DNA of 58,217 nucleotides, from positions 1 to 58,217 of the IMG/VR virus record IMGVR_UViG_3300029825_000010, one strand, 5' to 3'. This document shows, one piece after another, positions 1 to 58,217 of the stretch; the first letter of the stretch is position 1; each line of letters begins with the position of its first letter. The notes under the pieces are model-generated. The model searched no databases. It was not told the origin of the DNA and saw only the letters and a program-made list of their open reading frames with translations. This DNA comes from a virus (Duplodnaviria > Caudoviricetes). The position numbers were made by a program, and so were the translations under genes.

Positions 1-20
1 AAAGTGAGTAAACATTTTCT

Positions 21-49
21 TTGACACATTTTGATAGGTAATTTATTGT
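21..49 (+). promoter_or_regulatory. sigma70-like promoter (TTGACA-17 nt-TATTGT); predicted start site coincides with ATG at 56
   Basis: TTGACA at 21-26, TATTGT at 44-49, no Shine-Dalgarno before ATG 56. Confidence 0.6.
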
Positions 50-55
50 GGTTTC

Positions 56-490
56 ATGATTGAGATATACGAAAAAGGACTATTTGATAAGTATGGAGCA
101 GGGAGTTACTTGTTTGCCCTGATGCTTGGCTGCCTAAATCCAGAGACTAACAGGCTCGAAATTAACGGTAAGCCTATGAATAGTGTGGACTTATGCGCAT
201 ATGCTAACCTGACCATGCAAGAATTATCAAAGGCAGTCAAAGAATTGCTATCCATTAATGCAATTATGATTGTGCGTGGAAAGGGCAAAGAGTTTTACTT
301 TGCTAATCCAGAATACATTCGAGATGGCAATATGCTTCCAGATGATTTTGAGTGGTTGTTACAATTATTTGAGGAAGAGAATAACCAAGAAGATAAGAAT
401 CTTGTGTACTTTAAGAAGTCACATAGAAATCTCACGGTTAAAATAGGTGAAGCAATAACAGACTTAAACGACAGGAGTAGTAATGAATAA
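56..490 (+). CDS. winged-HTH protein, RepL-like
   Basis: HTH-like segment DLCAYANLTMQELSKAVKELLSINAI followed by wing and YFANPEY motif. Confidence 0.45.
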   Translation: MIEIYEKGLFDKYGAGSYLFALMLGCLNPETNRLEINGKPMNSVDLCAYANLTMQELSKAVKELLSINAIMIVRGKGKEFYFANPEYIRDGNMLPDDFEWLLQLFEEENNQEDKNLVYFKKSHRNLTVKIGEAITDLNDRSSNE

Positions 491-1784
491 AGGATTTTGC
501 GAAATACCAATAGACAAGTTAGTCAAGGCTGGCTGGAACTATAAGGAAAACAATCAGGAGCTTGCCGAAAAGCTGTCCAACAATATCAAACGTAACGGCC
601 AGATTGAGAATATCATTGTGCGTGAACTTGACACTGGCTTTTATGAAGTTGTTAATGGTAATCATCGGTTGGACGTGCTGAAAGAGCTTGGATTTGAGAC
701 AATATACTCATTTAATCTTGGTAGTATATCTGAGTCACAGGCTAAAAGGATTGCCGTTGAAACCAATGAGACAAAGTTTTCAAGCAACACGGAATCACTT
801 TCTGCACTTGTTAAGGAATTATCTATTGAGTTTGATGATATTGACCTGACTATGCCGTTCTCGGAAGAGGAGATGAACGAAATGTTGGCTGATGTTGATA
901 TGGAATCCTCTGGAATTAATGAATATGAAGAAGTGCCCGAAAAGGAAATAGAAGATATTCCAGAAAACAACGTTACAAAGCCAGGCGATGTTTATGAACT
1001 AAATGAACATAAGCTTGTGTGTGGGGATTGTACCATCCAAGAGGTGTTGGATATATTGTTTGAGAATAGGAAGGTTAATCTTGTTATCACAGACCCGCCA
1101 TATGGAGTTGATTATGGTGCAAAGAATAAAATGCTTAATAAGTTTCAGGGCAAGAATGATGTAAACAAGAAATATGGCACACGCATGGAAAGGGATATCA
1201 AGAATGATTCAATAGAAGATTACAGGAAGTTCTTTGCAAGCTTTATGTCAATCATTCCGTTTGCTGAAGTTAATTCATTCTATGCCTTCATTTCATCGCA
1301 GAACCTTCATAATCTTAGGTTAGCTTTTGATGATGCCAAGATGTGTTTCTCCAGTGTGCTTATTTGGCTGAAAAACCAGAATGTTATTAGCTGGATTGAT
1401 TACATGTATAAGACTGAGTTTATTATGTATGGTTGGAAGGGCAAGCATAAGTTTTACGGCAGCCACAACGAGATAAACATCTTTGAGTTTGACAAACCCA
1501 CCAAATCTAAACTCCATCCAACGATGAAGCCTGTGGAGTTGGTTAAGCGACTTATGAACAATAGCAGTAAGGCGGGAGATATTGTGTATGATGCCTTCCT
1601 CGGCTCTGGAACTACTCTAATAGCAGCACAGGAACTTGACAGAATATGTTATGGCACTGAACTTGATGAGCATTATTGTGACGTGATTGTGTTGCGGTGG
1701 GTAAATTACATGAAGGAAGCAGGGCTGGATTACTCCGTTAAGCGCAATGGTGAAGATGTGAGCAATGAAGCATGGCTAACATAA
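483..1784 (+). CDS. ParB/Srx N-terminal domain fused to beta-class N6-A/N4-C DNA methyltransferase
   Basis: VVNGNHR ParB motif; TDPPY catalytic motif, HPTMKP, DAFLGSGTT SAM motif; typical position next to terminase. Confidence 0.9.
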   Translation: MNKGFCEIPIDKLVKAGWNYKENNQELAEKLSNNIKRNGQIENIIVRELDTGFYEVVNGNHRLDVLKELGFETIYSFNLGSISESQAKRIAVETNETKFSSNTESLSALVKELSIEFDDIDLTMPFSEEEMNEMLADVDMESSGINEYEEVPEKEIEDIPENNVTKPGDVYELNEHKLVCGDCTIQEVLDILFENRKVNLVITDPPYGVDYGAKNKMLNKFQGKNDVNKKYGTRMERDIKNDSIEDYRKFFASFMSIIPFAEVNSFYAFISSQNLHNLRLAFDDAKMCFSSVLIWLKNQNVISWIDYMYKTEFIMYGWKGKHKFYGSHNEINIFEFDKPTKSKLHPTMKPVELVKRLMNNSSKAGDIVYDAFLGSGTTLIAAQELDRICYGTELDEHYCDVIVLRWVNYMKEAGLDYSVKRNGEDVSNEAWLT

Positions 1785-2380
1785 AGACAATAGACTGGGA
1801 TAAAATCAGGGCTGATTATGTCCTGAATCCCAGCTATCCCTCGTTTGATGAGATTGCCAAGATTCACGGCATTTCCAAGCCACTGATTTTGGCTAAGGCT
1901 AATGACTTGAATGACCCAATTAACCGGGGCAAGTCTTGGATTCAACAACGGCAATCTTACATTGAGAAGAAACAGCAGATACAAGAGGACATAGCGACCA
2001 ACGAAGCCAAGAGTTCAGTTAAGAACTTTGTGAAGGTTCTTAATAACATGGGCTTGAAGGCATTTAAGATAATCAATAGGGAGTTAGACTATATAGACAA
2101 AGTGCAGGCTGACGATATTGCTAACAGTAGGCCTCTGTCTATGCGAAAGCAGGTTAAGATGTCTGACATTACTAAGATTGTTGATGTGCTTCAAAAGATT
2201 GCTGGCGGCGAGGGTGTTAAGGAAATACTTGTTAAGTTGGAACTTGCCAATAAACAGGCAGATAATAGGAGCGTTAAATTGCAGGAACTATCTGATGAGG
2301 ACTTCAAGCAAATTGAGTATCAGATTAACAACGGTGGCGCACAGGCAATAGAGACCGACTATGAAGAGGTGAAGAACTAA
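1772..2380 (+). CDS. putative terminase small subunit
   Basis: N-terminal DWDKIRADY...IAKIHGIS HTH; directly upstream of terL. Confidence 0.6.
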   Translation: MANIKTIDWDKIRADYVLNPSYPSFDEIAKIHGISKPLILAKANDLNDPINRGKSWIQQRQSYIEKKQQIQEDIATNEAKSSVKNFVKVLNNMGLKAFKIINRELDYIDKVQADDIANSRPLSMRKQVKMSDITKIVDVLQKIAGGEGVKEILVKLELANKQADNRSVKLQELSDEDFKQIEYQINNGGAQAIETDYEEVKN

Positions 2381-3930
2381 TGTCTGACCTTACCTTCACG
2401 CAAGAGGAGTTTATCCTTGAGAAGCAACGCAGAGAGCGACAGAAATGTGATGAGCTTCAATTAAAGTTCTCGCCATATACTGAATACGGCTTTTGGGAGT
2501 TTCTGAAATACTTATATCCTGACTTCTATATAGATGAGAAAATACCGCTCATGGAGCTTTCAGAGATTCTCAGGCGAGTTACCACTGGCGAATTGAGAAA
2601 GGTGCTTATATCCTTCTTTCCACGTGCAGGCAAGAGTAGAACTTGTAGTCTTTGGATTGCGTGGTGGCTTGGCTATGACCCTGACGGCTCGTTTATGCGG
2701 AACTGCTATAATGATAACCTCGCAATGGACTTGTCTAAGGCGGTGTTAGATACTCTTAATATGGATGAATATAAGGTTGTGTTTCCCAACGTCAAGACAG
2801 ACCCTAAGGCATCATCTAAAATGTCTTGGCAACTTGACGGCACGACTATCTCCACATATTTTGGTGCAGGAATTAAAGGCACTATCACAGGGCGTGGTTG
2901 TAATAGGGCTGCTATTCTTGACGACCCTATCAAAGACCCGGAAGAGGCACTGTCTGAGACATACTTAGATAAACTTGACCTATTCATTGAGACGGTGCAT
3001 AACACTCGCATAAACACCACCTCAAACTGTGCCGAGATTATCATTCAGACGAGGTGGTGCGAGAAAGACCCAATTGGATTAAGGGAAGATGATGATTCTT
3101 GGCATAAGTTTATCTTTCCTGCACTTGACGAAAAAACCGGGAAAAGTGTTTGCGAGGCAATGATACCCACCGAAAAATTGCTAGCTATCAAGAATACTTG
3201 GGAAAAGAAGAATCTTGGCTGGATGTTTCAGGCTCTTTATATGTGCAAGCCCGCCGACAGGACTTTTGCTAAGTTGAGGCTGGATGATTTGAAGCGGTTT
3301 AGCATGAAAGACCTTGAAGAATTGGGCAACCCAGACGAGGTATTGGGCTGGTGTGATTACGCAAACAAGGGTACAGATAATTTGTCTGCCCCGTTCTGTT
3401 ATAGATACGGTAACAAGAAATATATTGTAGGCGTAGTATTCTCAAATGAGGACAGTGTTGCGCTGGAGAGACCGTTGCTTGAAAAGATTGCTTACTTCAA
3501 GCCAGATGATTTTGTGTTTGAAAGCAATCAGGGCGGTGTTGAATTTGCCATGAATTTGCAAAGAAACAATCAGGGCTTGTTCAGTGCGATTGGTCTTGAC
3601 ATAGATTATCGCTCAACATCAAGCAATAAAGAAATCAGAATTATGCTTGCATTAGGCGAAATTAAGAATAACTGTTATTTTCTTGAAGACGATGAACAAG
3701 ACGACCATTATAGGCGATTTATGTCTAATCTATCTAACTATGGAAAATATAAATACGGAAAGGATGATGCGCCTGATTCTATGGCAGGACTGTTGTCAAT
3801 GATGTCTGAATCATTCGATGTTGAGATAGATTCTGTTGGTTATGAAAATAAAATGCTTGACACTAAATATGTAAAAGATAATAATGAACCCGACACTGAA
3901 GAAGAAGATTCTGATGTTGAAATATTTTAG
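2380..3930 (+). CDS. terL: terminase large subunit
   Basis: Walker A FPRAGKS, ITGRG, Walker B ILDDPIKD, QTRW, nuclease acidic motifs DYA..GTD and KDDAPDS. Confidence 0.93.
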   Translation: MSDLTFTQEEFILEKQRRERQKCDELQLKFSPYTEYGFWEFLKYLYPDFYIDEKIPLMELSEILRRVTTGELRKVLISFFPRAGKSRTCSLWIAWWLGYDPDGSFMRNCYNDNLAMDLSKAVLDTLNMDEYKVVFPNVKTDPKASSKMSWQLDGTTISTYFGAGIKGTITGRGCNRAAILDDPIKDPEEALSETYLDKLDLFIETVHNTRINTTSNCAEIIIQTRWCEKDPIGLREDDDSWHKFIFPALDEKTGKSVCEAMIPTEKLLAIKNTWEKKNLGWMFQALYMCKPADRTFAKLRLDDLKRFSMKDLEELGNPDEVLGWCDYANKGTDNLSAPFCYRYGNKKYIVGVVFSNEDSVALERPLLEKIAYFKPDDFVFESNQGGVEFAMNLQRNNQGLFSAIGLDIDYRSTSSNKEIRIMLALGEIKNNCYFLEDDEQDDHYRRFMSNLSNYGKYKYGKDDAPDSMAGLLSMMSESFDVEIDSVGYENKMLDTKYVKDNNEPDTEEEDSDVEIF

Positions 3931-3941
3931 GGAGAACATAA

Positions 3942-5423
3942 TTGAAAGACGAAGTTAAAGTTGTTTCAGAAGAGCTTGTTTGCAACAACACGGTTGAGAA
4001 AGAGTTTCTTGGTGCCGATGAAGTATTTTTTGCGCCTATCTCTAAGTCAATAAGTTTGCCAAAGAGTTCTGTCAAGCTTGCTACGCCACAAAGCATTAAG
4101 TCTAATGGGTGTATTTTGCCTCCCTATAACCCCTCGCAAATTCTGGCATATAAAGCTATTGATATAACTTATCAAACCTGTATTGCCATCAAGGTTGACA
4201 CAGCAATTGGGCGTGGCTATTCATTCGGCTATAAGGATATTGACAAACACAAAGATGTTATTGACTTTTTCAAGTCACCAAACAGAAACTTTAATGATAC
4301 ATTTACTTCTATTCTCAAGAATATGTACACAGATTTTGAGTTATTTGATAATTGTTTTCTTGAATTTGTGAAGAGCGGGAACAAGAAATCCCTGTATTGC
4401 CTGCCTGCTAAGGATATGTATATTAAGCCAAAAATGGATAAGTTTGGCAACACTCTACGTGACATTGATAAGTATATGTATATTCCTAATGGTTGTTCCA
4501 GCCCGACTGTGTTTGAGCCATACCCTGTGTCATCCAAAACACAAGATGGTGTGCATTATTGCCTGCACATGAAAAGACCATCGCAAGAAAATCTTTATTA
4601 TGGCAAGCCGGACACATCGCATTTGTTTGACTTAATTAAGCAATCCTATTTGACAGACCAGTATAACATCAACTTCTTTTCTAACGGTGGACAGCCTGCC
4701 TGGGCGGTTTTAATTACAGGCGGGAAGCTAACCAAAAAGAGTTACGAAAAGATTAAGGAATTTATTGAGAATAATCTTAAAGGTGTTGCAAATTCGCACA
4801 AGATGCTATTTCTGTCTGTGCCAAACGAGAAAGCTCAGATTAAATTAGTGCCGCTTTCAAAATCTATTGATGAGCAGTTTATTACTTTGGCCGATAAAAT
4901 ACAGTTCAAGATTGCGCTTAAGTGTAGAGTTCATCCAAAATTGCTTGGCCTGTCACAGGGCGGAAATTTCGGTGGAGGCTCGGCTGGCATAACTGACTTG
5001 AAGCTGTTTATGGAAACTGTATCACAGCCGGAACAAAAGACTATTGTTGATTTTATTAACAGATTCCTTGAACTTGAGTTTGGTGTTAATTGTGAGTTTA
5101 GCCTGAACGGAATGAATATTTCTAACGAGAAAGACGATGCCATTATTGCCAACATGTATTACAATATGGTTGATGAGTTTGGTAATAGAGTATTATCCGT
5201 GAATGAAATCAGGCAGATGTTCTTGCGTCTCAAACCGATTGACCTTAAGAATACTCCACAAGACGAGAGCGAAACTGAACACATGGGCAATTTATCTGTT
5301 AAGCCTAATAAAGATGGCGACCTGCATACAAGCGACAATTCTGACTTAGGTCAAGGTGACGGACAGGCGTCTAATAATCTCGACCCGAACAAAAATAACG
5401 ACGAAAGCACAACAAAGTTATAG
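3942..5423 (+). CDS. portal protein (TTG start)
   Basis: follows terL; YYGKP, FFSNGGQP, HPKLLG motifs of PBSX/HK97-like portals. Confidence 0.88.
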   Translation: MKDEVKVVSEELVCNNTVEKEFLGADEVFFAPISKSISLPKSSVKLATPQSIKSNGCILPPYNPSQILAYKAIDITYQTCIAIKVDTAIGRGYSFGYKDIDKHKDVIDFFKSPNRNFNDTFTSILKNMYTDFELFDNCFLEFVKSGNKKSLYCLPAKDMYIKPKMDKFGNTLRDIDKYMYIPNGCSSPTVFEPYPVSSKTQDGVHYCLHMKRPSQENLYYGKPDTSHLFDLIKQSYLTDQYNINFFSNGGQPAWAVLITGGKLTKKSYEKIKEFIENNLKGVANSHKMLFLSVPNEKAQIKLVPLSKSIDEQFITLADKIQFKIALKCRVHPKLLGLSQGGNFGGGSAGITDLKLFMETVSQPEQKTIVDFINRFLELEFGVNCEFSLNGMNISNEKDDAIIANMYYNMVDEFGNRVLSVNEIRQMFLRLKPIDLKNTPQDESETEHMGNLSVKPNKDGDLHTSDNSDLGQGDGQASNNLDPNKNNDESTTKL

Positions 5424-5433
5424 GTGGTAAAAT

Positions 5434-6555
5434 ATGGAAACAATAAAGAAAAAGCGACAACTTAGCGATGTAACCATTACTCATGTTTCATACGTGAGAC
5501 GTGGCGCAAATAAGAAGCAATTCTTTCTTGCTAAATCTGCCTGTAGGCATTCTGATACAGAGTTTAAGGTAAGGTTCCTGTCAAAGAATGACGATGCCGA
5601 CGAAAAGCGTCTATTATATGGTATTGTTTATGAGCCTGACTCTGAGGACACCTATGGCGATTTCATGACAAGAGACGAAATTGAAAAAACCGCTCACGAG
5701 TTTCTTGAGCATTACCGTAATATCGATACTGAGCATAACCTGCTGGCTGGTGCCGGCGTGGTTGTCGAAAGCTATGTTGCACCCGTGAATCTAAATATTG
5801 GTGACAATGTTATCAAGGCAGGTAGTTGGGTCTTGGTTACACGTGCCAGTGAGGACATTTGGGAGGCATGGAAAAACGGCGAAATAACAGGTTATTCGAT
5901 GTTTGGTATTTCTCGTGAAGCCAAAATGAGCAAAGGAGAACCAACAATGAAATCATGGATGAACAGGGTTCTTGAAGCTATTGGTCTTTCTAAATCTTTT
6001 GATGAGGAACTGGAAAAGACATTTGATTCAATGTCAAAGAATCCATACTTTATCATGGAAATTATGCGAGAAGATTTCTTCAACAATATTTCGTGGGATT
6101 CTGCGAGCGAAGAACAGCTAACTGCTCTTTCGACATCAATGAAATCTGCTGCGGAATACATTGATAAGAAGATTTCTGAGGTTGCAAAATCAGCAAACGA
6201 GTCAGCAGCAGAACCAGAAACATCAACTGAGACTACGATTGCGAATGATACCAATGATTCAAGCGAACCAGAGACAACCGATAATGCAGAAGCAGAAAAA
6301 ACTGATTCTGAACCTATTGAAGTTGAAAAAACTGAAGTTGTCTCAATTGAAACGGTTATTAAAGGCGTGGGAGAGCAGTTTTTGCAATCCCTAAAGGAAA
6401 TGGAGCAGAAATTTGAAAGCAAGTTTGCTGAAATTAACAAGTCTCTCATTGAAACAAACGATAAACTCAACGACAAGCAGACCGAATCTTCCGTAGCTGT
6501 GCCTACTCGTGTAGAAATCAAACGCTCCGCTCCGGCTGGTCACGGTTTGTTATAG
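5434..6555 (+). CDS. XkdF-like prohead protease with acidic/coiled-coil scaffold C-terminus
   Basis: VSYVRRGANKKQF, YGIVYEPD..D..GD, IDTEH, VVESY, GSW, GEITGYSMFG. Confidence 0.85.
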   Translation: METIKKKRQLSDVTITHVSYVRRGANKKQFFLAKSACRHSDTEFKVRFLSKNDDADEKRLLYGIVYEPDSEDTYGDFMTRDEIEKTAHEFLEHYRNIDTEHNLLAGAGVVVESYVAPVNLNIGDNVIKAGSWVLVTRASEDIWEAWKNGEITGYSMFGISREAKMSKGEPTMKSWMNRVLEAIGLSKSFDEELEKTFDSMSKNPYFIMEIMREDFFNNISWDSASEEQLTALSTSMKSAAEYIDKKISEVAKSANESAAEPETSTETTIANDTNDSSEPETTDNAEAEKTDSEPIEVEKTEVVSIETVIKGVGEQFLQSLKEMEQKFESKFAEINKSLIETNDKLNDKQTESSVAVPTRVEIKRSAPAGHGLL

Positions 6556-6566
6556 GAGAAATTAAA

Positions 6567-8132
6567 ATGGAATTGAAAAATCTTACTATTGATGCAAAGG
6601 ATGCTCTCAATCTTATTAGCATTTTGCAAAAGAGCTTTGAACGTGGCGTTGCATCCGCTAATGAGGGTAATGCGCCAAAATTTAGTCCGCTGGCCGCTTA
6701 TTTGCTGTCTAAACATGCGGGCTACGAAATTGTAGATTCCGATGGTGTTCCTGTCGAGAAAAGTGAGGTTGACGAAACAACTCTTGACTTTACTCGTGGC
6801 AGAAGCCTGAGCGAAAAAGATGCAGAAATAGCAATACGCTATATCTATGACAAAAGCCCCTATCTCAAGTTGTTCAATACCCGTATCGTAAAAAGCCTAG
6901 TTACGGATGTCAAGGGCACTGCAATTACCAGCAAGAACTTGATTTCTAATGAGCAGAAAGGTGGTGCTGTTACTACCATTAACAGGCGTATTGTGCACAA
7001 TTTTGGAATCAATATGTGGCTCAAGAATGCTCAGTTGCAAAAGGATATTCCGCTTCAGACTGTTATTGACAACCTGCATAACCCTAACTTTGAGAATGAA
7101 GTTCTTAATGATGTGGCTATTGCTTTGGGTAATGATATTCTGAATCTTGCCATCAATGGCTTGGGCGGAAATTATGCCAGCACTGAAGATTTCTATGACC
7201 TTAATCTTGGTTTCAATAAGATGTTGCAAACAGCAGATGGTTCTAACACCAATACATATGGAACAATCAAAGTTCATGGCTTCTTGGGTCGTTATCTGAC
7301 TCCCCATAAGGTTGATGCAACCAGTGCAACTGGTTCTAATTATACTGGCGCAAATCTTATTGCTGTTATGCGCAAAGTATATGAAGCTATGCCTGCCGAG
7401 TTCAGAAGCGATACTGGAAATGTGTTTATGATGGCTCAGAAGGATGTTGACTTGTATATTGCGTCTCGTTCTGACATCACAAATCCGTCCAACCCTGTCA
7501 AGGAAGATATCCTGACCACCGGCAACGTTCCTCGTTTTATGGGCTATGCGCTGGTGGCAATCCCTGGCTGGCTGAGTATCAATGAAACTCACGAAAAAGA
7601 TGCAACGCTGTATGGCTCTATTCTGTTTGGCAACCCGAAGAATCTTGATGTTGCGTCCAATAGCACAAACTATCGCAAAGATATGTTCTACAACGCTCGT
7701 GCTACTACTGGTGCCGCATTTGAATATACCTATGATATGTATCTGGACTTCCAAGCTGCACGTCACAATAGCTTCGTAATTGCATTCAAGGGCGCAAAGG
7801 TCTCTGACCCTGTTCTGTTGTCTGCTGACGATGCAAAAAATGGCATGAACGCCTATACTCCCTCTGCAGCCAACACGTATGCTGAAACAGTTGCGAGCGG
7901 AACCCCTCTTCATGTATGTTGCCCGAATGAAGGTGCTGTTGTAGTAAGTTCAACTGAAGACCTCTCCGGGGCATCTTTTGATACTCTGGCCGAAGCTCTT
8001 GCTGCTGAGAATGCTGCTATTATTCCTGAAAATGGTCACTTCTCTCTTACTGCAAGCGACCACATTTATTTGAGGGCTTACCACCCCAACATGATTGCTT
8101 CTGATTGCATTGATTGTAATATTACAATTTAA
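6567..8132 (+). CDS. major capsid protein (HK97 fold) with C-terminal Fn3-associated/Ig-like extension
   Basis: position after protease; ALGNDILNLAING, FGNPKNL motifs; extra ~110 aa beta-rich C-terminus. Confidence 0.85.
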   Translation: MELKNLTIDAKDALNLISILQKSFERGVASANEGNAPKFSPLAAYLLSKHAGYEIVDSDGVPVEKSEVDETTLDFTRGRSLSEKDAEIAIRYIYDKSPYLKLFNTRIVKSLVTDVKGTAITSKNLISNEQKGGAVTTINRRIVHNFGINMWLKNAQLQKDIPLQTVIDNLHNPNFENEVLNDVAIALGNDILNLAINGLGGNYASTEDFYDLNLGFNKMLQTADGSNTNTYGTIKVHGFLGRYLTPHKVDATSATGSNYTGANLIAVMRKVYEAMPAEFRSDTGNVFMMAQKDVDLYIASRSDITNPSNPVKEDILTTGNVPRFMGYALVAIPGWLSINETHEKDATLYGSILFGNPKNLDVASNSTNYRKDMFYNARATTGAAFEYTYDMYLDFQAARHNSFVIAFKGAKVSDPVLLSADDAKNGMNAYTPSAANTYAETVASGTPLHVCCPNEGAVVVSSTEDLSGASFDTLAEALAAENAAIIPENGHFSLTASDHIYLRAYHPNMIASDCIDCNITI

Positions 8133-8153
8133 TATGGTCATAGGAGTTAAATT

Positions 8154-8384
8154 ATGAGTAAAAAGAAAACAGTTAAGAAACCTGAAGTTATCGATGAAAC
8201 TACTTTAGAAGTAATCGAAACTGAGGAAGTAAAGCCCAAAAAGAAAGTTAAGAAAGAGCCTGTCATGGTAAAAGTATTTATGAAACAGAGCTTTAATAAA
8301 TATCAATACCATGTACGGTATAGAATTGACCAGGCTGAGCTTGATAAGTTCCCGCCTGACTCTTACGTAATCATAAGTCACTAA
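8154..8384 (+). CDS. small hypothetical head-associated protein
   Basis: AGGAG RBS, Lys-rich, after capsid. Confidence 0.6.
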   Translation: MSKKKTVKKPEVIDETTLEVIETEEVKPKKKVKKEPVMVKVFMKQSFNKYQYHVRYRIDQAELDKFPPDSYVIISH

Positions 8385-8397
8385 GCAAGGAAATAAC

Positions 8398-8910
8398 ATG
8401 GCTGAACCTATTGTATATGAGAACTTAATCAAGGCTAAAATGACACAGCTTGCCAATATCACAACGCAGGCGCAAGATAGAATCAATTCACAGATTCTTT
8501 CCAGCGGGGCACGTGATATGTTGGAAAATCTTGGCGAGGGCATCTATCAGACGTATGTAGATGAATTAAATGATTTTGATTCTGACACATATGCTGCCTT
8601 TGACTCCTTGTCATTTGATGTGCTGGATAGCGAGCAAAAATCATTGCGCAACTTGATTTATGCAGAATCATATTTCAGCCTATATTACCTTGCAATTTCG
8701 TTAAAGAAGCTGGTTAAGGGGGCAGTAAACACCATCCGTGATTCTGCTGGTGGTGCAAATATTTATGCTGCCCCTTTTGAGGATTTGATAGCCAACGCCG
8801 ACAACTACCGAGACCTGGCTAATCAATGCCTGAGCTTTGCGACTGGGAATAATGAAGATGAACCTGATGATATTTATACGCAGGGTCAATTTGGAGTATT
8901 TACTATATGA
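8398..8910 (+). CDS. putative head-tail adaptor
   Basis: helical 170-aa protein at canonical neck position. Confidence 0.5.
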   Translation: MAEPIVYENLIKAKMTQLANITTQAQDRINSQILSSGARDMLENLGEGIYQTYVDELNDFDSDTYAAFDSLSFDVLDSEQKSLRNLIYAESYFSLYYLAISLKKLVKGAVNTIRDSAGGANIYAAPFEDLIANADNYRDLANQCLSFATGNNEDEPDDIYTQGQFGVFTI

Positions 8911-9302
8911 GCGTGACCAGTAATTTCTTGAAAAGACATCTTAATTTGGTTGCGGAAATACAGGCTGAGTATGGCGAATATGTAATAGCTAAGAGTGAAA
9001 CTGAACTTGCAATGGGAAACTTTCCTGCGATTGGGTTGTTTCTTGGCTCGTGTCAGCATAGCAAAGAGTCTATTAAATATGCTCCTATTCAGGATTCATA
9101 CATATTGTGTGTCTTTGATGCGTATGATATGGACAGTCCAACAGACCTTCTGGTCAAGCAACAGACAATGTTTGACTTGCTGGATGATATAATAGCTAAA
9201 ATGGATTACAATGTTCTGACCGACCTTGAGCCTGCTGTTTCTATTGGCATAGATGCAGGCACGTTCATAACAGGCTGGACAACAACAATAACGTTTAATT
9301 AA
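8907..9302 (+). CDS. putative tail terminator/neck protein
   Basis: FPAI motif, size and position before tail tube. Confidence 0.45.
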   Translation: MSVTSNFLKRHLNLVAEIQAEYGEYVIAKSETELAMGNFPAIGLFLGSCQHSKESIKYAPIQDSYILCVFDAYDMDSPTDLLVKQQTMFDLLDDIIAKMDYNVLTDLEPAVSIGIDAGTFITGWTTTITFN

Positions 9303-9317
9303 ACAGGAGAAAATATA

Positions 9318-9872
9318 ATGGCTAAAGTAATTTATGGAACAGACGGAATTAAGCAGAAAGACTATCGCATTTATGTTGGTCTTTCTGATAACTCTACTCT
9401 TCAGAGCGCAATTGATACCTACGTTGCTTCACCAACTCAGACAAATCTTAATGCGCTTATAGATACCCAAGGTGGCCAACTTGATACCAAGCTACAAGAG
9501 TTTGGTGAATGCCGAGCAGATTCTATTGACATGAGCATTGCAGATGGCGACTCTGTTGATGGTAATGTTTTAGGAAAGATTGTGTTAAATAAAGCTGGAA
9601 CATTCACTGCTGAACTTTTGAATGCTACTCCAGAAAATATTGCCGCAATTGAACTACTTGATGGTCGGAATTGCACAATATTGATGCTGGAACGTGATAC
9701 TCACATCGTTAATGGAATAGCAAATAAAACTGCTATTCTAATGAATGGATTCAACCTATCCTATACTGAAAAGATTACTGGTAGTGATTCCATTCGCTCA
9801 ACCATAACCATCGAAAAAAGCGTACCCTCCGCTGGCTCTTTCCGCATAATTGCTGACTTATCACAGGCTTAA
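9318..9872 (+). CDS. putative major tail (tube) protein, copy 1
   Basis: position, strong RBS, beta-rich; paralog of next gene. Confidence 0.6.
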   Translation: MAKVIYGTDGIKQKDYRIYVGLSDNSTLQSAIDTYVASPTQTNLNALIDTQGGQLDTKLQEFGECRADSIDMSIADGDSVDGNVLGKIVLNKAGTFTAELLNATPENIAAIELLDGRNCTILMLERDTHIVNGIANKTAILMNGFNLSYTEKITGSDSIRSTITIEKSVPSAGSFRIIADLSQA

Positions 9873-9893
9873 TGTGGCCTATGGAGGTAGCAA

Positions 9894-10820
9894 ATGGCTA
9901 AAATAAATTATGGTGTAGCAGGAATCAGGCAAAGAGATTATCGTGTCTGGATAGCCTTTGAAAATCCTGGCTCAGGCGAGCTTGACTTTGTTAATGCTAT
10001 CGATATGATTCATGAAATATATGGGTATATTGAAAATGGTGAATATAGCAGTGCATATAATCTTTTCAATGAACTAAAAAACGAAATGTATCATATTGGT
10101 GAAATGCGGGCTGATTCCATTGATGTTTCCGTGCAAGATGGCGACAGTATAGACGGCAATGAAAAGGGAAAAATTGTTCTTGGCAAGTCTGGCACATTTA
10201 CAGCCGAGCTTATCAATTCAACGCCTGAGATTATTGAGTTCTTAACTGGTCTTAACGGTCATGAATGTGTAATCATGCTTGAAGAAACAGACGATGCAAG
10301 ACTAAAAAGTTATGATGGCGCAATGTTAGAAACCCATGAAATTATTGTCATAGGCAATGTCCCTGCGATGTTGGCTGGACTTACTGATAATGTGGGCTGT
10401 AGCTTCAGTTTCTCTGAAAAGGCTGCTGGTAAAAACATTGTAATTTCAACGCTTAATGTCGAAAAAAGTATATCAACGGTAAAAGAGTTTAGAAGTATAG
10501 AGGACTTAAGATATGAGGAGCCCACCGATGCCCCTGTTCTCGATAGTTTTATGTTCGATTCAGGAAATACTTTTGAAGTGGGTTTTATTTTCAGTGCCCA
10601 AGCAAATCAACATATCACAAACATGAAAGTTGAAGTTTCCGATGATTTAACCTTTGCAAATATCGTTGCAATTGCTTATGCTGAACCATCAACTGGTTCT
10701 ATTTCTGGAGACATTGACCTGGAATTAGGAACAGTATATTATTGCAGAATCTCAGGGTTAAACAGCAACAATGTTCAGAAAACACCCTACAGCAATGTTG
10801 TGCTTCGAGAAGCAGAATAA
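9894..10820 (+). CDS. tail tube paralog with C-terminal fibronectin type III-like domain
   Basis: shares RADSID.S..DGDS.DGN..GKIVL.K.GTFTAEL.N.TPE with 9318 gene; C-terminus LELGTVYYCRISGLN...PYSN is Fn3-like. Confidence 0.65.
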   Translation: MAKINYGVAGIRQRDYRVWIAFENPGSGELDFVNAIDMIHEIYGYIENGEYSSAYNLFNELKNEMYHIGEMRADSIDVSVQDGDSIDGNEKGKIVLGKSGTFTAELINSTPEIIEFLTGLNGHECVIMLEETDDARLKSYDGAMLETHEIIVIGNVPAMLAGLTDNVGCSFSFSEKAAGKNIVISTLNVEKSISTVKEFRSIEDLRYEEPTDAPVLDSFMFDSGNTFEVGFIFSAQANQHITNMKVEVSDDLTFANIVAIAYAEPSTGSISGDIDLELGTVYYCRISGLNSNNVQKTPYSNVVLREAE

Positions 10821-10843
10821 AGAATCAACAAGAACACATAATC

Positions 10844-10890
10844 ATGGGGCTGACCCTTCTATAATATTTATTGGTTAGCCCCATTTTTTA
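10844..10890 (+). terminator. rho-independent terminator after tail tube genes
   Basis: ATGGGGCTGACC...GGTTAGCCCCAT stem followed by TTTTT. Confidence 0.7.
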
Positions 10891-10906
10891 TTTTAAGGAG
10901 GAAGAT

Positions 10907-11539
10907 TTGAAGCAGGATATTCTTACAGTCTCACGAGTAATGCGAGTTCTGGCCAGCGTTGACATAGACGGCTGCAGCCTGAACCTCGAAAATCCCATCG
11001 ATGCAGCAACCTTGATATCAACATTGTCGCAGAAAGATGTGCTTGACAATGTTATTGATATTATTCATTCAGGAGAGGGCGAGAGAACGCCACAGCTTGT
11101 CATGGAGTTTTTTATTCACTTGTCTGAACAGCTTGGTCTTTTCAATGACGAGCTAAACAAACGCAAGCAACACGTGATTAATCTCGGCATTTATATGGAT
11201 GATACAGCAGAAGAATTGTTGGCAAAGCAAGAAAAAAACAAGGACTTATATATTGGGGATATGTATCTTTCTAACTATTTTCTCCTGAAAAAGAATAACA
11301 TAGAGCCTGCCTGCCTATCTATATATGAGTCAATGATTTTGATAGAGGAAATAGTCTGCTCTGAAATCAATAAGGTCACGCTGGAAATGCTTGGTTTAAT
11401 GGATTCTGACAGTCATTCTTTCTGTGAACAGGTGCGAAAAACAATAGCTCATGCAAACTTTTATTCTTTTGCACTTGACATATATGATGATGTAAATGAA
11501 ATGTATCAGAGTCTTGAAAGGAAAAGGAGCAATAAATAA
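10907..11539 (+). CDS. putative tail assembly chaperone (start moved to TTG 10907)
   Basis: AAGGAGG RBS before TTG 10907; the 10871 start lies inside the terminator; position between tube and TMP. Confidence 0.45.
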   Translation: MKQDILTVSRVMRVLASVDIDGCSLNLENPIDAATLISTLSQKDVLDNVIDIIHSGEGERTPQLVMEFFIHLSEQLGLFNDELNKRKQHVINLGIYMDDTAEELLAKQEKNKDLYIGDMYLSNYFLLKKNNIEPACLSIYESMILIEEIVCSEINKVTLEMLGLMDSDSHSFCEQVRKTIAHANFYSFALDIYDDVNEMYQSLERKRSNK

Positions 11540-12782
11540 GTTGAGTAATATAGCCAAGTATAGAGAATACCAGTCAATAATAATTGCCGAAATAGACATA
11601 AGTGACCTTACTATTTCTCAGGAACTCTTTGAAATATATGGCAATAAAAACATGAGGCCGGGAGCAGTAATAAAAAAAACTCTTAACAATCTAATTACTG
11701 AGATAGAAAAAGATGAGTCCCTGTTAAAACGTGCTCATGCTATTTTAATTGAAAGGCTTAAATACGCGACTGGTAATCTATATAATTCTATTGGCATATA
11801 TTGCACATATACTTACAAGGAAACTTCTGGTACTGTTGGTAAACTTAACTATGGCTCTTGCAAAATCTTTGTAAAATTTGCAGTCAAGCCAGAATTGATA
11901 AATGCTTTATTTGGCGAGGATGAGGCAAAAACTCCGGTTCCAGACGTTGGTGAACTTGTAAAATGGATTCGTGGTAAGCAGAAATATTTTAGAGACAGGA
12001 TTACATCCATTGAGAAAAAGAAGGAAATACAGAGAGCCTTACAAAGACAAAGACAGGTTTTACTTAACAGAAAAAGTAAAAGAAGAAAACCAGTTGAACG
12101 TGGAATCAACCCAATAACAACAGACACATACTCTGGCGAGCAATATTTAGACCCAATACATGAGCTTGCAAGCCAAATAAGACAAGCAATGACTAAGAGA
12201 TTTAAGACGAAAGATTCTGCCACGAAAGGTAGCGAATATGTCTTTATTGGATATAGAAGAAGTGTTATCAGAAGTATATTTTCCGACAATCCTATCGAGA
12301 GTCTCGTTCCCAAATACGTGAAAGAGCCTGAACCATTGCTTGTAATGAAAGGGGATGGCGGTTATCTATTAAAAGAGCTTGCGATTGCAGCAGAAGAACA
12401 TATCGCCAATGTATTCAAAAAACTTGATATTGACATAATTCAATCTGGCAAGCAAACTATTGATAAAATGTTTGCAGATGCAGGTTCTGACAGACATCAA
12501 GAAGGCATACCAATTAAAGACTTTGATGATGGCTTGAATAACTTAATCAATATATGCAATATGTTAAGAAGATTCAAGGGCAAGACAGCAAAGGCATACT
12601 ATAAAGAATACATGTCAATGCTTGACCAAGCTCAATACAAGGCTGTAGAACATTTAACTAAAACCAAAAAACAAGAGCGGGCTAAAATTGAGAAAGAAAT
12701 GGCCGAGCTTGCAAAGAAATTCAAAGAAGTGTCCATGTCAAACATAAGAGGCAGGGCAAGAAGACATCTCAAAAGGAGATAA
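11496..12782 (+). CDS. large basic protein with HK97-gp10-like motifs
   Basis: TGNLYNSI and PVPDVGELVKWIRGK motifs; start could be TTG 11541. Confidence 0.4.
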   Translation: MKCIRVLKGKGAINKLSNIAKYREYQSIIIAEIDISDLTISQELFEIYGNKNMRPGAVIKKTLNNLITEIEKDESLLKRAHAILIERLKYATGNLYNSIGIYCTYTYKETSGTVGKLNYGSCKIFVKFAVKPELINALFGEDEAKTPVPDVGELVKWIRGKQKYFRDRITSIEKKKEIQRALQRQRQVLLNRKSKRRKPVERGINPITTDTYSGEQYLDPIHELASQIRQAMTKRFKTKDSATKGSEYVFIGYRRSVIRSIFSDNPIESLVPKYVKEPEPLLVMKGDGGYLLKELAIAAEEHIANVFKKLDIDIIQSGKQTIDKMFADAGSDRHQEGIPIKDFDDGLNNLINICNMLRRFKGKTAKAYYKEYMSMLDQAQYKAVEHLTKTKKQERAKIEKEMAELAKKFKEVSMSNIRGRARRHLKRR

Positions 12783-15700
12783 TGATGGCACAAAGCTTTA
12801 GTAACAAGATAAAAGAATTTCAGGCTGCACTCAAGAACATGCCTGGAACAGAAAAGAATGCAGAGGCACTCTCAAGAATTATAGCATCCGTGGCAGCGTC
12901 ACAAGATGTTTTGAGGGAGCTTGGCTCAAGAGGCATGGTTTCCGAGCTTAAGGAATATATCGACACTATTGAAGAACTGATGAAGAGTGTTTCAAGTATT
13001 AAGATACCCAAGCGACCTGCTATGCATTCAGGCTCTCCTAAAAAAAATGCGCAAGAGCTTCTTAAGTATCAAAGAAGACTTGAAAAACTTAATGTTGTCC
13101 TTGATGATTACAATGAAAAAGTTCAAAAGGCAAATGAAAAAGCAGCAATATTTGCCAACTTCACAAAACATGGCTATGATAAATCAGAAGAAATTAAGCA
13201 ATCAAAATATACTGGTGATGATGAACTTGCAGAAAAAAATCGTCAAAAGTTAAGAGAGTTCAATGAGTTGCGCAGAAAAGAGGCAGAGCGTGATTACCGT
13301 GAAGCCGCAGCTCAGATTGAGAGAGAGGAGAGACAACGTCAGCAGGAAGAAGCGAGGCGTTTCAAGGCTCTTAAAACATCTATTCAGCAAAAGGCTGTTC
13401 TTGAGGCTGTGGGCGGGGATTTCTCATTCAATGAAGCAGACTCGCTTAAAGACATTGATGCTGTTAACAAAGAAATTACTGAGCGCGAAAAATTACTTAA
13501 AGTAGTTAAGCAACAGGAAGTTATTGCTAAAACCAATCTTATCAATTCCAAAGATGAAAATGAGATGCTTCAGCGCAAGAAAGAGTATATTGACGCGATT
13601 AGGCGAACCGAGAATGTTAAGGGAGCAGTCAATGAAGCAAAGGAGCGTCTTGTTCAAGTTCGTAATGAAACCAAAGAACTTGAGCGCAAGAAAAAGATAC
13701 ACGATGAGTTAAGAAAGCAAAGACTGCAAGACCTTAAAATAACAAGGGAAGCTCAACAAGCTGGCTCTGATATTATTGGCGGCATAACTTCAGGTAAAAT
13801 GTCTCGCAAAGACCTTGACTTTCAGATGCGCAGGGTAAATGCTGAATTATCTAAGATGCCAAAGAAATTCAGGGATTCCAGGGCAGATATTTTTGCCAAG
13901 CAATTAGCTCAGGCTGGCATTTCCACTCGCACACTTAACGGACATTTGGAAGTTACCAGGGTTAAGTCAAAAAACATAGAAAGTCATTTCTCCAAGACCA
14001 TCAAAGATATGTTCTCTATGGAGAAGTTAATGTCACGTATTTCATTTGTTATTACGGCAAAGCTGTCTTATGAATTATTTGACACTATATCCAGGCTTCC
14101 CAAGCAAGCTCTAAATACATGGAAAGAGTTTCATGACGAAATAACCAAGGCATTTGCGCTTCTCGCTAACGAGTCGGACGTAACAAAGAATAAGCTTCAG
14201 AAAGACGTTAGAGAGCTTTCGAAAACTTATGGCATTGCTGCCAAAGAGCTTTCTGGTGCGTTATATGAAATTATTTCTGCTCAGGTAGGCGTTGCTAATG
14301 CGGCTGATGTATTGGAGAAGGCTATTCAGCTTTCTATTTCTGGTGGCAGTGATGTTAGGACTTCTGCTCATGCTTTGGTGCAAATTGCCAATGCGTATGG
14401 CATGACCTTTGATAAAGTGGGCAAGATTGCCGATATAGCTTTCCAGACAGTCAAATACGGCCAGTTGACCATCCAGCAATACACAGACCAGATGAGTAAA
14501 GTTGTCGCCACTGCGTCTATTCTAAAGATACCTATCGAGGAAGTGGCGGCTGCCATCGCAACTATGACTATTAATGGCATCAATGCAGACCAGGCATTCA
14601 CAGCACTTAATCAGATGTTTATGACAATTGCCACGCCCACCGCTCAGGCTAAAAAGCTAATGTCTGAGCTTGGTATTGACCTGAACATAAGCAAAATACA
14701 GGCTGAGGGCTTGGAAAGTGCATTGCAGGAACTTGTTCCATTGCTGAACATGACGGGCAGCGCACAAGAGCAATTGATTACTATTCTGTTTAAGAACAGG
14801 ACTGGTTTCAAAGCTGTTGCCTCGATGCTTGGGAATATGGGTGAATATGCCGAGAATTATTATAGAATGATAGACGCAGCAGGCGCGGCACAGGAAGGGC
14901 TTGCCGAGAGAACTAATACCGTTGCCTTTGCCCAGAATAGAATGAACACTGCTTGGCAAGAAATGCAAATGATGTGGGCGAGTGGCTATAACCGTGAGAT
15001 AATATCCTTCTACGACTATCTTACTGGCGTTATCAATATTTTAATTAAAAACATTCCTGCGCTAACCATTGCCGTAAAGACGTTTGGGCTTGTTTTGATT
15101 AATCAACTAATAAGAAGAGCTGTTTTGCATTTCAAAGTTCTTCAAACACAAATAAAGATTCTTGGTCACGAGTTTTCTGTAACTTGGGCTAAGGCAACGC
15201 TTGGTCTAAGTTTATTAATCAGTGGCATTATAGAGTTTGGCGTTATTATGTTTGGTATCGCTAATAAAATCAGAAAGAACGATATTTCAAAGGCACTTGG
15301 TCTTGATGAGCTTGCAAAAAGTGCAGAAAATGCTGAATATCAAATTGAAAGTCTTCAGTATAGCATTGACAAATTTGATGGCATAGACGTTTTAGTGAAG
15401 CGATGGGAATCTCTTAACGAAATACAGAACAAGAATGCCAGTCAAATTTCTTCAATGGATAAGCTTTATTATGAAATATCCAAGCGCATGAAAGATGTTG
15501 GTCTGGATATTTCCAATATGACAAAGGAAAGTGAAAGTTTTATAGAGCACATTAAACAATTACGCAAAATGCAACAAAGCCTGAGAGATGATGTTATAAA
15601 ATATAAGGGTCTTGGCTTACAAAGTGATTTGATGAAAGCCATTGGGGAAATGTCTCAAGGCACTAAGTATGATGTTAATGCGTTAAACTATGGAACAGAC

Positions 15701-17869
15701 TTAAGAAAAGAATACAAAAGACTTCTTGAAGATAAATCTCCATATGGGCAAACAGCAATTAGGTTGGCAAGGCAAGGTCGCTATGGCCAAATTCACGAAG
15801 CAGAAGAAGGGATTAAGATACAGGCCGGTGCAATCCAAAATCTTCTTAATAGCGGTGAAAGCAAAAAAGCTTACTTTGCCGCAGAAACATACAGAAAGAA
15901 CATGGAAAATCTTTCAAAGAAACTATCTGATGAAATTGAGACTGGAATGGCAAACGAAACATTGAGTAAAACTCAGTTAAATAACATGAATATTTTGCTT
16001 GATATATACAGAACGGCGGCTGGACAATATCTTGAGATACAAAAACTAACCATTCCTCAAACGCCGATTCCGGATTTCGGCACAAAAGAACACACCCCAG
16101 GTGAATCCACATCAGAAAAGTCATATATGGATAAGATTGAGAGCATGTTTTCTGAAGCCATTGGTACAAACATATATCCTACTCTTGAGGAATTTAGAGA
16201 AGCACGCATGAAAGCTCTGGATGATGTTGAATCACAAATTAGAAAGGACATGGCAGACCCTAAGATTGTTACAAAAGACGCAAAGGAATCTTTAGCTAAG
16301 TTAGATTTGTTACGTGAAATGACTGATAAAGATACCATTGTACAATTGTTTGAAGCAAGCGAAAAGGCTATTGGGTTCTACACCGAGCTTGGCAAGAACT
16401 TGTTGGAATCAGGCGACCTTGAAGGGGGCAGGACTGCTATGTTAAAAGCAAAAGCTGCCTATGACAGTTACAGTGCACGTGGCGATGGAATGTCTGATGA
16501 GTCTCTGCTAAGCGCCGGATTCACCGACTCTGAATTAAGAACTCTTCGTGAAAACATGCAAAATGGTGGCGCAAAGTTCCTGCTATCATGGTTTAATGCG
16601 GCAAGTTCATTCTTATCTGACAAGGAATATCTTAATGCTGTTGTTGACACTTTTGGCATCGATAAGAGCGTAACTGAAAGTATAAACTCTCTTGACAATG
16701 CAATTAAGCAAGCCGAAGCTGACGGTCAATCTGAAAAGTCAAATGCTCTCAAGAAAATTAGGGAGATGGTTGCCAAGAGCATTGTTGATAGTTTATCTGA
16801 AATTATCAGCGTTAAGGAAAATAGTGAGTTTTATCCTGAGATTGAAAAAAGGTTAAAGCAGGTAATTGACGATGAAGGTGGAGTTGAGGCCTTCGATAGT
16901 GCTTTACTGGAGATGACGGAAAGTCTCAGCGCAAGGGGTATATCTCTATCGGACAAAGATATTGATGACATAGGCAAGCTTCGGGAGGGCATTACCGGAG
17001 AAACGGATAGCTTCAATGTCAAAAAGCTTTTTGGTATCTCTGAATACAAAAACGAGCAAGAGGCTATTTTTGATGTTGCACAGCAGTCTGTTAATCAGCT
17101 TACACAAGTTTGGTCTTTTTATTGGCAATGGGAACAGCAACAGTTGCAAAAGCAGACAGAAAAAAAGTTAGCCATTCTCAATCGTGAGAAAGATGTTATG
17201 CTTTCAAACACGAATATGTCTGAAGAGCAAAAGGCACTTATCAACGAAAAGTATGCCGAGCGTGAAAGAATACTGCAAGAAGAACAGGCAAAGAAGCTTG
17301 CTGCCATGAAGAAGAAGCAGGCTATATATGATGCAACTGTTGATTTTGCTAAAGGATTAATTGGAATACATACAACTGAATATGGCACAAAAGGATTGCT
17401 TGGTATTCCTACTGCTGCTCTCTTGACATCTCTGCTTACTGGCGTTTTTGCTGCTCAGATGGCTATGATTAATAATCAAAAGTTTGCTGGCGGTGGATAT
17501 ACTGGTTCGGGCTATGGCTCTCCCGACGAAACTGGACACAAGCCTGCCGGTATAGTTCATGCTGGTGAATTGGTTATTGATAAGGAAACACTGGATAAGA
17601 ACTTTAATCCAATAATGTCAATGTATGAGCATATGAAGTCTGGCGGCAATATGGGTAGCTTTATATCTAAATATGTACTTGGTGGAATGCCCAAAAATAA
17701 CATTCAGCCCGCCAATGGCAGACTTTTTGCACAAGGTGGATATGTGGGTCAAGCTGGCTCATTTGGAAGTATACAAATCAATCTCAATGGGGCTCGTGTT
17801 CTTGACCCTATTGAACTTAATAAAATTGTGGAAATTGGTGGCAAAAAACGCAGGAGGTTAAATGCTTGA
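12782..17869 (+). CDS. tail tape measure protein (TP901-like core)
   Basis: 1695 aa, coiled-coil; LYEIISA, TVKYGQ core; C-terminal FAGGGYTG..PAGIVHAGE motif. Confidence 0.93.
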   Translation: MMAQSFSNKIKEFQAALKNMPGTEKNAEALSRIIASVAASQDVLRELGSRGMVSELKEYIDTIEELMKSVSSIKIPKRPAMHSGSPKKNAQELLKYQRRLEKLNVVLDDYNEKVQKANEKAAIFANFTKHGYDKSEEIKQSKYTGDDELAEKNRQKLREFNELRRKEAERDYREAAAQIEREERQRQQEEARRFKALKTSIQQKAVLEAVGGDFSFNEADSLKDIDAVNKEITEREKLLKVVKQQEVIAKTNLINSKDENEMLQRKKEYIDAIRRTENVKGAVNEAKERLVQVRNETKELERKKKIHDELRKQRLQDLKITREAQQAGSDIIGGITSGKMSRKDLDFQMRRVNAELSKMPKKFRDSRADIFAKQLAQAGISTRTLNGHLEVTRVKSKNIESHFSKTIKDMFSMEKLMSRISFVITAKLSYELFDTISRLPKQALNTWKEFHDEITKAFALLANESDVTKNKLQKDVRELSKTYGIAAKELSGALYEIISAQVGVANAADVLEKAIQLSISGGSDVRTSAHALVQIANAYGMTFDKVGKIADIAFQTVKYGQLTIQQYTDQMSKVVATASILKIPIEEVAAAIATMTINGINADQAFTALNQMFMTIATPTAQAKKLMSELGIDLNISKIQAEGLESALQELVPLLNMTGSAQEQLITILFKNRTGFKAVASMLGNMGEYAENYYRMIDAAGAAQEGLAERTNTVAFAQNRMNTAWQEMQMMWASGYNREIISFYDYLTGVINILIKNIPALTIAVKTFGLVLINQLIRRAVLHFKVLQTQIKILGHEFSVTWAKATLGLSLLISGIIEFGVIMFGIANKIRKNDISKALGLDELAKSAENAEYQIESLQYSIDKFDGIDVLVKRWESLNEIQNKNASQISSMDKLYYEISKRMKDVGLDISNMTKESESFIEHIKQLRKMQQSLRDDVIKYKGLGLQSDLMKAIGEMSQGTKYDVNALNYGTDLRKEYKRLLEDKSPYGQTAIRLARQGRYGQIHEAEEGIKIQAGAIQNLLNSGESKKAYFAAETYRKNMENLSKKLSDEIETGMANETLSKTQLNNMNILLDIYRTAAGQYLEIQKLTIPQTPIPDFGTKEHTPGESTSEKSYMDKIESMFSEAIGTNIYPTLEEFREARMKALDDVESQIRKDMADPKIVTKDAKESLAKLDLLREMTDKDTIVQLFEASEKAIGFYTELGKNLLESGDLEGGRTAMLKAKAAYDSYSARGDGMSDESLLSAGFTDSELRTLRENMQNGGAKFLLSWFNAASSFLSDKEYLNAVVDTFGIDKSVTESINSLDNAIKQAEADGQSEKSNALKKIREMVAKSIVDSLSEIISVKENSEFYPEIEKRLKQVIDDEGGVEAFDSALLEMTESLSARGISLSDKDIDDIGKLREGITGETDSFNVKKLFGISEYKNEQEAIFDVAQQSVNQLTQVWSFYWQWEQQQLQKQTEKKLAILNREKDVMLSNTNMSEEQKALINEKYAERERILQEEQAKKLAAMKKKQAIYDATVDFAKGLIGIHTTEYGTKGLLGIPTAALLTSLLTGVFAAQMAMINNQKFAGGGYTGSGYGSPDETGHKPAGIVHAGELVIDKETLDKNFNPIMSMYEHMKSGGNMGSFISKYVLGGMPKNNIQPANGRLFAQGGYVGQAGSFGSIQINLNGARVLDPIELNKIVEIGGKKRRRLNA

Positions 17870-20147
17870 ATTAACTGATTATTCAAGGCTTGTGCCGAAG
17901 GATAGCTTGACCATTGACGGTGAAAAGCTGGCAGGTATTGATAACTTTACCATAGACGCAAGGCGTTGCAAGGCTGAGATAAGATTACTGAATACAAATC
18001 AGTCAGAGAACCAGGATATTATTAACTCACTCACGGATACAACACGCTTGCTTAAAGATAGCATGGAAACTGAAGATGTCTCTGCTATTTTGTTTTCCCA
18101 TGCAAAAGCTGTTCAGGCATTTGATAAAGAGAGGCTGTTTACTATTGATAAGTGGTCTGGCAACCATACTTGGGATTATGGCGATGGCACTATTGCTGTT
18201 CAGTCAATTGTTCTAAGAAACATATTCTATAACACGCTGAAAAGGCCTATGGTCGGAGGCGTGAATGGCAACGGTGATGATTTCTTTAACAACCTAACGG
18301 CAATGTTTGTCGCAGCAATACTTAATCATTATTCTGTGCCAATAACAACACAGCTTAGTATGAGTCATGTTTATCAATATATTAGCGATAGAATGGGTTA
18401 TGTCTCGTCTGATGTTATGAATATATCAGAAGCTATCGGGCTATTCCTTCTATATCATGTATTCAATAGAGAGACTGCATATAGAAGAATTGATGAGTTG
18501 TATGATGCCTTGTCTTTGCATTTTGGCACAGGCAACCTAATCGAAGAAGTTGTTTATACAGATGAAGCTTATGGTTCAACAACAACTGACAACGGTGGTC
18601 AATATGCAGCTAACACAAACACAAACATAGACTCAAAGGCTTGGATGATAGCAGACTTCTTTGCAAGCATATTCAGTATTGAGGACTACAATTCGTTGGT
18701 TACATCATATCAATTAAACAATATGACTGGTCAAAAACTAAGAAGACCGACAATTATGTGGACTGTTAATGACTATACTGTCTCAGAAAAAAGGAACTCA
18801 TACTATACTCCGTTTTATCTTAACAGGCAAGTTGTGATGGGTGGCTATGTCTCTACGAAGGAAATACTATACTCAAATATATCAACCTTTATGAAAGCCT
18901 CAAACTCAATATACATTAAGACTTGTAGCCCGAAGCAAGAGTCTGGTCTGCAAATTGGTAGAACCCAAACAAAAACAATGTCCAGCGATACAGATAATCA
19001 AATTCCAATATCAATAGAAAATGAAGGATATATAAATGAGTATTGGAATAACTATATCCCAGTTGAAAGAACATATTATATTGAACCTATTTACTATTTT
19101 AATCCAAACCTTGATAATGACGTATTTTCGCTATATCTTGATAATATTAATGTAAACGAATTACTTTCAAGACCCGACTCTTTTCTTTTTACAACTGGTT
19201 TTACTGAAACTAATTGGATGTATTTTGACTCAATCAAGTGTAAGGAACGCATACTGCTGCCTGATGAAGATACATTTGTTGATAGCATTCCAGTGTTTGA
19301 CCTTGAAGATGAATCGCAATTAGATAATTATGGTCTATATATATACCGTGATTATTTTCAGAAATATTATACCAAAGCAAATTCAAGTGTCACAGACATA
19401 TTGGTTCAATTAAAAGACACCTCAAACAATAAAGTTTTATTCACTGGCCTGATTGACTTCAATACAGTACAAATAAGCAAGAAAGCAATCACTTTTGAAG
19501 CCATTGATGCTATTGGTCTGCTCGTAGACAACGCACGGAAGCTTAATGGTATCGTGCATTTCTCGCAGTTTGATACGGGTGGAGATGGCACAATTGCTGA
19601 GAAAAAGGCAGGCGCAACTCTTAAACAATTTATCGAAACGCTCGTCAGGACACCGTTTCCATATCAACACAGTCTTGCAAGCAGCTCATTTGATATAGGA
19701 AACAATGACGGACTCGAGAATAAGCTACTTGACACAATCGATACAGACAAAGCTATTATTATGGCAATTCAATGTGCTAAGAAATTGCTGTATGTTGATG
19801 GCACGGGCAAAATCCATATAGACGGTATTCCTGGAGCTAATGAAGCAACAATTGATGGGCAGATAATTGAGGAAAACATATCGCAAAATACTGACATTGA
19901 CGAGCTTGAATTTGACCAACTAAAAAAAGTTGCTGGCTACGATAAGTTTTTGCCGTCTATTGTTTCATTTTATAAGTCAATCAATTATAGATATAAAAAA
20001 CGAATTGACCTGGAAATATATGGTCAAACTTCTGAAATAAAATTGCTTGACAAAATAATCTATAAATCCAAAGAGTACTTTGTTATGGAAAAGAACATCA
20101 ACTTGAGCAATGGTCATCTAAGCATTACATTGATTGGAGAAATTTAA
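17862..20147 (+). CDS. putative tail tip/baseplate hub protein
   Basis: 761 aa right after TMP; VLFTGLID...ITFEAID and IKLLDKI..KSKEYFV..K hub-like motifs. Confidence 0.55.
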   Translation: MLELTDYSRLVPKDSLTIDGEKLAGIDNFTIDARRCKAEIRLLNTNQSENQDIINSLTDTTRLLKDSMETEDVSAILFSHAKAVQAFDKERLFTIDKWSGNHTWDYGDGTIAVQSIVLRNIFYNTLKRPMVGGVNGNGDDFFNNLTAMFVAAILNHYSVPITTQLSMSHVYQYISDRMGYVSSDVMNISEAIGLFLLYHVFNRETAYRRIDELYDALSLHFGTGNLIEEVVYTDEAYGSTTTDNGGQYAANTNTNIDSKAWMIADFFASIFSIEDYNSLVTSYQLNNMTGQKLRRPTIMWTVNDYTVSEKRNSYYTPFYLNRQVVMGGYVSTKEILYSNISTFMKASNSIYIKTCSPKQESGLQIGRTQTKTMSSDTDNQIPISIENEGYINEYWNNYIPVERTYYIEPIYYFNPNLDNDVFSLYLDNINVNELLSRPDSFLFTTGFTETNWMYFDSIKCKERILLPDEDTFVDSIPVFDLEDESQLDNYGLYIYRDYFQKYYTKANSSVTDILVQLKDTSNNKVLFTGLIDFNTVQISKKAITFEAIDAIGLLVDNARKLNGIVHFSQFDTGGDGTIAEKKAGATLKQFIETLVRTPFPYQHSLASSSFDIGNNDGLENKLLDTIDTDKAIIMAIQCAKKLLYVDGTGKIHIDGIPGANEATIDGQIIEENISQNTDIDELEFDQLKKVAGYDKFLPSIVSFYKSINYRYKKRIDLEIYGQTSEIKLLDKIIYKSKEYFVMEKNINLSNGHLSITLIGEI

Positions 20148-20746
20148 TGTCTATCATATATAGACCAATCAATGGTATTGCTGGCACTGCCACGTTTACT
20201 TTGAAGCAAAGATACTCGCCATACGCCGTTGTCAATCAGGCTACACTCGAATATGCAGCATTTGATGATGAAGATGTTGATTCGGACTTTACCGAGATAT
20301 TCACAAACATAGAAGATAACCTTGTCAAAGACTTTTATGGATATAGAAAAGTTGTTAGGTTTTCCCTGTTTAACAAAGCAAGACCTGATGTTGATAATAA
20401 TCAAATTCTACCAATTATATCCATGATTAACAGTATAAATAACGCTCCAAGCTTACACAGACTTACAATTAAGTATCGTTCTCTTGCCGACTACGGAACT
20501 ATTAATGATGCTTTATTTGTTGGCAATTTTAAGTTATTAGAAGCAAGCGCAAAAGGCAATGCTGGACAAACCATTCCACTTGAGTTTATGGAAAAAGGCA
20601 CAGGCATGTTTCTCAACTATGGTGATAGTTTTGAAATAAGCTATATTTTATATGAAGATGGTGGTAAGATATTGCTTGAAGATAGCGTTTCTGGAGCAAT
20701 TGTGGCAGAAGAAATATATTATGGTACAGAGCTACCGGAAATATAG
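20147..20746 (+). CDS. putative distal tail protein
   Basis: position; C-terminal YILYEDGGKILLED motif common in tail proteins. Confidence 0.4.
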   Translation: MSIIYRPINGIAGTATFTLKQRYSPYAVVNQATLEYAAFDDEDVDSDFTEIFTNIEDNLVKDFYGYRKVVRFSLFNKARPDVDNNQILPIISMINSINNAPSLHRLTIKYRSLADYGTINDALFVGNFKLLEASAKGNAGQTIPLEFMEKGTGMFLNYGDSFEISYILYEDGGKILLEDSVSGAIVAEEIYYGTELPEI

Positions 20747-20761
20747 AAATAGGAGATATAA

Positions 20762-21424
20762 ATGGCTGCTGAAGATAAGAAAATTAGTTCATTAACAGAA
20801 TGGCTTTATGCAAGCGTACAAGATGCTGCAAATATGGTTGTTTCTCATTTTGGAAGTAATTATAGAATTACTTTATCAACACTTAAGCAATATGTATTGG
20901 GCGACAGAGAAATTGGTGGTACTGGTTCGCAGGATATAACTACAAATGGTGATGCGCAAATACTTGCACAGAAAAGACTTGATTCACCATCGTTTAACGA
21001 CGATGTGGAGCTTAATTGGAATGTAACGGCGACCCAAATGAACTTTCTTAGCGGTCTTAATGTCAACGTTAATCAAGTGCTTAACAGTATTGGTTCCAAT
21101 ATTATGACAATTGAAAACCGTATTGACGATTTAGAGGAAGATGTTGGTTCAATTACATTGTCTACATTTGTTGCAACATATGATTTCAATGCAGGAGGAG
21201 ACTCGCTATCACTTCTTGCATCAGTTCTGAGTCCAGATGTTAGTATGGTTGACCCAGGAAAAGTCATTGTCCAAATATATATTTTGAATGACACAGCCAG
21301 AATCCTTGCTTCCGATGTCGTAATTCAAATTAATACAAACGAATTGAATGAATTCCATAGCATATCGCTTTCTGGTCTTGAACCCGGGAAGCAATATTCA
21401 TTGAGAGTGCTATCAAGTGTTTAG
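20762..21424 (+). CDS. putative tail fibre/spike protein
   Basis: N-terminal KKISSL motif, short coiled coil, beta-rich C-terminus. Confidence 0.5.
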   Translation: MAAEDKKISSLTEWLYASVQDAANMVVSHFGSNYRITLSTLKQYVLGDREIGGTGSQDITTNGDAQILAQKRLDSPSFNDDVELNWNVTATQMNFLSGLNVNVNQVLNSIGSNIMTIENRIDDLEEDVGSITLSTFVATYDFNAGGDSLSLLASVLSPDVSMVDPGKVIVQIYILNDTARILASDVVIQINTNELNEFHSISLSGLEPGKQYSLRVLSSV

Positions 21425-21586
21425 CTTTCGCAAGATATTTAATGCAAATACTTGAATATTTCTAGCAGAAAGAATACACAATCCCTGATAACATATCTCA
21501 AGCCATTACTGCAAGAGAAGAACAAATAGCTTGACACAATGTCGCAAATAAAAAAAATAGATACATGAAGATAAGGAGTATTTATT

Positions 21587-22018
21587 ATGGCTGAAAGAGA
21601 CATAAATCAAAAGAAATATCAGTCGATGCCAGACGACTTTGATATTATTAAAGTGAAACAGTATAACACTGCTGGCGATATTATCCCTCAAGGTTCTGTT
21701 ATCTATGTGACGACTAAAGCTGCTGAAGATAGTGAGATACCATTTGATGCCTTAGCAACTGGAACCCTAACTTCTAATATTACGCTCATTGCAGGTGATA
21801 ACATAAGTATTGTTGGCTATCAGCGCAACTATTCTGGCATTGAATTAATCACAGAATGTGTGTTTGCCAATGACTTAACCAGCGTTATTGTCAATGGAGC
21901 AGGCAAGAATATGTCTCTCCTGAATAACGCTCCCGCCGGAACACTGATTATGGGTGCTTTTCAGAAAGTCACGATTCCCACAAGCTCAACTGACTCGGTC
22001 TTGATTGCATATAGATAA
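21587..22018 (+). CDS. hypothetical protein (possible virion protein)
   Basis: AAGGAG RBS; TTGACA upstream at 21531. Confidence 0.55.
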   Translation: MAERDINQKKYQSMPDDFDIIKVKQYNTAGDIIPQGSVIYVTTKAAEDSEIPFDALATGTLTSNITLIAGDNISIVGYQRNYSGIELITECVFANDLTSVIVNGAGKNMSLLNNAPAGTLIMGAFQKVTIPTSSTDSVLIAYR

Positions 22019-22040
22019 ATAGGATTATTGGTAAACACTA

Positions 22041-22541
22041 ATGGAAGAAAGAGACATGGTATCAAGACAAGAGTTTCAAAAAGGGATGTCTGACATGGAG
22101 AGAAAAATGGACAGCGGTTTCGCTAATCTTGAGAAAAGCATAATGGAACTTAAGCACATAGTTGAAATGGACAGAAAGACTGATAATGAAAAGTATGATG
22201 ATAGATATTTGCTTAATGATGATTTTCATCAAACTCTTGTCATGGGTCTTGTTCATCCAGAAGTTAAAAATATAATATATTCATTAATGGCGGATTTTAT
22301 GTGTAGCGAGAATGGCAAAATGAAGTTTGAGCATTTGGCTAACAGGTATCTTGACAAGAAGCGTGACGACATCTCAGCATGGTCAACTTTCTGGACAAAG
22401 ACGGCCAAGATTCTGGCAACCATTGCATTTCTTGCCGCGATTGTATATGGTGGCACATTGAATAATCAGAACAACAATATCCTCGAAAATCAGCAGAAGC
22501 AACTTGATAAGATAGGGGAAATACTGGAGAGCTACAAATGA
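22041..22541 (+). CDS. coiled-coil protein with one C-terminal transmembrane helix
   Basis: ILATIAFLAAIVYGG hydrophobic segment. Confidence 0.55.
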   Translation: MEERDMVSRQEFQKGMSDMERKMDSGFANLEKSIMELKHIVEMDRKTDNEKYDDRYLLNDDFHQTLVMGLVHPEVKNIIYSLMADFMCSENGKMKFEHLANRYLDKKRDDISAWSTFWTKTAKILATIAFLAAIVYGGTLNNQNNNILENQQKQLDKIGEILESYK

Positions 22542-23395
22542 GACTTCAATTAGCATTAGGTCTCGGCTTGTCTCGTGCGCGTGGTGGGGGAGAAAAATAC
22601 TCTGCTGAAGCATTAGCCTATTTTGCAGAGATGCTAACGCAAGGAGACGATGCCTATAAGCTCTGGATTGACACATACATCAAAAAGCTGAAGGCTGACG
22701 GATTGTGGGCGAAAATATCAGCCATGTGGCTGCTCGGCAACAAAGACCAAAACGCAAGCTTTATCAACATGAAAAATCCAGCAGGCACAAAAGCGCAAGG
22801 GCTTGGCGGGATTGACGGATTCACCGCGTATAGCGGCTGGAACGCTGGTGCGGGTGCAGGGAAAGCGATTGACACAGGCATCTCACCAGCGACACTGGGG
22901 CTAACGGAAAACAATGCCTTTGTTGGCGTTTACAGCTTGACTGATTCTGCCGCAACGGCTGTTGACATTGGCGCGCGAGGCACTGTTGTCAATTCTTCGT
23001 TTGGCAGGGTCATGGTTAGCTCACGACTCGGCCATGAATACCAGCAAAATGCGTTATTCCAAGGCATTATAGCGAGTGGCGAAGCATGGACTGGTGAGCA
23101 AACACCCAAGTCGGACGGCTTTCATTTGGTGAACAAAAACAACACATCAACATCATCATCATATCGCAATAACACCGTCTACGGGACTTCCGCTGAGTCA
23201 GCAAATGGGGTGACAACCAGAAGCATATATCTGTGTGCAATGAATACTGATGGCACTGTTGGCTCACCTTCCAACCGTACCATTCTGTTGAGCATGATAG
23301 GTATTGGGCTGTCTGATGCCGAAAGAGGGCTGCTAAAAAACCATGTGGAATGGCTCACGAAGAACAGCCCAGGGGGTGACAAATGGATAGCGTAG
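22538..23395 (+). CDS. putative lectin-like/receptor-binding virion protein
   Basis: N-terminal LALGLGLS..GGG; Gly/Ser/Thr-rich beta sandwich; GC-richer than neighbours. Confidence 0.45.
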   Translation: MRLQLALGLGLSRARGGGEKYSAEALAYFAEMLTQGDDAYKLWIDTYIKKLKADGLWAKISAMWLLGNKDQNASFINMKNPAGTKAQGLGGIDGFTAYSGWNAGAGAGKAIDTGISPATLGLTENNAFVGVYSLTDSAATAVDIGARGTVVNSSFGRVMVSSRLGHEYQQNALFQGIIASGEAWTGEQTPKSDGFHLVNKNNTSTSSSYRNNTVYGTSAESANGVTTRSIYLCAMNTDGTVGSPSNRTILLSMIGIGLSDAERGLLKNHVEWLTKNSPGGDKWIA

Positions 23396-23610
23396 ATGTA
23401 GTTATTGTGCCGTCAATGGACTTGATTTCACAGCCAATATATGATGAGGTCAACGGCGTTTATCACGCTATCGCTCCGATTCGCATTATGAATGATGGAT
23501 ATGCTATTCCTGCATCAATTTTGGACTGCGAGATATTTAGCGCATATCATGCTTATTTATCTTCTTGCGAAAGAAAAACAATACCACTGGAGGTGGAAGA
23601 TGAACTTTAG
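23383..23610 (+). CDS. small hypothetical protein (possible fibre chaperone)
   Basis: overlaps upstream gene; GGGGG RBS. Confidence 0.5.
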   Translation: MDSVDVVIVPSMDLISQPIYDEVNGVYHAIAPIRIMNDGYAIPASILDCEIFSAYHAYLSSCERKTIPLEVEDEL

Positions 23611-23917
23611 AAATATCAGTTGGAGATTGACCAACACACTCAAGCACTTTGGGTTGATGCTATTGCTTGGCATCGCAGCTTGGTTTTTCGCATACGTCGG
23701 CAATGCTCAGGGGCTCGGCTGGTTCCCCAATATCGCGGCAATCATAGTCACGGTATATGTAGAATATCGGCAATGGTCACGCAGTGGAAAACCGGTCTTG
23801 GCATTATTGAAAGAGCGTGGATTCGACACGCTCGTGGATGTATTGGCTGGCAATGCTGGCTTCTTTCTTGGCTACAATGTGTTGCTCAAACTAACGGCTG
23901 GCGGATGGATAGTGTAA
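23600..23917 (+). CDS. membrane protein with 2-3 TM helices (start moved to ATG 23600)
   Basis: GGAGG RBS before 23600; hydrophobic segments. Confidence 0.55.
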   Translation: MNFRNISWRLTNTLKHFGLMLLLGIAAWFFAYVGNAQGLGWFPNIAAIIVTVYVEYRQWSRSGKPVLALLKERGFDTLVDVLAGNAGFFLGYNVLLKLTAGGWIV

Positions 23918-24427
23918 GTGAAAGAGATAAAAGAGATAATCCTACACTGCTCAGACTCGCTTTGGGGTACCGCATCAGAAATTAGAAGGTGGCACCTAGC
24001 TAATGGTTGGAAGGATATAGGTTATCACTTTGTCGGCACGAATGGCTACGTAAGACCACAGTTTTATATCCCTGAAATGGATGGCAGTCTTGAAGTGGGC
24101 AGGTATCTGGATGGAGACAACTTCATTTCTGATAATGAAATTGGAGCACACACTCTTGGCTATAATGCTACGAGCGTGGGCTATTGCTTAATAGGCAAAG
24201 AGAAGTTTACCGTGCCTCAGTTCTGGAAAGTCAAGCGCATGTTTGAGTTTTTAATATTGAAGTATGGCCTCAAACTAAGTGATGTTTATGGTCACTATGA
24301 GAAGCAAAAAGGCAGGACTTGCCCCAATGTAGACATGGTATGGTTTAGAGAAGTGCTGTTCAGAGAAGAATTACTGGACAGTTTTGAATTGGAAAAATAC
24401 TGGACAAAAACACTAAATGGAGATTAA
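23918..24427 (+). CDS. endolysin, N-acetylmuramoyl-L-alanine amidase (Amidase_2, T7 lysozyme-like)
   Basis: IILHCSD, GWKDIGYH, GAHTLGYN, GH...K..TCP zinc-ligand pattern. Confidence 0.92.
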   Translation: MKEIKEIILHCSDSLWGTASEIRRWHLANGWKDIGYHFVGTNGYVRPQFYIPEMDGSLEVGRYLDGDNFISDNEIGAHTLGYNATSVGYCLIGKEKFTVPQFWKVKRMFEFLILKYGLKLSDVYGHYEKQKGRTCPNVDMVWFREVLFREELLDSFELEKYWTKTLNGD

Positions 24428-24791
24428 GATGGATATTAAGTTTTTAAGTAGGAAGTTTATTTTATCAATTTTGTTAGCTATAATGGCTATTATATTTTTG
24501 ATGAAAGGACTGATTGACCAAAATAATTGGAGTATTATTATGATGGCAACGGTTGTGAGCTACACCGTTTCTAAAACTATTGACAAGAAATATGGATTGA
24601 TTAATTATCCCACCATTTGGAGCAGGATTGTATCAATATTCAGCCGTGAGTTTATTGTATCTATTTTGGCTGTGGTTGGCTCTGGCTTGTTATGTTGGTA
24701 TGGATTTATTGATGGAAACATCTGGTTTCAGATTGCTCTTGCGGTCGGAAGTGCTTATAACATATTCAATTCTATCGGGAAAGTGAAGTAA
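24417..24791 (+). CDS. putative holin made of an internally duplicated two-TM unit
   Basis: FLSRKFI.../IFSREFI... repeats, four hydrophobic segments, follows endolysin. Confidence 0.65.
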   Translation: MEIKMDIKFLSRKFILSILLAIMAIIFLMKGLIDQNNWSIIMMATVVSYTVSKTIDKKYGLINYPTIWSRIVSIFSREFIVSILAVVGSGLLCWYGFIDGNIWFQIALAVGSAYNIFNSIGKVK

Positions 24792-24792
24792 T

Positions 24793-25329
24793 TTGTTAAA
24801 GTATGCCTTTTATATTATTGTTGCACTAATGATTGCGGGGCTATTGATATTTAGTTTCTGGTCATGGAAAAGGCTTCCTGACATTCGCACAGAAACTATT
24901 AATCACGAGATAATCAAGCCGGTTGAAGTGCGCATAATTGAAAGATACATAGAAGGCACGGTTGACACAGTTTATATTGATAATAAGCCACAACCTGTTG
25001 CTGTTTATGAGACAAAGAAGGACACACTTGATACTCAGGTTGATGTCCGGGTTAGGTATTTCATAGAGCAGAATAGATTTGACTCTGACATTGGCATAAA
25101 TACAAATCACAAAGAAACTGTAATTGAGACTACCAAGTATATAACTCAGAAGCCAAAGTTGATTAGGTTCGTCTCTGGAGTATCTGTTGGCTTTGTTGAT
25201 GACAAAGATAATGCTGGACTAAAAAATGCCGGTCTTGATGCTGGAATTAAATTGAGAGATAAGTATTCGGTCTCAATCTTTGCAAATACGGATAATGTAT
25301 TTGGCTTGAGATTTGGAATAGATTTTTAA
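24793..25329 (+). CDS. spanin-position protein: N-terminal TM anchor, C-terminal beta strands ending in Phe
   Basis: YAFYIIVALMIAGLLIFSFW anchor; VDTVY; ends FGLRFGIDF. Confidence 0.5.
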   Translation: MLKYAFYIIVALMIAGLLIFSFWSWKRLPDIRTETINHEIIKPVEVRIIERYIEGTVDTVYIDNKPQPVAVYETKKDTLDTQVDVRVRYFIEQNRFDSDIGINTNHKETVIETTKYITQKPKLIRFVSGVSVGFVDDKDNAGLKNAGLDAGIKLRDKYSVSIFANTDNVFGLRFGIDF

Positions 25330-25354
25330 CACTCATCTCGTACCACTCCACTCA

Positions 25355-25390
25355 CGGATGTCAGTCTCATCCTTCCTGGCATCCGTTTTT
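25355..25390 (+). terminator. rho-independent terminator of late operon
   Basis: CGGATGTCAG/CTGGCATCCG stem plus TTTTT. Confidence 0.75.
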
Positions 25391-25551
25391 GCTTATACTT
25401 GAAAATGCGCATACAAAGCAAAAGCCCCCAAACATAAGCCCGCAATTTAGCACAGAACGCAAAAAGAAGCACGCTGTGGCACTTTCTGCCCCCAGTTGGT
25501 ATAGTTTATAGTGTTTGCAAATAAAGCGCGTTAAAACAGCTTTTCTTGCGT

Positions 25552-25805
25552 GGGGGGAAGGGTAAGGGTTAGGGGGTAGTATAAGTACTCTGGTAAAAGG
25601 TATTCTAAAACTATTTTTACTTATCTGAATATTCTATTTGCTTTTACTTAGAAATGGGTTATTTTATAGTTCTACTATGTAATAGTAGTAGTATCTTTTA
25701 ATAATATATATATATATATACTTATTAAGTACTCTTAGTATATATATTAATATATATAAAGAACTCTCCATTCTTTCTTTCTTTTGGTTCTTTTCTTTCT
25801 TTCTT
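25552..25805. other. low-complexity non-coding region, candidate replication origin
   Basis: G-tract cluster, TAAGTACTCT x2, (TA)n runs, polypyrimidine TTCT repeats. Confidence 0.4.
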
Positions 25806-25820
25806 ATGAAAACTAAATAC

Positions 25821-25859
25821 AAAAAAATCCCTCCAAACCCGATATGAGAACGGAGGGAT
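25821..25859 (-). terminator. rho-independent terminator of the minus-strand arm
   Basis: ATCCCTCC/GGAGGGAT stem followed by T7 on minus strand. Confidence 0.75.
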
Positions 25860-25879
25860 GAGAGTGTGGTTTGTGTGAG

Positions 25880-26779
25880 TTAAATCAAAAGCCACTCACC
25901 TTCTTCGACATCAATAAGTGTGGCTGAGTTTTTATTTGGCACGAGAAACAGAGTGTTTTCTCCGTTGATTTTATCAGTGTCGCTTGGCTGTATTTCAATT
26001 CCTGTCACTAATGATGGTGCTGGAATTATCGCAACCTTAAGTCCACTGCCAGTTGAGGCTGGTAGAGCAATCTCGCCTGGATTGCCTTCTGGATTTGCGG
26101 TTACAACAACGTGAGAGTGAGTAACTGGTAAGGCAGCAGGAGAACCATTTGTCAATGAAAGGTCAAGCGTAGTTGTTGTTACTGTATTAAGAGACTGTAA
26201 TGCAACAATGTCTGCGTTAACTTCAGCAAATGTTGAGGCAGCAAAAGTTGGGTCAACCATATCAATATTAACAATATCGCTTGCTATAGTTCCAGTCAAG
26301 GCAGTTGCAGTTGCTTTAATAGATAACATTCCTGCACCAACAGTTCCAGCGAAAACAAGGGTTACTTGAGTATTACTATCTTTTGTTGATGTTGAAAGCG
26401 TTAGACCGGTAGTTCCTGCGTCAATCGTGAAATTCGTGATTGTTCCAGCGGCAGCGGCAAATGTGTCACCAGAAAGAGTTAGCACAATGGTTGCACCATT
26501 TTCCCCTACTCTTGGAGCACTCACGGTCGAAATGAATGGAATTGAAGCTACACCGGTTACATACATGCCAGGATAATTCGTGGTATCAGGCTTGACAAAA
26601 CCACTGTTGGCTGCCTCAAATCTGGTATCAACAAGCGTGGGATTGTTGTTGATATAAGTAATCACATCAATGGCCAATACTCCAAGCTGCTTTGCGATTA
26701 GATTCACGTGGACACGGTCTATTCCATAGATTTGCTTACAAGCACGGAACGCATCATAGAGTTGTTTCTGATTAATCAT
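25880..26779 (-). CDS. virion-like Ig/beta-rich protein encoded opposite the structural operon
   Basis: Thr/Ala/Gly-rich core; C-terminal LPAS.G.G..V....IQP..TDKING...W fibre-type domain; AGGAG RBS. Confidence 0.6.
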   Translation of the reverse strand: MINQKQLYDAFRACKQIYGIDRVHVNLIAKQLGVLAIDVITYINNNPTLVDTRFEAANSGFVKPDTTNYPGMYVTGVASIPFISTVSAPRVGENGATIVLTLSGDTFAAAAGTITNFTIDAGTTGLTLSTSTKDSNTQVTLVFAGTVGAGMLSIKATATALTGTIASDIVNIDMVDPTFAASTFAEVNADIVALQSLNTVTTTTLDLSLTNGSPAALPVTHSHVVVTANPEGNPGEIALPASTGSGLKVAIIPAPSLVTGIEIQPSDTDKINGENTLFLVPNKNSATLIDVEEGEWLLI

Positions 26780-26832
26780 CTTAATCTCCTATTTTATATT
26801 TGATACAATAACTGGGAGATTGCCGTTTTGTG

Positions 26833-27125
26833 TCAAGAATTATTTGATGATGTCTTTTGTTTGCTTTTTTCATAGGTTTCAATAATGTCTTTGTCTCTTA
26901 CGCCAGCGGCCTTGATTAGCTTGAGTAGCTGCTCTGGCCTCATCGTTTCATAAAGAGTCACAACGGCCAAAGTTAAGTCACATAGAGTATCTTCAAATCC
27001 TGGCTCGAACACTTTGCTGATTTGCTCGGAAAACTGGTCGTTTAATTTGATAACATCTTTGTGCGCTTCTCTGAATGTGTCGTGACGCCTATTTGCTTGG
27101 CGAACTTTCCTATTGAATATAGCAT
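26833..27125 (-). pseudogene. frameshifted MerR-type HTH gene
   Basis: MLYSIGKFAKQIGVTT from ATG 27125, continuing in the -1 frame as TFREAHK... to TGA 26833; GAGG RBS and TTGACA upstream. Confidence 0.5.
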
Positions 27126-27363
27126 ATTTATTACCTCTGGAGACATCATGTGTGCAATGGCTATTTTGTCAAGCTATTTCTTCATATTTCTATAGGTTTA
27201 CGTTGAGTTTATTTGGGCTGCGCTGCCGCGCACCTTTAAAAGAAAAGCGGAGTGCCTTCGGCACGTTAATCGGAAAGCCACAGAACCCAAACATTGAATG
27301 TAATGCCCCCGAAATAGTTAATCATTTAATCACCTTTTTTTCTTTTCATAATGTGTTTTCATG

Positions 27364-27714
27364 TTAATTATTACCCTGCTTATAAACATCGCTCCAGCTC
27401 AGTGTATTATGGTCTATTAATTGCACCGAGTAGTGCATTGATATGTATTGGTTTATTCCTGCGAAGTACTTACCTGGCAGGAAGTAGTTTGGTCGAGCTT
27501 GACAAACCATTACATACTTCATCGTGGGTAGCTTACTAATTTGGTTGTAGATATGATTAGCCTCATCTAAGTCACGACACACGAATACAAGTTTATTGAT
27601 TCTGCGTGTTCGCCTGTATGTTCTACAAGTAGCTGTAACATACAGGTAGTCACTTATATCGGGCTTATTAATAATTGGCGGTTTCTTTCTCTTGCAGCGC
27701 CTCTTTTCATTCAT
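27364..27714 (-). CDS. hypothetical basic protein
   Basis: AGGAG RBS; ORF. Confidence 0.55.
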   Translation of the reverse strand: MNEKRRCKRKKPPIINKPDISDYLYVTATCRTYRRTRRINKLVFVCRDLDEANHIYNQISKLPTMKYVMVCQARPNYFLPGKYFAGINQYISMHYSVQLIDHNTLSWSDVYKQGNN

Positions 27715-27747
27715 TCATTTGCTCCTGTTCTTTGTGTATTTTATCTG

Positions 27748-28185
27748 CTAAACCTTTTCTGTATAAGTATATCCACTTAGTTGTCTAATTTTTTCCACTG
27801 TTCTGGCAATTTCGTTTTGATGTTCTGTGATTTTATTAAGATATAACAACTTTTTTTTCTCTCTTAAAAGATTGTTTAGGTAAGCAGATGAAAACCTGCC
27901 ATCACTATACAAACCAATCATGTCACAATAGCCTTGTGCTGTTACATCCTCAATCCATGTTTTAGTGCCACTAAAAACCTTCGCAACAATAACTCCAATT
28001 ATTTCTGTATCACGTGGTGGACATATGGTTTCCTTCTCAGACATAAAATATAATGGCTTATACCTTAAATCTTGGAAAAAGTTAACTTCTGGTAATATGT
28101 TATACTTGCTAAGAATGCGCAACGTTTCAAGCTGTTCCAAAGTGATAGTATTGCCTTTTTTTGAATCTTGTGTTGTTTCAATCAT
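27748..28185 (-). CDS. hypothetical protein
   Basis: AAGGAGG RBS; ORF. Confidence 0.65.
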   Translation of the reverse strand: MIETTQDSKKGNTITLEQLETLRILSKYNILPEVNFFQDLRYKPLYFMSEKETICPPRDTEIIGVIVAKVFSGTKTWIEDVTAQGYCDMIGLYSDGRFSSAYLNNLLREKKKLLYLNKITEHQNEIARTVEKIRQLSGYTYTEKV

Positions 28186-28290
28186 TTAATCCTCCTTAAG
28201 TATTTCGTTTATTTGTGTTTCATCAAATATAGACAAGTCAATTTGTGTTCCACATTCTGGATTTTGTGATTCAATACATATAATATTCAT
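28186..28290 (-). CDS. 34-aa ORF (MNIICIESQNPECGTQ...), possibly a gene remnant
   Basis: GGAG RBS, abuts next start; shares PECG.Q with the 28991 gene. Confidence 0.35.
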   Translation of the reverse strand: MNIICIESQNPECGTQIDLSIFDETQINEILKED

Positions 28291-28317
28291 TTACTTCTCC
28301 TATTTAATTTCAATTTG

Positions 28318-29001
28318 CTAAAACAATATCATTTGAGACTCAATCTTATGATTGATTTCATATTTTTGATTTTCACCTTTCGGATAATCAAGTATTTCAT
28401 ATTTGAAATGTTTTCTCATTTCTTTGATTTCACGTTTATTACCAAGAAACATAAAATATCTATGTTTTGACTTTTTTTCAACTAAATATTTAATATGTTC
28501 AGGTAAATTTGATGAGCCAGAACAGCCATATTTGCTATACATTGTTCTTGGGTGAACACTTTTATTTGTTATTGTGTTTATGAACTTTCTTTCAGGCTTT
28601 GATTTTCCTGCATATATCCAATTTGTAGCCTGATAAATATATCCATGATGACCATTATTTTCGTCAGCATAGGACACAATACAGCATGGGGTTTTTATTT
28701 GTTTTAAGGATTGCGAAACAAAATAGCTCAATGAATTTTTTGGCAATCCTTCTTCAGCTATAAGTCTATTTAGTTCCCATGTTTTCATTGGATATTCGGA
28801 ACCAAAGCAGGCATATCCGTCATTTAGATTTCTACAAGGAGTTCCAAATGTGCAAACTCCGACAAGATTGTTTGAATCTTTAATGTCGAATAATCCAAAA
28901 GCAAAAGAAACAGAAGGTATTGTTTTGGCATAATGTCTTTTCATAATCCATTCAAAATATTGGCTTCTGTCAATCGGGACGATTTGATATTTATCTTTCA
29001 T
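28318..29001 (-). CDS. mom: Mom-like (GNAT-fold) adenine modification protein (start moved to ATG 29001)
   Basis: HY, VGVCTFG, WELNRL, VSYAD...HHGYIYQATNWIYAG, KHRY motifs. Confidence 0.8.
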   Translation of the reverse strand: MKDKYQIVPIDRSQYFEWIMKRHYAKTIPSVSFAFGLFDIKDSNNLVGVCTFGTPCRNLNDGYACFGSEYPMKTWELNRLIAEEGLPKNSLSYFVSQSLKQIKTPCCIVSYADENNGHHGYIYQATNWIYAGKSKPERKFINTITNKSVHPRTMYSKYGCSGSSNLPEHIKYLVEKKSKHRYFMFLGNKREIKEMRKHFKYEILDYPKGENQKYEINHKIESQMILF

Positions 29002-29362
29002 TTTGTGCTCCACATTCTGGCTTTGCTTGTGAATTATTTCTTTCTGTTTCTTTGGATTTATGATAACTATATCCAGCGCCAACGTCAAGCATATGGTCAA
29101 CTCTTTCAAGTGCAATTCTAAGTTTATCCCTATCACTTTGTCTTGATGCCGGACTATCTTTAAGGATTGAAGAACCAACCATAAAAAAATCACAGTATGG
29201 CTCATAATGGTTTGCGAGATGAAAATAAGACGCATCTATCGTTATCTTTGTTTTGTAATAGTGAATTATGAATGATTTATGTCTCCATCTATCTGTTATC
29301 ATGATTGTTCGATGGTCTGAATTTGGGTTTCTTGGAACACGATGTATGGTTAACAGAGACAC
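28991..29362 (-). CDS. hypothetical protein
   Basis: ORF in tightly packed operon. Confidence 0.5.
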   Translation of the reverse strand: MSLLTIHRVPRNPNSDHRTIMITDRWRHKSFIIHYYKTKITIDASYFHLANHYEPYCDFFMVGSSILKDSPASRQSDRDKLRIALERVDHMLDVGAGYSYHKSKETERNNSQAKPECGAQNER

Positions 29363-29367
29363 TATTG

Positions 29368-29592
29368 CTACTCCTTATTTACTGAAAGTATTTTATGCTC
29401 ATCGATAACTTTTACTATATTGCCATGCATATAGATAAACGAAAGTTGCGATACAATTCTATCAAGCCAATCACGGTCAACCATGTCCAGCCAAAAATGG
29501 TGTGGATAGTTGTTTTCTAAATCAAATTGCTGAATTGTTTTAAGTTCTTTTTCGTTCAGCATGAATGTTGGTATCCAATTTGTTTCGTTCAT
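29368..29592 (-). CDS. hypothetical protein
   Basis: GAGGAG RBS, ATGA overlap. Confidence 0.55.
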   Translation of the reverse strand: MNETNWIPTFMLNEKELKTIQQFDLENNYPHHFWLDMVDRDWLDRIVSQLSFIYMHGNIVKVIDEHKILSVNKE

Positions 29593-29852
29593 TGTTTTTC
29601 CTCCTCAAATACTATTTCTTCTTGGTCTTTTGGTGGTCTGTGTTTAACAATGTGGTCTTTTTTGTTTTTGTATTGTGTGCAGATTGGGTTGTCATTTTCA
29701 TCATATATTAGTTCAGGTTGTTGTTCTACCGTAATTGCCTGCATATATATTCTGCAACTATACTTATAACGATAGCATGTATCACACCAGCTTTCTACCC
29801 ACGCCTCGCCCATCGCACAGTTCATGCCACCTAAATTGAATGGTTTACTCAT
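29589..29852 (-). CDS. hypothetical Cys-rich protein
   Basis: WCDTC...C...C pattern. Confidence 0.6.
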   Translation of the reverse strand: MSKPFNLGGMNCAMGEAWVESWCDTCYRYKYSCRIYMQAITVEQQPELIYDENDNPICTQYKNKKDHIVKHRPPKDQEEIVFEEEKQ

Positions 29853-29854
29853 AG

Positions 29855-30199
29855 CTAATCTTCCTTTTCCTCGAAGTATAGTAAAGCCATTGCGTTCCAG
29901 ACAACGGCAGCAAGATGGTCTTCGTTATCTTGACCTTCGAGGTATTGTATCAAGTGCCTGAACATGGATTGCTTGTATCGCTCTATATCTTCTGGCGTTG
30001 AAAGCTTCTTCCAATTGTCTCTTCCATACTTCTTTAGTCCGTTGACATAGTGTTGTGTTATGCGATTGAGCGCAAGGATTGGGAGCAGTGTATAGTCAAG
30101 TTTATCTTCTGCGCTGTCTCGATTGCCACCGTTTTCATTGACGTGCATGCCCTTGCCTGATGTAGTGACTGAAATATATTTATGCTTCATCGGCTTCAC
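29855..30199 (-). CDS. dATP/dGTP diphosphohydrolase domain protein (DUF5664)
   Basis: KLDYTLLP, GLKKYGRDNWKK, SMFRHL, HLAAVVWN motifs. Confidence 0.85.
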   Translation of the reverse strand: MKPMKHKYISVTTSGKGMHVNENGGNRDSAEDKLDYTLLPILALNRITQHYVNGLKKYGRDNWKKLSTPEDIERYKQSMFRHLIQYLEGQDNEDHLAAVVWNAMALLYFEEKED

Positions 30200-31844
30200 C
30201 TATACCAAAGATTTCTGGATATTTTGATTGCAAGGCATCAAGAACCATCGTCATTACTTGCCGCATATTTGGATGTGCCGCTTTTGCGGTTCTTAGATTG
30301 CAAATTAAAAGCCATTCTCTTAAGTTGGCTGTCACAACAATTTCTGTCTTTACGTCTATTGGCAGAATGTCGCGGGCATCTTCTGGCTTTTTGCCGCCAA
30401 TAATGAGCGAGTTATAAGCTTCTTCTGCCATGAGTAAGCTGTATAGAAATATCTGTTCAGGTGCCAATGAACCAGGAGTTAAGTCATTGTAGCTGAACAC
30501 ACCTTCTTTAACATCAAGCCAGTGTGGAATAATAAATTCTACATGGCTCTGTTTATTGTAATTACAGAAACGTGTGCTATTGTGTGTAATAAAGCCATTC
30601 GCAATATAGTTATGATATGGCTCATTCATTGATATATCATAAGTTTCTTCTTCTCCAACATATTTTATTGAGACAACTTTATCGAGTATTTGTTTCATCC
30701 CTACATGCCAGCCATGATGCAATAATTTGTGACAATTACAGCAAACTTTTATGAGGTTTTTTTCATTATAATTACCTATGTCTTTATCGATATGATGTAC
30801 ATCTAATTTTTTGTTTTGTGCCCCACATAGCTCGCAAATAGAAACACTCTTTTTGATTTTACCTGAAATCTTTCTTTTGTCTTTCCACGTTAAAATACAT
30901 CCACTCCAATTTGAGTTTTTATCTTCACGACCATTATTATGGTGATTTTCTCTCAATGTTTTTGCTTGAATTTTAACGCTATCATTTTCGTGTTCAGACA
31001 AGCCTTTATTCCACACAACTCTTCCATTCAAAAACCCTTCTTTGATTTTTTTCCTCATTTTGTCAATAGATTCTTTTGTGTGGTTGTTTTGATATTTTTC
31101 TTTGTTTTTGTCATTTTTATGCTTAATGAATACACCTAATTTTTTGAGCCTAAGAATTACGCTTCTGTATGGAATCCCAAGTTTTTCTGATATCTCTGTC
31201 GGATTATTTTTATCATACATCAAAACAAGTTCTTCATCTGATATCTTTATAAGGCATGGGCGTCCATTTACAAATAGCTCATCATCAACATTTATGTTCT
31301 TTAGCTCAATGTATTCACCATTTTTGATTTTGAATTTATGGTTTAATGTCGTCTTTATTTTATACCCAAGACTTGTTGTTACTTCATAGACTGGCTGTAT
31401 TCCCTTATAGAAAACATCTGACATATTGTTTTCAACAATAAGTCCATCTTCATTTACGCTTCTCAGCTTAATTGTTTTATTGTGAGTTCTTCCATACTGA
31501 TTTGACTTTCTTTCGTATAGTTGTTTTATCGTTATATTTTTGCCTTTAGATTTTCTTACTATCGTATCTCCAGTAACACATTCCTGAGAAAAACTGGCAA
31601 TTCGATGACGCACAAGCTCGTGAGATACGCCTCTATTGGTTATGAATCTTATTGTGACAATGCAATGCTCAATGACAGATAGGTGATTGCGAGCTACAAT
31701 ACCCTTGATAAACTTTGTGGCAGAATCTTCTGTGATTCTATTCTCAGACTTATAGCATACTCGACCAATTCGCTCCAGCAACGAGTAAGCTTCTTGCGTT
31801 GGTATTATTTGTTCAATTATAACCTTCGGCTTAGTTAAAATCAC
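30180..31844 (-). CDS. thyX: FAD-dependent thymidylate synthase with intein
   Basis: RVCY, HLSVIEH, RGVSHELVRHR..SFSQE|intein|STRFC, EDARDILP, NLREW. Confidence 0.93.
   Translation of the reverse strand: MILTKPKVIIEQIIPTQEAYSLLERIGRVCYKSENRITEDSATKFIKGIVARNHLSVIEHCIVTIRFITNRGVSHELVRHRIASFSQECVTGDTIVRKSKGKNITIKQLYERKSNQYGRTHNKTIKLRSVNEDGLIVENNMSDVFYKGIQPVYEVTTSLGYKIKTTLNHKFKIKNGEYIELKNINVDDELFVNGRPCLIKISDEELVLMYDKNNPTEISEKLGIPYRSVILRLKKLGVFIKHKNDKNKEKYQNNHTKESIDKMRKKIKEGFLNGRVVWNKGLSEHENDSVKIQAKTLRENHHNNGREDKNSNWSGCILTWKDKRKISGKIKKSVSICELCGAQNKKLDVHHIDKDIGNYNEKNLIKVCCNCHKLLHHGWHVGMKQILDKVVSIKYVGEEETYDISMNEPYHNYIANGFITHNSTRFCNYNKQSHVEFIIPHWLDVKEGVFSYNDLTPGSLAPEQIFLYSLLMAEEAYNSLIIGGKKPEDARDILPIDVKTEIVVTANLREWLLICNLRTAKAAHPNMRQVMTMVLDALQSKYPEIFGIGEADEA
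30579..31580 (-). mobile_element. intein (334 aa) with HNH homing endonuclease in thyX
   Basis: starts CVTGDT, block B TTLNH, ends TYDI...IANGFITHN before Ser; internal CELCG...VHHID...N...NL...C.NCH. Confidence 0.92.
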
Positions 31845-31868
31845 GCAAAGCCTCCTTATGTGATTTAA

Positions 31869-32402
31869 TTATTTATCTGTTAAGTGTTTCTCTATTCCAT
31901 AGGTTGCTATTAGGAAGGCATCTGCTCTATCGTGTCTGTATGATTGTGTGTCTATTCTCTTGTATTTGAATATGTGCTCATTCTCAGGAGATAGATAACA
32001 GGCTTTCTCGACATCCATCATTTTCTTTTGCTTGTAAGTTGATGCGCTGGAACATAGGGCAAAGTATCCTTTCCATTGCATTGGTTCAACTTTTTTTACA
32101 TCAAAACCAAGAGCAAGACAAATACCGTTCATCGAGCCAACACCATGTCCGTAGATGAACCCTGCGTAGACGGTCTTAATCCCGTCACTGCCGTTAGGGT
32201 GTGGATTCTCAAGGAATATAACTGTTTCCTTTGGGTTGAATTGCTTGAGATACTTAACGACTCCAGCAATATCCATGCTTGCACCGATTTTTTCAACATC
32301 ATAAAACGAGTGCATCTTTCTGGTTTTTATGTTTATGCAGAATATGCTTCCAGTGATACCTGGGTCTATGCCGACCGCATATTTGATATTATCAATATTC
32401 AT
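31869..32402 (-). CDS. RuvC-like Holliday junction resolvase
   Basis: VGIDPGITG, FLE, PMQWK, HDRADAFLIA. Confidence 0.85.
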   Translation of the reverse strand: MNIDNIKYAVGIDPGITGSIFCINIKTRKMHSFYDVEKIGASMDIAGVVKYLKQFNPKETVIFLENPHPNGSDGIKTVYAGFIYGHGVGSMNGICLALGFDVKKVEPMQWKGYFALCSSASTYKQKKMMDVEKACYLSPENEHIFKYKRIDTQSYRHDRADAFLIATYGIEKHLTDK

Positions 32403-32593
32403 AATATCTTGCCAAGCTTAAATCGTTTTATAGATTCATCAATTAGTGAGCAAATTACTTCATTCATTGATGTGCCACGTGCTTTCATTAGAAACTCAAC
32501 ATGTGTTCTTTGTCTTGGAAGCAAGTAAACGGATGTGTGTATTTTTTCTGCACCAGAAACATACTTGCGTCTTTTAAGTGTTGTTTTTATCAT
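32399..32593 (-). CDS. ribbon-helix-helix-like regulator (start moved to ATG 32593)
   Basis: TSVYL strand then two helices (GTSMNEVICSLIDE); AAGGAG RBS; TTGACA at 32638-32643. Confidence 0.55.
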   Translation of the reverse strand: MIKTTLKRRKYVSGAEKIHTSVYLLPRQRTHVEFLMKARGTSMNEVICSLIDESIKRFKLGKIL

Positions 32594-32675
32594 TTCACAA
32601 TCTCCTTTAGGTATAGAAATAGGGAGCTTGTGTTTCTTGTCAAGCATTATTTTAATGCTATGATTGCGTAATAAT

Positions 32676-32722
32676 AAAAAGCCCTGCCGCTTGATATTGT
32701 AACATAATCATTTAGCAGGGCT
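32676..32722 (-). terminator. rho-independent terminator
   Basis: AAGCCCTGC...GCAGGGCTT stem then TTTTT on minus strand. Confidence 0.6.
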
Positions 32723-32733
32723 TGGTATGTGTG

Positions 32734-32889
32734 TTAATTATCCTGTTCTGGCAGACCAACTACATTTGGCTCATAGCCGTTAATCCAATTTAATGTAAGT
32801 ATAATCAGAAAAGCTGGCAATCCAAGTATCGCAAATGGTATGAGCAAAATCAATAGGACAACCGTTGCTATAATTCTAAATATTTTCAT
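32734..32889 (-). CDS. 51-aa membrane peptide (MKIFRIIATVVLLILLIPFAILG...)
   Basis: AGGAG RBS; below ORF-track length cut-off; long hydrophobic helix. Confidence 0.55.
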   Translation of the reverse strand: MKIFRIIATVVLLILLIPFAILGLPAFLIILTLNWINGYEPNVVGLPEQDN

Positions 32890-33250
32890 AGGTATCTCCT
32901 TTTCCTTTTAAGTATCTAAGATATCTTTGTTTTTGTTCTAAGCTTTGACAATCACTTACGTTGTCAACCTTCAAATGCTTTCTAATGGAATTTATTTTGT
33001 GCCTTTGCTCATAGTTTTCATCAAGCCAGGCATTAATTATCTTGTCAAGTTTTTCGTGCTTGCGTTCTTCTGCTGGCGTTAAATATGGTGCCCACTCATC
33101 TACTCTTTCTATTTGCAGTCCATTTTCATCAGACCATATTCCACAGCAAGAGCAAAGTTTGGCCACCGCATATCTTTTGTAGTTATCACATATCACCCAA
33201 ACAAGAACATCTTTAGGGCATTCTGATAGGTCTTTGCTGTATTCTCTCAT
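32876..33250 (-). CDS. hypothetical protein
   Basis: ATGA overlap. Confidence 0.55.
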   Translation of the reverse strand: MREYSKDLSECPKDVLVWVICDNYKRYAVAKLCSCCGIWSDENGLQIERVDEWAPYLTPAEERKHEKLDKIINAWLDENYEQRHKINSIRKHLKVDNVSDCQSLEQKQRYLRYLKGKGDTYENI

Positions 33251-33642
33251 GATTGTTTTTCCTTAAGTATTTCTTTGATTAATTCCCATGCATATTCATG
33301 TGTTTCTTTTTCATCAATAAAGCCAAATTTTGAAGTGAGATTAAGAACAGTATGCATATGAAGATAATATAGCCACTCTTCTATCTGTTTTTTTGTGAAA
33401 CATTTATGGCAAGTCATTGCGAATCTTTCGTCTACAAAAAGAACCTCTTCGTCACAATCTCCCTTTGTTAGGCAATTATCACAAACATATTCGCTAACAT
33501 AATTTCCGCAAGACGGACACCTTGGCTCGTCATACTCGGCTGGATGAGCCATGTCGTTTGGGTAATATACTGCTTCATGAATCAGTTTGCAATAAACGTC
33601 ATCCTCGTCAATAATTCCGCAATCACTACAGTAATAATACAT
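33247..33642 (-). CDS. zinc-ribbon hypothetical protein
   Basis: four CxxC pairs. Confidence 0.6.
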   Translation of the reverse strand: MYYYCSDCGIIDEDDVYCKLIHEAVYYPNDMAHPAEYDEPRCPSCGNYVSEYVCDNCLTKGDCDEEVLFVDERFAMTCHKCFTKKQIEEWLYYLHMHTVLNLTSKFGFIDEKETHEYAWELIKEILKEKQS

Positions 33643-33645
33643 AAT

Positions 33646-34143
33646 TTACTCCTTTACATTAAGTATTCTGTCATCAAGATTTACTTCTTTAATTTCTTGG
33701 TCAAAATCAAGCTCGAATGGAAATAGTCTCTTGTCGGGAAGCCTTATGCAAATTGCAAGGTTTCCGCAAATATTTCTGGTGTCATTGTCGTTCCATTCGT
33801 GGTCAATTTTTTCCAGCCAACGATTTTGAATGTTACAGCCGTTGTTTCTTACCCAGCAATCACGCTTATTGTTTTTACCGTCGTTAATAATATCATTCAA
33901 TACAAGAATTTGATAAACGAACGCTTTTGTTTTCTTTCCGTCCGGTAATTGATTAAAGGTTGTGACAAGAAACTTCCAGATAAAGAAATCTTCGGTCATT
34001 TTATTTGGATTTTTGTTTTCTGCCCAGGCGTTTACTTTCTCTGTTATTTGTTTGTCGAGCCATGTAATGATTTTCATAAGCTCTGTTTCGGGATTAATTT
34101 CTACAGATAGATATTTCCTGTGTTTTTCAATTGGTATTTTCAT
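33646..34143 (-). CDS. hypothetical protein
   Basis: ATGA overlap with helicase ORF. Confidence 0.55.
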   Translation of the reverse strand: MKIPIEKHRKYLSVEINPETELMKIITWLDKQITEKVNAWAENKNPNKMTEDFFIWKFLVTTFNQLPDGKKTKAFVYQILVLNDIINDGKNNKRDCWVRNNGCNIQNRWLEKIDHEWNDNDTRNICGNLAICIRLPDKRLFPFELDFDQEIKEVNLDDRILNVKE

Positions 34144-35186
34144 ATCATTTCCATGTATGTATGTTTATTATAAGTGTTGTTACCAAATGAGCTAAAGCCT
34201 GACAAATATAGTGTTTCTTTTGCTCTTGTGATTGCCACATATGCAAGATTTAGCTCTGTATTTTTTTCTTCAAGAATGTGTGGGAAAATGTTGTCGGAAA
34301 GTCCGGTGACAAACACATTGTCAGATTCAAGACCTTTACTCCCGTGTATGGTTGACAGTGATATAACTCGCTCTCCAGCCGGAACGCAACGTGGTCTTGA
34401 TATTTCTGCTATTAGGTTATCAATTTCTGTCATAGTTTTACCGTGCTTGATAAATTCCGAAATGCTTATCAGGTTATCATCGGCAGATTCCGAAAAGTCC
34501 TTCATGCAGTCCATTTTAGATATTGAGTTTATGATTTGCGCTGGCTTCTTGCCCGCCAGCATTTGCATAATATCATCAAGGTCGTTAAGAACAGGCTCAT
34601 GCTTTCTGCCCAACTCACCGGTCATGACGTCTGTCTCGGACTTTCTCATGTCTATTAGGGTATTGTATAGAAGTTTCTTAGAATAAGGCGATAACAATGG
34701 CCTCATGTCGTTTATTGTGTTTGCTTTGCCGTCTATGTCAAGGTTATCATATTCCGTGACAAACCTACAGCAGGCAATCGCTAATTTTGCCTCCTTTGTA
34801 TTGAATATACTATTATTTTGGTTGATTGAGAACGGTATGTTTTGCCTAATTAAGAATAGTTGAAACATTACCGATTGGGCATTGGTTCTGTATAGAATTT
34901 TGATTGTTTGACTTGTTCCTTTGAATATCTTAATTGCTTGCTTGCAAACAAATTCAGCTTCATCAGACTGTGTGTCGAATATTGGAAGCTTAATAATTTT
35001 GCCCGCTGACTTATTTGCAGTATTAATAACTGTCTGGTCTATTTTTTCTGCTATTCGATTCCCTGCTTCGCAAATAGCTCTCGCACACCTATATGTTGTG
35101 GGCAAATTGAAAACACTTGCGTTGGGATAATAATGCTTGAAATTTGTGATTAACTCCGCTCCGTTGATGTATCTATGTTCTCTCAT
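34140..35186 (-). CDS. UvrD/Rep-like SF1 helicase, C-terminal part
   Basis: TYRC, ILYRTN, STIHGSKGLE, LAYVAITRAK (motifs IV-VI); own AAGGAAGG RBS. Confidence 0.88.
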   Translation of the reverse strand: MREHRYINGAELITNFKHYYPNASVFNLPTTYRCARAICEAGNRIAEKIDQTVINTANKSAGKIIKLPIFDTQSDEAEFVCKQAIKIFKGTSQTIKILYRTNAQSVMFQLFLIRQNIPFSINQNNSIFNTKEAKLAIACCRFVTEYDNLDIDGKANTINDMRPLLSPYSKKLLYNTLIDMRKSETDVMTGELGRKHEPVLNDLDDIMQMLAGKKPAQIINSISKMDCMKDFSESADDNLISISEFIKHGKTMTEIDNLIAEISRPRCVPAGERVISLSTIHGSKGLESDNVFVTGLSDNIFPHILEEKNTELNLAYVAITRAKETLYLSGFSSFGNNTYNKHTYMEMI

Positions 35187-35210
35187 TTTTCCTTCCTTAT
35201 TAATGTTTCA

Positions 35211-35945
35211 TCATCCTGTGCGAAAATTAAAGATTTTTTGTTTGATGTCCCCAACAATGAATAGTTGCTTATATTTCTCCGCAAGCAACATAATAACGGC
35301 TATATCTGCATTGCTGGCATCTTGAGCCTCATCAAGAAAAATGTATTTCCAACGTTCTTGCCGGTTGTCCAAAATTGACGGGTTCTTTCTCAAAATATCA
35401 TAAGCCTTTAATTGAAAATCCGAGAATACAATTTTATGTTGCCTTTCTTTTTTTGCCTCAAACTCTCGCGCAAATCCAATCAACTTATGATTATTCTCAA
35501 AGAATGACAGGAGATTCTGGTCTCTGTCCTCAAGCATATCATAGTATTCCGGAAACATATTCTTAGCTAAGTCTATTCTTGACAGAAACTTGTTGTAGTT
35601 TGGATAGTCAATTTTAAGCTCTTTGAATATGTCAAAGACAAACTTCTTCTGATAACCATTGTCAAGAACAAAGTATCTCTTTGACGAGTTCTCTCTTATG
35701 ATTTGATACATTATAGAATGTATTGTGCCAACCGTAATTAGATGACCATTCTTTATGCGGCTTTTTAGCTCGTTTGCAGCATCGACGGTGAAACTGAAAA
35801 CCAGCATGTTGACTGGGTTGACTCCGTTATCAATACAGTGCTGGATTTTATTGACAAGCGTGTAAGTTTTCCCTGTTCCCGCTCCAGCCGTAACGACTAT
35901 TCCACCAAACATTGGTGTATTGTTAATTTCATCAATTATTGACAT
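35211..35945 (-). CDS. UvrD/Rep-like SF1 helicase, N-terminal part
   Basis: AGAGTGKT, FSFT..AA.EL, GTIHS, LDEAQD, VGDIKQKIFNFR (motifs I-III). Confidence 0.88.
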   Translation of the reverse strand: MSIIDEINNTPMFGGIVVTAGAGTGKTYTLVNKIQHCIDNGVNPVNMLVFSFTVDAANELKSRIKNGHLITVGTIHSIMYQIIRENSSKRYFVLDNGYQKKFVFDIFKELKIDYPNYNKFLSRIDLAKNMFPEYYDMLEDRDQNLLSFFENNHKLIGFAREFEAKKERQHKIVFSDFQLKAYDILRKNPSILDNRQERWKYIFLDEAQDASNADIAVIMLLAEKYKQLFIVGDIKQKIFNFRTG

Positions 35946-36154
35946 TTGTTCTCCTTGATTTTGAAGTATGCTATCACTATGGCAGAGAAGTGCTTAAGCA
36001 CAAATGCAGCCATCATGCTTCCATCATCAAGATTTTTGAGAAAGTCTTGAAAGAAATCTGCTGGGGAATACTCATCTATTTGTTTAACCATCTGCTTGTA
36101 TTGGCCGTTAAAGTAGCTCTCGGAAATCACTTCAAGCCGTTCTTGCTTTGTCAT
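35936..36154 (-). CDS. hypothetical protein
   Basis: AAGGAG RBS. Confidence 0.6.
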   Translation of the reverse strand: MTKQERLEVISESYFNGQYKQMVKQIDEYSPADFFQDFLKNLDDGSMMAAFVLKHFSAIVIAYFKIKENKCQ

Positions 36155-36307
36155 TTTATTCTCCTTGTTATGGTTTGATTTTATTGTATTCCTTTTTTAA
36201 AGAAACAAGTCTCTGGACAATTTCTGTTAGAATGGCATATCGATAGCATTGCTTGAGTTTGTGGAACCCATCTATCGTGGCCAGTAATTCAGTCAGTGTG
36301 TATTTAC

Positions 36308-36532
36308 TTAACATTCCCATATAATTCCTCGCCTCTTCATCCAATACATAAGGTTTTCATATGCTTTTTCAACCGTGCTGCCGGTTATTTGGAAGCTACC
36401 GTTATGCTCATTAATAACTGTTATCACTACCGAGCCTGCCTTTTTCTGTGCATGACAAAGCAATTTGTGTTTCCGATAAATGTCTGGAAATGTCGCCGCC
36501 AAGTCCTGCATTGTTTTGATTTTCGCTTTCAT
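36308..36532 (-). CDS. hypothetical protein
   Basis: GGAGG RBS, ATGA overlap. Confidence 0.55.
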   Translation of the reverse strand: MKAKIKTMQDLAATFPDIYRKHKLLCHAQKKAGSVVITVINEHNGSFQITGSTVEKAYENLMYWMKRRGIIWEC

Positions 36533-36969
36533 TTCTCACCTCCCATCTCCAGAGCCCGCTCTGCCCAGTATGCCTGAAATTGAGCAAAAGAATTAAATAA
36601 CATTGGGAACTCTTCCAATTCGCAGGACACACCCTGAGTATAAGCATCCCCAATATATTCTCCTATGAAATACAAGTATCCTGACTTGTCAAATACGTAT
36701 TTGTTTTCGTCGTCCCAAACAGTAACGTTATCTCCAATTGAGTTTATTCCGGTTTCGCCAATGCCATACAACCAGCACTCATCGCCAACTTTAGCATTCG
36801 TGAAATCGGGGGTTAGCGATGAGGGGGTAAGCCTTTTAATACTGATACATTTCCTCCCATCGCTTCCCGCTATGCGACAGACCATAAGCCCTCTACGATA
36901 TGCGGGCTGTTCAATCTGCATGTATGCACCATCACAAATTGCCCACTGTCCTGTCTTGAACTCACTCAT
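36529..36969 (-). CDS. hypothetical protein
   Basis: AAGGAG RBS. Confidence 0.6.
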   Translation of the reverse strand: MSEFKTGQWAICDGAYMQIEQPAYRRGLMVCRIAGSDGRKCISIKRLTPSSLTPDFTNAKVGDECWLYGIGETGINSIGDNVTVWDDENKYVFDKSGYLYFIGEYIGDAYTQGVSCELEEFPMLFNSFAQFQAYWAERALEMGGEK

Positions 36970-37001
36970 GTTTCGCTCCTTTCTTTAGTTAGATGTAATC
37001 T

Positions 37002-37289
37002 TCACGATTCATATCCATTGGACAACGCCCAAGAGTCTATGTCGTCAAGCATACTAATGCAAACTCCAGCGAGTTGGGCAAGCTCGGTCTTGTATCTCTT
37101 GATTGCCATGTTCGTGTTTGCGTTTGCTCCGCTCATATCGAAATTGATGTTGCATACTTCACGTGCTACCTCGCCAAACTCTTCGGCAAGGATAGCAAGC
37201 CAATCAGCTGGGTGTCTGTTCTCTGGAAGTTTCCTCCCTTCGAGAGCTTTATTCCGTTCCGCAAGTATCAGTTCCATCGGATTTGTCAT
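37002..37289 (-). CDS. MazG-like nucleotide pyrophosphohydrolase
   Basis: WLAILAEEFGEVA...ELAQLAGV motif. Confidence 0.75.
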   Translation of the reverse strand: MTNPMELILAERNKALEGRKLPENRHPADWLAILAEEFGEVAREVCNINFDMSGANANTNMAIKRYKTELAQLAGVCISMLDDIDSWALSNGYES

Positions 37290-37483
37290 TTTTACCTTCT
37301 CCTTTTAAGTTGTCGAACAGCATCCAGTGGAGCGGTGGAGTGCTAATCCAGACCGTTACCCACAGCAACGCTGCTATGAATATAAAACCTTTCTGTGTTT
37401 CCTTCAGGGACAAGTGCCATCCTCTTTTCCAAAAAAACGGCTTATTGATTGCGACCATCGCACCTATTCCATACTTCATTTTA

Positions 37484-37657
37484 TCACCTAACCATTCCTG
37501 TGTTTATATTTTTGTGACCGCCAAACAGAAGCGTACCATCTTTATGTTTGCAGTCATTTTCAGTTTTTGGATGCACCCATGAGTATCCATATAGCGGACT
37601 ATAATCGCACGGCTCCATATCTATCCCGCAGATTGGGCATTTACGCGGTGGTGTCAT
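37484..37657 (-). CDS. 57-aa zinc-ribbon ORF (MTPPRKCPICG...)
   Basis: AGGAGG RBS in boundary repeat, ATGA overlap; below ORF-track cut-off. Confidence 0.5.
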   Translation of the reverse strand: MTPPRKCPICGIDMEPCDYSPLYGYSWVHPKTENDCKHKDGTLLFGGHKNINTGMVR

Positions 37658-37842
37658 TTCTCTTCCTCCTGTGCTGGGACAAGGTCATCTTCATTGTTTT
37701 CATTTGATTCCTCTCTTTTTGTTTTTATCTTACCAGTGCCATAGCCATTACAAAATGGACACCTTTTTAGCCCACGCACATTGGGTGCAATCTGCACTAA
37801 TCCTGTTCCATTGCATTTGGGACATGTTTCTATCTCAATCAT
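37654..37842 (-). CDS. DnaJ-type zinc finger small protein
   Basis: CPKCNGTG...CPFCNGYG. Confidence 0.65.
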   Translation of the reverse strand: MIEIETCPKCNGTGLVQIAPNVRGLKRCPFCNGYGTGKIKTKREESNENNEDDLVPAQEEEK

Positions 37843-38105
37843 TTCTCTTCCTCCTGATTTGTCTTCGATATTGTTTCTGTTCCAGATATGGATATACCGT
37901 CTTTTATCTTACGGATATACAGCACAACTTTGACAGATGTATTTTTATCAATATCTCCTCCGTATTCACGATACCATATTGTTTTGGTCGGATATGGTAT
38001 TAACGGTTCGCCCAAGTCTCCAACGCTATTAATATTGGGGAACAACATATCAATAGCGGCATTGACATGCTTATGCTCTGTTGACGTTCTGATAATTACT
38101 TTCAT
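37839..38105 (-). CDS. hypothetical protein
   Basis: ATGA overlaps at both ends. Confidence 0.55.
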   Translation of the reverse strand: MKVIIRTSTEHKHVNAAIDMLFPNINSVGDLGEPLIPYPTKTIWYREYGGDIDKNTSVKVVLYIRKIKDGISISGTETISKTNQEEEK

Positions 38106-38308
38106 TCAGCATACTCCATAATTTTAATTAACTCACTTGAATTCCATGTGCCAAAAATTGCTAATGCCAAATACAATAGGGATTCCAAGATGGATTTATC
38201 CAATACAAAGAATCCTATCACAGACAATCCTGCAAATGTGATTGCGGTTAGCATAGACAATATAAATGCCAAACTCATTACGATATAGTATAATTTTTTA
38301 GTATTCAT
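38102..38308 (-). CDS. two-TM membrane protein
   Basis: hydrophobic segments; RBS in boundary repeat. Confidence 0.6.
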   Translation of the reverse strand: MNTKKLYYIVMSLAFILSMLTAITFAGLSVIGFFVLDKSILESLLYLALAIFGTWNSSELIKIMEYAE

Positions 38309-38568
38309 TCTTCCTCCTGTGCTTTCAGCATGGCGTTAAGATATTGTCTAAGGATATGCACGATATGTAGCGTTAAGTAATAAGATTGCGCTTGCTCTGC
38401 ATAATATGATTCAGCTTGCTTGGCAAGGTCTTGTTCATGTTGCATTAGCTGAAACCAATAATCTTCCTCAGCCTGCTCTTCTCTTCTGCGTTCTTGCCAC
38501 CTTCTTTTAGCTAAATACTCTTCATATTCTTCCTGCTCGCGCTCTTCTTCTCTCTTATAATCAATCAC
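38305..38568 (-). CDS. Glu/Gln-rich hypothetical protein
   Basis: GTG start after boundary repeat RBS. Confidence 0.55.
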   Translation of the reverse strand: MIDYKREEEREQEEYEEYLAKRRWQERRREEQAEEDYWFQLMQHEQDLAKQAESYYAEQAQSYYLTLHIVHILRQYLNAMLKAQEEE

Positions 38569-38903
38569 TTTGTTTCTTCCTCCTGTGCCTTCAGCAGACC
38601 ACAGGAATCACACAGCAAATCCCAGCCATTATCGATATAGTAATTTATGCTTTCAGCTAAATCAGCATCTTTCATATAATGATAATATGTTGTGTTCACA
38701 ATGTTCATATCGTAATCAGCCAATACATCGTTAATTTGGATATGTGTCTTAGTGTCCCTGTCGTTAATTAACTCCACAACTATGTCATTATCTATCGTAA
38801 GCGTATGCCCTAAACACGGCTGGCATCGCAGCACAACGACCCGCGCCAATTCAATGCGATGTTTGTTGCTTAAGTGTTGTAGCTTTACGTATACCTTAAT
38901 CAT
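38565..38903 (-). CDS. hypothetical protein
   Basis: RBS in boundary repeat. Confidence 0.6.
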   Translation of the reverse strand: MIKVYVKLQHLSNKHRIELARVVVLRCQPCLGHTLTIDNDIVVELINDRDTKTHIQINDVLADYDMNIVNTTYYHYMKDADLAESINYYIDNGWDLLCDSCGLLKAQEEETK

Positions 38904-38944
38904 TGTGTTCCTCCTGTGCTTTTAGCATATCCCAATAGTTCTTT

Positions 38945-39733
38945 TTAGCTAATAAATAAATCACGTTGAAACTCCTTTAACTTTTTAAGTCTTTCGTGTT
39001 CTTTCTTATGGCATGATTTACACAGCGTAATACCGTTTGATATTTCATATCTCAGCGATATGTCAACACTCCAGGGTATTACATGATGAGCATTCAATCT
39101 CACGCCTATTGCTCCACATGCTCTGCAAGTGTAATTATCTCTTGTAAAGACACTGCGCCTCCAATTTTTATATTCAGGCAAACTTCTCTTTAGTCCATTG
39201 CGTATAGCTCTTTCTTCATCTGTCATTTCTGTATTCCACTGCTGATGATTATCTCCTCTGTTGAATACATGCCAGCATTTCATTGAACAAAATCTTCCAT
39301 GTCCGCGTATAATTTGATGAGGTTTTGCATAAAATGACTTATGGCAGACAAGACAATTTCTTGAAGTCTTTGTTGTAAATCCCGTGTCCCTACACGCAGC
39401 AGAACAATATTTGCTGCTATCAGAATAGGAATAAAATGACTTCCCGCATGTTTTGCAAAACTTTTCAATTTTATGGTTTCGATTGCTATTATAGCACGCG
39501 GACGAACAATACCTAATATTATAATTCCTGTTTGCTTCAGATGCTTTTCTATAATATGTCGCCCCACACACAGAGCACACATATTCAGCTCCATTTCTTT
39601 TACTTTTATCTGCACATTCTTTTGAACAGTATTTATTTCTTCCACATGCAATTTCGCTAGGACTACGATGAAACCTATTTCCGCAAATCAAGCACACGCA
39701 ATTATTATCTTTTACTTTTGACATTTTGTCCAA
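38945..39733 (-). CDS. HNH endonuclease with four N-terminal CxxC...YCS..C zinc-ribbon repeats
   Basis: WRRSVFTRDNYTCRACG...LNAHHV...NGITLCKSCH. Confidence 0.88.
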   Translation of the reverse strand: MDKMSKVKDNNCVCLICGNRFHRSPSEIACGRNKYCSKECADKSKRNGAEYVCSVCGATYYRKASEANRNYNIRYCSSACYNSNRNHKIEKFCKTCGKSFYSYSDSSKYCSAACRDTGFTTKTSRNCLVCHKSFYAKPHQIIRGHGRFCSMKCWHVFNRGDNHQQWNTEMTDEERAIRNGLKRSLPEYKNWRRSVFTRDNYTCRACGAIGVRLNAHHVIPWSVDISLRYEISNGITLCKSCHKKEHERLKKLKEFQRDLFIS

Positions 39734-39876
39734 CTATCAATATCATCTTTATTAAAACGATGATACTTCCCAACCCTAAGAGATGGCATGCCATTGTCAA
39801 TAAGACGATAAATCTGTCTAATAGACACACCAAGATAGCTTGCCAACTCTCTTACTGTTAATAATTTGACTTCCAT
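39712..39876 (-). CDS. excisionase-like HTH_17 DNA-binding protein (start moved to ATG 39876)
   Basis: LLTVRELASYLGVS..QIYRLI..GMPSLRVG..HRF; AAGGAG RBS. Confidence 0.8.
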   Translation of the reverse strand: MEVKLLTVRELASYLGVSIRQIYRLIDNGMPSLRVGKYHRFNKDDIDSWTKCQK

Positions 39877-39921
39877 TTTAATCTCCTTGTTGGTGTCAAG
39901 AATACACAGCGTCATATCTTG

Positions 39922-41064
39922 TCAAGCATTTTCTTTAATTTGCGCTTTTAGCAGACCTTCTACAAGCCCACGGGTCGGGGCGTCGAGGCTGCTAATGCGG
40001 ATTGTGGCTATGGTTTTGTCGTCAACACCAATAAGATGAAACCATATATGTATTCCGTTAGTTGACACTGGTCTAACTGTACCACTCAGGCATCCGATTC
40101 TGACTACAATCTCGGAGGGCTTGAGCTTACGCAGTATCTCACCTGGAGATATTACTTCGCCATAATTCGTTTTGTAGCACCCCATGCCACCTAAATAATC
40201 AACAAGCTTTCTTTGTCCTTGTTTAGCAATACACTCCACCCAGTCGCCGACCTCAAACTGATCTTTGTCTGGCTCAGGTTTAATCTCATATCCTGTTCCA
40301 CCACAGCGTTTGCAGATAACGTAGTCTGGTTCACGAGGCGGCTCAGGCTCAGGCATTGGCATGTTGGCTTCCCTTTTTGTCAACTCCCAGTCTCCAATGT
40401 TCCACCATCTATATTTGCCATTGTTAAGGTAGGACGTAAGGCTCTCTGGTGTGAATATCAGGTCTTGATACCATGTCCTGATGTTCATGCCCTGCTCTTT
40501 TGCCCGCAAGATTAGATTTCTTAGGGGTCTCTCTTTCGGCTCTGGCTCAGGCTCTTTGTAGAGTTGCCAGCCGGTTTTGGCTACATCTTTTTTGCCAAAC
40601 TCAAGCTTGCTCCTGATTGTACCAATATATGCAAGGTTATCCATATCGTAATACTGGACATTCCCATCTTGGTTAAGTGCCAAATACACATTTCCAATAG
40701 CACCTTTGTAACTCACTTTCTTTCCCTGCATCATCTGATACAAAGCCCACCAGCGTGAGCCTTCATCTACTGGGCAGCCGATGATTTCAAGCGTATGGAT
40801 GCTTGCAATACAGTAGTCTTGGTTGAGGGAGTTTTTTTCGTATGCGTGTAGTGTATTGCTGTAAAATGGATTTTCTTTGATTTTTTGAGCAACAAACAGT
40901 TTGCCTATGACGTCAGAATAAGACGCGTCTTTGTTAAACATCCCCATCGGGCTATCATCCTGTATCAATCGCACAAGACACGGCATTTCTGCGTCTGGCG
41001 TTAATGGTACGGGCTCATCCAGCATGCGGAAAAGCTCGCCATCCTGTTCCTTGAAATTAATCAT
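39922..41064 (-). CDS. mosaic hypothetical protein with PEPEP linkers
   Basis: three EPEP-type linkers, CxxCGGTG segment. Confidence 0.6.
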   Translation of the reverse strand: MINFKEQDGELFRMLDEPVPLTPDAEMPCLVRLIQDDSPMGMFNKDASYSDVIGKLFVAQKIKENPFYSNTLHAYEKNSLNQDYCIASIHTLEIIGCPVDEGSRWWALYQMMQGKKVSYKGAIGNVYLALNQDGNVQYYDMDNLAYIGTIRSKLEFGKKDVAKTGWQLYKEPEPEPKERPLRNLILRAKEQGMNIRTWYQDLIFTPESLTSYLNNGKYRWWNIGDWELTKREANMPMPEPEPPREPDYVICKRCGGTGYEIKPEPDKDQFEVGDWVECIAKQGQRKLVDYLGGMGCYKTNYGEVISPGEILRKLKPSEIVVRIGCLSGTVRPVSTNGIHIWFHLIGVDDKTIATIRISSLDAPTRGLVEGLLKAQIKENA

Positions 41065-41066
41065 TA

Positions 41067-41330
41067 TTATCTCCTTGCATAAATTTGTTTGAATGAGTTA
41101 TTTTTTGAAAGACTTGCAATTTCCTTAATATATCTTTCAAGTTCTGCATCATCATAATCATTAAGATTTTGCCAATACAAAAACAGCGCAAGACCAACAA
41201 GGTAGCCTTGATTAAATTCACGGCCAAGTATTTCTATCAATGGCTGTGTGCATGGGATTGAATATGCAAGCAAATTATTTGATTCCCATACTTTATTCAG
41301 CTCACGCTTTAATTTAGCCATTGCACACAT
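41067..41330 (-). CDS. hypothetical protein
   Basis: ORF. Confidence 0.5.
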   Translation of the reverse strand: MCAMAKLKRELNKVWESNNLLAYSIPCTQPLIEILGREFNQGYLVGLALFLYWQNLNDYDDAELERYIKEIASLSKNNSFKQIYARR

Positions 41331-41447
41331 GATTTTTCTCCAATCCGTTATCCTTAAAATATTCCCTTTTTCTTACTTTGTTTTTCATGGTTATCTCCTT
41401 ATTGGTTAATTGGGGCAGAGATTTGCTCCGCCCCATATATGTCATAA

Positions 41448-41642
41448 TTATCCCAAAAAACGAACCAGTGCTTTCTTGCAAAGAGAAAGAAGGTATTGTT
41501 CGTATTGTTGATTGCCGGTCACGCAGTTATGTAACCTGCTGTCCTGCATAGCTTTTAAGAAAGCCTCTTTGTCTTTTCTGTGAATTGCATCATCCATGCT
41601 TAGAAAAAGCTGGGTGGCGATTGATTCTGACTTAATACTCAT
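41448..41642 (-). CDS. hypothetical protein
   Basis: AAGGAG RBS. Confidence 0.55.
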   Translation of the reverse strand: MSIKSESIATQLFLSMDDAIHRKDKEAFLKAMQDSRLHNCVTGNQQYEQYLLSLCKKALVRFLG

Positions 41643-41660
41643 GATATTCTCCTTTTAGTT

Positions 41661-41957
41661 TTAGTTGAAACTTCCCATTGTAAGGAAGTCTTTTTCTGAT
41701 TGAACTGTTTTATCGTAATCAGGCTGGGGCAAGTCTGACTCAACAGTCTTTAACCACTCATCATACCCATTGTTTGCAGGCATGATTGTTTGCAAACTTG
41801 GTTCTGGAACAAAACAAGAGGTCATCCTGCCAGTATACACTCCATTCTTGTAAACTTCTGTTTCATAAATCCAGCCACCGGGAACACGAATCACAATCCT
41901 GCGATTAAATACATACTCTTCATGTATTTCCATCTCCAATAGTTCTTTAACTGTCAT
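41661..41957 (-). CDS. hypothetical protein
   Basis: AAGGAG RBS; RVPGGWIY...FVP. Confidence 0.6.
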   Translation of the reverse strand: MTVKELLEMEIHEEYVFNRRIVIRVPGGWIYETEVYKNGVYTGRMTSCFVPEPSLQTIMPANNGYDEWLKTVESDLPQPDYDKTVQSEKDFLTMGSFN

Positions 41958-41983
41958 ATGTTTCTCCTTCTATTTGTTGATAG

Positions 41984-43510
41984 TTATCCTTCCATAAACT
42001 CTTTAAGCTTCGGGAACACAAATGTGCCGTCCACAGAGTTTGTTAGGTTCAAATTGCGAATAATACTAAGCGGAACAAAATACGCAAGATAAGGAATAAA
42101 TCCAACCGTAATGTCTATTTGATTGTGACCAAACCTATGCTTGGCTATTAGTATTTTGCTTATAAAATACGATGACGCAGCCTCTGTGCCCAACATAATT
42201 TTCTTGATGCCAACCGACCATTCACGATAAACAAAAATAACATGAGTGGCATCTTGCTTCAGGGCTGACGAGCCAAATAGCCTGTCAAGATTAGGTTTAT
42301 GAATTACTGCGCCATTTTTGTCACTCACCGGCTTGTTTAACTGTGAGAGAGCTATGGTGTGTGTCTCGAGACGCATGGCAAGCTTTTTGAGAAACCTTGA
42401 TACTGCCCTGTAAACCTCATCTTCACGCCTGTTTCTTCCACCATCCTTGACGTCCTCAACAAGTTGCAAATAGTCTATCACAATCAAGTCTATACTGCCG
42501 TATGTTGAGTACACCATATTGCTTTTGGAGTTGATGTCACGCAATGTGGACACATTTGAATCAACCATGAAGTTTGGTGCGACAGTAGATAGTTGACACT
42601 TGAAACTATTAAGCATTGCAATTTTCTCGGCTGGCGTCAACTCGGTCATAAACTTCTGGACTGTTATATTATTCTCAATACAGCAAAGCTTGGTGAGCAA
42701 TTCATCTTCCGTCATTTCAAGTGAGAAAAACAGTATGCGTCTATGCTCCCAAATTTCTTTGCCATTATCATCTAATCGTGGTCTGCCTGTATCGAGGTCA
42801 ATTACCTTCTTTTTTTGTTTGGCTATGTTCCAGGCAATTTGCAGGGATAGGCTTGTTTTTCCGTGACCAGTATCACCGGCGATTATTGTTTGATTGCCCG
42901 GAGCAAACCAAACATATTTATCAATCATCGGAATATTGGCATGAACTATCGTCTGGTCGCCGTCAACGCTGGACTTGTTTTTCTCAATCATGGTATCAGT
43001 AACATCCAGCAATGTGCGTGGTTGTTTCCTGTCCTTTTCGGAAAAGAACTCTGAATACTTGTTTATGATAGCCTGTAACTGACCAGCCGTTGCTTTTCCG
43101 TCTTTTGCAGTAGTTACGACATCAATGCCCATAGCATAATATTTCTCAACCTTGAACTTGTCCAGTATTATGTCCATGTAAGATTGAATATGCGAAACAT
43201 TTTCATTTGCACGGTATTTCTTAATGTTTGCTATCTCGTCACGGTGTTTACCTGTTTTGGGGTCAAGTAAATCCAATGCTATCTGGCCTGTGCTGTCTCG
43301 TGTGACCGACATTGAGTTTTCTACAGTAATATCCGTAATGTTGTGGTCATTTTCCCATAGCCACTTTATGCAACGCCACATCATCTTATACCTAAGCTCA
43401 GTGAAATGCCTTTCTTCCAAATATCTATTTGCAGTATCAAAGGCAGATTCACCATGATTAAGTATTATTGACAGGATTGCTCGCTGGGCTTGAGTGTAAG
43501 AATTTATCAT
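41984..43510 (-). CDS. dnaB: DnaB-like replicative helicase (start likely ATG 43510)
   Basis: AGDTGHGKT, FFSLEM, VIDYLQL, LSQLN, GSSALKQDA, KHRFG. Confidence 0.92.
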   Translation of the reverse strand: MINSYTQAQRAILSIILNHGESAFDTANRYLEERHFTELRYKMMWRCIKWLWENDHNITDITVENSMSVTRDSTGQIALDLLDPKTGKHRDEIANIKKYRANENVSHIQSYMDIILDKFKVEKYYAMGIDVVTTAKDGKATAGQLQAIINKYSEFFSEKDRKQPRTLLDVTDTMIEKNKSSVDGDQTIVHANIPMIDKYVWFAPGNQTIIAGDTGHGKTSLSLQIAWNIAKQKKKVIDLDTGRPRLDDNGKEIWEHRRILFFSLEMTEDELLTKLCCIENNITVQKFMTELTPAEKIAMLNSFKCQLSTVAPNFMVDSNVSTLRDINSKSNMVYSTYGSIDLIVIDYLQLVEDVKDGGRNRREDEVYRAVSRFLKKLAMRLETHTIALSQLNKPVSDKNGAVIHKPNLDRLFGSSALKQDATHVIFVYREWSVGIKKIMLGTEAASSYFISKILIAKHRFGHNQIDITVGFIPYLAYFVPLSIIRNLNLTNSVDGTFVFPKLKEFMEG

Positions 43511-43517
43511 GTTTTCC

Positions 43518-44063
43518 TCATTCGACAACAATCACGCCAAGCATCTCGTCTTCAGTTTCTTGATGAACTTCTGTGATTCCTGCCTGTCGTTCTGCTATCA
43601 TTTTAGACTTTATTTTCTCGTAGAGCGTCATTCCATCTTGGCGAGGTATCGCTACAGTATTAATTGATGTATTCAATATTCCTGACCAGAACTTGTCTGT
43701 AATTGAGTATGCAAGAACCTCAATAATTGTCTCGATATTTTCACCACTTCTCATCAACCTCCTAATTTGATTACGTGCGGCATCGGGTTTTGCTTTTATT
43801 GCTATTATCTGGCTCGTATTTACGCCTGTTTTAAGCTTTTCATCGGTAAACCAATCAATAACCAGCTTTGATATTATCATCTTATCTTTTTCTACGCAAT
43901 AACCTGAAAGGCTTTCCATCAGTGTAGATATTGATTCTCTGAAGTCCGTGCCAACATTATTGTCATGCTCGATTACCAACATATGGCGTCCCAAAGCGCC
44001 GGCAGCAACGGACAAGATTCTGTATGGAACGCCATCAATAATTAGTCGTGTGCCCTCTTTCAT
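43518..44063 (-). CDS. protein resembling the C-terminal domain of phage replication initiators
   Basis: IRRLM...IIEVL.Y...DKFWSGIL motif; directly upstream of dnaB. Confidence 0.45.
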   Translation of the reverse strand: MKEGTRLIIDGVPYRILSVAAGALGRHMLVIEHDNNVGTDFRESISTLMESLSGYCVEKDKMIISKLVIDWFTDEKLKTGVNTSQIIAIKAKPDAARNQIRRLMRSGENIETIIEVLAYSITDKFWSGILNTSINTVAIPRQDGMTLYEKIKSKMIAERQAGITEVHQETEDEMLGVIVVE

Positions 44064-45187
44064 TATTTTAACTCTCTTGGCAATGATTTGTAGAAATTAC
44101 AGAATTTGTTAACTGGGCAATACGATTCACATCTTGTTGATTTGGCAGGCCTTTTAATTATGCTAAACAAGCTCAATGCCTTCTGGTGCGAAGCATAGGG
44201 GTCTTTGCCTTTGTGTATTTCTTTCTCAGCTATTTTCTGTGCTTCCGCATCCATCCAAGATTTTGCCGCAGCATAAGAATACTCAACTTTGCTGGCCTTA
44301 ATGTTACCACGCTTCATGACAGCATAAGTATCGTGACCTTGCCACCTGTATTTGGCAGAACAAACCGGGATTGCATCGTCCATAACCATTTTGTATTTAT
44401 CAAACTCGGCAACCTTTTGTTCAATTATTTGCTCCACAATATCAAGACCAAGTAATGGTATTTCTATTGTCTCTATTGGGTCTGGATAATTGCGCTCACG
44501 TTTTGAATTGGTTTTTGAGTAATCACGCATAAGTAGGTTTATGTATAGTTTCTTGACTGGATACCCCTCATTCTCTAAGAAGAGTCTATACATATTTAGC
44601 TGGAGAGTCCAGTCCTCCATTGTTGAGTTGCCGGGCTGATTTCTGTATATCCATTTGTAAATGGAGCTAAACTTATAATCATGCAGGGATTGTTCTTCTG
44701 TGTCATATAAGTCAAAACCACCAGCCACAACCTTGCCTGTTTTTGTGACATACTTAAATCGTTTCTCAATTAGGTATCTCTCCTCGGGCAAGAGTGAAAG
44801 CAAATAGCCAAGACGTTGACCGGCTCCGACGTCACCATCTCCAATTATAAAGCTCATAAAGGCGGCTTCAATCTCGCCAGGGTTTTTGCTAACTTCACCG
44901 TTATGCACTTTCTCAAAGAAGGCTCGGACGCGGCTGAGAACAGTAAACTCCACATCGTGTTCGTTGGCTCGTTCAAGGATGGCATGCATCGCCGAGCCCA
45001 TGAGCATGTATAGTTTTTCGGAAACGTCCTCATCAATTTCGTGTTTATGTCGATTGAATAGGTGAAATGCTTTTGGCTCTTGCAGTAATTGTGTTACCGA
45101 ATAATCTCTCTTTTCTCCGGAGCCACTATACCAGTCTTTTTGCGCGGCTCGAACGATAGCTTCATTTAGGTGTTTGTCATTTCTCAT
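44063..45187 (-). CDS. Cas4-like PD-(D/E)xK exonuclease
   Basis: GSAMH..LE, GGFDLYD, DYK, QLNMY, C-terminal C...C.YCP...C. Confidence 0.8.
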   Translation of the reverse strand: MRNDKHLNEAIVRAAQKDWYSGSGEKRDYSVTQLLQEPKAFHLFNRHKHEIDEDVSEKLYMLMGSAMHAILERANEHDVEFTVLSRVRAFFEKVHNGEVSKNPGEIEAAFMSFIIGDGDVGAGQRLGYLLSLLPEERYLIEKRFKYVTKTGKVVAGGFDLYDTEEQSLHDYKFSSIYKWIYRNQPGNSTMEDWTLQLNMYRLFLENEGYPVKKLYINLLMRDYSKTNSKRERNYPDPIETIEIPLLGLDIVEQIIEQKVAEFDKYKMVMDDAIPVCSAKYRWQGHDTYAVMKRGNIKASKVEYSYAAAKSWMDAEAQKIAEKEIHKGKDPYASHQKALSLFSIIKRPAKSTRCESYCPVNKFCNFYKSLPRELK

Positions 45188-45575
45188 CTTCTACTCCTTC
45201 TTTCATTGCCTCAGCAAAAACCCTCACAAACAGTGATTCCTCCATGTAAAAAAATCTGGATGTCTTATCTTTTTTGGTCATTTTGAACAGACGCTTGAAT
45301 GATTCTTCTGTAATCACAATGTATCGACCCGTGCGATATGGATTTGAAACACCTTCCTGTCCATCTTGCACTTCAACTATCATGATGCCAACTTCCATGT
45401 TATGCTTACATGTGTCACATGGTTCATTTGAAAATACTGCGCCCTTTGCGCCAATATCATCTACACTTTTCCCGCCAAGAGCAACACCTATTGGCTCGCC
45501 ACAATATCCGCAGAGAGACATTGCCACTCCGAGCTTGGGCTGACCCTTATCGTCCTTGAATAACTTAATACTCAT
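45177..45575 (-). CDS. zinc-finger hypothetical protein
   Basis: CGYCGE...EPCDTC, PYRTG. Confidence 0.6.
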   Translation of the reverse strand: MSIKLFKDDKGQPKLGVAMSLCGYCGEPIGVALGGKSVDDIGAKGAVFSNEPCDTCKHNMEVGIMIVEVQDGQEGVSNPYRTGRYIVITEESFKRLFKMTKKDKTSRFFYMEESLFVRVFAEAMKEGVEDEK

Positions 45576-45576
45576 A

Positions 45577-46110
45577 TCATACTCCTTGTGAATTAAAGTC
45601 TATAAATCTTCGTGAGCCTATCATATCGGCTGTGTGAACTATTATTTGGTATAGACTAAACCCACCAGTCCACTCTTTCGTGAAACAACCATTGTGTGCT
45701 TGAATGCAGTCAAGAATTATTTGATACCAGAGTGGTTCTTCATCAAGAAAAAACCCTGATTCTTTCATAATTCTGTCAATTTCCTTAACTGCCAGAAGCC
45801 CATGATGCTTGACAGTCCATTTAGATGTGCCATCATACTTCCAACCATCGTGAAGCAAGCACGCAGATAATACGATGTCAGGATTAACTTTATACATTTT
45901 TGTATCCAGCATTGTTTTAGCTATCCAAAACATGAGCTTGGTATGTTCTACGAGACCACCCGCACCTGCCGATGTTTTAGAATGATACTTCCCCGTTGAC
46001 GAGGCAGGCTTATACCAAAACTCTTGTGGAAAATTACTTATAACCTTTTCCGTAAATGACAGTATCTCCATGTCTTTGATTAAGGATAATTCCTTTGCAA
46101 ATATATTCAT
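45577..46110 (-). CDS. HD-domain phosphohydrolase (start likely ATG 46110)
   Basis: PASSTGKYH, GGLVEHT, LLHD, H..G, HTAD. Confidence 0.82.
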   Translation of the reverse strand: MNIFAKELSLIKDMEILSFTEKVISNFPQEFWYKPASSTGKYHSKTSAGAGGLVEHTKLMFWIAKTMLDTKMYKVNPDIVLSACLLHDGWKYDGTSKWTVKHHGLLAVKEIDRIMKESGFFLDEEPLWYQIILDCIQAHNGCFTKEWTGGFSLYQIIVHTADMIGSRRFIDFNSQGV

Positions 46111-46118
46111 TTTTTCTC

Positions 46119-46544
46119 CTATAACTGTATTTCTCTCTGCCCATAAGCGATTAATCTTGATTGCCATCTTCCCTTGCAATTATCCGCAAATTCGCTTGCT
46201 GGTGTGCCTATGTAAACCGGGAATGATAGATTATTGTGTGAATATTTATCCCAACATTGCACAGGGATAGCCAATTGTCTTTCTTTCCCAAATGATACAA
46301 ACATATTAAGCTTTGAGCGAAGGGATTGGATTGTGGAAAGTGATACCACATACCTTTCTTTTTTATCTGTATCAATAACAAACTTTTCTGCGCCACAATT
46401 TATGACATCAATATTAATGCACCATGACTCCAATACTCGATAAAAATGCCTTTCATGGTTTCGCTTCATGAAAAGCGTTTTCTCCTTAAGTTTGCCAATT
46501 GTTTTACCGTTAATCTTAACGGATTTGTTCTCTATGGTTGTCAT
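46119..46544 (-). CDS. hypothetical protein (start moved to ATG 46544)
   Basis: AAGGAG RBS. Confidence 0.55.
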   Translation of the reverse strand: MTTIENKSVKINGKTIGKLKEKTLFMKRNHERHFYRVLESWCINIDVINCGAEKFVIDTDKKERYVVSLSTIQSLRSKLNMFVSFGKERQLAIPVQCWDKYSHNNLSFPVYIGTPASEFADNCKGRWQSRLIAYGQREIQL

Positions 46545-46627
46545 AGATTCTCCTTTCGCTCGGTGAGCGGGACAGGGAGAGGAAAATAAAAACACCTGCC
46601 CCGCACCGAGTTATACATTAGATTAGA

Positions 46628-47488
46628 TTAGATTAGGTCTGAGTCTTGAGCTTGCTCTGAATTAGTATCAAAGCTTGCCTCAAATAAGTTGTGGTCGAAG
46701 CTCAAGCCAACTTTTTTCAGGTTTTTCTTAAGCAGTCTGATGCGCAAATCATCCCACGCCTTGCCTGAAAGCTGAATAGCCTTATGGTCTTTACTCATGA
46801 TTTTATCAAGAGCTTCTTGCACGGCCTTTGGCTCTTCTATATTATCATCAAGCATTTCTGCAAAGGACTTTTCCGTTTCAGGATGGTAAAACAGCACAAA
46901 ATCAAACACGGGCTGTGTTTCTTTCTCGTAATTTGGCATCCAGATTGTGGTGGCTTGAGACTTAGCATTCTCATATCCAACCGGGTCAGATTGCCTGCTC
47001 GGAATTGGGTTGCCGGTATAGCCATTGATGCCATAGCTGTCTGGGTATTTCTGGTAGAAGTTGAGGACTATGCCGACCTGCTTTCCAATCAAATCAACAT
47101 AGCTCGGGACTTCAATCTCACGTTCCACAAACTGTCCGTCAACAAATTCACCGTCTTTAATTCTTGTGGTTCCGATGGTGTCTCTTGCGCCGGTTATGCC
47201 AAATAGTGTTCTGAGTTTGCTGGCATAAAAGCCCTCGTCGCCATTTGCAGCACGGATATGTTTTGCGTCCTGACGATATACCTTACCGTTTGGCATCTGG
47301 AAGGCGAGGGTAATGAACACAGAACCATTCTTAGATTGGGATAAGGATGCCTGAGTAACTGTTACTACATATTTGCCAGAAACCCCACCAGACGGTGCAT
47401 CTGCCTTAGCAGCTGAATCGATATTTTCTTGGGAAGTCATGTCCATGCTCGGAAGGTTGCGGAAGTCGTTGATGTTGTTATTAGTCAT
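46628..47488 (-). CDS. putative single-stranded DNA-binding protein (DUF669-like OB fold)
   Basis: GKYVVTVTQA...SKNG...ITLAF, DLIGKQV; acidic C-terminal tail; adjacent to AAA ATPase. Confidence 0.55.
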   Translation of the reverse strand: MTNNNINDFRNLPSMDMTSQENIDSAAKADAPSGGVSGKYVVTVTQASLSQSKNGSVFITLAFQMPNGKVYRQDAKHIRAANGDEGFYASKLRTLFGITGARDTIGTTRIKDGEFVDGQFVEREIEVPSYVDLIGKQVGIVLNFYQKYPDSYGINGYTGNPIPSRQSDPVGYENAKSQATTIWMPNYEKETQPVFDFVLFYHPETEKSFAEMLDDNIEEPKAVQEALDKIMSKDHKAIQLSGKAWDDLRIRLLKKNLKKVGLSFDHNLFEASFDTNSEQAQDSDLI

Positions 47489-47509
47489 TTTGTTCTCCTT
47501 TTTTTATTG

Positions 47510-47782
47510 TTATCTTAGTATGGTTTTTTGGGTTTTGGTCGTTGTATTGACGCCATCAACACGATAAGAAATCATGTATGGCACATCAAACTTTGAATCG
47601 ATGGAACGAATCCAGTCACGGCACTCTTTCTCTGAATTCATCATATCAGCTTCAATCTCTCCTGTGGTGGTGTTTGTTACATAATACACACGATTGTGCC
47701 AGTTCTTGGTCTTGACTTGTTTAGGGTCTGGCATGATTACATCTTGGTCTTGAATCTCGATTTTGTCTTGTTCTTCGTACAT
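47510..47782 (-). CDS. hypothetical protein
   Basis: AAGGAG RBS. Confidence 0.55.
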   Translation of the reverse strand: MYEEQDKIEIQDQDVIMPDPKQVKTKNWHNRVYYVTNTTTGEIEADMMNSEKECRDWIRSIDSKFDVPYMISYRVDGVNTTTKTQKTILR

Positions 47783-47839
47783 TTCTACTCCTTAGTAATT
47801 ATTTTTGGGGTTAAGTGTTTCACTTTCTTTTTTATGACC

Positions 47840-48592
47840 TTAAGAATCCTCGAATAGATATTTTACACTTGTTGATTTTCCGCTCCCGCTCTTGCCACAG
47901 ACCAGAATTGGTGAGGGCATAAAGTCGGGGTTATTTTCCATATCATAGTAATTGTAAATAGCACCAAGCACCAGAGACATATCATTCTGAATATATCTCT
48001 CTGCAAACATGCCATCGGGCGATTTGGCGGTATTTCTGCCATCTGTATTTGTGCAGAATTGATAAGCCTCTGCGCCTTGTTTGAGTGGATTGAAGCGTGT
48101 ATGCAAAACAATGGTAAAGAAAGACTCTATCTTTCCTTCCAGCTTCTTGCCATCAACCTTGACGACTATTCTGTCAATCGAATCGCTGTCACGGACAATT
48201 TCATCAAGAGCGGTGAATACAATGAACCTGCCTTTGGATTGCCAAGTCATTAGCAACTGCTCGAGAATATCAGAATACTCCCGCCAGTAATCATAGCCTG
48301 TGATTTTGTTTTGTTTCAGGAAATCTGATAACAGGTATAGTATTCTGGTGAAAGAGTCAACGACCACAATCTTGATTGGATTGTAATAGTCTGCCTTATC
48401 CTGCTCATTGGCTTTGAAGTCAAGCAGTCCTGAGCCTGCCCTCATTACCGCTTCAAATTGCTTCCACGAGGATATTGTCTTAATCTTACATCTCGCTGCC
48501 TGTCGAAATGGCAGGGTTTTGCGCTCGGTGTCAATGAACAATATCTCGTCCAGGGGCGCAGTTATCTTTTTGCTTTCGGGATGGTATTTCGT
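47840..48592 (-). CDS. Sak4/AAA_24-like ATPase, circularly permuted; apparent ACG start at 48592
   Basis: FIDTERKTLPF, VVVDS, TAKSP.GMF, QND; ILVCGKSGSGKS at the extreme C-terminus; AAGGAGG before ACG. Confidence 0.75.
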   Translation of the reverse strand, partial: TKYHPESKKITAPLDEILFIDTERKTLPFRQAARCKIKTISSWKQFEAVMRAGSGLLDFKANEQDKADYYNPIKIVVVDSFTRILYLLSDFLKQNKITGYDYWREYSDILEQLLMTWQSKGRFIVFTALDEIVRDSDSIDRIVVKVDGKKLEGKIESFFTIVLHTRFNPLKQGAEAYQFCTNTDGRNTAKSPDGMFAERYIQNDMSLVLGAIYNYYDMENNPDFMPSPILVCGKSGSGKSTSVKYLFEDS

Positions 48593-49191
48593 AAAGCCTC
48601 CTTTTTGTTTTGAATTATAGCTTGTTTGAGAACATACATCATATCGCCAAAGCCGGTTGATACTCCCTTCTCATAATACAGGAAAGACTCGTTGCCATTC
48701 TGTATTGTTATAGTTTCGATGTCGTTAAAGCCTCGTGCCACAATCGTTAATGTATCGCCAATTTTAGCATTGACCACATCAAATAAATAGTTCTCCATTG
48801 CCACCGTGATTTCATTAACCGAAATCCATTCAAAGGTTAAATTTTGATAGAATTCCAGCATGGCAAACTTTAGACCGCTGTGATTGATGGCGTTTCTGTA
48901 ATCCTCTGGACAGAAGTGCCTGAATCCTCTAAACATGAAGTGCTCCATGTTGGTTTTCGTTAGGAACTCTTCCTTCGTGGCTTTGCTGATACCGAAAAGT
49001 TTGAGTATGTTTTCATAGATTGGCTTGCTCTTATTTTTTATGCAGAACAAAGCCATTTCATAAAAAAACGACGTTTGATTTGCAACAGTAAGGTTAATTG
49101 ATTCCTCTATCATCGCATTCCACTCGTCGTCATTAATGCCGGATGGACGTCTAACTAAAGAATCCATCTGGTTATGCCTTAGTAACGACAT
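48562..49191 (-). CDS. hypothetical protein
   Basis: GGAGG RBS; ORF. Confidence 0.6.
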   Translation of the reverse strand: MSLLRHNQMDSLVRRPSGINDDEWNAMIEESINLTVANQTSFFYEMALFCIKNKSKPIYENILKLFGISKATKEEFLTKTNMEHFMFRGFRHFCPEDYRNAINHSGLKFAMLEFYQNLTFEWISVNEITVAMENYLFDVVNAKIGDTLTIVARGFNDIETITIQNGNESFLYYEKGVSTGFGDMMYVLKQAIIQNKKEALRNTIPKAKR

Positions 49192-49192
49192 T

Positions 49193-49924
49193 TTACCTCC
49201 TTTTATACCTTACATCAAATATAGTTGCTTGGAGATTCATCTTTTTTGAGTATTGAAGATGAGTTTTTTTATGACATTCTTCGCATAGAGTTATACCATT
49301 TGAGGGCTCAAATCTAAGTCCCTCATCAACGCTAAAGGGAATGATGTGGTGTGCGTTCAGTTTTCCTCCTTTTTTGTGACATTTCTGACAGATATAATTA
49401 TCGCGTGCGAATATAGAATTTCTCCAATCTTTCATTTTACCACAATTCCTATCACGCATAAATGATTCTCTGTCTGGATTTATTTGTGATTTACTATAAC
49501 ATTCTTGACTACAATACCTTTTTCCATATAAATCATAGTGTTTTTTTCTTATCCTAATTACTTTTCCGCAAAACTCACAGTTTATTTCAACGTGTTCTGA
49601 TTTTTCATTACCGCTTTGTGCTATTGACCTACATTTTACGGAACAATAAAGACGATTGTTTAGTGACGGTTTTAAGTATTGTATCTTTCCGCAAACAAGA
49701 CATGTTACCATTTTTTTGCCATACTTTTTTCGGCACTCATCAGAACAAAATACCTTTCCAGTATATGATTTTATTGGTTTTTGACATTCCTTACAGAAAG
49801 ATTCTTTTGTTTTGTGAGATAATAGGTAACATTCTCTACTACAGAATTTAGAATCGCCTCTTAATATTCTTGATTTATATGCACTGAATTGCTTACCACA
49901 CGCCTTACATATAACTGTAGTCAT
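49193..49924 (-). CDS. HNH endonuclease with zinc-ribbon repeats, paralog of 38945 gene
   Basis: four CxxC..CS..C repeats; WRNSIFARDNYICQKC...LNAHHI...NGITLCEECH. Confidence 0.88.
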   Translation of the reverse strand: MTTVICKACGKQFSAYKSRILRGDSKFCSRECYLLSHKTKESFCKECQKPIKSYTGKVFCSDECRKKYGKKMVTCLVCGKIQYLKPSLNNRLYCSVKCRSIAQSGNEKSEHVEINCEFCGKVIRIRKKHYDLYGKRYCSQECYSKSQINPDRESFMRDRNCGKMKDWRNSIFARDNYICQKCHKKGGKLNAHHIIPFSVDEGLRFEPSNGITLCEECHKKTHLQYSKKMNLQATIFDVRYKRR

Positions 49925-49990
49925 CTATTTTACCTTCTTTTTTCTATTATCTATGCTGCCAAAATACGATATGCTATAATCCTGTCAAGG

Positions 49991-50503
49991 TTAATCTTCA
50001 TCATCATACGGTTTTCTTGGGGACGGTAAAGTGTTGTCGTTCATGGCTTTATCTATTGACACAAGCTGGTCAATAAACAGTCTGCACTCCAGCTCACAAA
50101 ACTCATGGGTCTGTGTGGTTTCATCATCATCAACGTGAGCGGTATCAAATCCCATTGCCCACTCAAAGATTGGGGCTGATTCGCCAAGAGGCATGAGCCT
50201 GTCACCGAAAGTCAGACTACCATGCACATCAAAAAACATCTCTGCGGGCAGTGGGAGTTTCTCTTGATTTAAGGCATATCCAAGGATTGCCATCTGGCCG
50301 CGCTTGCCAGAATAACCCTCCAGAACTCTTTTATTGTATGGCTCAAGTTCCGGAATTGGTTCACAATATGACTTACCAAATAAGTAATGCCCTCTTGGTA
50401 TTTCAACATATCCACAGACATGATGGTATCCAAATAGCATTTTGATTGTTATGTAGCGGTATCCCTTGTATTCCTTTATTTCGCTCTTTTCCATGTTGCT
50501 CAT
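49991..50503 (-). CDS. hypothetical protein with a phage-type motif set
   Basis: CGYV..P..H, VHGSLTF, GFDTAH..D. Confidence 0.65.
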   Translation of the reverse strand: MSNMEKSEIKEYKGYRYITIKMLFGYHHVCGYVEIPRGHYLFGKSYCEPIPELEPYNKRVLEGYSGKRGQMAILGYALNQEKLPLPAEMFFDVHGSLTFGDRLMPLGESAPIFEWAMGFDTAHVDDDETTQTHEFCELECRLFIDQLVSIDKAMNDNTLPSPRKPYDDED

Positions 50504-50955
50504 TCGTTCTCCTTTCTTTTGTATGCGTCTTTTTTCCCTGCGTCATCTGATACAGCGTCTCTAAGCTCCCTTAACTCTTTTATTTCTAAAGAAATAACTC
50601 CATTGTTAATGTTCTCGCAAACTTCCGCCAATACTCGCTGGTGCATATCGTTTGCAAGGTTGTCAACATTTGCCATATTTTCTTTTGTCATCAACAGTCC
50701 AGCCTGATAAGGCAATTCAAGCGAAACATCGGCGTCAATGTATTCACCATCTTGAGCTGCAACAAATGTCATTGTTTCATAGTGCCTGTGTGCACCTATT
50801 TCCGTAAGTTCACCTCGTATATACATACAGCCGACAGTGGATACAATTACAGAGATACCTTGTTCTTTATCTATAAGTAAAGTGTTTCTACGAAAACGAC
50901 ACTGGCTCGAGGCACAAAAATGTCCTGTCCAGCCACGCTCAATAATCTCAATCAT
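50500..50955 (-). CDS. hypothetical protein
   Basis: GWTGHF...C.FRRNTL, YETM.F; ATGA overlaps. Confidence 0.6.
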   Translation of the reverse strand: MIEIIERGWTGHFCASSQCRFRRNTLLIDKEQGISVIVSTVGCMYIRGELTEIGAHRHYETMTFVAAQDGEYIDADVSLELPYQAGLLMTKENMANVDNLANDMHQRVLAEVCENINNGVISLEIKELRELRDAVSDDAGKKDAYKRKENE

Positions 50956-51134
50956 TTCTTCTCCTTCATATTCTCTGATATTATTTTAAGTTCTACAAGC
51001 AGATACACCGCTATCGTTGCAATAGCAGAGCAAAAACAGAGTGCCATCTTGACATAGCTATTCTCTGCGAGCCAATAAACTCCTGCCATCATCGGTGTGA
51101 CAATAGTTATCATTTGTAATAATAGCCAGAACAT
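50952..51134 (-). CDS. two-TM small membrane protein
   Basis: AGGAG RBS; hydrophobic. Confidence 0.55.
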   Translation of the reverse strand: MFWLLLQMITIVTPMMAGVYWLAENSYVKMALCFCSAIATIAVYLLVELKIISENMKEKK

Positions 51135-51144
51135 AATTTACTCC

Positions 51145-51531
51145 TTAATGCCTTATATCGTTAAGAAGGTTTGCGCAGAATTGAACGATTGGGCTACCAT
51201 TCTTATCCTCAAGCATAGAATCAAGAATGTGCATAATCGGTTCTGCATCTTTATCATAAATGTTTAGAATACTCCTTGTAAGGCGCAACATGTCTTTTTC
51301 ATCATAGTGCTTGACCGTTCTCCTTACGCAGCTATTCCAGTTTCTCATAAAATCAATCAAGGATTCTGTGCTGAAAACCATGACAGACTCGTCTCTGTCG
51401 GTATCCAGCATTCCATTGAGTAGCCCAAGAATAACTCCTGGATTATCCCATCGCATGGACGTAACCGTCTTAACGAGGTCAAGTATTTCCATAAGCTCAG
51501 TCATTCTTACTTTTAATTCTTTTTCGGTCAT
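51145..51531 (-). CDS. hypothetical protein (start likely ATG 51531)
   Basis: AAGGAGG RBS. Confidence 0.55.
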   Translation of the reverse strand: MTEKELKVRMTELMEILDLVKTVTSMRWDNPGVILGLLNGMLDTDRDESVMVFSTESLIDFMRNWNSCVRRTVKHYDEKDMLRLTRSILNIYDKDAEPIMHILDSMLEDKNGSPIVQFCANLLNDIRH

Positions 51532-51637
51532 TTTTCCTCCTTCTGAATCCATTGTAATGGTTTTTTACCCATTAGGTTATGCCTGCCACAGTGTGGGCAT
51601 GTAAAATTAATCTTTTTCATATTTTACTCCTTAGTTA

Positions 51638-52006
51638 CTATTCACTTAACACCTGATACGATAAAGTATCCATAAGCATTGTTAGATTTGTTTCGCTTTT
51701 CTCTGTTATCTCAAAGCCTATAATGTCGCCACGCTTATCAAAAAAGCGAATTTTGCTGGCTTTCGTGGCATAATCGCATCTGGATATTCTGCCAAACTCA
51801 TAATCTCCTCTTATTTCTAACCTGTGTATCTCGAAATAAGTTCCAGTAACCTTGCAGATAGTTCCCGGAACACCAATGAGTTTATTCCTAATTTGACAAA
51901 GCTCAGCCAGTGAGTTATTCTCACTTTTCTTGACGCCTATGTGGGTGTGTTTAACAAGAGCAACCTTTCTGCCGAGCAGGGACTCAAGTTTTTGTCTCTT
52001 AGTCAT
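51638..52006 (-). CDS. hypothetical protein
   Basis: GAGG RBS. Confidence 0.55.
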   Translation of the reverse strand: MTKRQKLESLLGRKVALVKHTHIGVKKSENNSLAELCQIRNKLIGVPGTICKVTGTYFEIHRLEIRGDYEFGRISRCDYATKASKIRFFDKRGDIIGFEITEKSETNLTMLMDTLSYQVLSE

Positions 52007-52009
52007 AAT

Positions 52010-52417
52010 TCAGTCCTCTATTGGCAGGCAGATAATCGGGGGTTCGCCAATGCCAACTTTGAATAACATCTCACCGTCTGGCAGGTCGGTGTATTTGATG
52101 TCTTCTGAATATACAACCTCATCCTCATCATAATCAGGCGGCAATGGATACCCGAGACAATACAATGTGGCACGGTGATTCTCTATGCAAAGCTTCCAGA
52201 CTTGAGTATATTGTCTTTTCTCTTCAAACACCTTGCGAATCATCACAGCAATCTTGGCAACTAACCACGCACAATTAAACTTCTCCCGCAATTCCTTCAC
52301 GCCATCGGTAATCAAACACAAGCCCATGTTATAGTATTGACTCGTTCCCATTGGTGAGCCAAAACCTTCACAGAGATTCTTGGCATCGTTATTTTGTTCT
52401 ACAAAGTATTCTTTCAT
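52010..52417 (-). CDS. DUF6876-like protein (start likely ATG 52417)
   Basis: TDGV...AWL, I.YTDLP, CLP.E motifs. Confidence 0.55.
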   Translation of the reverse strand: MKEYFVEQNNDAKNLCEGFGSPMGTSQYYNMGLCLITDGVKELREKFNCAWLVAKIAVMIRKVFEEKRQYTQVWKLCIENHRATLYCLGYPLPPDYDEDEVVYSEDIKYTDLPDGEMLFKVGIGEPPIICLPIED

Positions 52418-52641
52418 GATTCTTCTCCTTCTAAAAACAGGCGGCATTTGATATAATATTCACAGAACTTTCTTGTGTCAAGCGGAATGACCCACTCACC
52501 AATTTCATTTCGTATCCCATTAATCCTGAGCATCACTGCATCATCTGGATACGATTGTACACACTCTTCTTTCCCATGGACACTGCCGTCAATGACCAGT
52601 ATCACGCCAATTCTCTCATCGATAAAGTATCTGTTACTCAT
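52414..52641 (-). CDS. hypothetical protein
   Basis: ATGA overlaps. Confidence 0.55.
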   Translation of the reverse strand: MSNRYFIDERIGVILVIDGSVHGKEECVQSYPDDAVMLRINGIRNEIGEWVIPLDTRKFCEYYIKCRLFLEGEES

Positions 52642-53006
52642 GATTTCTCTCCTTCATATTTGCAATTATCACAAACTGGAGCATAAGGATTATTCTTGCC
52701 CCACTTGATTAACTTTCCACATTTGATGCAACGCTTTCTACTGTATGCATAAATCCAGATATAGTTATATCCAGACTTTGAGTGCGGGTTTCCATCGGCA
52801 CCGATAATCTTTGCTGAAACGATTCCTTCTTGCTTCCTTATGTCCCTAAATCCCCAGTGAAAATCATGAGATTCCATTACGCCTATTTTTGTATTGGGGA
52901 AAAACTCCGCAAACGACAAGGCTTCCTGCAATCTCGCTGAACGGCAAACTGGGGTATCCTTTTTTATTCCGAGCATTTCTCGGAGTTTCTTCTCTCTTGC
53001 TTTCAT
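52638..53006 (-). CDS. hypothetical protein with C-terminal zinc ribbon
   Basis: CIKCG...CDNC; GGAGG RBS. Confidence 0.55.
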   Translation of the reverse strand: MKAREKKLREMLGIKKDTPVCRSARLQEALSFAEFFPNTKIGVMESHDFHWGFRDIRKQEGIVSAKIIGADGNPHSKSGYNYIWIYAYSRKRCIKCGKLIKWGKNNPYAPVCDNCKYEGEKS

Positions 53007-53173
53007 GATTCAACCTCCGCAACTTTCCTGATTTTCTTGACCACAGATACAAATTTCTTCGTATACTTGAAAGCCATTAAGATTTGATATTGGGCTGGTC
53101 TATACTCATCGACACAGCCGTTCTTCCAGAACACTCTATAGTAGGTGAGTTTCCGCTTTGTGATAGTTTTCAT
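53003..53173 (-). CDS. 56-aa basic ORF (MKTITKRKLTYY...)
   Basis: ATGA overlaps at both ends; below ORF-track cut-off. Confidence 0.5.
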   Translation of the reverse strand: MKTITKRKLTYYRVFWKNGCVDEYRPAQYQILMAFKYTKKFVSVVKKIRKVAEVES

Positions 53174-53643
53174 TGATTCCCCCAGTGGTATTCTCTAAGG
53201 GTCAAATCCACATCATCGTCTCGCAACCATGACTTGACTTCAGCATAATACGGAGCATCGGCAACCTGCTCAATGTGCCAGATGGCTTCGTGCACCTGTT
53301 TATCACTCCAGCCTCTCATGCCAAAGTGACTGTTGTCAATCTTTTTGAGAACAAACTTTATTCCGTCAACAAGAATGATGGTCTCTTTCTCTTTCATTAA
53401 TTCAGGTGCGGAATATCTACGAATGTCAACTCTTGTGGCATCATCGTTCATATTGATAGTATAAACCGGAATACCGAGTTTGTCGGCATGCTTAGCTTCA
53501 GACTCATTAAACCGGTCAAAGACAGCCATATCAGCATCCTCAACCGCATTAACAAACTCACAGCCACGAGTGACGGCAAGCCTCTCATACAAGTAGTCCT
53601 TGTAAGAAAAGCTGTATCGGCTACATAATAGATAGACTTTCAT
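53170..53643 (-). CDS. hypothetical protein
   Basis: GGAGG RBS. Confidence 0.6.
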   Translation of the reverse strand: MKVYLLCSRYSFSYKDYLYERLAVTRGCEFVNAVEDADMAVFDRFNESEAKHADKLGIPVYTINMNDDATRVDIRRYSAPELMKEKETIILVDGIKFVLKKIDNSHFGMRGWSDKQVHEAIWHIEQVADAPYYAEVKSWLRDDDVDLTLREYHWGNQ

Positions 53644-53806
53644 TATCTACCTCCTTTTTTATTTCGGTCAAGCATTATGCTTGCCAATGATAAACTGATA
53701 TTACTCAATCCATTATTGGTAGTCATACTTTCCCGAAGCAAGAGGCAAGCGAGGAAATCAACCTGCCTCTGCTCTCGGGTTTTTCTTGGGGGGATAGCTT
53801 GAATTA

Positions 53807-53844
53807 AAAAAAACAGTCCCTCGCACCTCTTAAATACGAGGGAC
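53807..53844 (-). terminator. rho-independent terminator within early region
   Basis: GTCCCTCG/CGAGGGAC stem followed by TG and T8. Confidence 0.7.
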
Positions 53845-53885
53845 ATTCACTGTGCCTTTGCTTCACTCTATGCTCTGGAAAACTA

Positions 53886-54284
53886 TCATGGAAGGTTAAA
53901 GAGCCATTCTATAACATCATCGGGAACCGGCTCAAATATCCAGCCACAACCATACTTATATCCACAGATTGGACATGGCTTGTCTAAATGTTCATCTCTA
54001 TTCCAGTTCATTGCTCGTTGGTGAGAACAGCCCATTCTCATATCATTAAGATGCCAGCGCTCCCAAATATCAAGGAATTTGCGGAACATCTCCTCAGTCC
54101 AGTCTGGATGTAATTGATAATTTTTGGAGTCAAGACTTTCAAGATACTCTTTAATCTGGCCATGCATGATTGGCGAAGTCCCGACAATAGATAATCTTGA
54201 TTCTTTGAAAGAAATAGAGACCTTGACACTGCGAAATATGTCATCAAGGCATTGGGTTTGTATTGGATAGACTATCTTTTTCAT
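53886..54284 (-). CDS. hypothetical protein with a phage-type motif set
   Basis: GQI, WERWHLNDM..G..HQ, CPICGYKYG..W..EP.P. Confidence 0.65.
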   Translation of the reverse strand: MKKIVYPIQTQCLDDIFRSVKVSISFKESRLSIVGTSPIMHGQIKEYLESLDSKNYQLHPDWTEEMFRKFLDIWERWHLNDMRMGCSHQRAMNWNRDEHLDKPCPICGYKYGCGWIFEPVPDDVIEWLFNLP

Positions 54285-54292
54285 ATCATCCT

Positions 54293-54487
54293 CTATATTA
54301 ACATATCAAGAAGATAGTCGGGCTCCAGACCAATGTCGCCATAAAGTATATCCTCCAAGTCCTCAAGCTCACAATCTTCATAATCCAATTCATCCCAAAT
54401 GCGAGCAGAGGTTTCACCGACTTGCTTCTCTGCTTCTTCCAGGGACAAACCGTCTCTTTCCATTAGAACTTTAATAATATCATTCAT
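54293..54487 (-). CDS. small acidic protein (start moved to ATG 54487)
   Basis: LMERDGLSLEEA...GLEPDYL; AAGGAG RBS. Confidence 0.65.
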   Translation of the reverse strand: MNDIIKVLMERDGLSLEEAEKQVGETSARIWDELDYEDCELEDLEDILYGDIGLEPDYLLDMLI

Positions 54488-54722
54488 GATAATCTCCTTT
54501 CTGAAATGGATGAACCAAGTCATAGCTCTCTGTTGCAAGCTCTATTGACATATCCCAGCGAGAGGCGATGTCACGGATAGCTTTCTCACGGTCAAGTCTA
54601 TCCTGCTTTCTCATCTCATTCTGGATTTTCCTTGCCTCATATAACTGAAAGCCATCAACTAAGTTTATCCCATACTCATGGGAGAGTTGTGTAACGATTT
54701 CTAATCGCTCTCTACTGCTCAT
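54480..54722 (-). CDS. hypothetical protein
   Basis: GGAGG RBS. Confidence 0.55.
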   Translation of the reverse strand: MSSRERLEIVTQLSHEYGINLVDGFQLYEARKIQNEMRKQDRLDREKAIRDIASRWDMSIELATESYDLVHPFQKGDYHE

Positions 54723-54966
54723 CTCTTCCTCCTACTGGGGTTATGAACACTTTTGGATTACCCTGTATCGATGAGTAGCCAATCATGTTAATTGGCTTAT
54801 CATATTTCATCAGGACTTCTACCATGTTCTTGCGGAGATAGTCCACAAAGAACATCTCTGCCTCGGCTGGCATTGATTGCCTTGCATCTGGATATCGACG
54901 CATAATCTCAGCCATAAAATCATCAAAGCGACTGGGGATACCGCCAACAATGAGACAAATATTCAT
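54712..54966 (-). CDS. hypothetical protein
   Basis: GGAGG RBS, ATGA overlap. Confidence 0.55.
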   Translation of the reverse strand: MNICLIVGGIPSRFDDFMAEIMRRYPDARQSMPAEAEMFFVDYLRKNMVEVLMKYDKPINMIGYSSIQGNPKVFITPVGGRDEQ

Positions 54967-55181
54967 TGAGACCTCCGCTTATATCTTTCAAAGGCTGCTC
55001 CGAGACAGGACATAGTCTCAAGAGCTGTCATGTTAAAATTGGCAAGCTCTGTGCCAATCTCCTGAAGAAACTTTTTCTCAGAATATTTCCAAATCGTCTT
55101 GGATGACTCGTCTTTGTCCATAATGTGAACAAGATAGTCCTCCACGAGATTCTCGAAGGATTGTAACTGCTTTAGGGTCAT
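54963..55181 (-). CDS. hypothetical protein (start moved to ATG 55181)
   Basis: GGAGG RBS. Confidence 0.55.
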   Translation of the reverse strand: MTLKQLQSFENLVEDYLVHIMDKDESSKTIWKYSEKKFLQEIGTELANFNMTALETMSCLGAAFERYKRRSQ

Positions 55182-55348
55182 GAATCCTCCCCAATGAGCA
55201 CACCACAGGCAACGAGAAGTATCACGGATAACACTCCACAAATTGAGGCCACAACCTCAAGATGAGATATGGCTGATAATGTCATTAGGATGCCAAATGT
55301 GCATCCGAAAAGAAATGTGAGCATGATTTTCAGTATCCGCATATTCAT
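55178..55348 (-). CDS. 56-aa two-TM membrane peptide
   Basis: AAGGAGGT RBS; ATGA overlap; below ORF-track cut-off. Confidence 0.55.
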   Translation of the reverse strand: MNMRILKIMLTFLFGCTFGILMTLSAISHLEVVASICGVLSVILLVACGVLIGEDS

Positions 55349-55532
55349 GGGACACCTCCTTGATTTTAGTCAGGCCATGAAGCCTGCTTATCATGCTCCC
55401 GTAACAGAAACATGATGAGAAGGCCATAGTGCATTATCCCAGAGCAAAGGGCAGCAGGAGGAGAGAGTTCCTGCCACCCTGCTCATGGGTGTTTTGTGGG
55501 GAGAAATTATCTAGTCAAGCCATGAAGCCTGT

Positions 55533-55745
55533 TTAGATAGTTTCAAGAGCTATCCGCTCATGGGAAGCATAAAATCTCAAATCTCCAAGCAGTCTTTTTT
55601 CCTGCATGGGAGAGTTACCATATTCATGGGATAATACGAGCCGACCATCACGAGAATAAAACTCGCAGATGGTTTTGAGGCTGTGGCGAATCACAATCAC
55701 GGAGTTCTTGCACTCCTGATTGATTTGACGAATAATTTCATCCAT
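55533..55745 (-). CDS. hypothetical early protein
   Basis: GGAGG RBS in repeated leader. Confidence 0.6.
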   Translation of the reverse strand: MDEIIRQINQECKNSVIVIRHSLKTICEFYSRDGRLVLSHEYGNSPMQEKRLLGDLRFYASHERIALETI

Positions 55746-55779
55746 GATATCCTCCCGGATGTTTTATTTTCTCAGCTAT

Positions 55780-55824
55780 GAAAGCTGGAAGCAATACCGA
55801 TATCTGATACTGTTTTCAGCCCTC
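55780..55824 (-). ncRNA. conserved intergenic RNA hairpin, copy 3
   Basis: GAGGGCTGAA...TCCAGCTTTC long stem. Confidence 0.5.
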
Positions 55825-55877
55825 AAAAAAGCCAGCCCACCCAAGAAATATGAGCGGGCTTGCAATTTGATTATCCT

Positions 55878-56294
55878 CTACCAAAAACGACACCAGCCGT
55901 CTTTGGATACAAGCACCATGACTTTGCCAGAGATGACCTCTGACATTGGAGCGTTTCTCATCGACCCGAAGCAATCGTCGTTCCAATAGGAGATTTTGGC
56001 ATTATCTCCAAGTAGTTTACGAAGGGCTGGGAGAGGGTTGAGCCCGAGTTCATAAGCCCCCGCAATCAGGGGCTGCAGGAGGTCAAAAACCTCATTCGCA
56101 TTGTAATCGACATCGCCATCAAAATAGATGATATCCTTGCAGAGGCAAGGGGGGTCGTCATAATCTGGTCTCCAGGTGAGACCGCAGATTGGGCATCCGC
56201 TGACGCCATCATCAATAACCTCATGAGTTGCGAATATTGCCTCATGTTCTTTTGTCGTCAATCCTCCACCAATTTTGTTATAAAATTTTACCAT
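55878..56294 (-). CDS. hypothetical early protein
   Basis: AGGAGG RBS; CPICG..PPCLC. Confidence 0.6.
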   Translation of the reverse strand: MVKFYNKIGGGLTTKEHEAIFATHEVIDDGVSGCPICGLTWRPDYDDPPCLCKDIIYFDGDVDYNANEVFDLLQPLIAGAYELGLNPLPALRKLLGDNAKISYWNDDCFGSMRNAPMSEVISGKVMVLVSKDGWCRFW

Positions 56295-56363
56295 TTTATC
56301 CTCCTATGAGAACGGGCTGATAAACCCTTCACCACTTGGCAGGCGAGCCAATCCCCAATTATC

Positions 56364-56415
56364 AAGAACTGGATTTGTCCCCGACAAGTTAATATCGAGG
56401 ACACATTCAGGTCTC
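56364..56415 (-). ncRNA. conserved intergenic RNA hairpin, copy 2
   Basis: GAGACCTGAA.TGTCCTCGA...TCGGGGACA.ATCCAGTTCTT. Confidence 0.6.
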
Positions 56416-56437
56416 ATTGATTCATGACGGCATCATC

Positions 56438-56716
56438 TTATTGGTTTCGTAGGATATATCTAATGGCGTTCCAGATGTGACCGTTATTTATATCGGTCTC
56501 TATTTGAGGGTATGAATCCTCCTCATAGTGGTTGTTATCAGTATGCACGAAATCAATGACCTTGCAATCATAATCCATATCCGACAGAGCATTAATCGCC
56601 TTGAAGGCGGCAGCTCTCGAGATACGGTAATCCGTTTGAGGGTGAAGAGGAATCCTGAACTCGGTTGTCACACCGTTCTTTGTTCCTTCGATTATGATAA
56701 GATTTGGCTTTTTCAT
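56438..56716 (-). CDS. hypothetical early protein
   Basis: AGGAGG RBS in repeated leader. Confidence 0.6.
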   Translation of the reverse strand: MKKPNLIIIEGTKNGVTTEFRIPLHPQTDYRISRAAAFKAINALSDMDYDCKVIDFVHTDNNHYEEDSYPQIETDINNGHIWNAIRYILRNQ

Positions 56717-56749
56717 GATATCCTCCTGGATACTTTTTTCTCAGTTCAT

Positions 56750-56798
56750 AAGAACTGGATTTGCCCCTGATTGTTAGTCAAGGGCATATTCAATTCTC
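56750..56798 (-). ncRNA. conserved intergenic RNA hairpin, copy 1
   Basis: GAGAATTGAA.TGCCCTTGA...TCAGGGGCA.ATCCAGTTCTT; compensatory changes versus copy 2. Confidence 0.6.
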
Positions 56799-56799
56799 A

Positions 56800-57174
56800 T
56801 TACTTAAACAATATATGAGTGGAGCATTTATTTGCTCTCACCCACTCACTTTGGAGCATAATGTGGAGCTTGCCCCTTCTCATTGATTTTTTTATTGGGA
56901 AGGCCACGCTCGGATTAATGAGCTTTTTCCCAATAATATCCCACTTTCTGAACCAGAAATGTCCCGGCAACTCTGCCAGTTCATTATTCGGGATTTTCTC
57001 ATAGAATGAGTCTTCCGTGAGAATCCCATAGTGCTTTTCAACCTCATCATTGATTTGAACCCGGCGATATTCAATCGTCTTGCCTTGTAATATTGCCTTT
57101 TTTGCCACCCTGGCGGCAATACTTGACGACATGACCCGTGTCTTGCCGTCAATTATAAGAATTTTCTCTTGCAT
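56800..57174 (-). CDS. hypothetical early protein
   Basis: AAGGAG RBS. Confidence 0.6.
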   Translation of the reverse strand: MQEKILIIDGKTRVMSSSIAARVAKKAILQGKTIEYRRVQINDEVEKHYGILTEDSFYEKIPNNELAELPGHFWFRKWDIIGKKLINPSVAFPIKKSMRRGKLHIMLQSEWVRANKCSTHILFK

Positions 57175-57247
57175 GGCTCTCTCCTTGCTTATTTATTCAT
57201 ATTATTTGCACTTAATAAAACACTCAGATAAATGTTTTACTAAAAGC

Positions 57248-57282
57248 AAAAAAGGGAGCAAGTTTTTGCACCCGCTCCCTTT
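57248..57282 (-). terminator. rho-independent terminator after first early gene
   Basis: AAAGGGAGC/GCTCCCTTT stem with T-tract on minus strand. Confidence 0.65.
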
Positions 57283-57298
57283 ACTGTTTTAGCTGCTT

Positions 57299-57775
57299 TT
57301 ACTGAGCATCAGCCTCACTAAGCAGCCAGTCAAGGACGGCATCATGCCAAACAGCATTTTTGCCGCCTATGGCGTTTTTGGCAGCCTCCCTCAGGATATT
57401 TTGGTCAGTTATTTTTGCTAGCTTTAAACCAGCAAGGGCAGCCTTGCCAAGTGACAGGGCTCGAGTGGCCGAGCCATGCAAGCTTTTTTCAATGCCAAGC
57501 TCGGTCAAGTATCCGGCAAATGATGCGCCAGAAGAGCGCTTTTTAAGGTCTTCATAAGCATAGTAATCATCAAGCTTGCCATCAGCTTCAAGCTTGTTAA
57601 GTTTGGCTTTTAAGCTATTGGCTGCAGCCTCACCAGCTTCAAATTCATCCATAGCATTAAGCTCATTAAGCTTTTCTTGCAACTTTTCGACCTCTGCCTT
57701 TACATAAGCAAAAGCTTGCTCTCTTGTAACATCAACGTCAACGATTGCTCCACTCTTAGTTTTAACCGTAAACAT
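57299..57775 (-). CDS. Ala/Lys-rich coiled-coil early protein (start moved to ATG 57775)
   Basis: AAAGGAGG RBS; own terminator. Confidence 0.65.
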   Translation of the reverse strand: MFTVKTKSGAIVDVDVTREQAFAYVKAEVEKLQEKLNELNAMDEFEAGEAAANSLKAKLNKLEADGKLDDYYAYEDLKKRSSGASFAGYLTELGIEKSLHGSATRALSLGKAALAGLKLAKITDQNILREAAKNAIGGKNAVWHDAVLDWLLSEADAQ

Positions 57776-58217
57776 TTTATCCTCCTTTGGATAATAGTTG
57801 CTCAGAACCTTTTTATTTTGCAAGTTTTGCCTTGCAAGGTTCTGGCAATTCCCAGCTTATAAAGCCAGCTGGGAGGCTTTATACTTTTAAGCAAGCCCAG
57901 CCAAACCTTGTAAAGCTGCTGGGCTGGGCTTCGCTTAAAAGCACCAGAGCACTCTGTGACACGGTTTATCCACCTCCCGTAGGAGGCTTTGTGGTGCGGT
58001 TTCCATCCTCCCCATACGGGGCACTTTGTTCTTCTCCACCCATGCCATTTACGAGTTATCCCAGCCACGCATCAGCTCCCGCTACAGGAACCCGCCTCAC
58101 ACACTTGAGCTGGTCTGGCTTCACACCCACCACCATCTGGCAGCTGGCTGGTGGCTGAAACCAATTTCACTCTATATACTTAAAAGAACTGGGTTCAGTT
58201 TAGTTTTAGGGCTAAAA

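Follow-up and report, generated by a model that had tools for sequence, protein, structure and literature searches.

Shared joints in a putative translationally coupled, integrase-free cassette-like array of small phage genes

Why do mutually unrelated small proteins encoded side by side in a phage end in nearly the same peptide? The question is raised by an array of genes, all on the minus strand, in a 58,217-base window (the whole stretch of viral DNA analysed here), whose products terminate in PAQEEEK (62 aa), NQEEEK (88 aa), MLKAQEEE (87 aa), LLKAQEEETK (112 aa) and LLKAQIKENA (380 aa). The initial annotation had attributed these ends to a boundary sequence repeated between genes, through which genes could be swapped. 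All five ends were confirmed, and the sole BLASTP matches among the array proteins were in the last 8–9 residues (E > 0.1). LKAQ occurs in 3 of the 17,328 four-residue windows of the 96 ORFs called in the window, each time within the last 12 residues, and an in-frame 12-nt word common to the last 12 codons of three genes arose in none of 2000 within-gene codon shuffles, so that the similarity is significant against codon-aware shuffling. The features concerned are collected in Table 1.

Table 1. Genes, joints (J) and repeats of the array, with nearby recombination functions of the phage.
Feature	Position	Strand	Remark
57-aa gene, last of coupled run	37484-37657	minus	ORF call
62-aa zinc-ribbon gene	37654-37842	minus	ends EDDLVPAQEEEK (stop)
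J1, at 62-aa gene end	37654-37675	minus	contains 18-mer of J2
88-aa gene	37839-38105	minus	ends NQEEEK (stop)
J2, at 88-aa gene end	37839-37856	minus	CAGGAGGAAGAGAAATGA
68-aa predicted membrane protein gene	38102-38308	minus	ends MEYAE (stop); ATGA overlap
87-aa acidic coiled-coil-like gene	38305-38568	minus	ends LNAMLKAQEEE (stop)
J4, 87-aa gene tail and ribosome site of 68-aa gene	38309-38330	minus	ATGA overlap
112-aa gene, function unknown	38565-38903	minus	ends GLLKAQEEETK (stop)
J5, 112-aa gene tail and ribosome site of 87-aa gene	38575-38596	minus	GTGA overlap
J6, displaced original 380-aa tail and ribosome site of 112-aa gene, now non-coding	38906-38927	minus	
13-nt direct repeat, right copy, within J6	38915-38927	minus	brackets HTH-HNH insertion
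HNH endonuclease gene of cassette	38945-39733	minus	Pfam HNH PF01844, E 3.1e-10, above cut-off; phrog_1271, E 6.7e-37
HTH_17 (excisionase-like) gene, first of HTH-HNH cassette	39712-39876	minus	Pfam HTH_17, E 3.3e-10
Cassette left end	~39916-39939	minus	promoter-like stretch, two TTGAC
380-aa family gene, no known family	39922-41064	minus	last residues TRGLVEGLLKAQIKENA (stop)
J7, tail copy in 380-aa gene	~39930-39957	minus	end of 380-aa ORF
13-nt direct repeat TGCTAAAAGCGCA, left copy	39941-39953	minus	repeat search; start-to-start spacing 1026
Exonuclease	44063-45187		phrog_2139, E 7.8e-37; phage's own recombination function
SSB	46628-47488		phrog_743, E 8.8e-09; phage's own recombination function
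Sak4-like single-strand annealing protein	47840-48541	minus	phrog_2872, E 2.7e-30; context only

The anatomy of the joints can be observed directly. Searching the window with the pattern TGCTRAARGCACAGGAGGAAGA (at most 3 mismatches) returned three near-identical 22-nt copies, at J4, J5 and J6, against none in 100 shuffles, and weaker copies are present at J1, J2 and J7; chance accounts for none of the six. A repeat search added a 30-nt family with four copies (38301-38330, 38567-38596, 38898-38927 and 39924-39953), a 23-nt family of four that includes 37660-37682, and a perfect 18-nt pair (37654-37671 and 37839-37856); since J1 contains the 18-mer of J2, a perfect direct repeat flanks the 62-aa gene. 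In five genes in a row, the end overlaps the start of the following gene by 4 nt (ATGA or GTGA), with a ribosome site 6–10 nt 5' of the start codon and inside the preceding gene's end; the genes stay translationally coupled, as had been proposed. The core common to all joints, CAGGAGGAA, is 9–15 nt long. Most array joints carry AQEEE or QEEE alone, because the ribosome site is in-frame, and the long form of the motif is confined to three or four adjoining joints of this genome; the end of the 68-aa gene, itself a singleton among 613 ORFs of related loci, lies outside the motif family. GCRCAGGAGG occurs four times in the window, always within 37674-38919, and AGGAGG at 21 sites on the same strand. 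Together these features make the region a cassette-like array, coupled in translation and integrase-free: probably a hyperplastic run of small early genes of the phage that are read as a single string, in which a joint consists of the upstream gene's last 7–10 codons, an in-frame AGGAGG and an overlapping stop/start (ATGA).

The motif could be traced to the 380-aa family, of which it is the native, protein-conserved 3' end (LVEGLLKAQEEE followed by the stop) plus the Shine-Dalgarno site. Relatives keep the tail LDxxTRxLVE(S/G)LL(K/E/R)AQEEE; among 48 metagenomic loci matching the C-terminal domain, 44 have the stop codon on the contig, and nearly all of these end in LVE(S/G)LL(K/E/R)AQEE with a ribosome site inside. 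An AlphaFold model places the tail within the predicted C-terminal helix (residues 362–379; mean pLDDT 72.8), and the long joint form GLLKAQEEE corresponds to this conserved helix together with the ribosome site. The family is abundant and often multi-copy, heads the array and recurs inside it, and tandem paralogs are common (three in locus L031 and two in L057, for example). The 380-aa protein has no match in Pfam or PHROGs, and Foldseek found none for the family in the PDB at E <= 0.001. A Tad2-like (PF11195) anti-Thoeris domain was considered for the family and rejected: PF11195 gave one sub-threshold match among ten members (E 0.0088, 17 bits, cut-off 25), and the Atlas structure rows were 'under the bar' (TM 0.48 by row).

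In the window, the 380-aa gene now takes its stop codon from the left end of an HTH-HNH cassette that spans 38928-39940. The same site is observed empty in L057, where the 380-aa homolog passes straight into the 112-aa homolog via the J6 sequence, and in two contigs of run X1, where 38927 is joined to the letters after 39953. A mobile HTH-HNH insertion has split the tail off the 380-aa gene, so that J6, the old tail, became non-coding. This refines a point of the initial annotation, in which the copy after the HNH stop stood for conservation outside coding DNA: it is non-coding at present, yet it is a displaced coding piece and not an intergenic element. The cassette's left-end sequence is found at four other places in relatives, where cassettes lie inside the 380-aa homolog (L065 and L070, the latter with a 37-aa C-terminal remnant 3' of the HNH gene), between helicase halves (L057) or after another gene (L031). 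Such presence or absence at one site and occurrence at several others, some of them intragenic, resembles free-standing HNH homing-endonuclease cassettes, a class that accounts for one repeat pair only (39941-39953 and 38915-38927) and not for the array. To our knowledge, the 13-nt terminal duplication is atypical of homing.

With an HNH cassette sitting in the repeat, and inside a 380-aa gene in relatives, the array might be taken for an integron-type or endonuclease-driven site-specific system with an enzyme that recognises the repeat, and double-strand breaks at the cassette could stimulate exchange of adjoining genes. We find this scarcely credible: the cassette also occupies the unrelated sites just named, HNH genes are missing from the surroundings of most related arrays, and no tyrosine or serine recombinase was matched in Pfam or PHROGs among the 30 window proteins scanned, the nearest recombinase-type matches being the excisionase-like HTH and a weak 'recombinase' PHROG match within a thymidylate synthase ORF. 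Inverted repeats were found at none of the joints, and folding of four joints gave z from −1.31 to +1.22, with no attC-like hairpin, in agreement with the integrase-free character first ascribed to the array. Integron arrays likewise are strings of small genes without promoters, varied in content, pointing one way and delimited by a recurring element; they differ in their integrase and in the attC-like imperfect inverted repeats, neither of which was detected here (30 proteins and the joints, respectively), and in that the present cassettes are coupled by overlapping stop and start codons rather than separated by recombination sites. The Sak4-like system that had been suggested as the agent of exchange is indeed encoded nearby, with an SSB and an exonuclease.

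Promoter-early stem-loop (PeSL) cassettes of T4-type phages, reportedly treated by Comeau and colleagues in 2014, offer a closer parallel. As described in the part of Arbiol et al. (2010; PMC2839356) considered here, hyperplastic regions contain small genes of unknown function flanked by a short expression signal that recurs, no integrase takes part, and the signal bounds the insertions, deletions and replacements that separate close relatives, as the repeat does in this array. The PeSL is, however, an intergenic sigma-70-like promoter plus terminator hairpin, which makes each cassette its own transcription unit, whereas the repeat here is coding, carries a ribosome site and comes with 4-nt overlaps; our promoter and terminator scan placed no site at the joints, nor was a stem-loop found there. 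Mini-circles are demonstrated for PeSLs in that same part of the work, whereas the present array is known from contigs alone.

Gene content differs at the joints, as had been anticipated, and this can be read directly from 75 related metagenomic loci, the related phages coming from landfill, wastewater and fermentation metagenomes. In the 380-aa family, the 62 members for which an ORF was called downstream are followed by ORFs of 31 families, a count that is approximate because crude ORF calling and single-linkage clustering were used, with one false merge. Homologs of the window's 57-, 62-, 87- and 112-aa genes are each directly 3' of a 380-aa homolog in some genome (at least three relatives for the 57-aa gene), and those of the 88-aa gene have different upstream neighbours in 4/4 cases and different downstream neighbours in the three known. 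Locus L027 is 96% identical to the window across 3.4 kb upstream and has a different small-gene set, the identity beginning and ending at ATGA joints; one breakpoint of the latest exchange between the two lies away from the joints, halfway along the 380-aa gene (window 40538). Insertions, deletions or replacements bounded by the repeat distinguish the window from L027, G001b, L057, L002 and L037.

Breakpoints also concentrate in the joints. The six joint zones, 11.5% of 37600-38950, contain 22 of 29 blastn homology ends (3.3 expected; 16 loci, contig ends excluded) and 24 of 36 listed ends of public contig pieces (4.2 expected; 32 selected pieces of 391 Logan contig pieces, four runs from four studies), expectations from a uniform null, a naive one given that selection by itself would favour joining at the ends of genes. 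X5 contigs connect the 57-aa gene with a 380-family tail, the 62-aa gene with the 380-aa gene, and the start of the 88-aa gene with a tail of J5 type. One 'goes back' joint, from 41076 to 39983, was seen in the contigs outside the array.

The gain, loss and replacement of genes among relatives probably has its breakpoints in two positions. The majority would fall inside or just 3' of the ribosome site, so that the tail stays with the upstream gene while the downstream gene changes; some would fall just 5' of the tail ('tail capture'), so that a new gene body inherits the resident tail. The joint would persist because it is the translation-initiation region of whichever gene follows.

The sharing of tails is directly visible. 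GCRC lies immediately 5' of AGGAGG at 43 of 90 AGGAGG joints, which connect, by the same approximate clustering, 14 upstream and 28 downstream ORF families; the same linker of 15–37 nt was found between differing upstream and differing downstream genes, and nine families other than the 380-aa one carry an LLKAQ-type tail. At least four tail types occur in the 87-aa family, most of whose members are without the LLKAQ tail, and the last 10 codons of the 62-aa gene recur on an unrelated 97-aa ORF in L027. In all 18 database relatives of the 112-aa protein the end is GLL plus a stretch resembling K(A/E)(Q/R/K), and what follows GLL takes 13 different forms. Copies of the tail alone are found fused to other genes. 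In-frame chimeras occur in L094, P0018, P0023 and P0025.

Two parts of the original proposal draw no support from comparison of these tails. Conservation at the DNA level was the first: across 30 distinct 380-aa family tails, entropy at codon positions 1, 2 and 3 is 0.65, 0.26 and 1.09 bits, the third position being the most variable, and hence the tail evolves like a peptide and not like a DNA site; it is under peptide-level selection plus the constraint of the ribosome site. The second was the role of the repeat in recombination. Averaged over 24-nt tail copies, identity is 0.70 for the 21 pairs within loci and 0.71 for the 1932 pairs between loci, which gives no hint of gene conversion or of recent exchange inside a genome. 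In several events, moreover, the breakpoint is at the repeat's outer 5' edge, a point at which the partners have no repeat homology; tail capture needs a join at that edge, which counts against repeat-guided exchange.

Peptide-level selection, the predicted confident terminal helix, and the pattern of change in three tail-capturing ORF families (54, 66 and 6), in which the LLKAQ codons show at least six synonymous and no non-synonymous changes against two and three in the five codons 5' of them, could be taken to mean that LLKAQEEE-COOH is a functional C-terminal tag for a common partner, localisation or turnover, the DNA repeat being a by-product. We regard such a tag as improbable, given that these counts are small, that the K-A-Q positions vary (KAR, KEQ, MAR, KAK) in 7/18 relatives of the 112-aa protein, that the 87-aa family mostly does without the tail, that the in-frame ribosome site accounts for the short ends at most joints, and that no known motif was matched.

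The same tails could be scars only, products of illegitimate recombination and random in-frame deletion in which selection keeps the ribosome site and the coupling; the repeats would then be remnants of deleted or replaced genes, chiefly 380-aa paralogs, with no role in recombination. A gradient of remnants, from common full genes through the 37-aa remnant in L070 to tail-only fusions, speaks for this, and the tandem paralogs, the in-frame chimeras and the absence of homogenisation within genomes agree with it, as does the window's 87-aa tail, which differs from that of G001b starting at the repeat's outer edge, with 2–5 nt of microhomology. In the 87-aa family, however, the alternative tails are similar to each other, so that a deletion reading of that case is insecure, and the joints are very uniform despite high turnover (4-nt overlaps, constant ribosome-site spacing, no leftover spacers), so that in-register exchange fits better than random joining followed by trimming; the linker found identical between differing genes on both sides also argues against scars alone, which we consider a doubtful explanation.

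That the motif stands directly 5' of start codons, with conserved flanks around a Shine-Dalgarno core, could instead point to a cis-acting RNA signal, a translational operator or processing site through which a phage or host factor co-regulates the genes. The flanks presumably do not pair with 16S rRNA (anti-SD comparison). Such a signal is very improbable here, as third codon positions are free to vary across relatives, the four joints folded gave no conserved secondary structure, and the long form is limited to its few adjoining joints. Pope et al. (2011; PMC3203893) suggested a role of this kind for the Cluster K mycobacteriophage start-associated sequences (SAS), which, in the part of that paper considered here, are similarly asymmetric conserved sequences with a Shine-Dalgarno core a few bases 5' of the starts of various non-structural genes, with flanks unexplained by rRNA pairing. 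In the same part, however, the 13-bp SAS consensus is GGGATAGGAGCCC, sharing with TGCTRAARGCACAGGAGGAAGA the AGGAG core alone; SAS are spread across the whole non-structural arm, whereas all four GCRCAGGAGG sites here lie within 1.3 kb; and their proposed role is in translation, with no link made there to shared C-terminal peptides or gene exchange. Unlike SAS so described, the present motif has a local long form, derives from one family's 3' end and is variable at synonymous positions.

We return to a coupled, fast-changing string of genes exchanging at shared joints with homology between the joints as a guide, an account that we hold, on balance, to be the probable one. That homology guides exchange is inferred: identity of 9–22 nt between joints probably also steers exchange into register, by microhomology or by annealing via the phage's Sak4-like system, and one joint was further split by the HTH-HNH endonuclease cassette, bracketed by the 13-nt tail repeat. 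The 9–15 nt of the common core are short for annealing-protein recombination. A stronger version, in which the linker is a true portable recombination module and Sak4-like annealing between linkers would cut out, insert and rearrange promoterless genes in register, strikes us as unlikely.

The array is a variant form of known phage modular shuffling. The origin of phage mosaic joints is an old, open argument between short boundary homology and random joining plus selection, in which lambdoid phages serve as examples of conserved boundary sequences. In the parts of that debate considered here (PMC3945230, PMC3974807), conserved gene-boundary sequences proposed as targets for homologous recombination are set against illegitimate recombination and selection, and short common sequences likewise lie exactly at module boundaries; the present boundary differs in being repeated within the genome, coding, traceable to a donor gene and available in dozens of variants. 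With its traceable 20-nt coding linker, these many variants, its own annealing recombinase and cassettes small enough to be tracked by sequencing, this phage group is a natural test bed for the question. Because the ribosome site lies inside the preceding gene's end, short C-terminal peptides pass between unrelated proteins by gene replacement, a little-described process that can mislead homology searches and annotation. If the linker were a portable module, the phage population would possess cassettes for accessory genes, perhaps counter-defence genes, that need no integrase and are always expressed, and the common C-terminal peptides would be the visible trace of this system.

The array, a string of translationally coupled small genes, belongs to the early region on the minus strand and lies downstream of a DnaB-type helicase gene. 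The record, of estimated 56% completeness (the whole 58,217-base IMG/VR entry), carries structural genes on its plus strand up to ~25 kb and early and replication genes on its minus strand from ~25.8 kb onward. Every joint from the 112-aa gene through the 57-aa gene is a 4-nt stop/start overlap, and the array proteins show no mutual relatedness outside their final 8–9 residues. ATGA overlaps are frequent throughout the early region, with different tails there.

Array genes, repeat copies and related features (window positions unless another locus is named)
Feature	Position	Strand	Remark
DnaB-type helicase	41984-43531
380-aa gene	39922-41064	-	first in array order
HTH_17 gene	39712-39876	-	second
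HNH endonuclease gene	38945-39733	-	third
112-, 87-, 68- (membrane), 88-, 62- (zinc ribbon) and 57-aa genes		-	following, in this minus-strand order
22-nt pattern, ≤1 mismatch	38309-38330, 38575-38596, 38906-38927
Fourth, more diverged copy	39924-39953		end of 380-aa ORF
Shorter repeat family	to 37660-37682
Perfect 18-nt pair	37654-37671, 37839-37856
13-nt direct repeat	39941-39953, 38915-38927		12/13 bases identical
HTH-HNH in relatives	L065, L070		inside 380-aa homolog
HTH-HNH in relatives	L057, 6521-7470		between halves of split helicase
HTH-HNH in relatives	L031		after another gene
Split helicase (phrog_1967)	35211-35945, 34140-35186	-	two ORFs 24 nt apart
Second HNH endonuclease (phrog_1271)	49193-49924	-	same PHROG as the array's
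554-aa ORF	30180-31844	-	thymidylate synthase matches at start and end, HNH-like middle
Second linker pair	52414-52431, 52638-52655	-	flanks 75-aa gene

The repeated boundary sequence reported for these genes in the initial annotation is real, since its 22-nt pattern matches the window three times and 100 shuffles not once, and an in-frame 12-nt word common to three genes near their ends appeared in 0 of 2000 within-gene codon shuffles. A repeat search recovered the diverged fourth copy, the shorter repeat family and a perfect pair, CAGGAGGAAGAGAAATGA; LKAQ occurs three times among the 96 ORFs called in the window, each time within the last 12 residues, as a codon-aware control showed. The form GCRCAGGAGG occupies only four sites in the window, all between 37674 and 38919, and GCRC immediately precedes AGGAGG at 43 of the 90 joints with AGGAGG, linking 14 upstream with 28 downstream families. 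Scanned for exact copies of the 20-nt motif, viral contigs yielded 10 stretches, only one of them in a relative (L012, on the same contig as L002); because the other nine sit inside unrelated coding sequence, the motif is lineage-specific.

The linker that the joints share is derived from the 380-aa family's 3′ end. Relatives of this protein were found on two viral contigs and at 73 metagenome loci, with the C-terminal domain matched in 48 of the latter and the stop on the contig in 44, which end almost without exception in …TR(E/K)LVE(S/G)LL(K/E/R)AQEEE(K) and carry AGGAGG within the last codons. Given this near-invariance, the long form of the repeat is the family's native end. Over 30 distinct tail sequences the LVE-x-LLKAQ codons have entropies of 0.65, 0.26 and 1.09 bits at codon positions 1, 2 and 3, and this pattern is that of a conserved peptide rather than a conserved DNA site; an RNA operator and an enzyme-recognised site are readings to which we give smaller weight. 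Smaller weight also goes to a functional C-terminal peptide tag, in favour of which the captured tails show six synonymous and no non-synonymous changes, although these numbers are small. An AlphaFold model built from 33 sequences (mean pLDDT 72.8, pTM 0.43) places the tail in a C-terminal helix, residues 362–379.

No Pfam or PHROG family was found for the 380-aa family, a PDB profile search gave nothing better than matches to S17-like barrels at E ≥ 0.0077, and Foldseek against PDB gave no match at E ≤ 0.001; a Tad2-like identity, an Atlas lead, was not confirmed, the hint being below threshold. The family comprises multi-domain proteins of ~220 to 633 aa whose N- and C-terminal parts are conserved and whose middle varies; it often occurs as tandem paralogs in relatives and has small beta-barrel domains with weak KOW/Tudor/S17-like matches. 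No match to 36900-41100 was found by megablast in the phage record collection, and with the DnaB helicase as anchor only the 68-kb contig G001 was found among viral contigs. Scanning genome contigs with the family alignment gave five loci, all on short contigs binned into MAGs whose labels disagree (Methanolobus, Pseudomonadota, Kiritimatiellae), three of which (L100, L103 and L104) duplicate metagenome loci, being the contigs of L031, L057 and L070; the labels, Methanolobus included, probably reflect mis-binning and so give no host. G001, the contig of L001, carries two syntenic, diverged copies of the early region (1-12000 and 52000-68172; L025 and L024), mostly too diverged for blastn, and its first base lies inside an 87-aa gene, so that it looks like an assembly that continued past the starting point of a circular or concatemeric genome and on into another strain.

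One copy of the repeat lies in non-coding DNA after the HNH stop, from which conservation at the DNA level had been proposed. This claim is explained away, since the copy is the remainder of the old 380-aa tail, with conservation of the peptide type. In the window the HTH-HNH pair sits inside the tail of the 380-aa gene, whose present stop codon comes from the cassette; in L057, the 380-aa homolog continues through this tail sequence directly into a 112-aa homolog, and two contigs of public run X1 pass from 38927 into the letters following 39953, with an overhang of 11 letters only. The pair is mobile: both of its genes, together with the left end of the unit (a promoter-like stretch containing TTGAC twice), recur in four other places in relatives. 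A 13-nt direct repeat brackets the insertion in the window. The stretch of 17 nt that separates the HNH stop from this repeat reads in frame as …KNYWDM-LKAQ and looks as if left over from the tail of a further gene, which would fit a cassette that came in by exchange between two copies of the tail just as well as it fits a target duplication. The window's phrog_1967 helicase is split into two ORFs, and may be an empty or vacated HTH-HNH site, as the L057 cassette lies exactly between the halves. The window also holds a second HNH endonuclease and a 554-aa ORF whose middle may represent either an intein or an endonuclease insertion.

Tails have been passed between genes. We found the LLKAQ-type tail in 63 of 613 ORFs, of which 45 belong to the 380-aa family and the other 18 to nine further families. 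A ~290-aa family ends in GWLKAQEEE(K) in all seven members with a visible end and has eight different downstream neighbours in nine cases. The 112-aa protein has 18 database relatives, and every one ends in GLL plus a K(A/E)(Q/R/K)-like stretch, past which at least nine forms occur (EEEK, EEECQ, EEYKQ, KEVQE and EEKQND among others), a variety that points to many different downstream joints. At least four tails occur in the 87-aa family, namely NAMLK(A/E/S)QEE, NAI(L/I/T)EK(Q/H)…, GGWLKAQEEK and longer replaced C-termini; the idea that the 87-aa tail is a simple deletion scar is weakened, as other tails of the family (NAILEKQKEEK, NAIIEKQEEE) are similar to the LKAQ form. The final ten codons of 62-aa-family genes, encoding EDD(L/I)(V/I)PAQEE, are also found on an unrelated 97-aa ORF in L027, with another gene following. 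Within genes, L094 (327-512) is an in-frame chimera of a 380-family N-terminus and an 88-aa-family C-terminus, and three small proteins (P0018, P0023 and P0025) likewise join N- and C-termini of different families in frame; exchange therefore occurs inside genes too, not solely at joints.

Relatives differ by whole genes at the joints, as the initial annotation had anticipated, and its cassette array holds as a description of the region. Directly after the 380-aa homolog comes a 57-aa homolog in L002, L046, L047 and L080, a 62-aa homolog in L037, L087 and L089, a 112-aa homolog in L057 and an 87-aa homolog in both copies on G001, and elsewhere many genes not present in the window; where an ORF follows a family member (62 cases), it falls into one of 31 families, by crude ORF calling and clustering (613 ORFs into 268 families) in which family 0 wrongly took in the 88-aa family via the L094 chimera, so that its counts include a few non-members. 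The small genes act as separate modules; the 88-aa gene, for example, has four different upstream neighbours in four genomes and three different downstream ones in the three where they are known. The closest relative, L027, is 96% identical across 3.4 kb upstream, has only the 88- and 57-aa genes of the window's array, and begins and ends its identity with the window within a few bases of ATGA overlaps. The 57-aa homologs of L002 (1597-1770) and L080 (~650-822), on two separate contigs, have an in-frame TAA for the window's tyrosine codon (…YSPL-stop-GYSWVHP…) with the frame conserved past it, which could be a shared nonsense mutation or read-through.

Contig ends excluded, blastn homology ends number 29 inside 37600-38950, and 22 of them are in six joint zones making up 11.5% of that interval, against 3.3 expected under a uniform null that takes no account of selection, which by itself favours joins at gene ends, near-duplicate loci being counted separately. 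Between 22 and 34% of the sampled words of 36900-41200 are present in each of 20 public runs, which come from 11 studies (landfill, wastewater, fermentation, sludge); none reaches half (best 0.34), and a part that lacks contig cover in a given run should not be read as absent. For four of these runs, each from a different study, the same zones contain 24 of the 36 ends of listed contig pieces (32 of 391, selected by the tool), with 4.2 expected under the same null. In run X5, contigs connect the 57-aa gene with a 380-family tail (…KSLLEAQEEEK and stop), the 62-aa gene with the 380-aa gene, and the 88-aa gene's start with a tail of the type ending the 112-aa gene. Tail sharing and gene turnover thus define two classes of breakpoint: one at or just past the ribosome site, where the upstream gene keeps its tail and the downstream gene is replaced, and one just upstream of the tail, where a new body inherits the resident tail.

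We favour, with moderate confidence, a reading that combines a coupled array, a persisting linker and homology-guided exchange. The linker would persist as the translation-initiation region of whichever gene comes next, an exchange would survive only where the ribosome site and upstream read-through are both kept, and the 9–22 nt common to the joints would steer exchanges into register. Homology guidance is favoured by the uniformity of the joints despite high turnover, by the presence of one linker between differing partners on both sides, and by the phage's Sak4-like annealing protein, SSB and exonuclease; excerpts of PMC5499656, PMC5928155 and PMC3945230 describe phage annealing proteins as recombining short and diverged sequences. 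Against it, the tail evolves as a peptide, all joints have only a short core in common, breakpoints are found in some cases at the repeat's outer edge and in one recent case in mid-gene, and a test for concerted evolution of the tail copies was negative (identity 0.70 within versus 0.71 between genomes). That the joints are pure scars, left by illegitimate joins and in-frame deletions with selection only, we consider less likely than the combined reading. A second linker pair, GAAGGAGARRAATCATGA (two matches, none expected), supplies the tails …EGEES and …EGEKS in another ATGA-coupled run of small genes, so that the sharing of joints may be usual in this phage.

The system that behaves most similarly is the PeSL cassette of T4-type phages, described in PMC2839356 as a repeated promoter–terminator unit bounding shuffled small genes; the repeated unit here is instead a coding ribosome-site linker, and the promoter and stem-loop that define a PeSL are absent. 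The start-associated sequences of Cluster K mycobacteriophages, as excerpted from PMC3203893, are alike in position but differ in sequence, spread and origin. An integron was rejected, with no integrase match among 30 proteins scanned and no attC-like structure. A literature search found no description of phage ribosome-site-bearing recombination linkers with tail transfer, which is weak evidence of absence. Whether mosaic joints form at short conserved boundary sequences or at random is, in the excerpts of PMC3945230 and PMC3974807, an old question. The array is a new form of the already known modular shuffling of phages, bears directly on how mosaic joints form, and is a good natural system for testing this.

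Follow-up and report, generated by a model that had tools for sequence, protein, structure and literature searches.

A probable natural circular permutation of a Sak4/AAA_24 ATPase in a clade of uncultured phages

In the known Sak4/AAA_24 proteins (HK620 HkaL, PA73 Sak4 and phage 52A Sak4, PDB 8rc5), strand 1, Walker A and helix 1 come first in the chain, whereas in one gene of an uncultured caudovirus they come last. The gene lies in the IMG/VR record IMGVR_UViG_3300029825_000010, which was analysed over its whole 58,217-nucleotide stretch (the window). Does this locus encode a working ATPase with a rearranged chain, and if so, how did the arrangement arise and what could the protein do? We conclude that the gene, hereafter cpSak4, very probably encodes a naturally circularly permuted, "RecA-core-only" ATPase of the Sak4/AAA_24 type in one polypeptide, with the activity and the origin proposed below.

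The cpSak4 frame on the minus strand is open, with no stop codon in the translation between 48640 and 47843. The gene has 250 codons counted from an ACG at 48592 and 233 counted from a TTG at 48541. Its translation contains ..PLDEILFIDTERKTLPF.., IVVVDS and ..TAKSPDGMF..IQND..IYNYY, then continues with DMENNPDFMPSPILVCGKSGSGKSTSVKYLFEDS to the stop. The order of segments is strand 2, Walker B, the usual terminal helix, a 13-residue linker, strand 1, Walker A, helix 1 and stop:

47840..48592, minus strand: cpSak4 gene, permuted Sak4/AAA_24 RecA-core ATPase; stop codon TAA at 47842..47840
48557..48592, minus strand: N-terminal extension TKYHPESKKITA, a predicted beta-hairpin (E2-4 and E9-12)
48524..48544, minus strand: strand 2 ILFIDTE, preceded by PLDE; Glu23 invariant in 41/41 aligned sequences
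48353..48370, minus strand: Walker B strand IVVVDS; D79 and S80 invariant
48017..48031, minus strand: TAKSP motif of the AAA_24 subfamily; K190 invariant
47909..47947, minus strand: linker YDMENNPDFMPSP, between the helix that was ancestrally C-terminal and the strand that was ancestrally N-terminal
47897..47908, minus strand: relocated strand 1 ILVC; DSSP strand E229-233 in the model
47873..47896, minus strand: relocated Walker A / P-loop GKSGSGKS; G233, S235, G238, K239 and S240 invariant
47840..47872, minus strand: helix 1 TSVKYL in its new place, then FEDS, a short tail of variable sequence, and the stop

The P-loop position given by the first-pass annotation (47873-47896) was exact, and the motifs that it quoted were reproduced on the translation. 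The segment MSLVLGAIYNY is the last helix of ordinary Sak4/AAA_24 members, and strand 2 with its Glu directly follows helix 1 in the unpermuted relatives. The N-terminal extension is missing in the unpermuted relatives and in some permuted ones. Walker A occupies residues 233-240 of 250 and the Glu strand residues 17-23; because the canonical Sak4 order is absent, we file the protein as a permuted subfamily and not as an ordinary Sak4 member.

Profile annotation gives only a truncated AAA_24 match and the label "AAA family ATPase". The Pfam AAA_24 profile (PF13479) matches the 233-residue ORF with 32.5 bits against a cut-off of 27 (E 9.5e-8), aligning residues 2-166 with positions 27-186 of 195. 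The match begins at profile position 27, so the P-loop part, which comprises the first 26 positions, is absent at the N-terminus. Residues 205-231 of the same ORF attract generic P-loop families, each scoring below its own cut-off. [quoted passage not shown] The NCBIfam search gave no family, and a PDB sequence search found nothing beyond generic P-loop matches. In the ESM Atlas the look-alike clusters are labelled "AAA family ATPase" and are 100% viral.

We aligned the window protein with 40 full-length look-alikes (alignment A1, 41 sequences), which also served as a permuted profile. Fragments and frameshifted calls (P0006, P0017, P0020, P0022, P0027, P0031, P0041 and P0046) were left out, as was P0035, a near-copy of P0034. 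Residues G233, S235, G238, K239, S240, S242, D79, S80 and E23 are invariant across the 41 sequences; these include the catalytic set K239, S240, D79 and E23 (41/41). Walker A residues K234 and G236 are present in at least 90% of the aligned sequences. By analogy with RecA-like ATPases, Glu23 is likely to be the catalytic Glu.

The permuted profile was compared with 263 relatives. In 186 of them it aligns as two pieces whose order is exchanged and whose ends abut; P0052 is an example, with profile positions 223-244 on residues 2-23 and positions 12-217 on residues 23-214. Another 63 match in a single piece that reaches the end of the profile, and 14 are of neither type (fragments, or proteins without a clear P-loop piece). 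The pair of hits in reversed order that the first-pass annotation expected from an HMM search was thus obtained, with the permuted profile, in 186/263 relatives. A scan for the motif G.{4}GK[ST] found it near the C-terminus in 46 of the 49 best clusters (36-94% identity, full coverage), the remaining three being truncated or frameshifted, and inside the first 86 residues in 67 of the next 71 clusters. A profile search of the whole library yielded 1670 proteins at E <= 1e-3; the 150 of these that were listed included 143 new ones, namely 17 permuted, 114 unpermuted, 11 without a motif match and one unclear. Permuted Sak4 is found in at least 63 protein clusters across the two protein collections searched. 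The arrangement is therefore not unique to this contig; the first-pass annotation had listed homologs that routinely share the order as counting against its reading. The permutation itself stands: at least 63 homologs that form one clade in a mostly unpermuted family argue for a real, selected permutation.

The break point can be placed by spacing. In the unpermuted proteins the Glu of the catalytic strand stands 17 residues beyond GK[ST] in 70 of 78 scorable cases, and in the permuted proteins the C-terminus follows GK[ST] at a median distance of 10 residues (range 6-38, n=59). Among the 53 permuted proteins scored, the Glu is at position 12-15 in 15, 21-25 in 34, 30-31 in three and 6 in one. 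Spacing and chain ends together place the cut in the loop that joins helix 1 to strand 2. The break after KYL proposed at first pass falls within this 17-residue stretch, just past the ..KYL/..RNL helix. The C-termini of the permuted P0047, P0049 and P0124 read ..KRPNILIVG.SGSGKSTSLRN.., the unpermuted P0052 begins with MKKPNILIVGKSGSGKSTSLRNL followed by NPETTAILNTE, and many permuted proteins start ..FKPxEV..I.TE. Such junctions are what one would expect if a tandem duplicate had been fused in frame and had then lost its outer parts. The Met ahead of the relocated strand 1 (..DFMPSP..) is variable in relatives, where M, T, L, V, Q, I, K, C and other residues occur; since so many residues replace it, the relocated piece is not a separate small gene.

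Three proteins, P0156 (197 residues), P0111 and P0115, start at the break point and have no P-loop at either end; P0156 begins ..DPENTIIINTE... Truncated calls or gene splitting might explain them, and they could be relevant to the origin of the permutation.

The predicted structure is confident. AlphaFold2, run on A1 without templates, gave a mean pLDDT of 93.8 and a pTM of 0.91, with pLDDT of 93-94 in the ten-residue blocks covering residues 221-240. The model has a RecA-like core fold without extra domains. DSSP assigns strand E229-233, followed by a helix at 241-246, and this strand call indicates that the relocated strand is hydrogen-bonded into a sheet. From the pLDDT, the pTM and the strand call, strand 1 would lie between the right strands, with the P-loop facing D79/E23. 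Of the outcome anticipated at first pass, the confident model and the C-terminal strand in a sheet are borne out, and the place of the P-loop in the core is proposed from the model. The best structural match of the model is Sak4; RecA, RadA/Rad51 and the RAD51 paralogs match less well. Against 8rc5 the TMq is 0.45, a value obtained with an aligner bound to sequence order, which cannot place the relocated unit. In BFVD the best match is A0A516LUR7 (248 residues), with TM 0.71 both ways at 15% identity, the others reaching 0.35-0.64; A0A516LUR7 may be a distant permuted relative.

The neighbourhood of cpSak4 is that of a phage recombination module. In the order of transcription on the minus strand the genes are orf151, orf170, HNH, orf209, cpSak4, orf90, SSB-like, orf158, HD, orf132, exonuclease, orf181 and DnaB-like helicase, among them:

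49193..49924, minus strand: HNH endonuclease, present together with orf170 (49193-50503)
48562..49191, minus strand: orf209, conserved upstream gene
47510..47782, minus strand: orf90, a small gene, conserved, that separates cpSak4 from the SSB-like gene
46628..47488, minus strand: SSB-like gene, 286 aa, phrog_743 (E 8.8e-9)
44063..45187, minus strand: PD-(D/E)XK exonuclease, 374 aa, phrog_2139 (E 7.8e-37); Pfam PDDEXK_1 with 16.6 bits, below the cut-off of 22

The HD-domain gene matches phrog_5889 and Pfam HD (22.8 bits against 22), the DnaB-like helicase matches DnaB_C with 128.9 bits, and orf170 matches phrog_2164. For the SSB-like gene Pfam and NCBIfam give nothing, and the SSB call is that of PHROG. 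This gene lies two genes downstream of cpSak4 and is syntenic in every locus with enough downstream flank; its product is the probable cognate partner of cpSak4. Gene order from orf209 through to the exonuclease is kept in the related loci over all the flank that they offer, so the exonuclease-SSB-ATPase module recognised by the first-pass annotation holds, with the SSB-like and exonuclease genes conserved downstream. Together with the profile pieces and the junctions, this module supports its reading of an order-swapped Sak4/AAA_24 protein.

The HNH gene and orf170 are absent between orf151 and orf209 in the close relatives L082, L083, L085, L094, L095 and L097, and are probably a mobile insertion. 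A second HNH gene, also of phrog_1271, lies at 38945-39733 of the window, and a different one (35% identity) lies between cpSak4 and orf90 in L084 (3460-4101) and L093 (560-1201). Their presence and absence across loci suggest that free-standing homing endonucleases come and go around cpSak4.

Such a module resembles known ones. According to passages in PMC5928155, HK620 Sak4 has ATP-dependent ssDNA binding and single-strand annealing activity, and with its cognate SSB it is an ATP-dependent annealase that the SSB stimulates. Passages in PMC13687109 describe a repair module of phage Phi47 that consists of a helicase, a Cas4-like exonuclease, a DUF669 protein and a Sak4-like protein. We propose that cpSak4 would bind ATP between its relocated P-loop, Asp79 and Glu23, bind ssDNA, and anneal complementary strands together with the SSB-like protein. 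The PD-(D/E)XK exonuclease would expose ssDNA for recombination-dependent replication or phage genome repair. The annealase activity proposed for cpSak4 follows from distant homology, the identity to HK620 Sak4 being about 26%.

A working permuted ATPase could instead have diverged from Sak4 annealing, for example as a loader or accessory of the DnaB-like helicase or as a partner of orf209. We consider this unlikely. It would accord with the low identity to unpermuted relatives (24-36%) and to HK620 Sak4 (about 26%), with the permutation-specific N-terminal hairpin and the variable C-terminal tails that adjoin the ATP site, with the helicase in the module, and with orf209, a gene of no known family that is co-conserved upstream and overlaps cpSak4. 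The PHROG Sak4-like matches (E 2.7e-30 and 2.3e-20) and the best structural match nevertheless point to Sak4, and an SSB-like gene and an exonuclease close by are the company in which Sak4 is classically found (PMC5928155 and PMC13687109). Neither a family nor a fold match was found for orf209, and the predicted complex of orf209 with cpSak4 scored 0.01 against a mark of 0.32, a result that counts neither way.

The start of the gene deserves separate treatment. The first-pass annotation placed it at 48592; as a conventional start this did not hold, the codon there being the non-canonical ACG and the first in-frame ATG, GTG or TTG being the TTG at 48541. Two features bear on initiation:

48597..48603, minus strand: Shine-Dalgarno sequence AAGGAGG, 4 nt upstream of the ACG and kept in relatives
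48590..48592, minus strand: ACG codon, probable non-canonical start, at the ancestral start position and that of relatives

The start position is ACG in the window, L082-L086, L094, L095 and L097, ATG in L090, L091 and P0003, ATT in L087-L089 and GTG in L092; a strong Shine-Dalgarno sequence precedes it in every variant (window and L082-L097). From this position the first 10 codons of cpSak4 (about 30 nt) overlap the end of orf209. Among eight close sequences, 13 of the 19 variable sites upstream of the ACG fall on third positions of orf209, and in the 33-nt overlap past the ACG six of seven fall on third positions of cpSak4 and none on those of orf209; the numbers are small. This substitution pattern suggests, on sequence comparison, that translation of cpSak4 begins at about the ACG. 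Our best guess, held with moderate confidence, is initiation at this near-cognate codon, and a start only at a downstream ATG or TTG is a less favoured alternative. A start at the TTG would drop the hairpin and the first residue of strand 2. The ESM Atlas record and the ORF callers begin cpSak4 at TTG 48541, and gene callers in general choose differing start codons for permuted-Sak4 genes.

In L087-L089 the cpSak4 frame opens only two codons upstream, straight after the TGA of orf209. This TGA is in the cpSak4 frame, two codons (ACG ATT) before the first Lys (L087 about 320-335, L088 about 7170-7185, L089 about 1475-1490), so that readthrough would fuse both proteins. Recoding for the N-terminus, either by a -1 frameshift from orf209 or by readthrough in L087-L089, was considered and rated unlikely, because the A-AAA-AAG-like slippery site is not conserved (AGA-AAG in L084 and L097) and the upstream opening of the frame is short (only six codons in L084, L086, L094 and L097, and two in L087-L089).

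The weak start raises the question of whether the window copy is poorly expressed or N-terminally truncated, that is, a decaying allele of a functional permuted family. ACG is a very weak bacterial start codon. In the window the ancestral ATG has become ACG and the second ATG of the relatives GCG, no in-frame ATG or GTG is left, and the first listed start is the TTG at codon 18. Decay is improbable all the same: the ACG is common to eight close sequences and to L086, a strong Shine-Dalgarno sequence stands before it, the third-position signal switches from orf209 upstream (13/19) to cpSak4 in the overlap (6/7), and the whole-gene dN/dS among the ACG alleles is 0.06-0.08. L087-L089, moreover, have ATT with a frame that opens only two codons upstream.

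Independent sequence records argue against an artefact. A scan of metagenome contigs found 16 loci with the cpSak4 gene at 71-99% identity, from several projects and assemblers. Logan contig X1 (17.9 kb) spans 47400-49300 with 18 differences and may be the source sample, X2 (16.9 kb, a different study) spans 47400-48924, and X5, from a third study, spans 47400-48481. No joints over the cpSak4 junction were reported in the Logan contigs of other runs, which are contigs and not raw reads. At the level of contigs, the misassembly that would have undone the first-pass reading is answered by independent assemblies that bridge the junction. The gene is also under purifying selection, with a dN/dS of 0.06-0.08 for its body among close alleles; synonymous sites are saturated in distant pairs. 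Within the relocated segment, the window shows three synonymous and no nonsynonymous differences from L083, four and none from L084, and one of each from L085. We regard as negligible the chance of an assembly chimera, or of chance readthrough into what is left, in frame, of a second Sak4 gene that was truncated: the arrangement probably does descend from a duplication followed by truncation, and its C-terminal piece resembles a gene start (M-P-S-P-I-L-V.. in the window), but the junction is identical in independent assemblies, the motif does not vary across 36-94% identity, two of the three close pairs compared differ in the segment by synonymous changes alone (the third has one of each kind), the Met is not conserved, and the AlphaFold2 model is confident across the whole chain. 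The permuted Sak4 variant is real and probably works, and it is kept across a clade of uncultured phages.

How often the permutation arose was addressed with trees of the core only, from which the relocated segment and the N-terminal extension were removed. A core could be scored in 232 of the 263 proteins, and 31 fragments or unclassifiable rows were left out. In a FastTree of these 232 and the window protein all 60 permuted rows fall on one side of one branch, with support 79. A quick IQ-TREE was run on 35 permuted and 55 unpermuted rows, the latter being the 35 nearest by path and 20 random ones. The free tree splits the permuted rows into 30 and 5 on branches with support 55-84, and the tree with permuted rows held together is 22 log-likelihood units better (p-AU 0.79). 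Both groups have the identical break point. A single origin is favoured, not proven.

We propose that the permutation most probably came about once, when a tandem duplicate was fused in frame and both of its outer parts were lost. The first beta-alpha unit, about 22 residues with strand 1, Walker A and helix 1, has moved from the N-terminus to the C-terminus, behind a linker of about 13 residues. The chain starts at the loop before strand 2 with its invariant Glu, preceded in the clade by a hairpin of about 12 residues, and the RecA-like core and the ATP site of Walker A, Asp79 and Glu23 would be as in ordinary Sak4. The permuted form has since been maintained by selection in uncultured phages of digester, sludge, fermentation and landfill samples. 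A duplicated or fused intermediate was not found among the longer proteins, which is weak evidence, and tandem Sak4 genes or double cores were not found in 153 loci. In L134 the matches lie in two adjacent ORFs, which look like a split or frameshifted copy.

The permuted form was not met among the named phage records listed. Megablast of 46600-50000 against GenBank phages gave no match. In tblastn searches of 50,697 phage records, no permuted copy was seen among the matches listed for the window protein (best 40 of 108), P0124 (12 of 30) and P0176 (12 of 463); these have less than 31% identity and cover the body but not the C-terminal P-loop, and P0142 gave no match in the same records. The IMG/VR scan returned relatives only at <=31% identity over the whole length, of which L015 was checked and is unpermuted. 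The close matches of the genome scan were confined to short contigs in MAG bins; L103 proved unpermuted when checked. L098, L099 and L100, which carry the phage module, are in MAGs labelled Methanolobus sp. and Candidatus Saccharibacteria, and the match coordinates of L098 and L099 agree with those of L084 and L085. They look like phage contigs swept into bins and therefore say little about the host.

The nearest unpermuted relatives are metagenomic AAA_24 proteins of 214-230 residues (P0051, P0052, P0132 and P0140, and L015 in IMG/VR); P0051-P0054 have 34-36% identity to cpSak4, and L015 has a helicase and an SSB-like neighbour. They share GKSGSGKS[TS]S.RNL, ..NTE.K.LPF.., TAKSP and NDL..V...YY with cpSak4. 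In the unpermuted proteins, however, strand 1 and the P-loop open the chain and the ..YY helix closes it, and these proteins match the permuted profile in two swapped pieces. Compared with known Sak4, cpSak4 has a new linker and a clade-specific new N-terminal hairpin, at about 26% identity to HK620. RecA, RadA/Rad51 and the RAD51 paralogs (XRCC3, RAD51D, DMC1) differ from cpSak4 in their extra N- or C-terminal domains and in their canonical order.

To our knowledge no permuted RecA-family protein is known. The natural permutations known in P-loop domains are those of the circularly permuted GTPases (cpGTPases). These are TRAFAC GTPases, and the class of cpSak4 is that of ASCE/RecA-like ATPases. 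The cpGTPases have other break points than cpSak4, act in ribosome assembly and share no homology with it beyond the P-loop fold. According to PMC2430557, YRG/YlqF-YawG proteins have the motif order G4-G5-G1-G2-G3 and cpRAS G3-G4-G5-G1-G2; they are a precedent for the natural permutation of a P-loop NTPase domain in which the P-loop has lost its first place. Among the matches listed from the openly available full texts of papers, no description of a permuted Sak4 or RecA-like ATPase was found. PMC5928155 and PMC13687109 do not mention permutation, PMC11846896 has only "permutated reactions", and the permutation passages in PMC10853773 and PMC7824862 concern methylases.

The new position of the termini could have consequences. 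Both lie beside the nucleotide site, so we speculate that ATP binding or the contacts between protomers could be tuned by the hairpin at the N-terminus and by the variable C-terminal tails (6-38 residues). A bolder reading, which we consider unlikely, is that no natural circular permutation was known before this one in the RecA/Rad51/Sak4 superfamily and that it is not neutral, the P-loop being domain-swapped into the neighbouring protomer or gated by the tail. Both chain ends would then adjoin the ATP site where protomers meet, and the central strand and P-loop would be made last, on a 13-residue tether. If this were true, filament assembly and completion of the ATP site would be one step, and the use of weak non-AUG starts (ACG, ATT) would hold down the amount made of a self-assembling protein.

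Sak4 is among the commonest phage recombinases, present in 23% of 191 phages analysed according to passages in PMC5928155, and Sak4 proteins are targeted by satellite and defence systems, as passages in PMC11846896 report. Within this well-known family cpSak4 is a new structural variant, and the function of its module is ordinary; the finding leaves the role of the module in outline unchanged. A clade in which the nucleotide-binding unit is made last is a natural experiment on the folding of the RecA/P-loop core, on chain order and on permutation by duplication, and the relocated termini offer new attachment points for the engineering of recombineering proteins.
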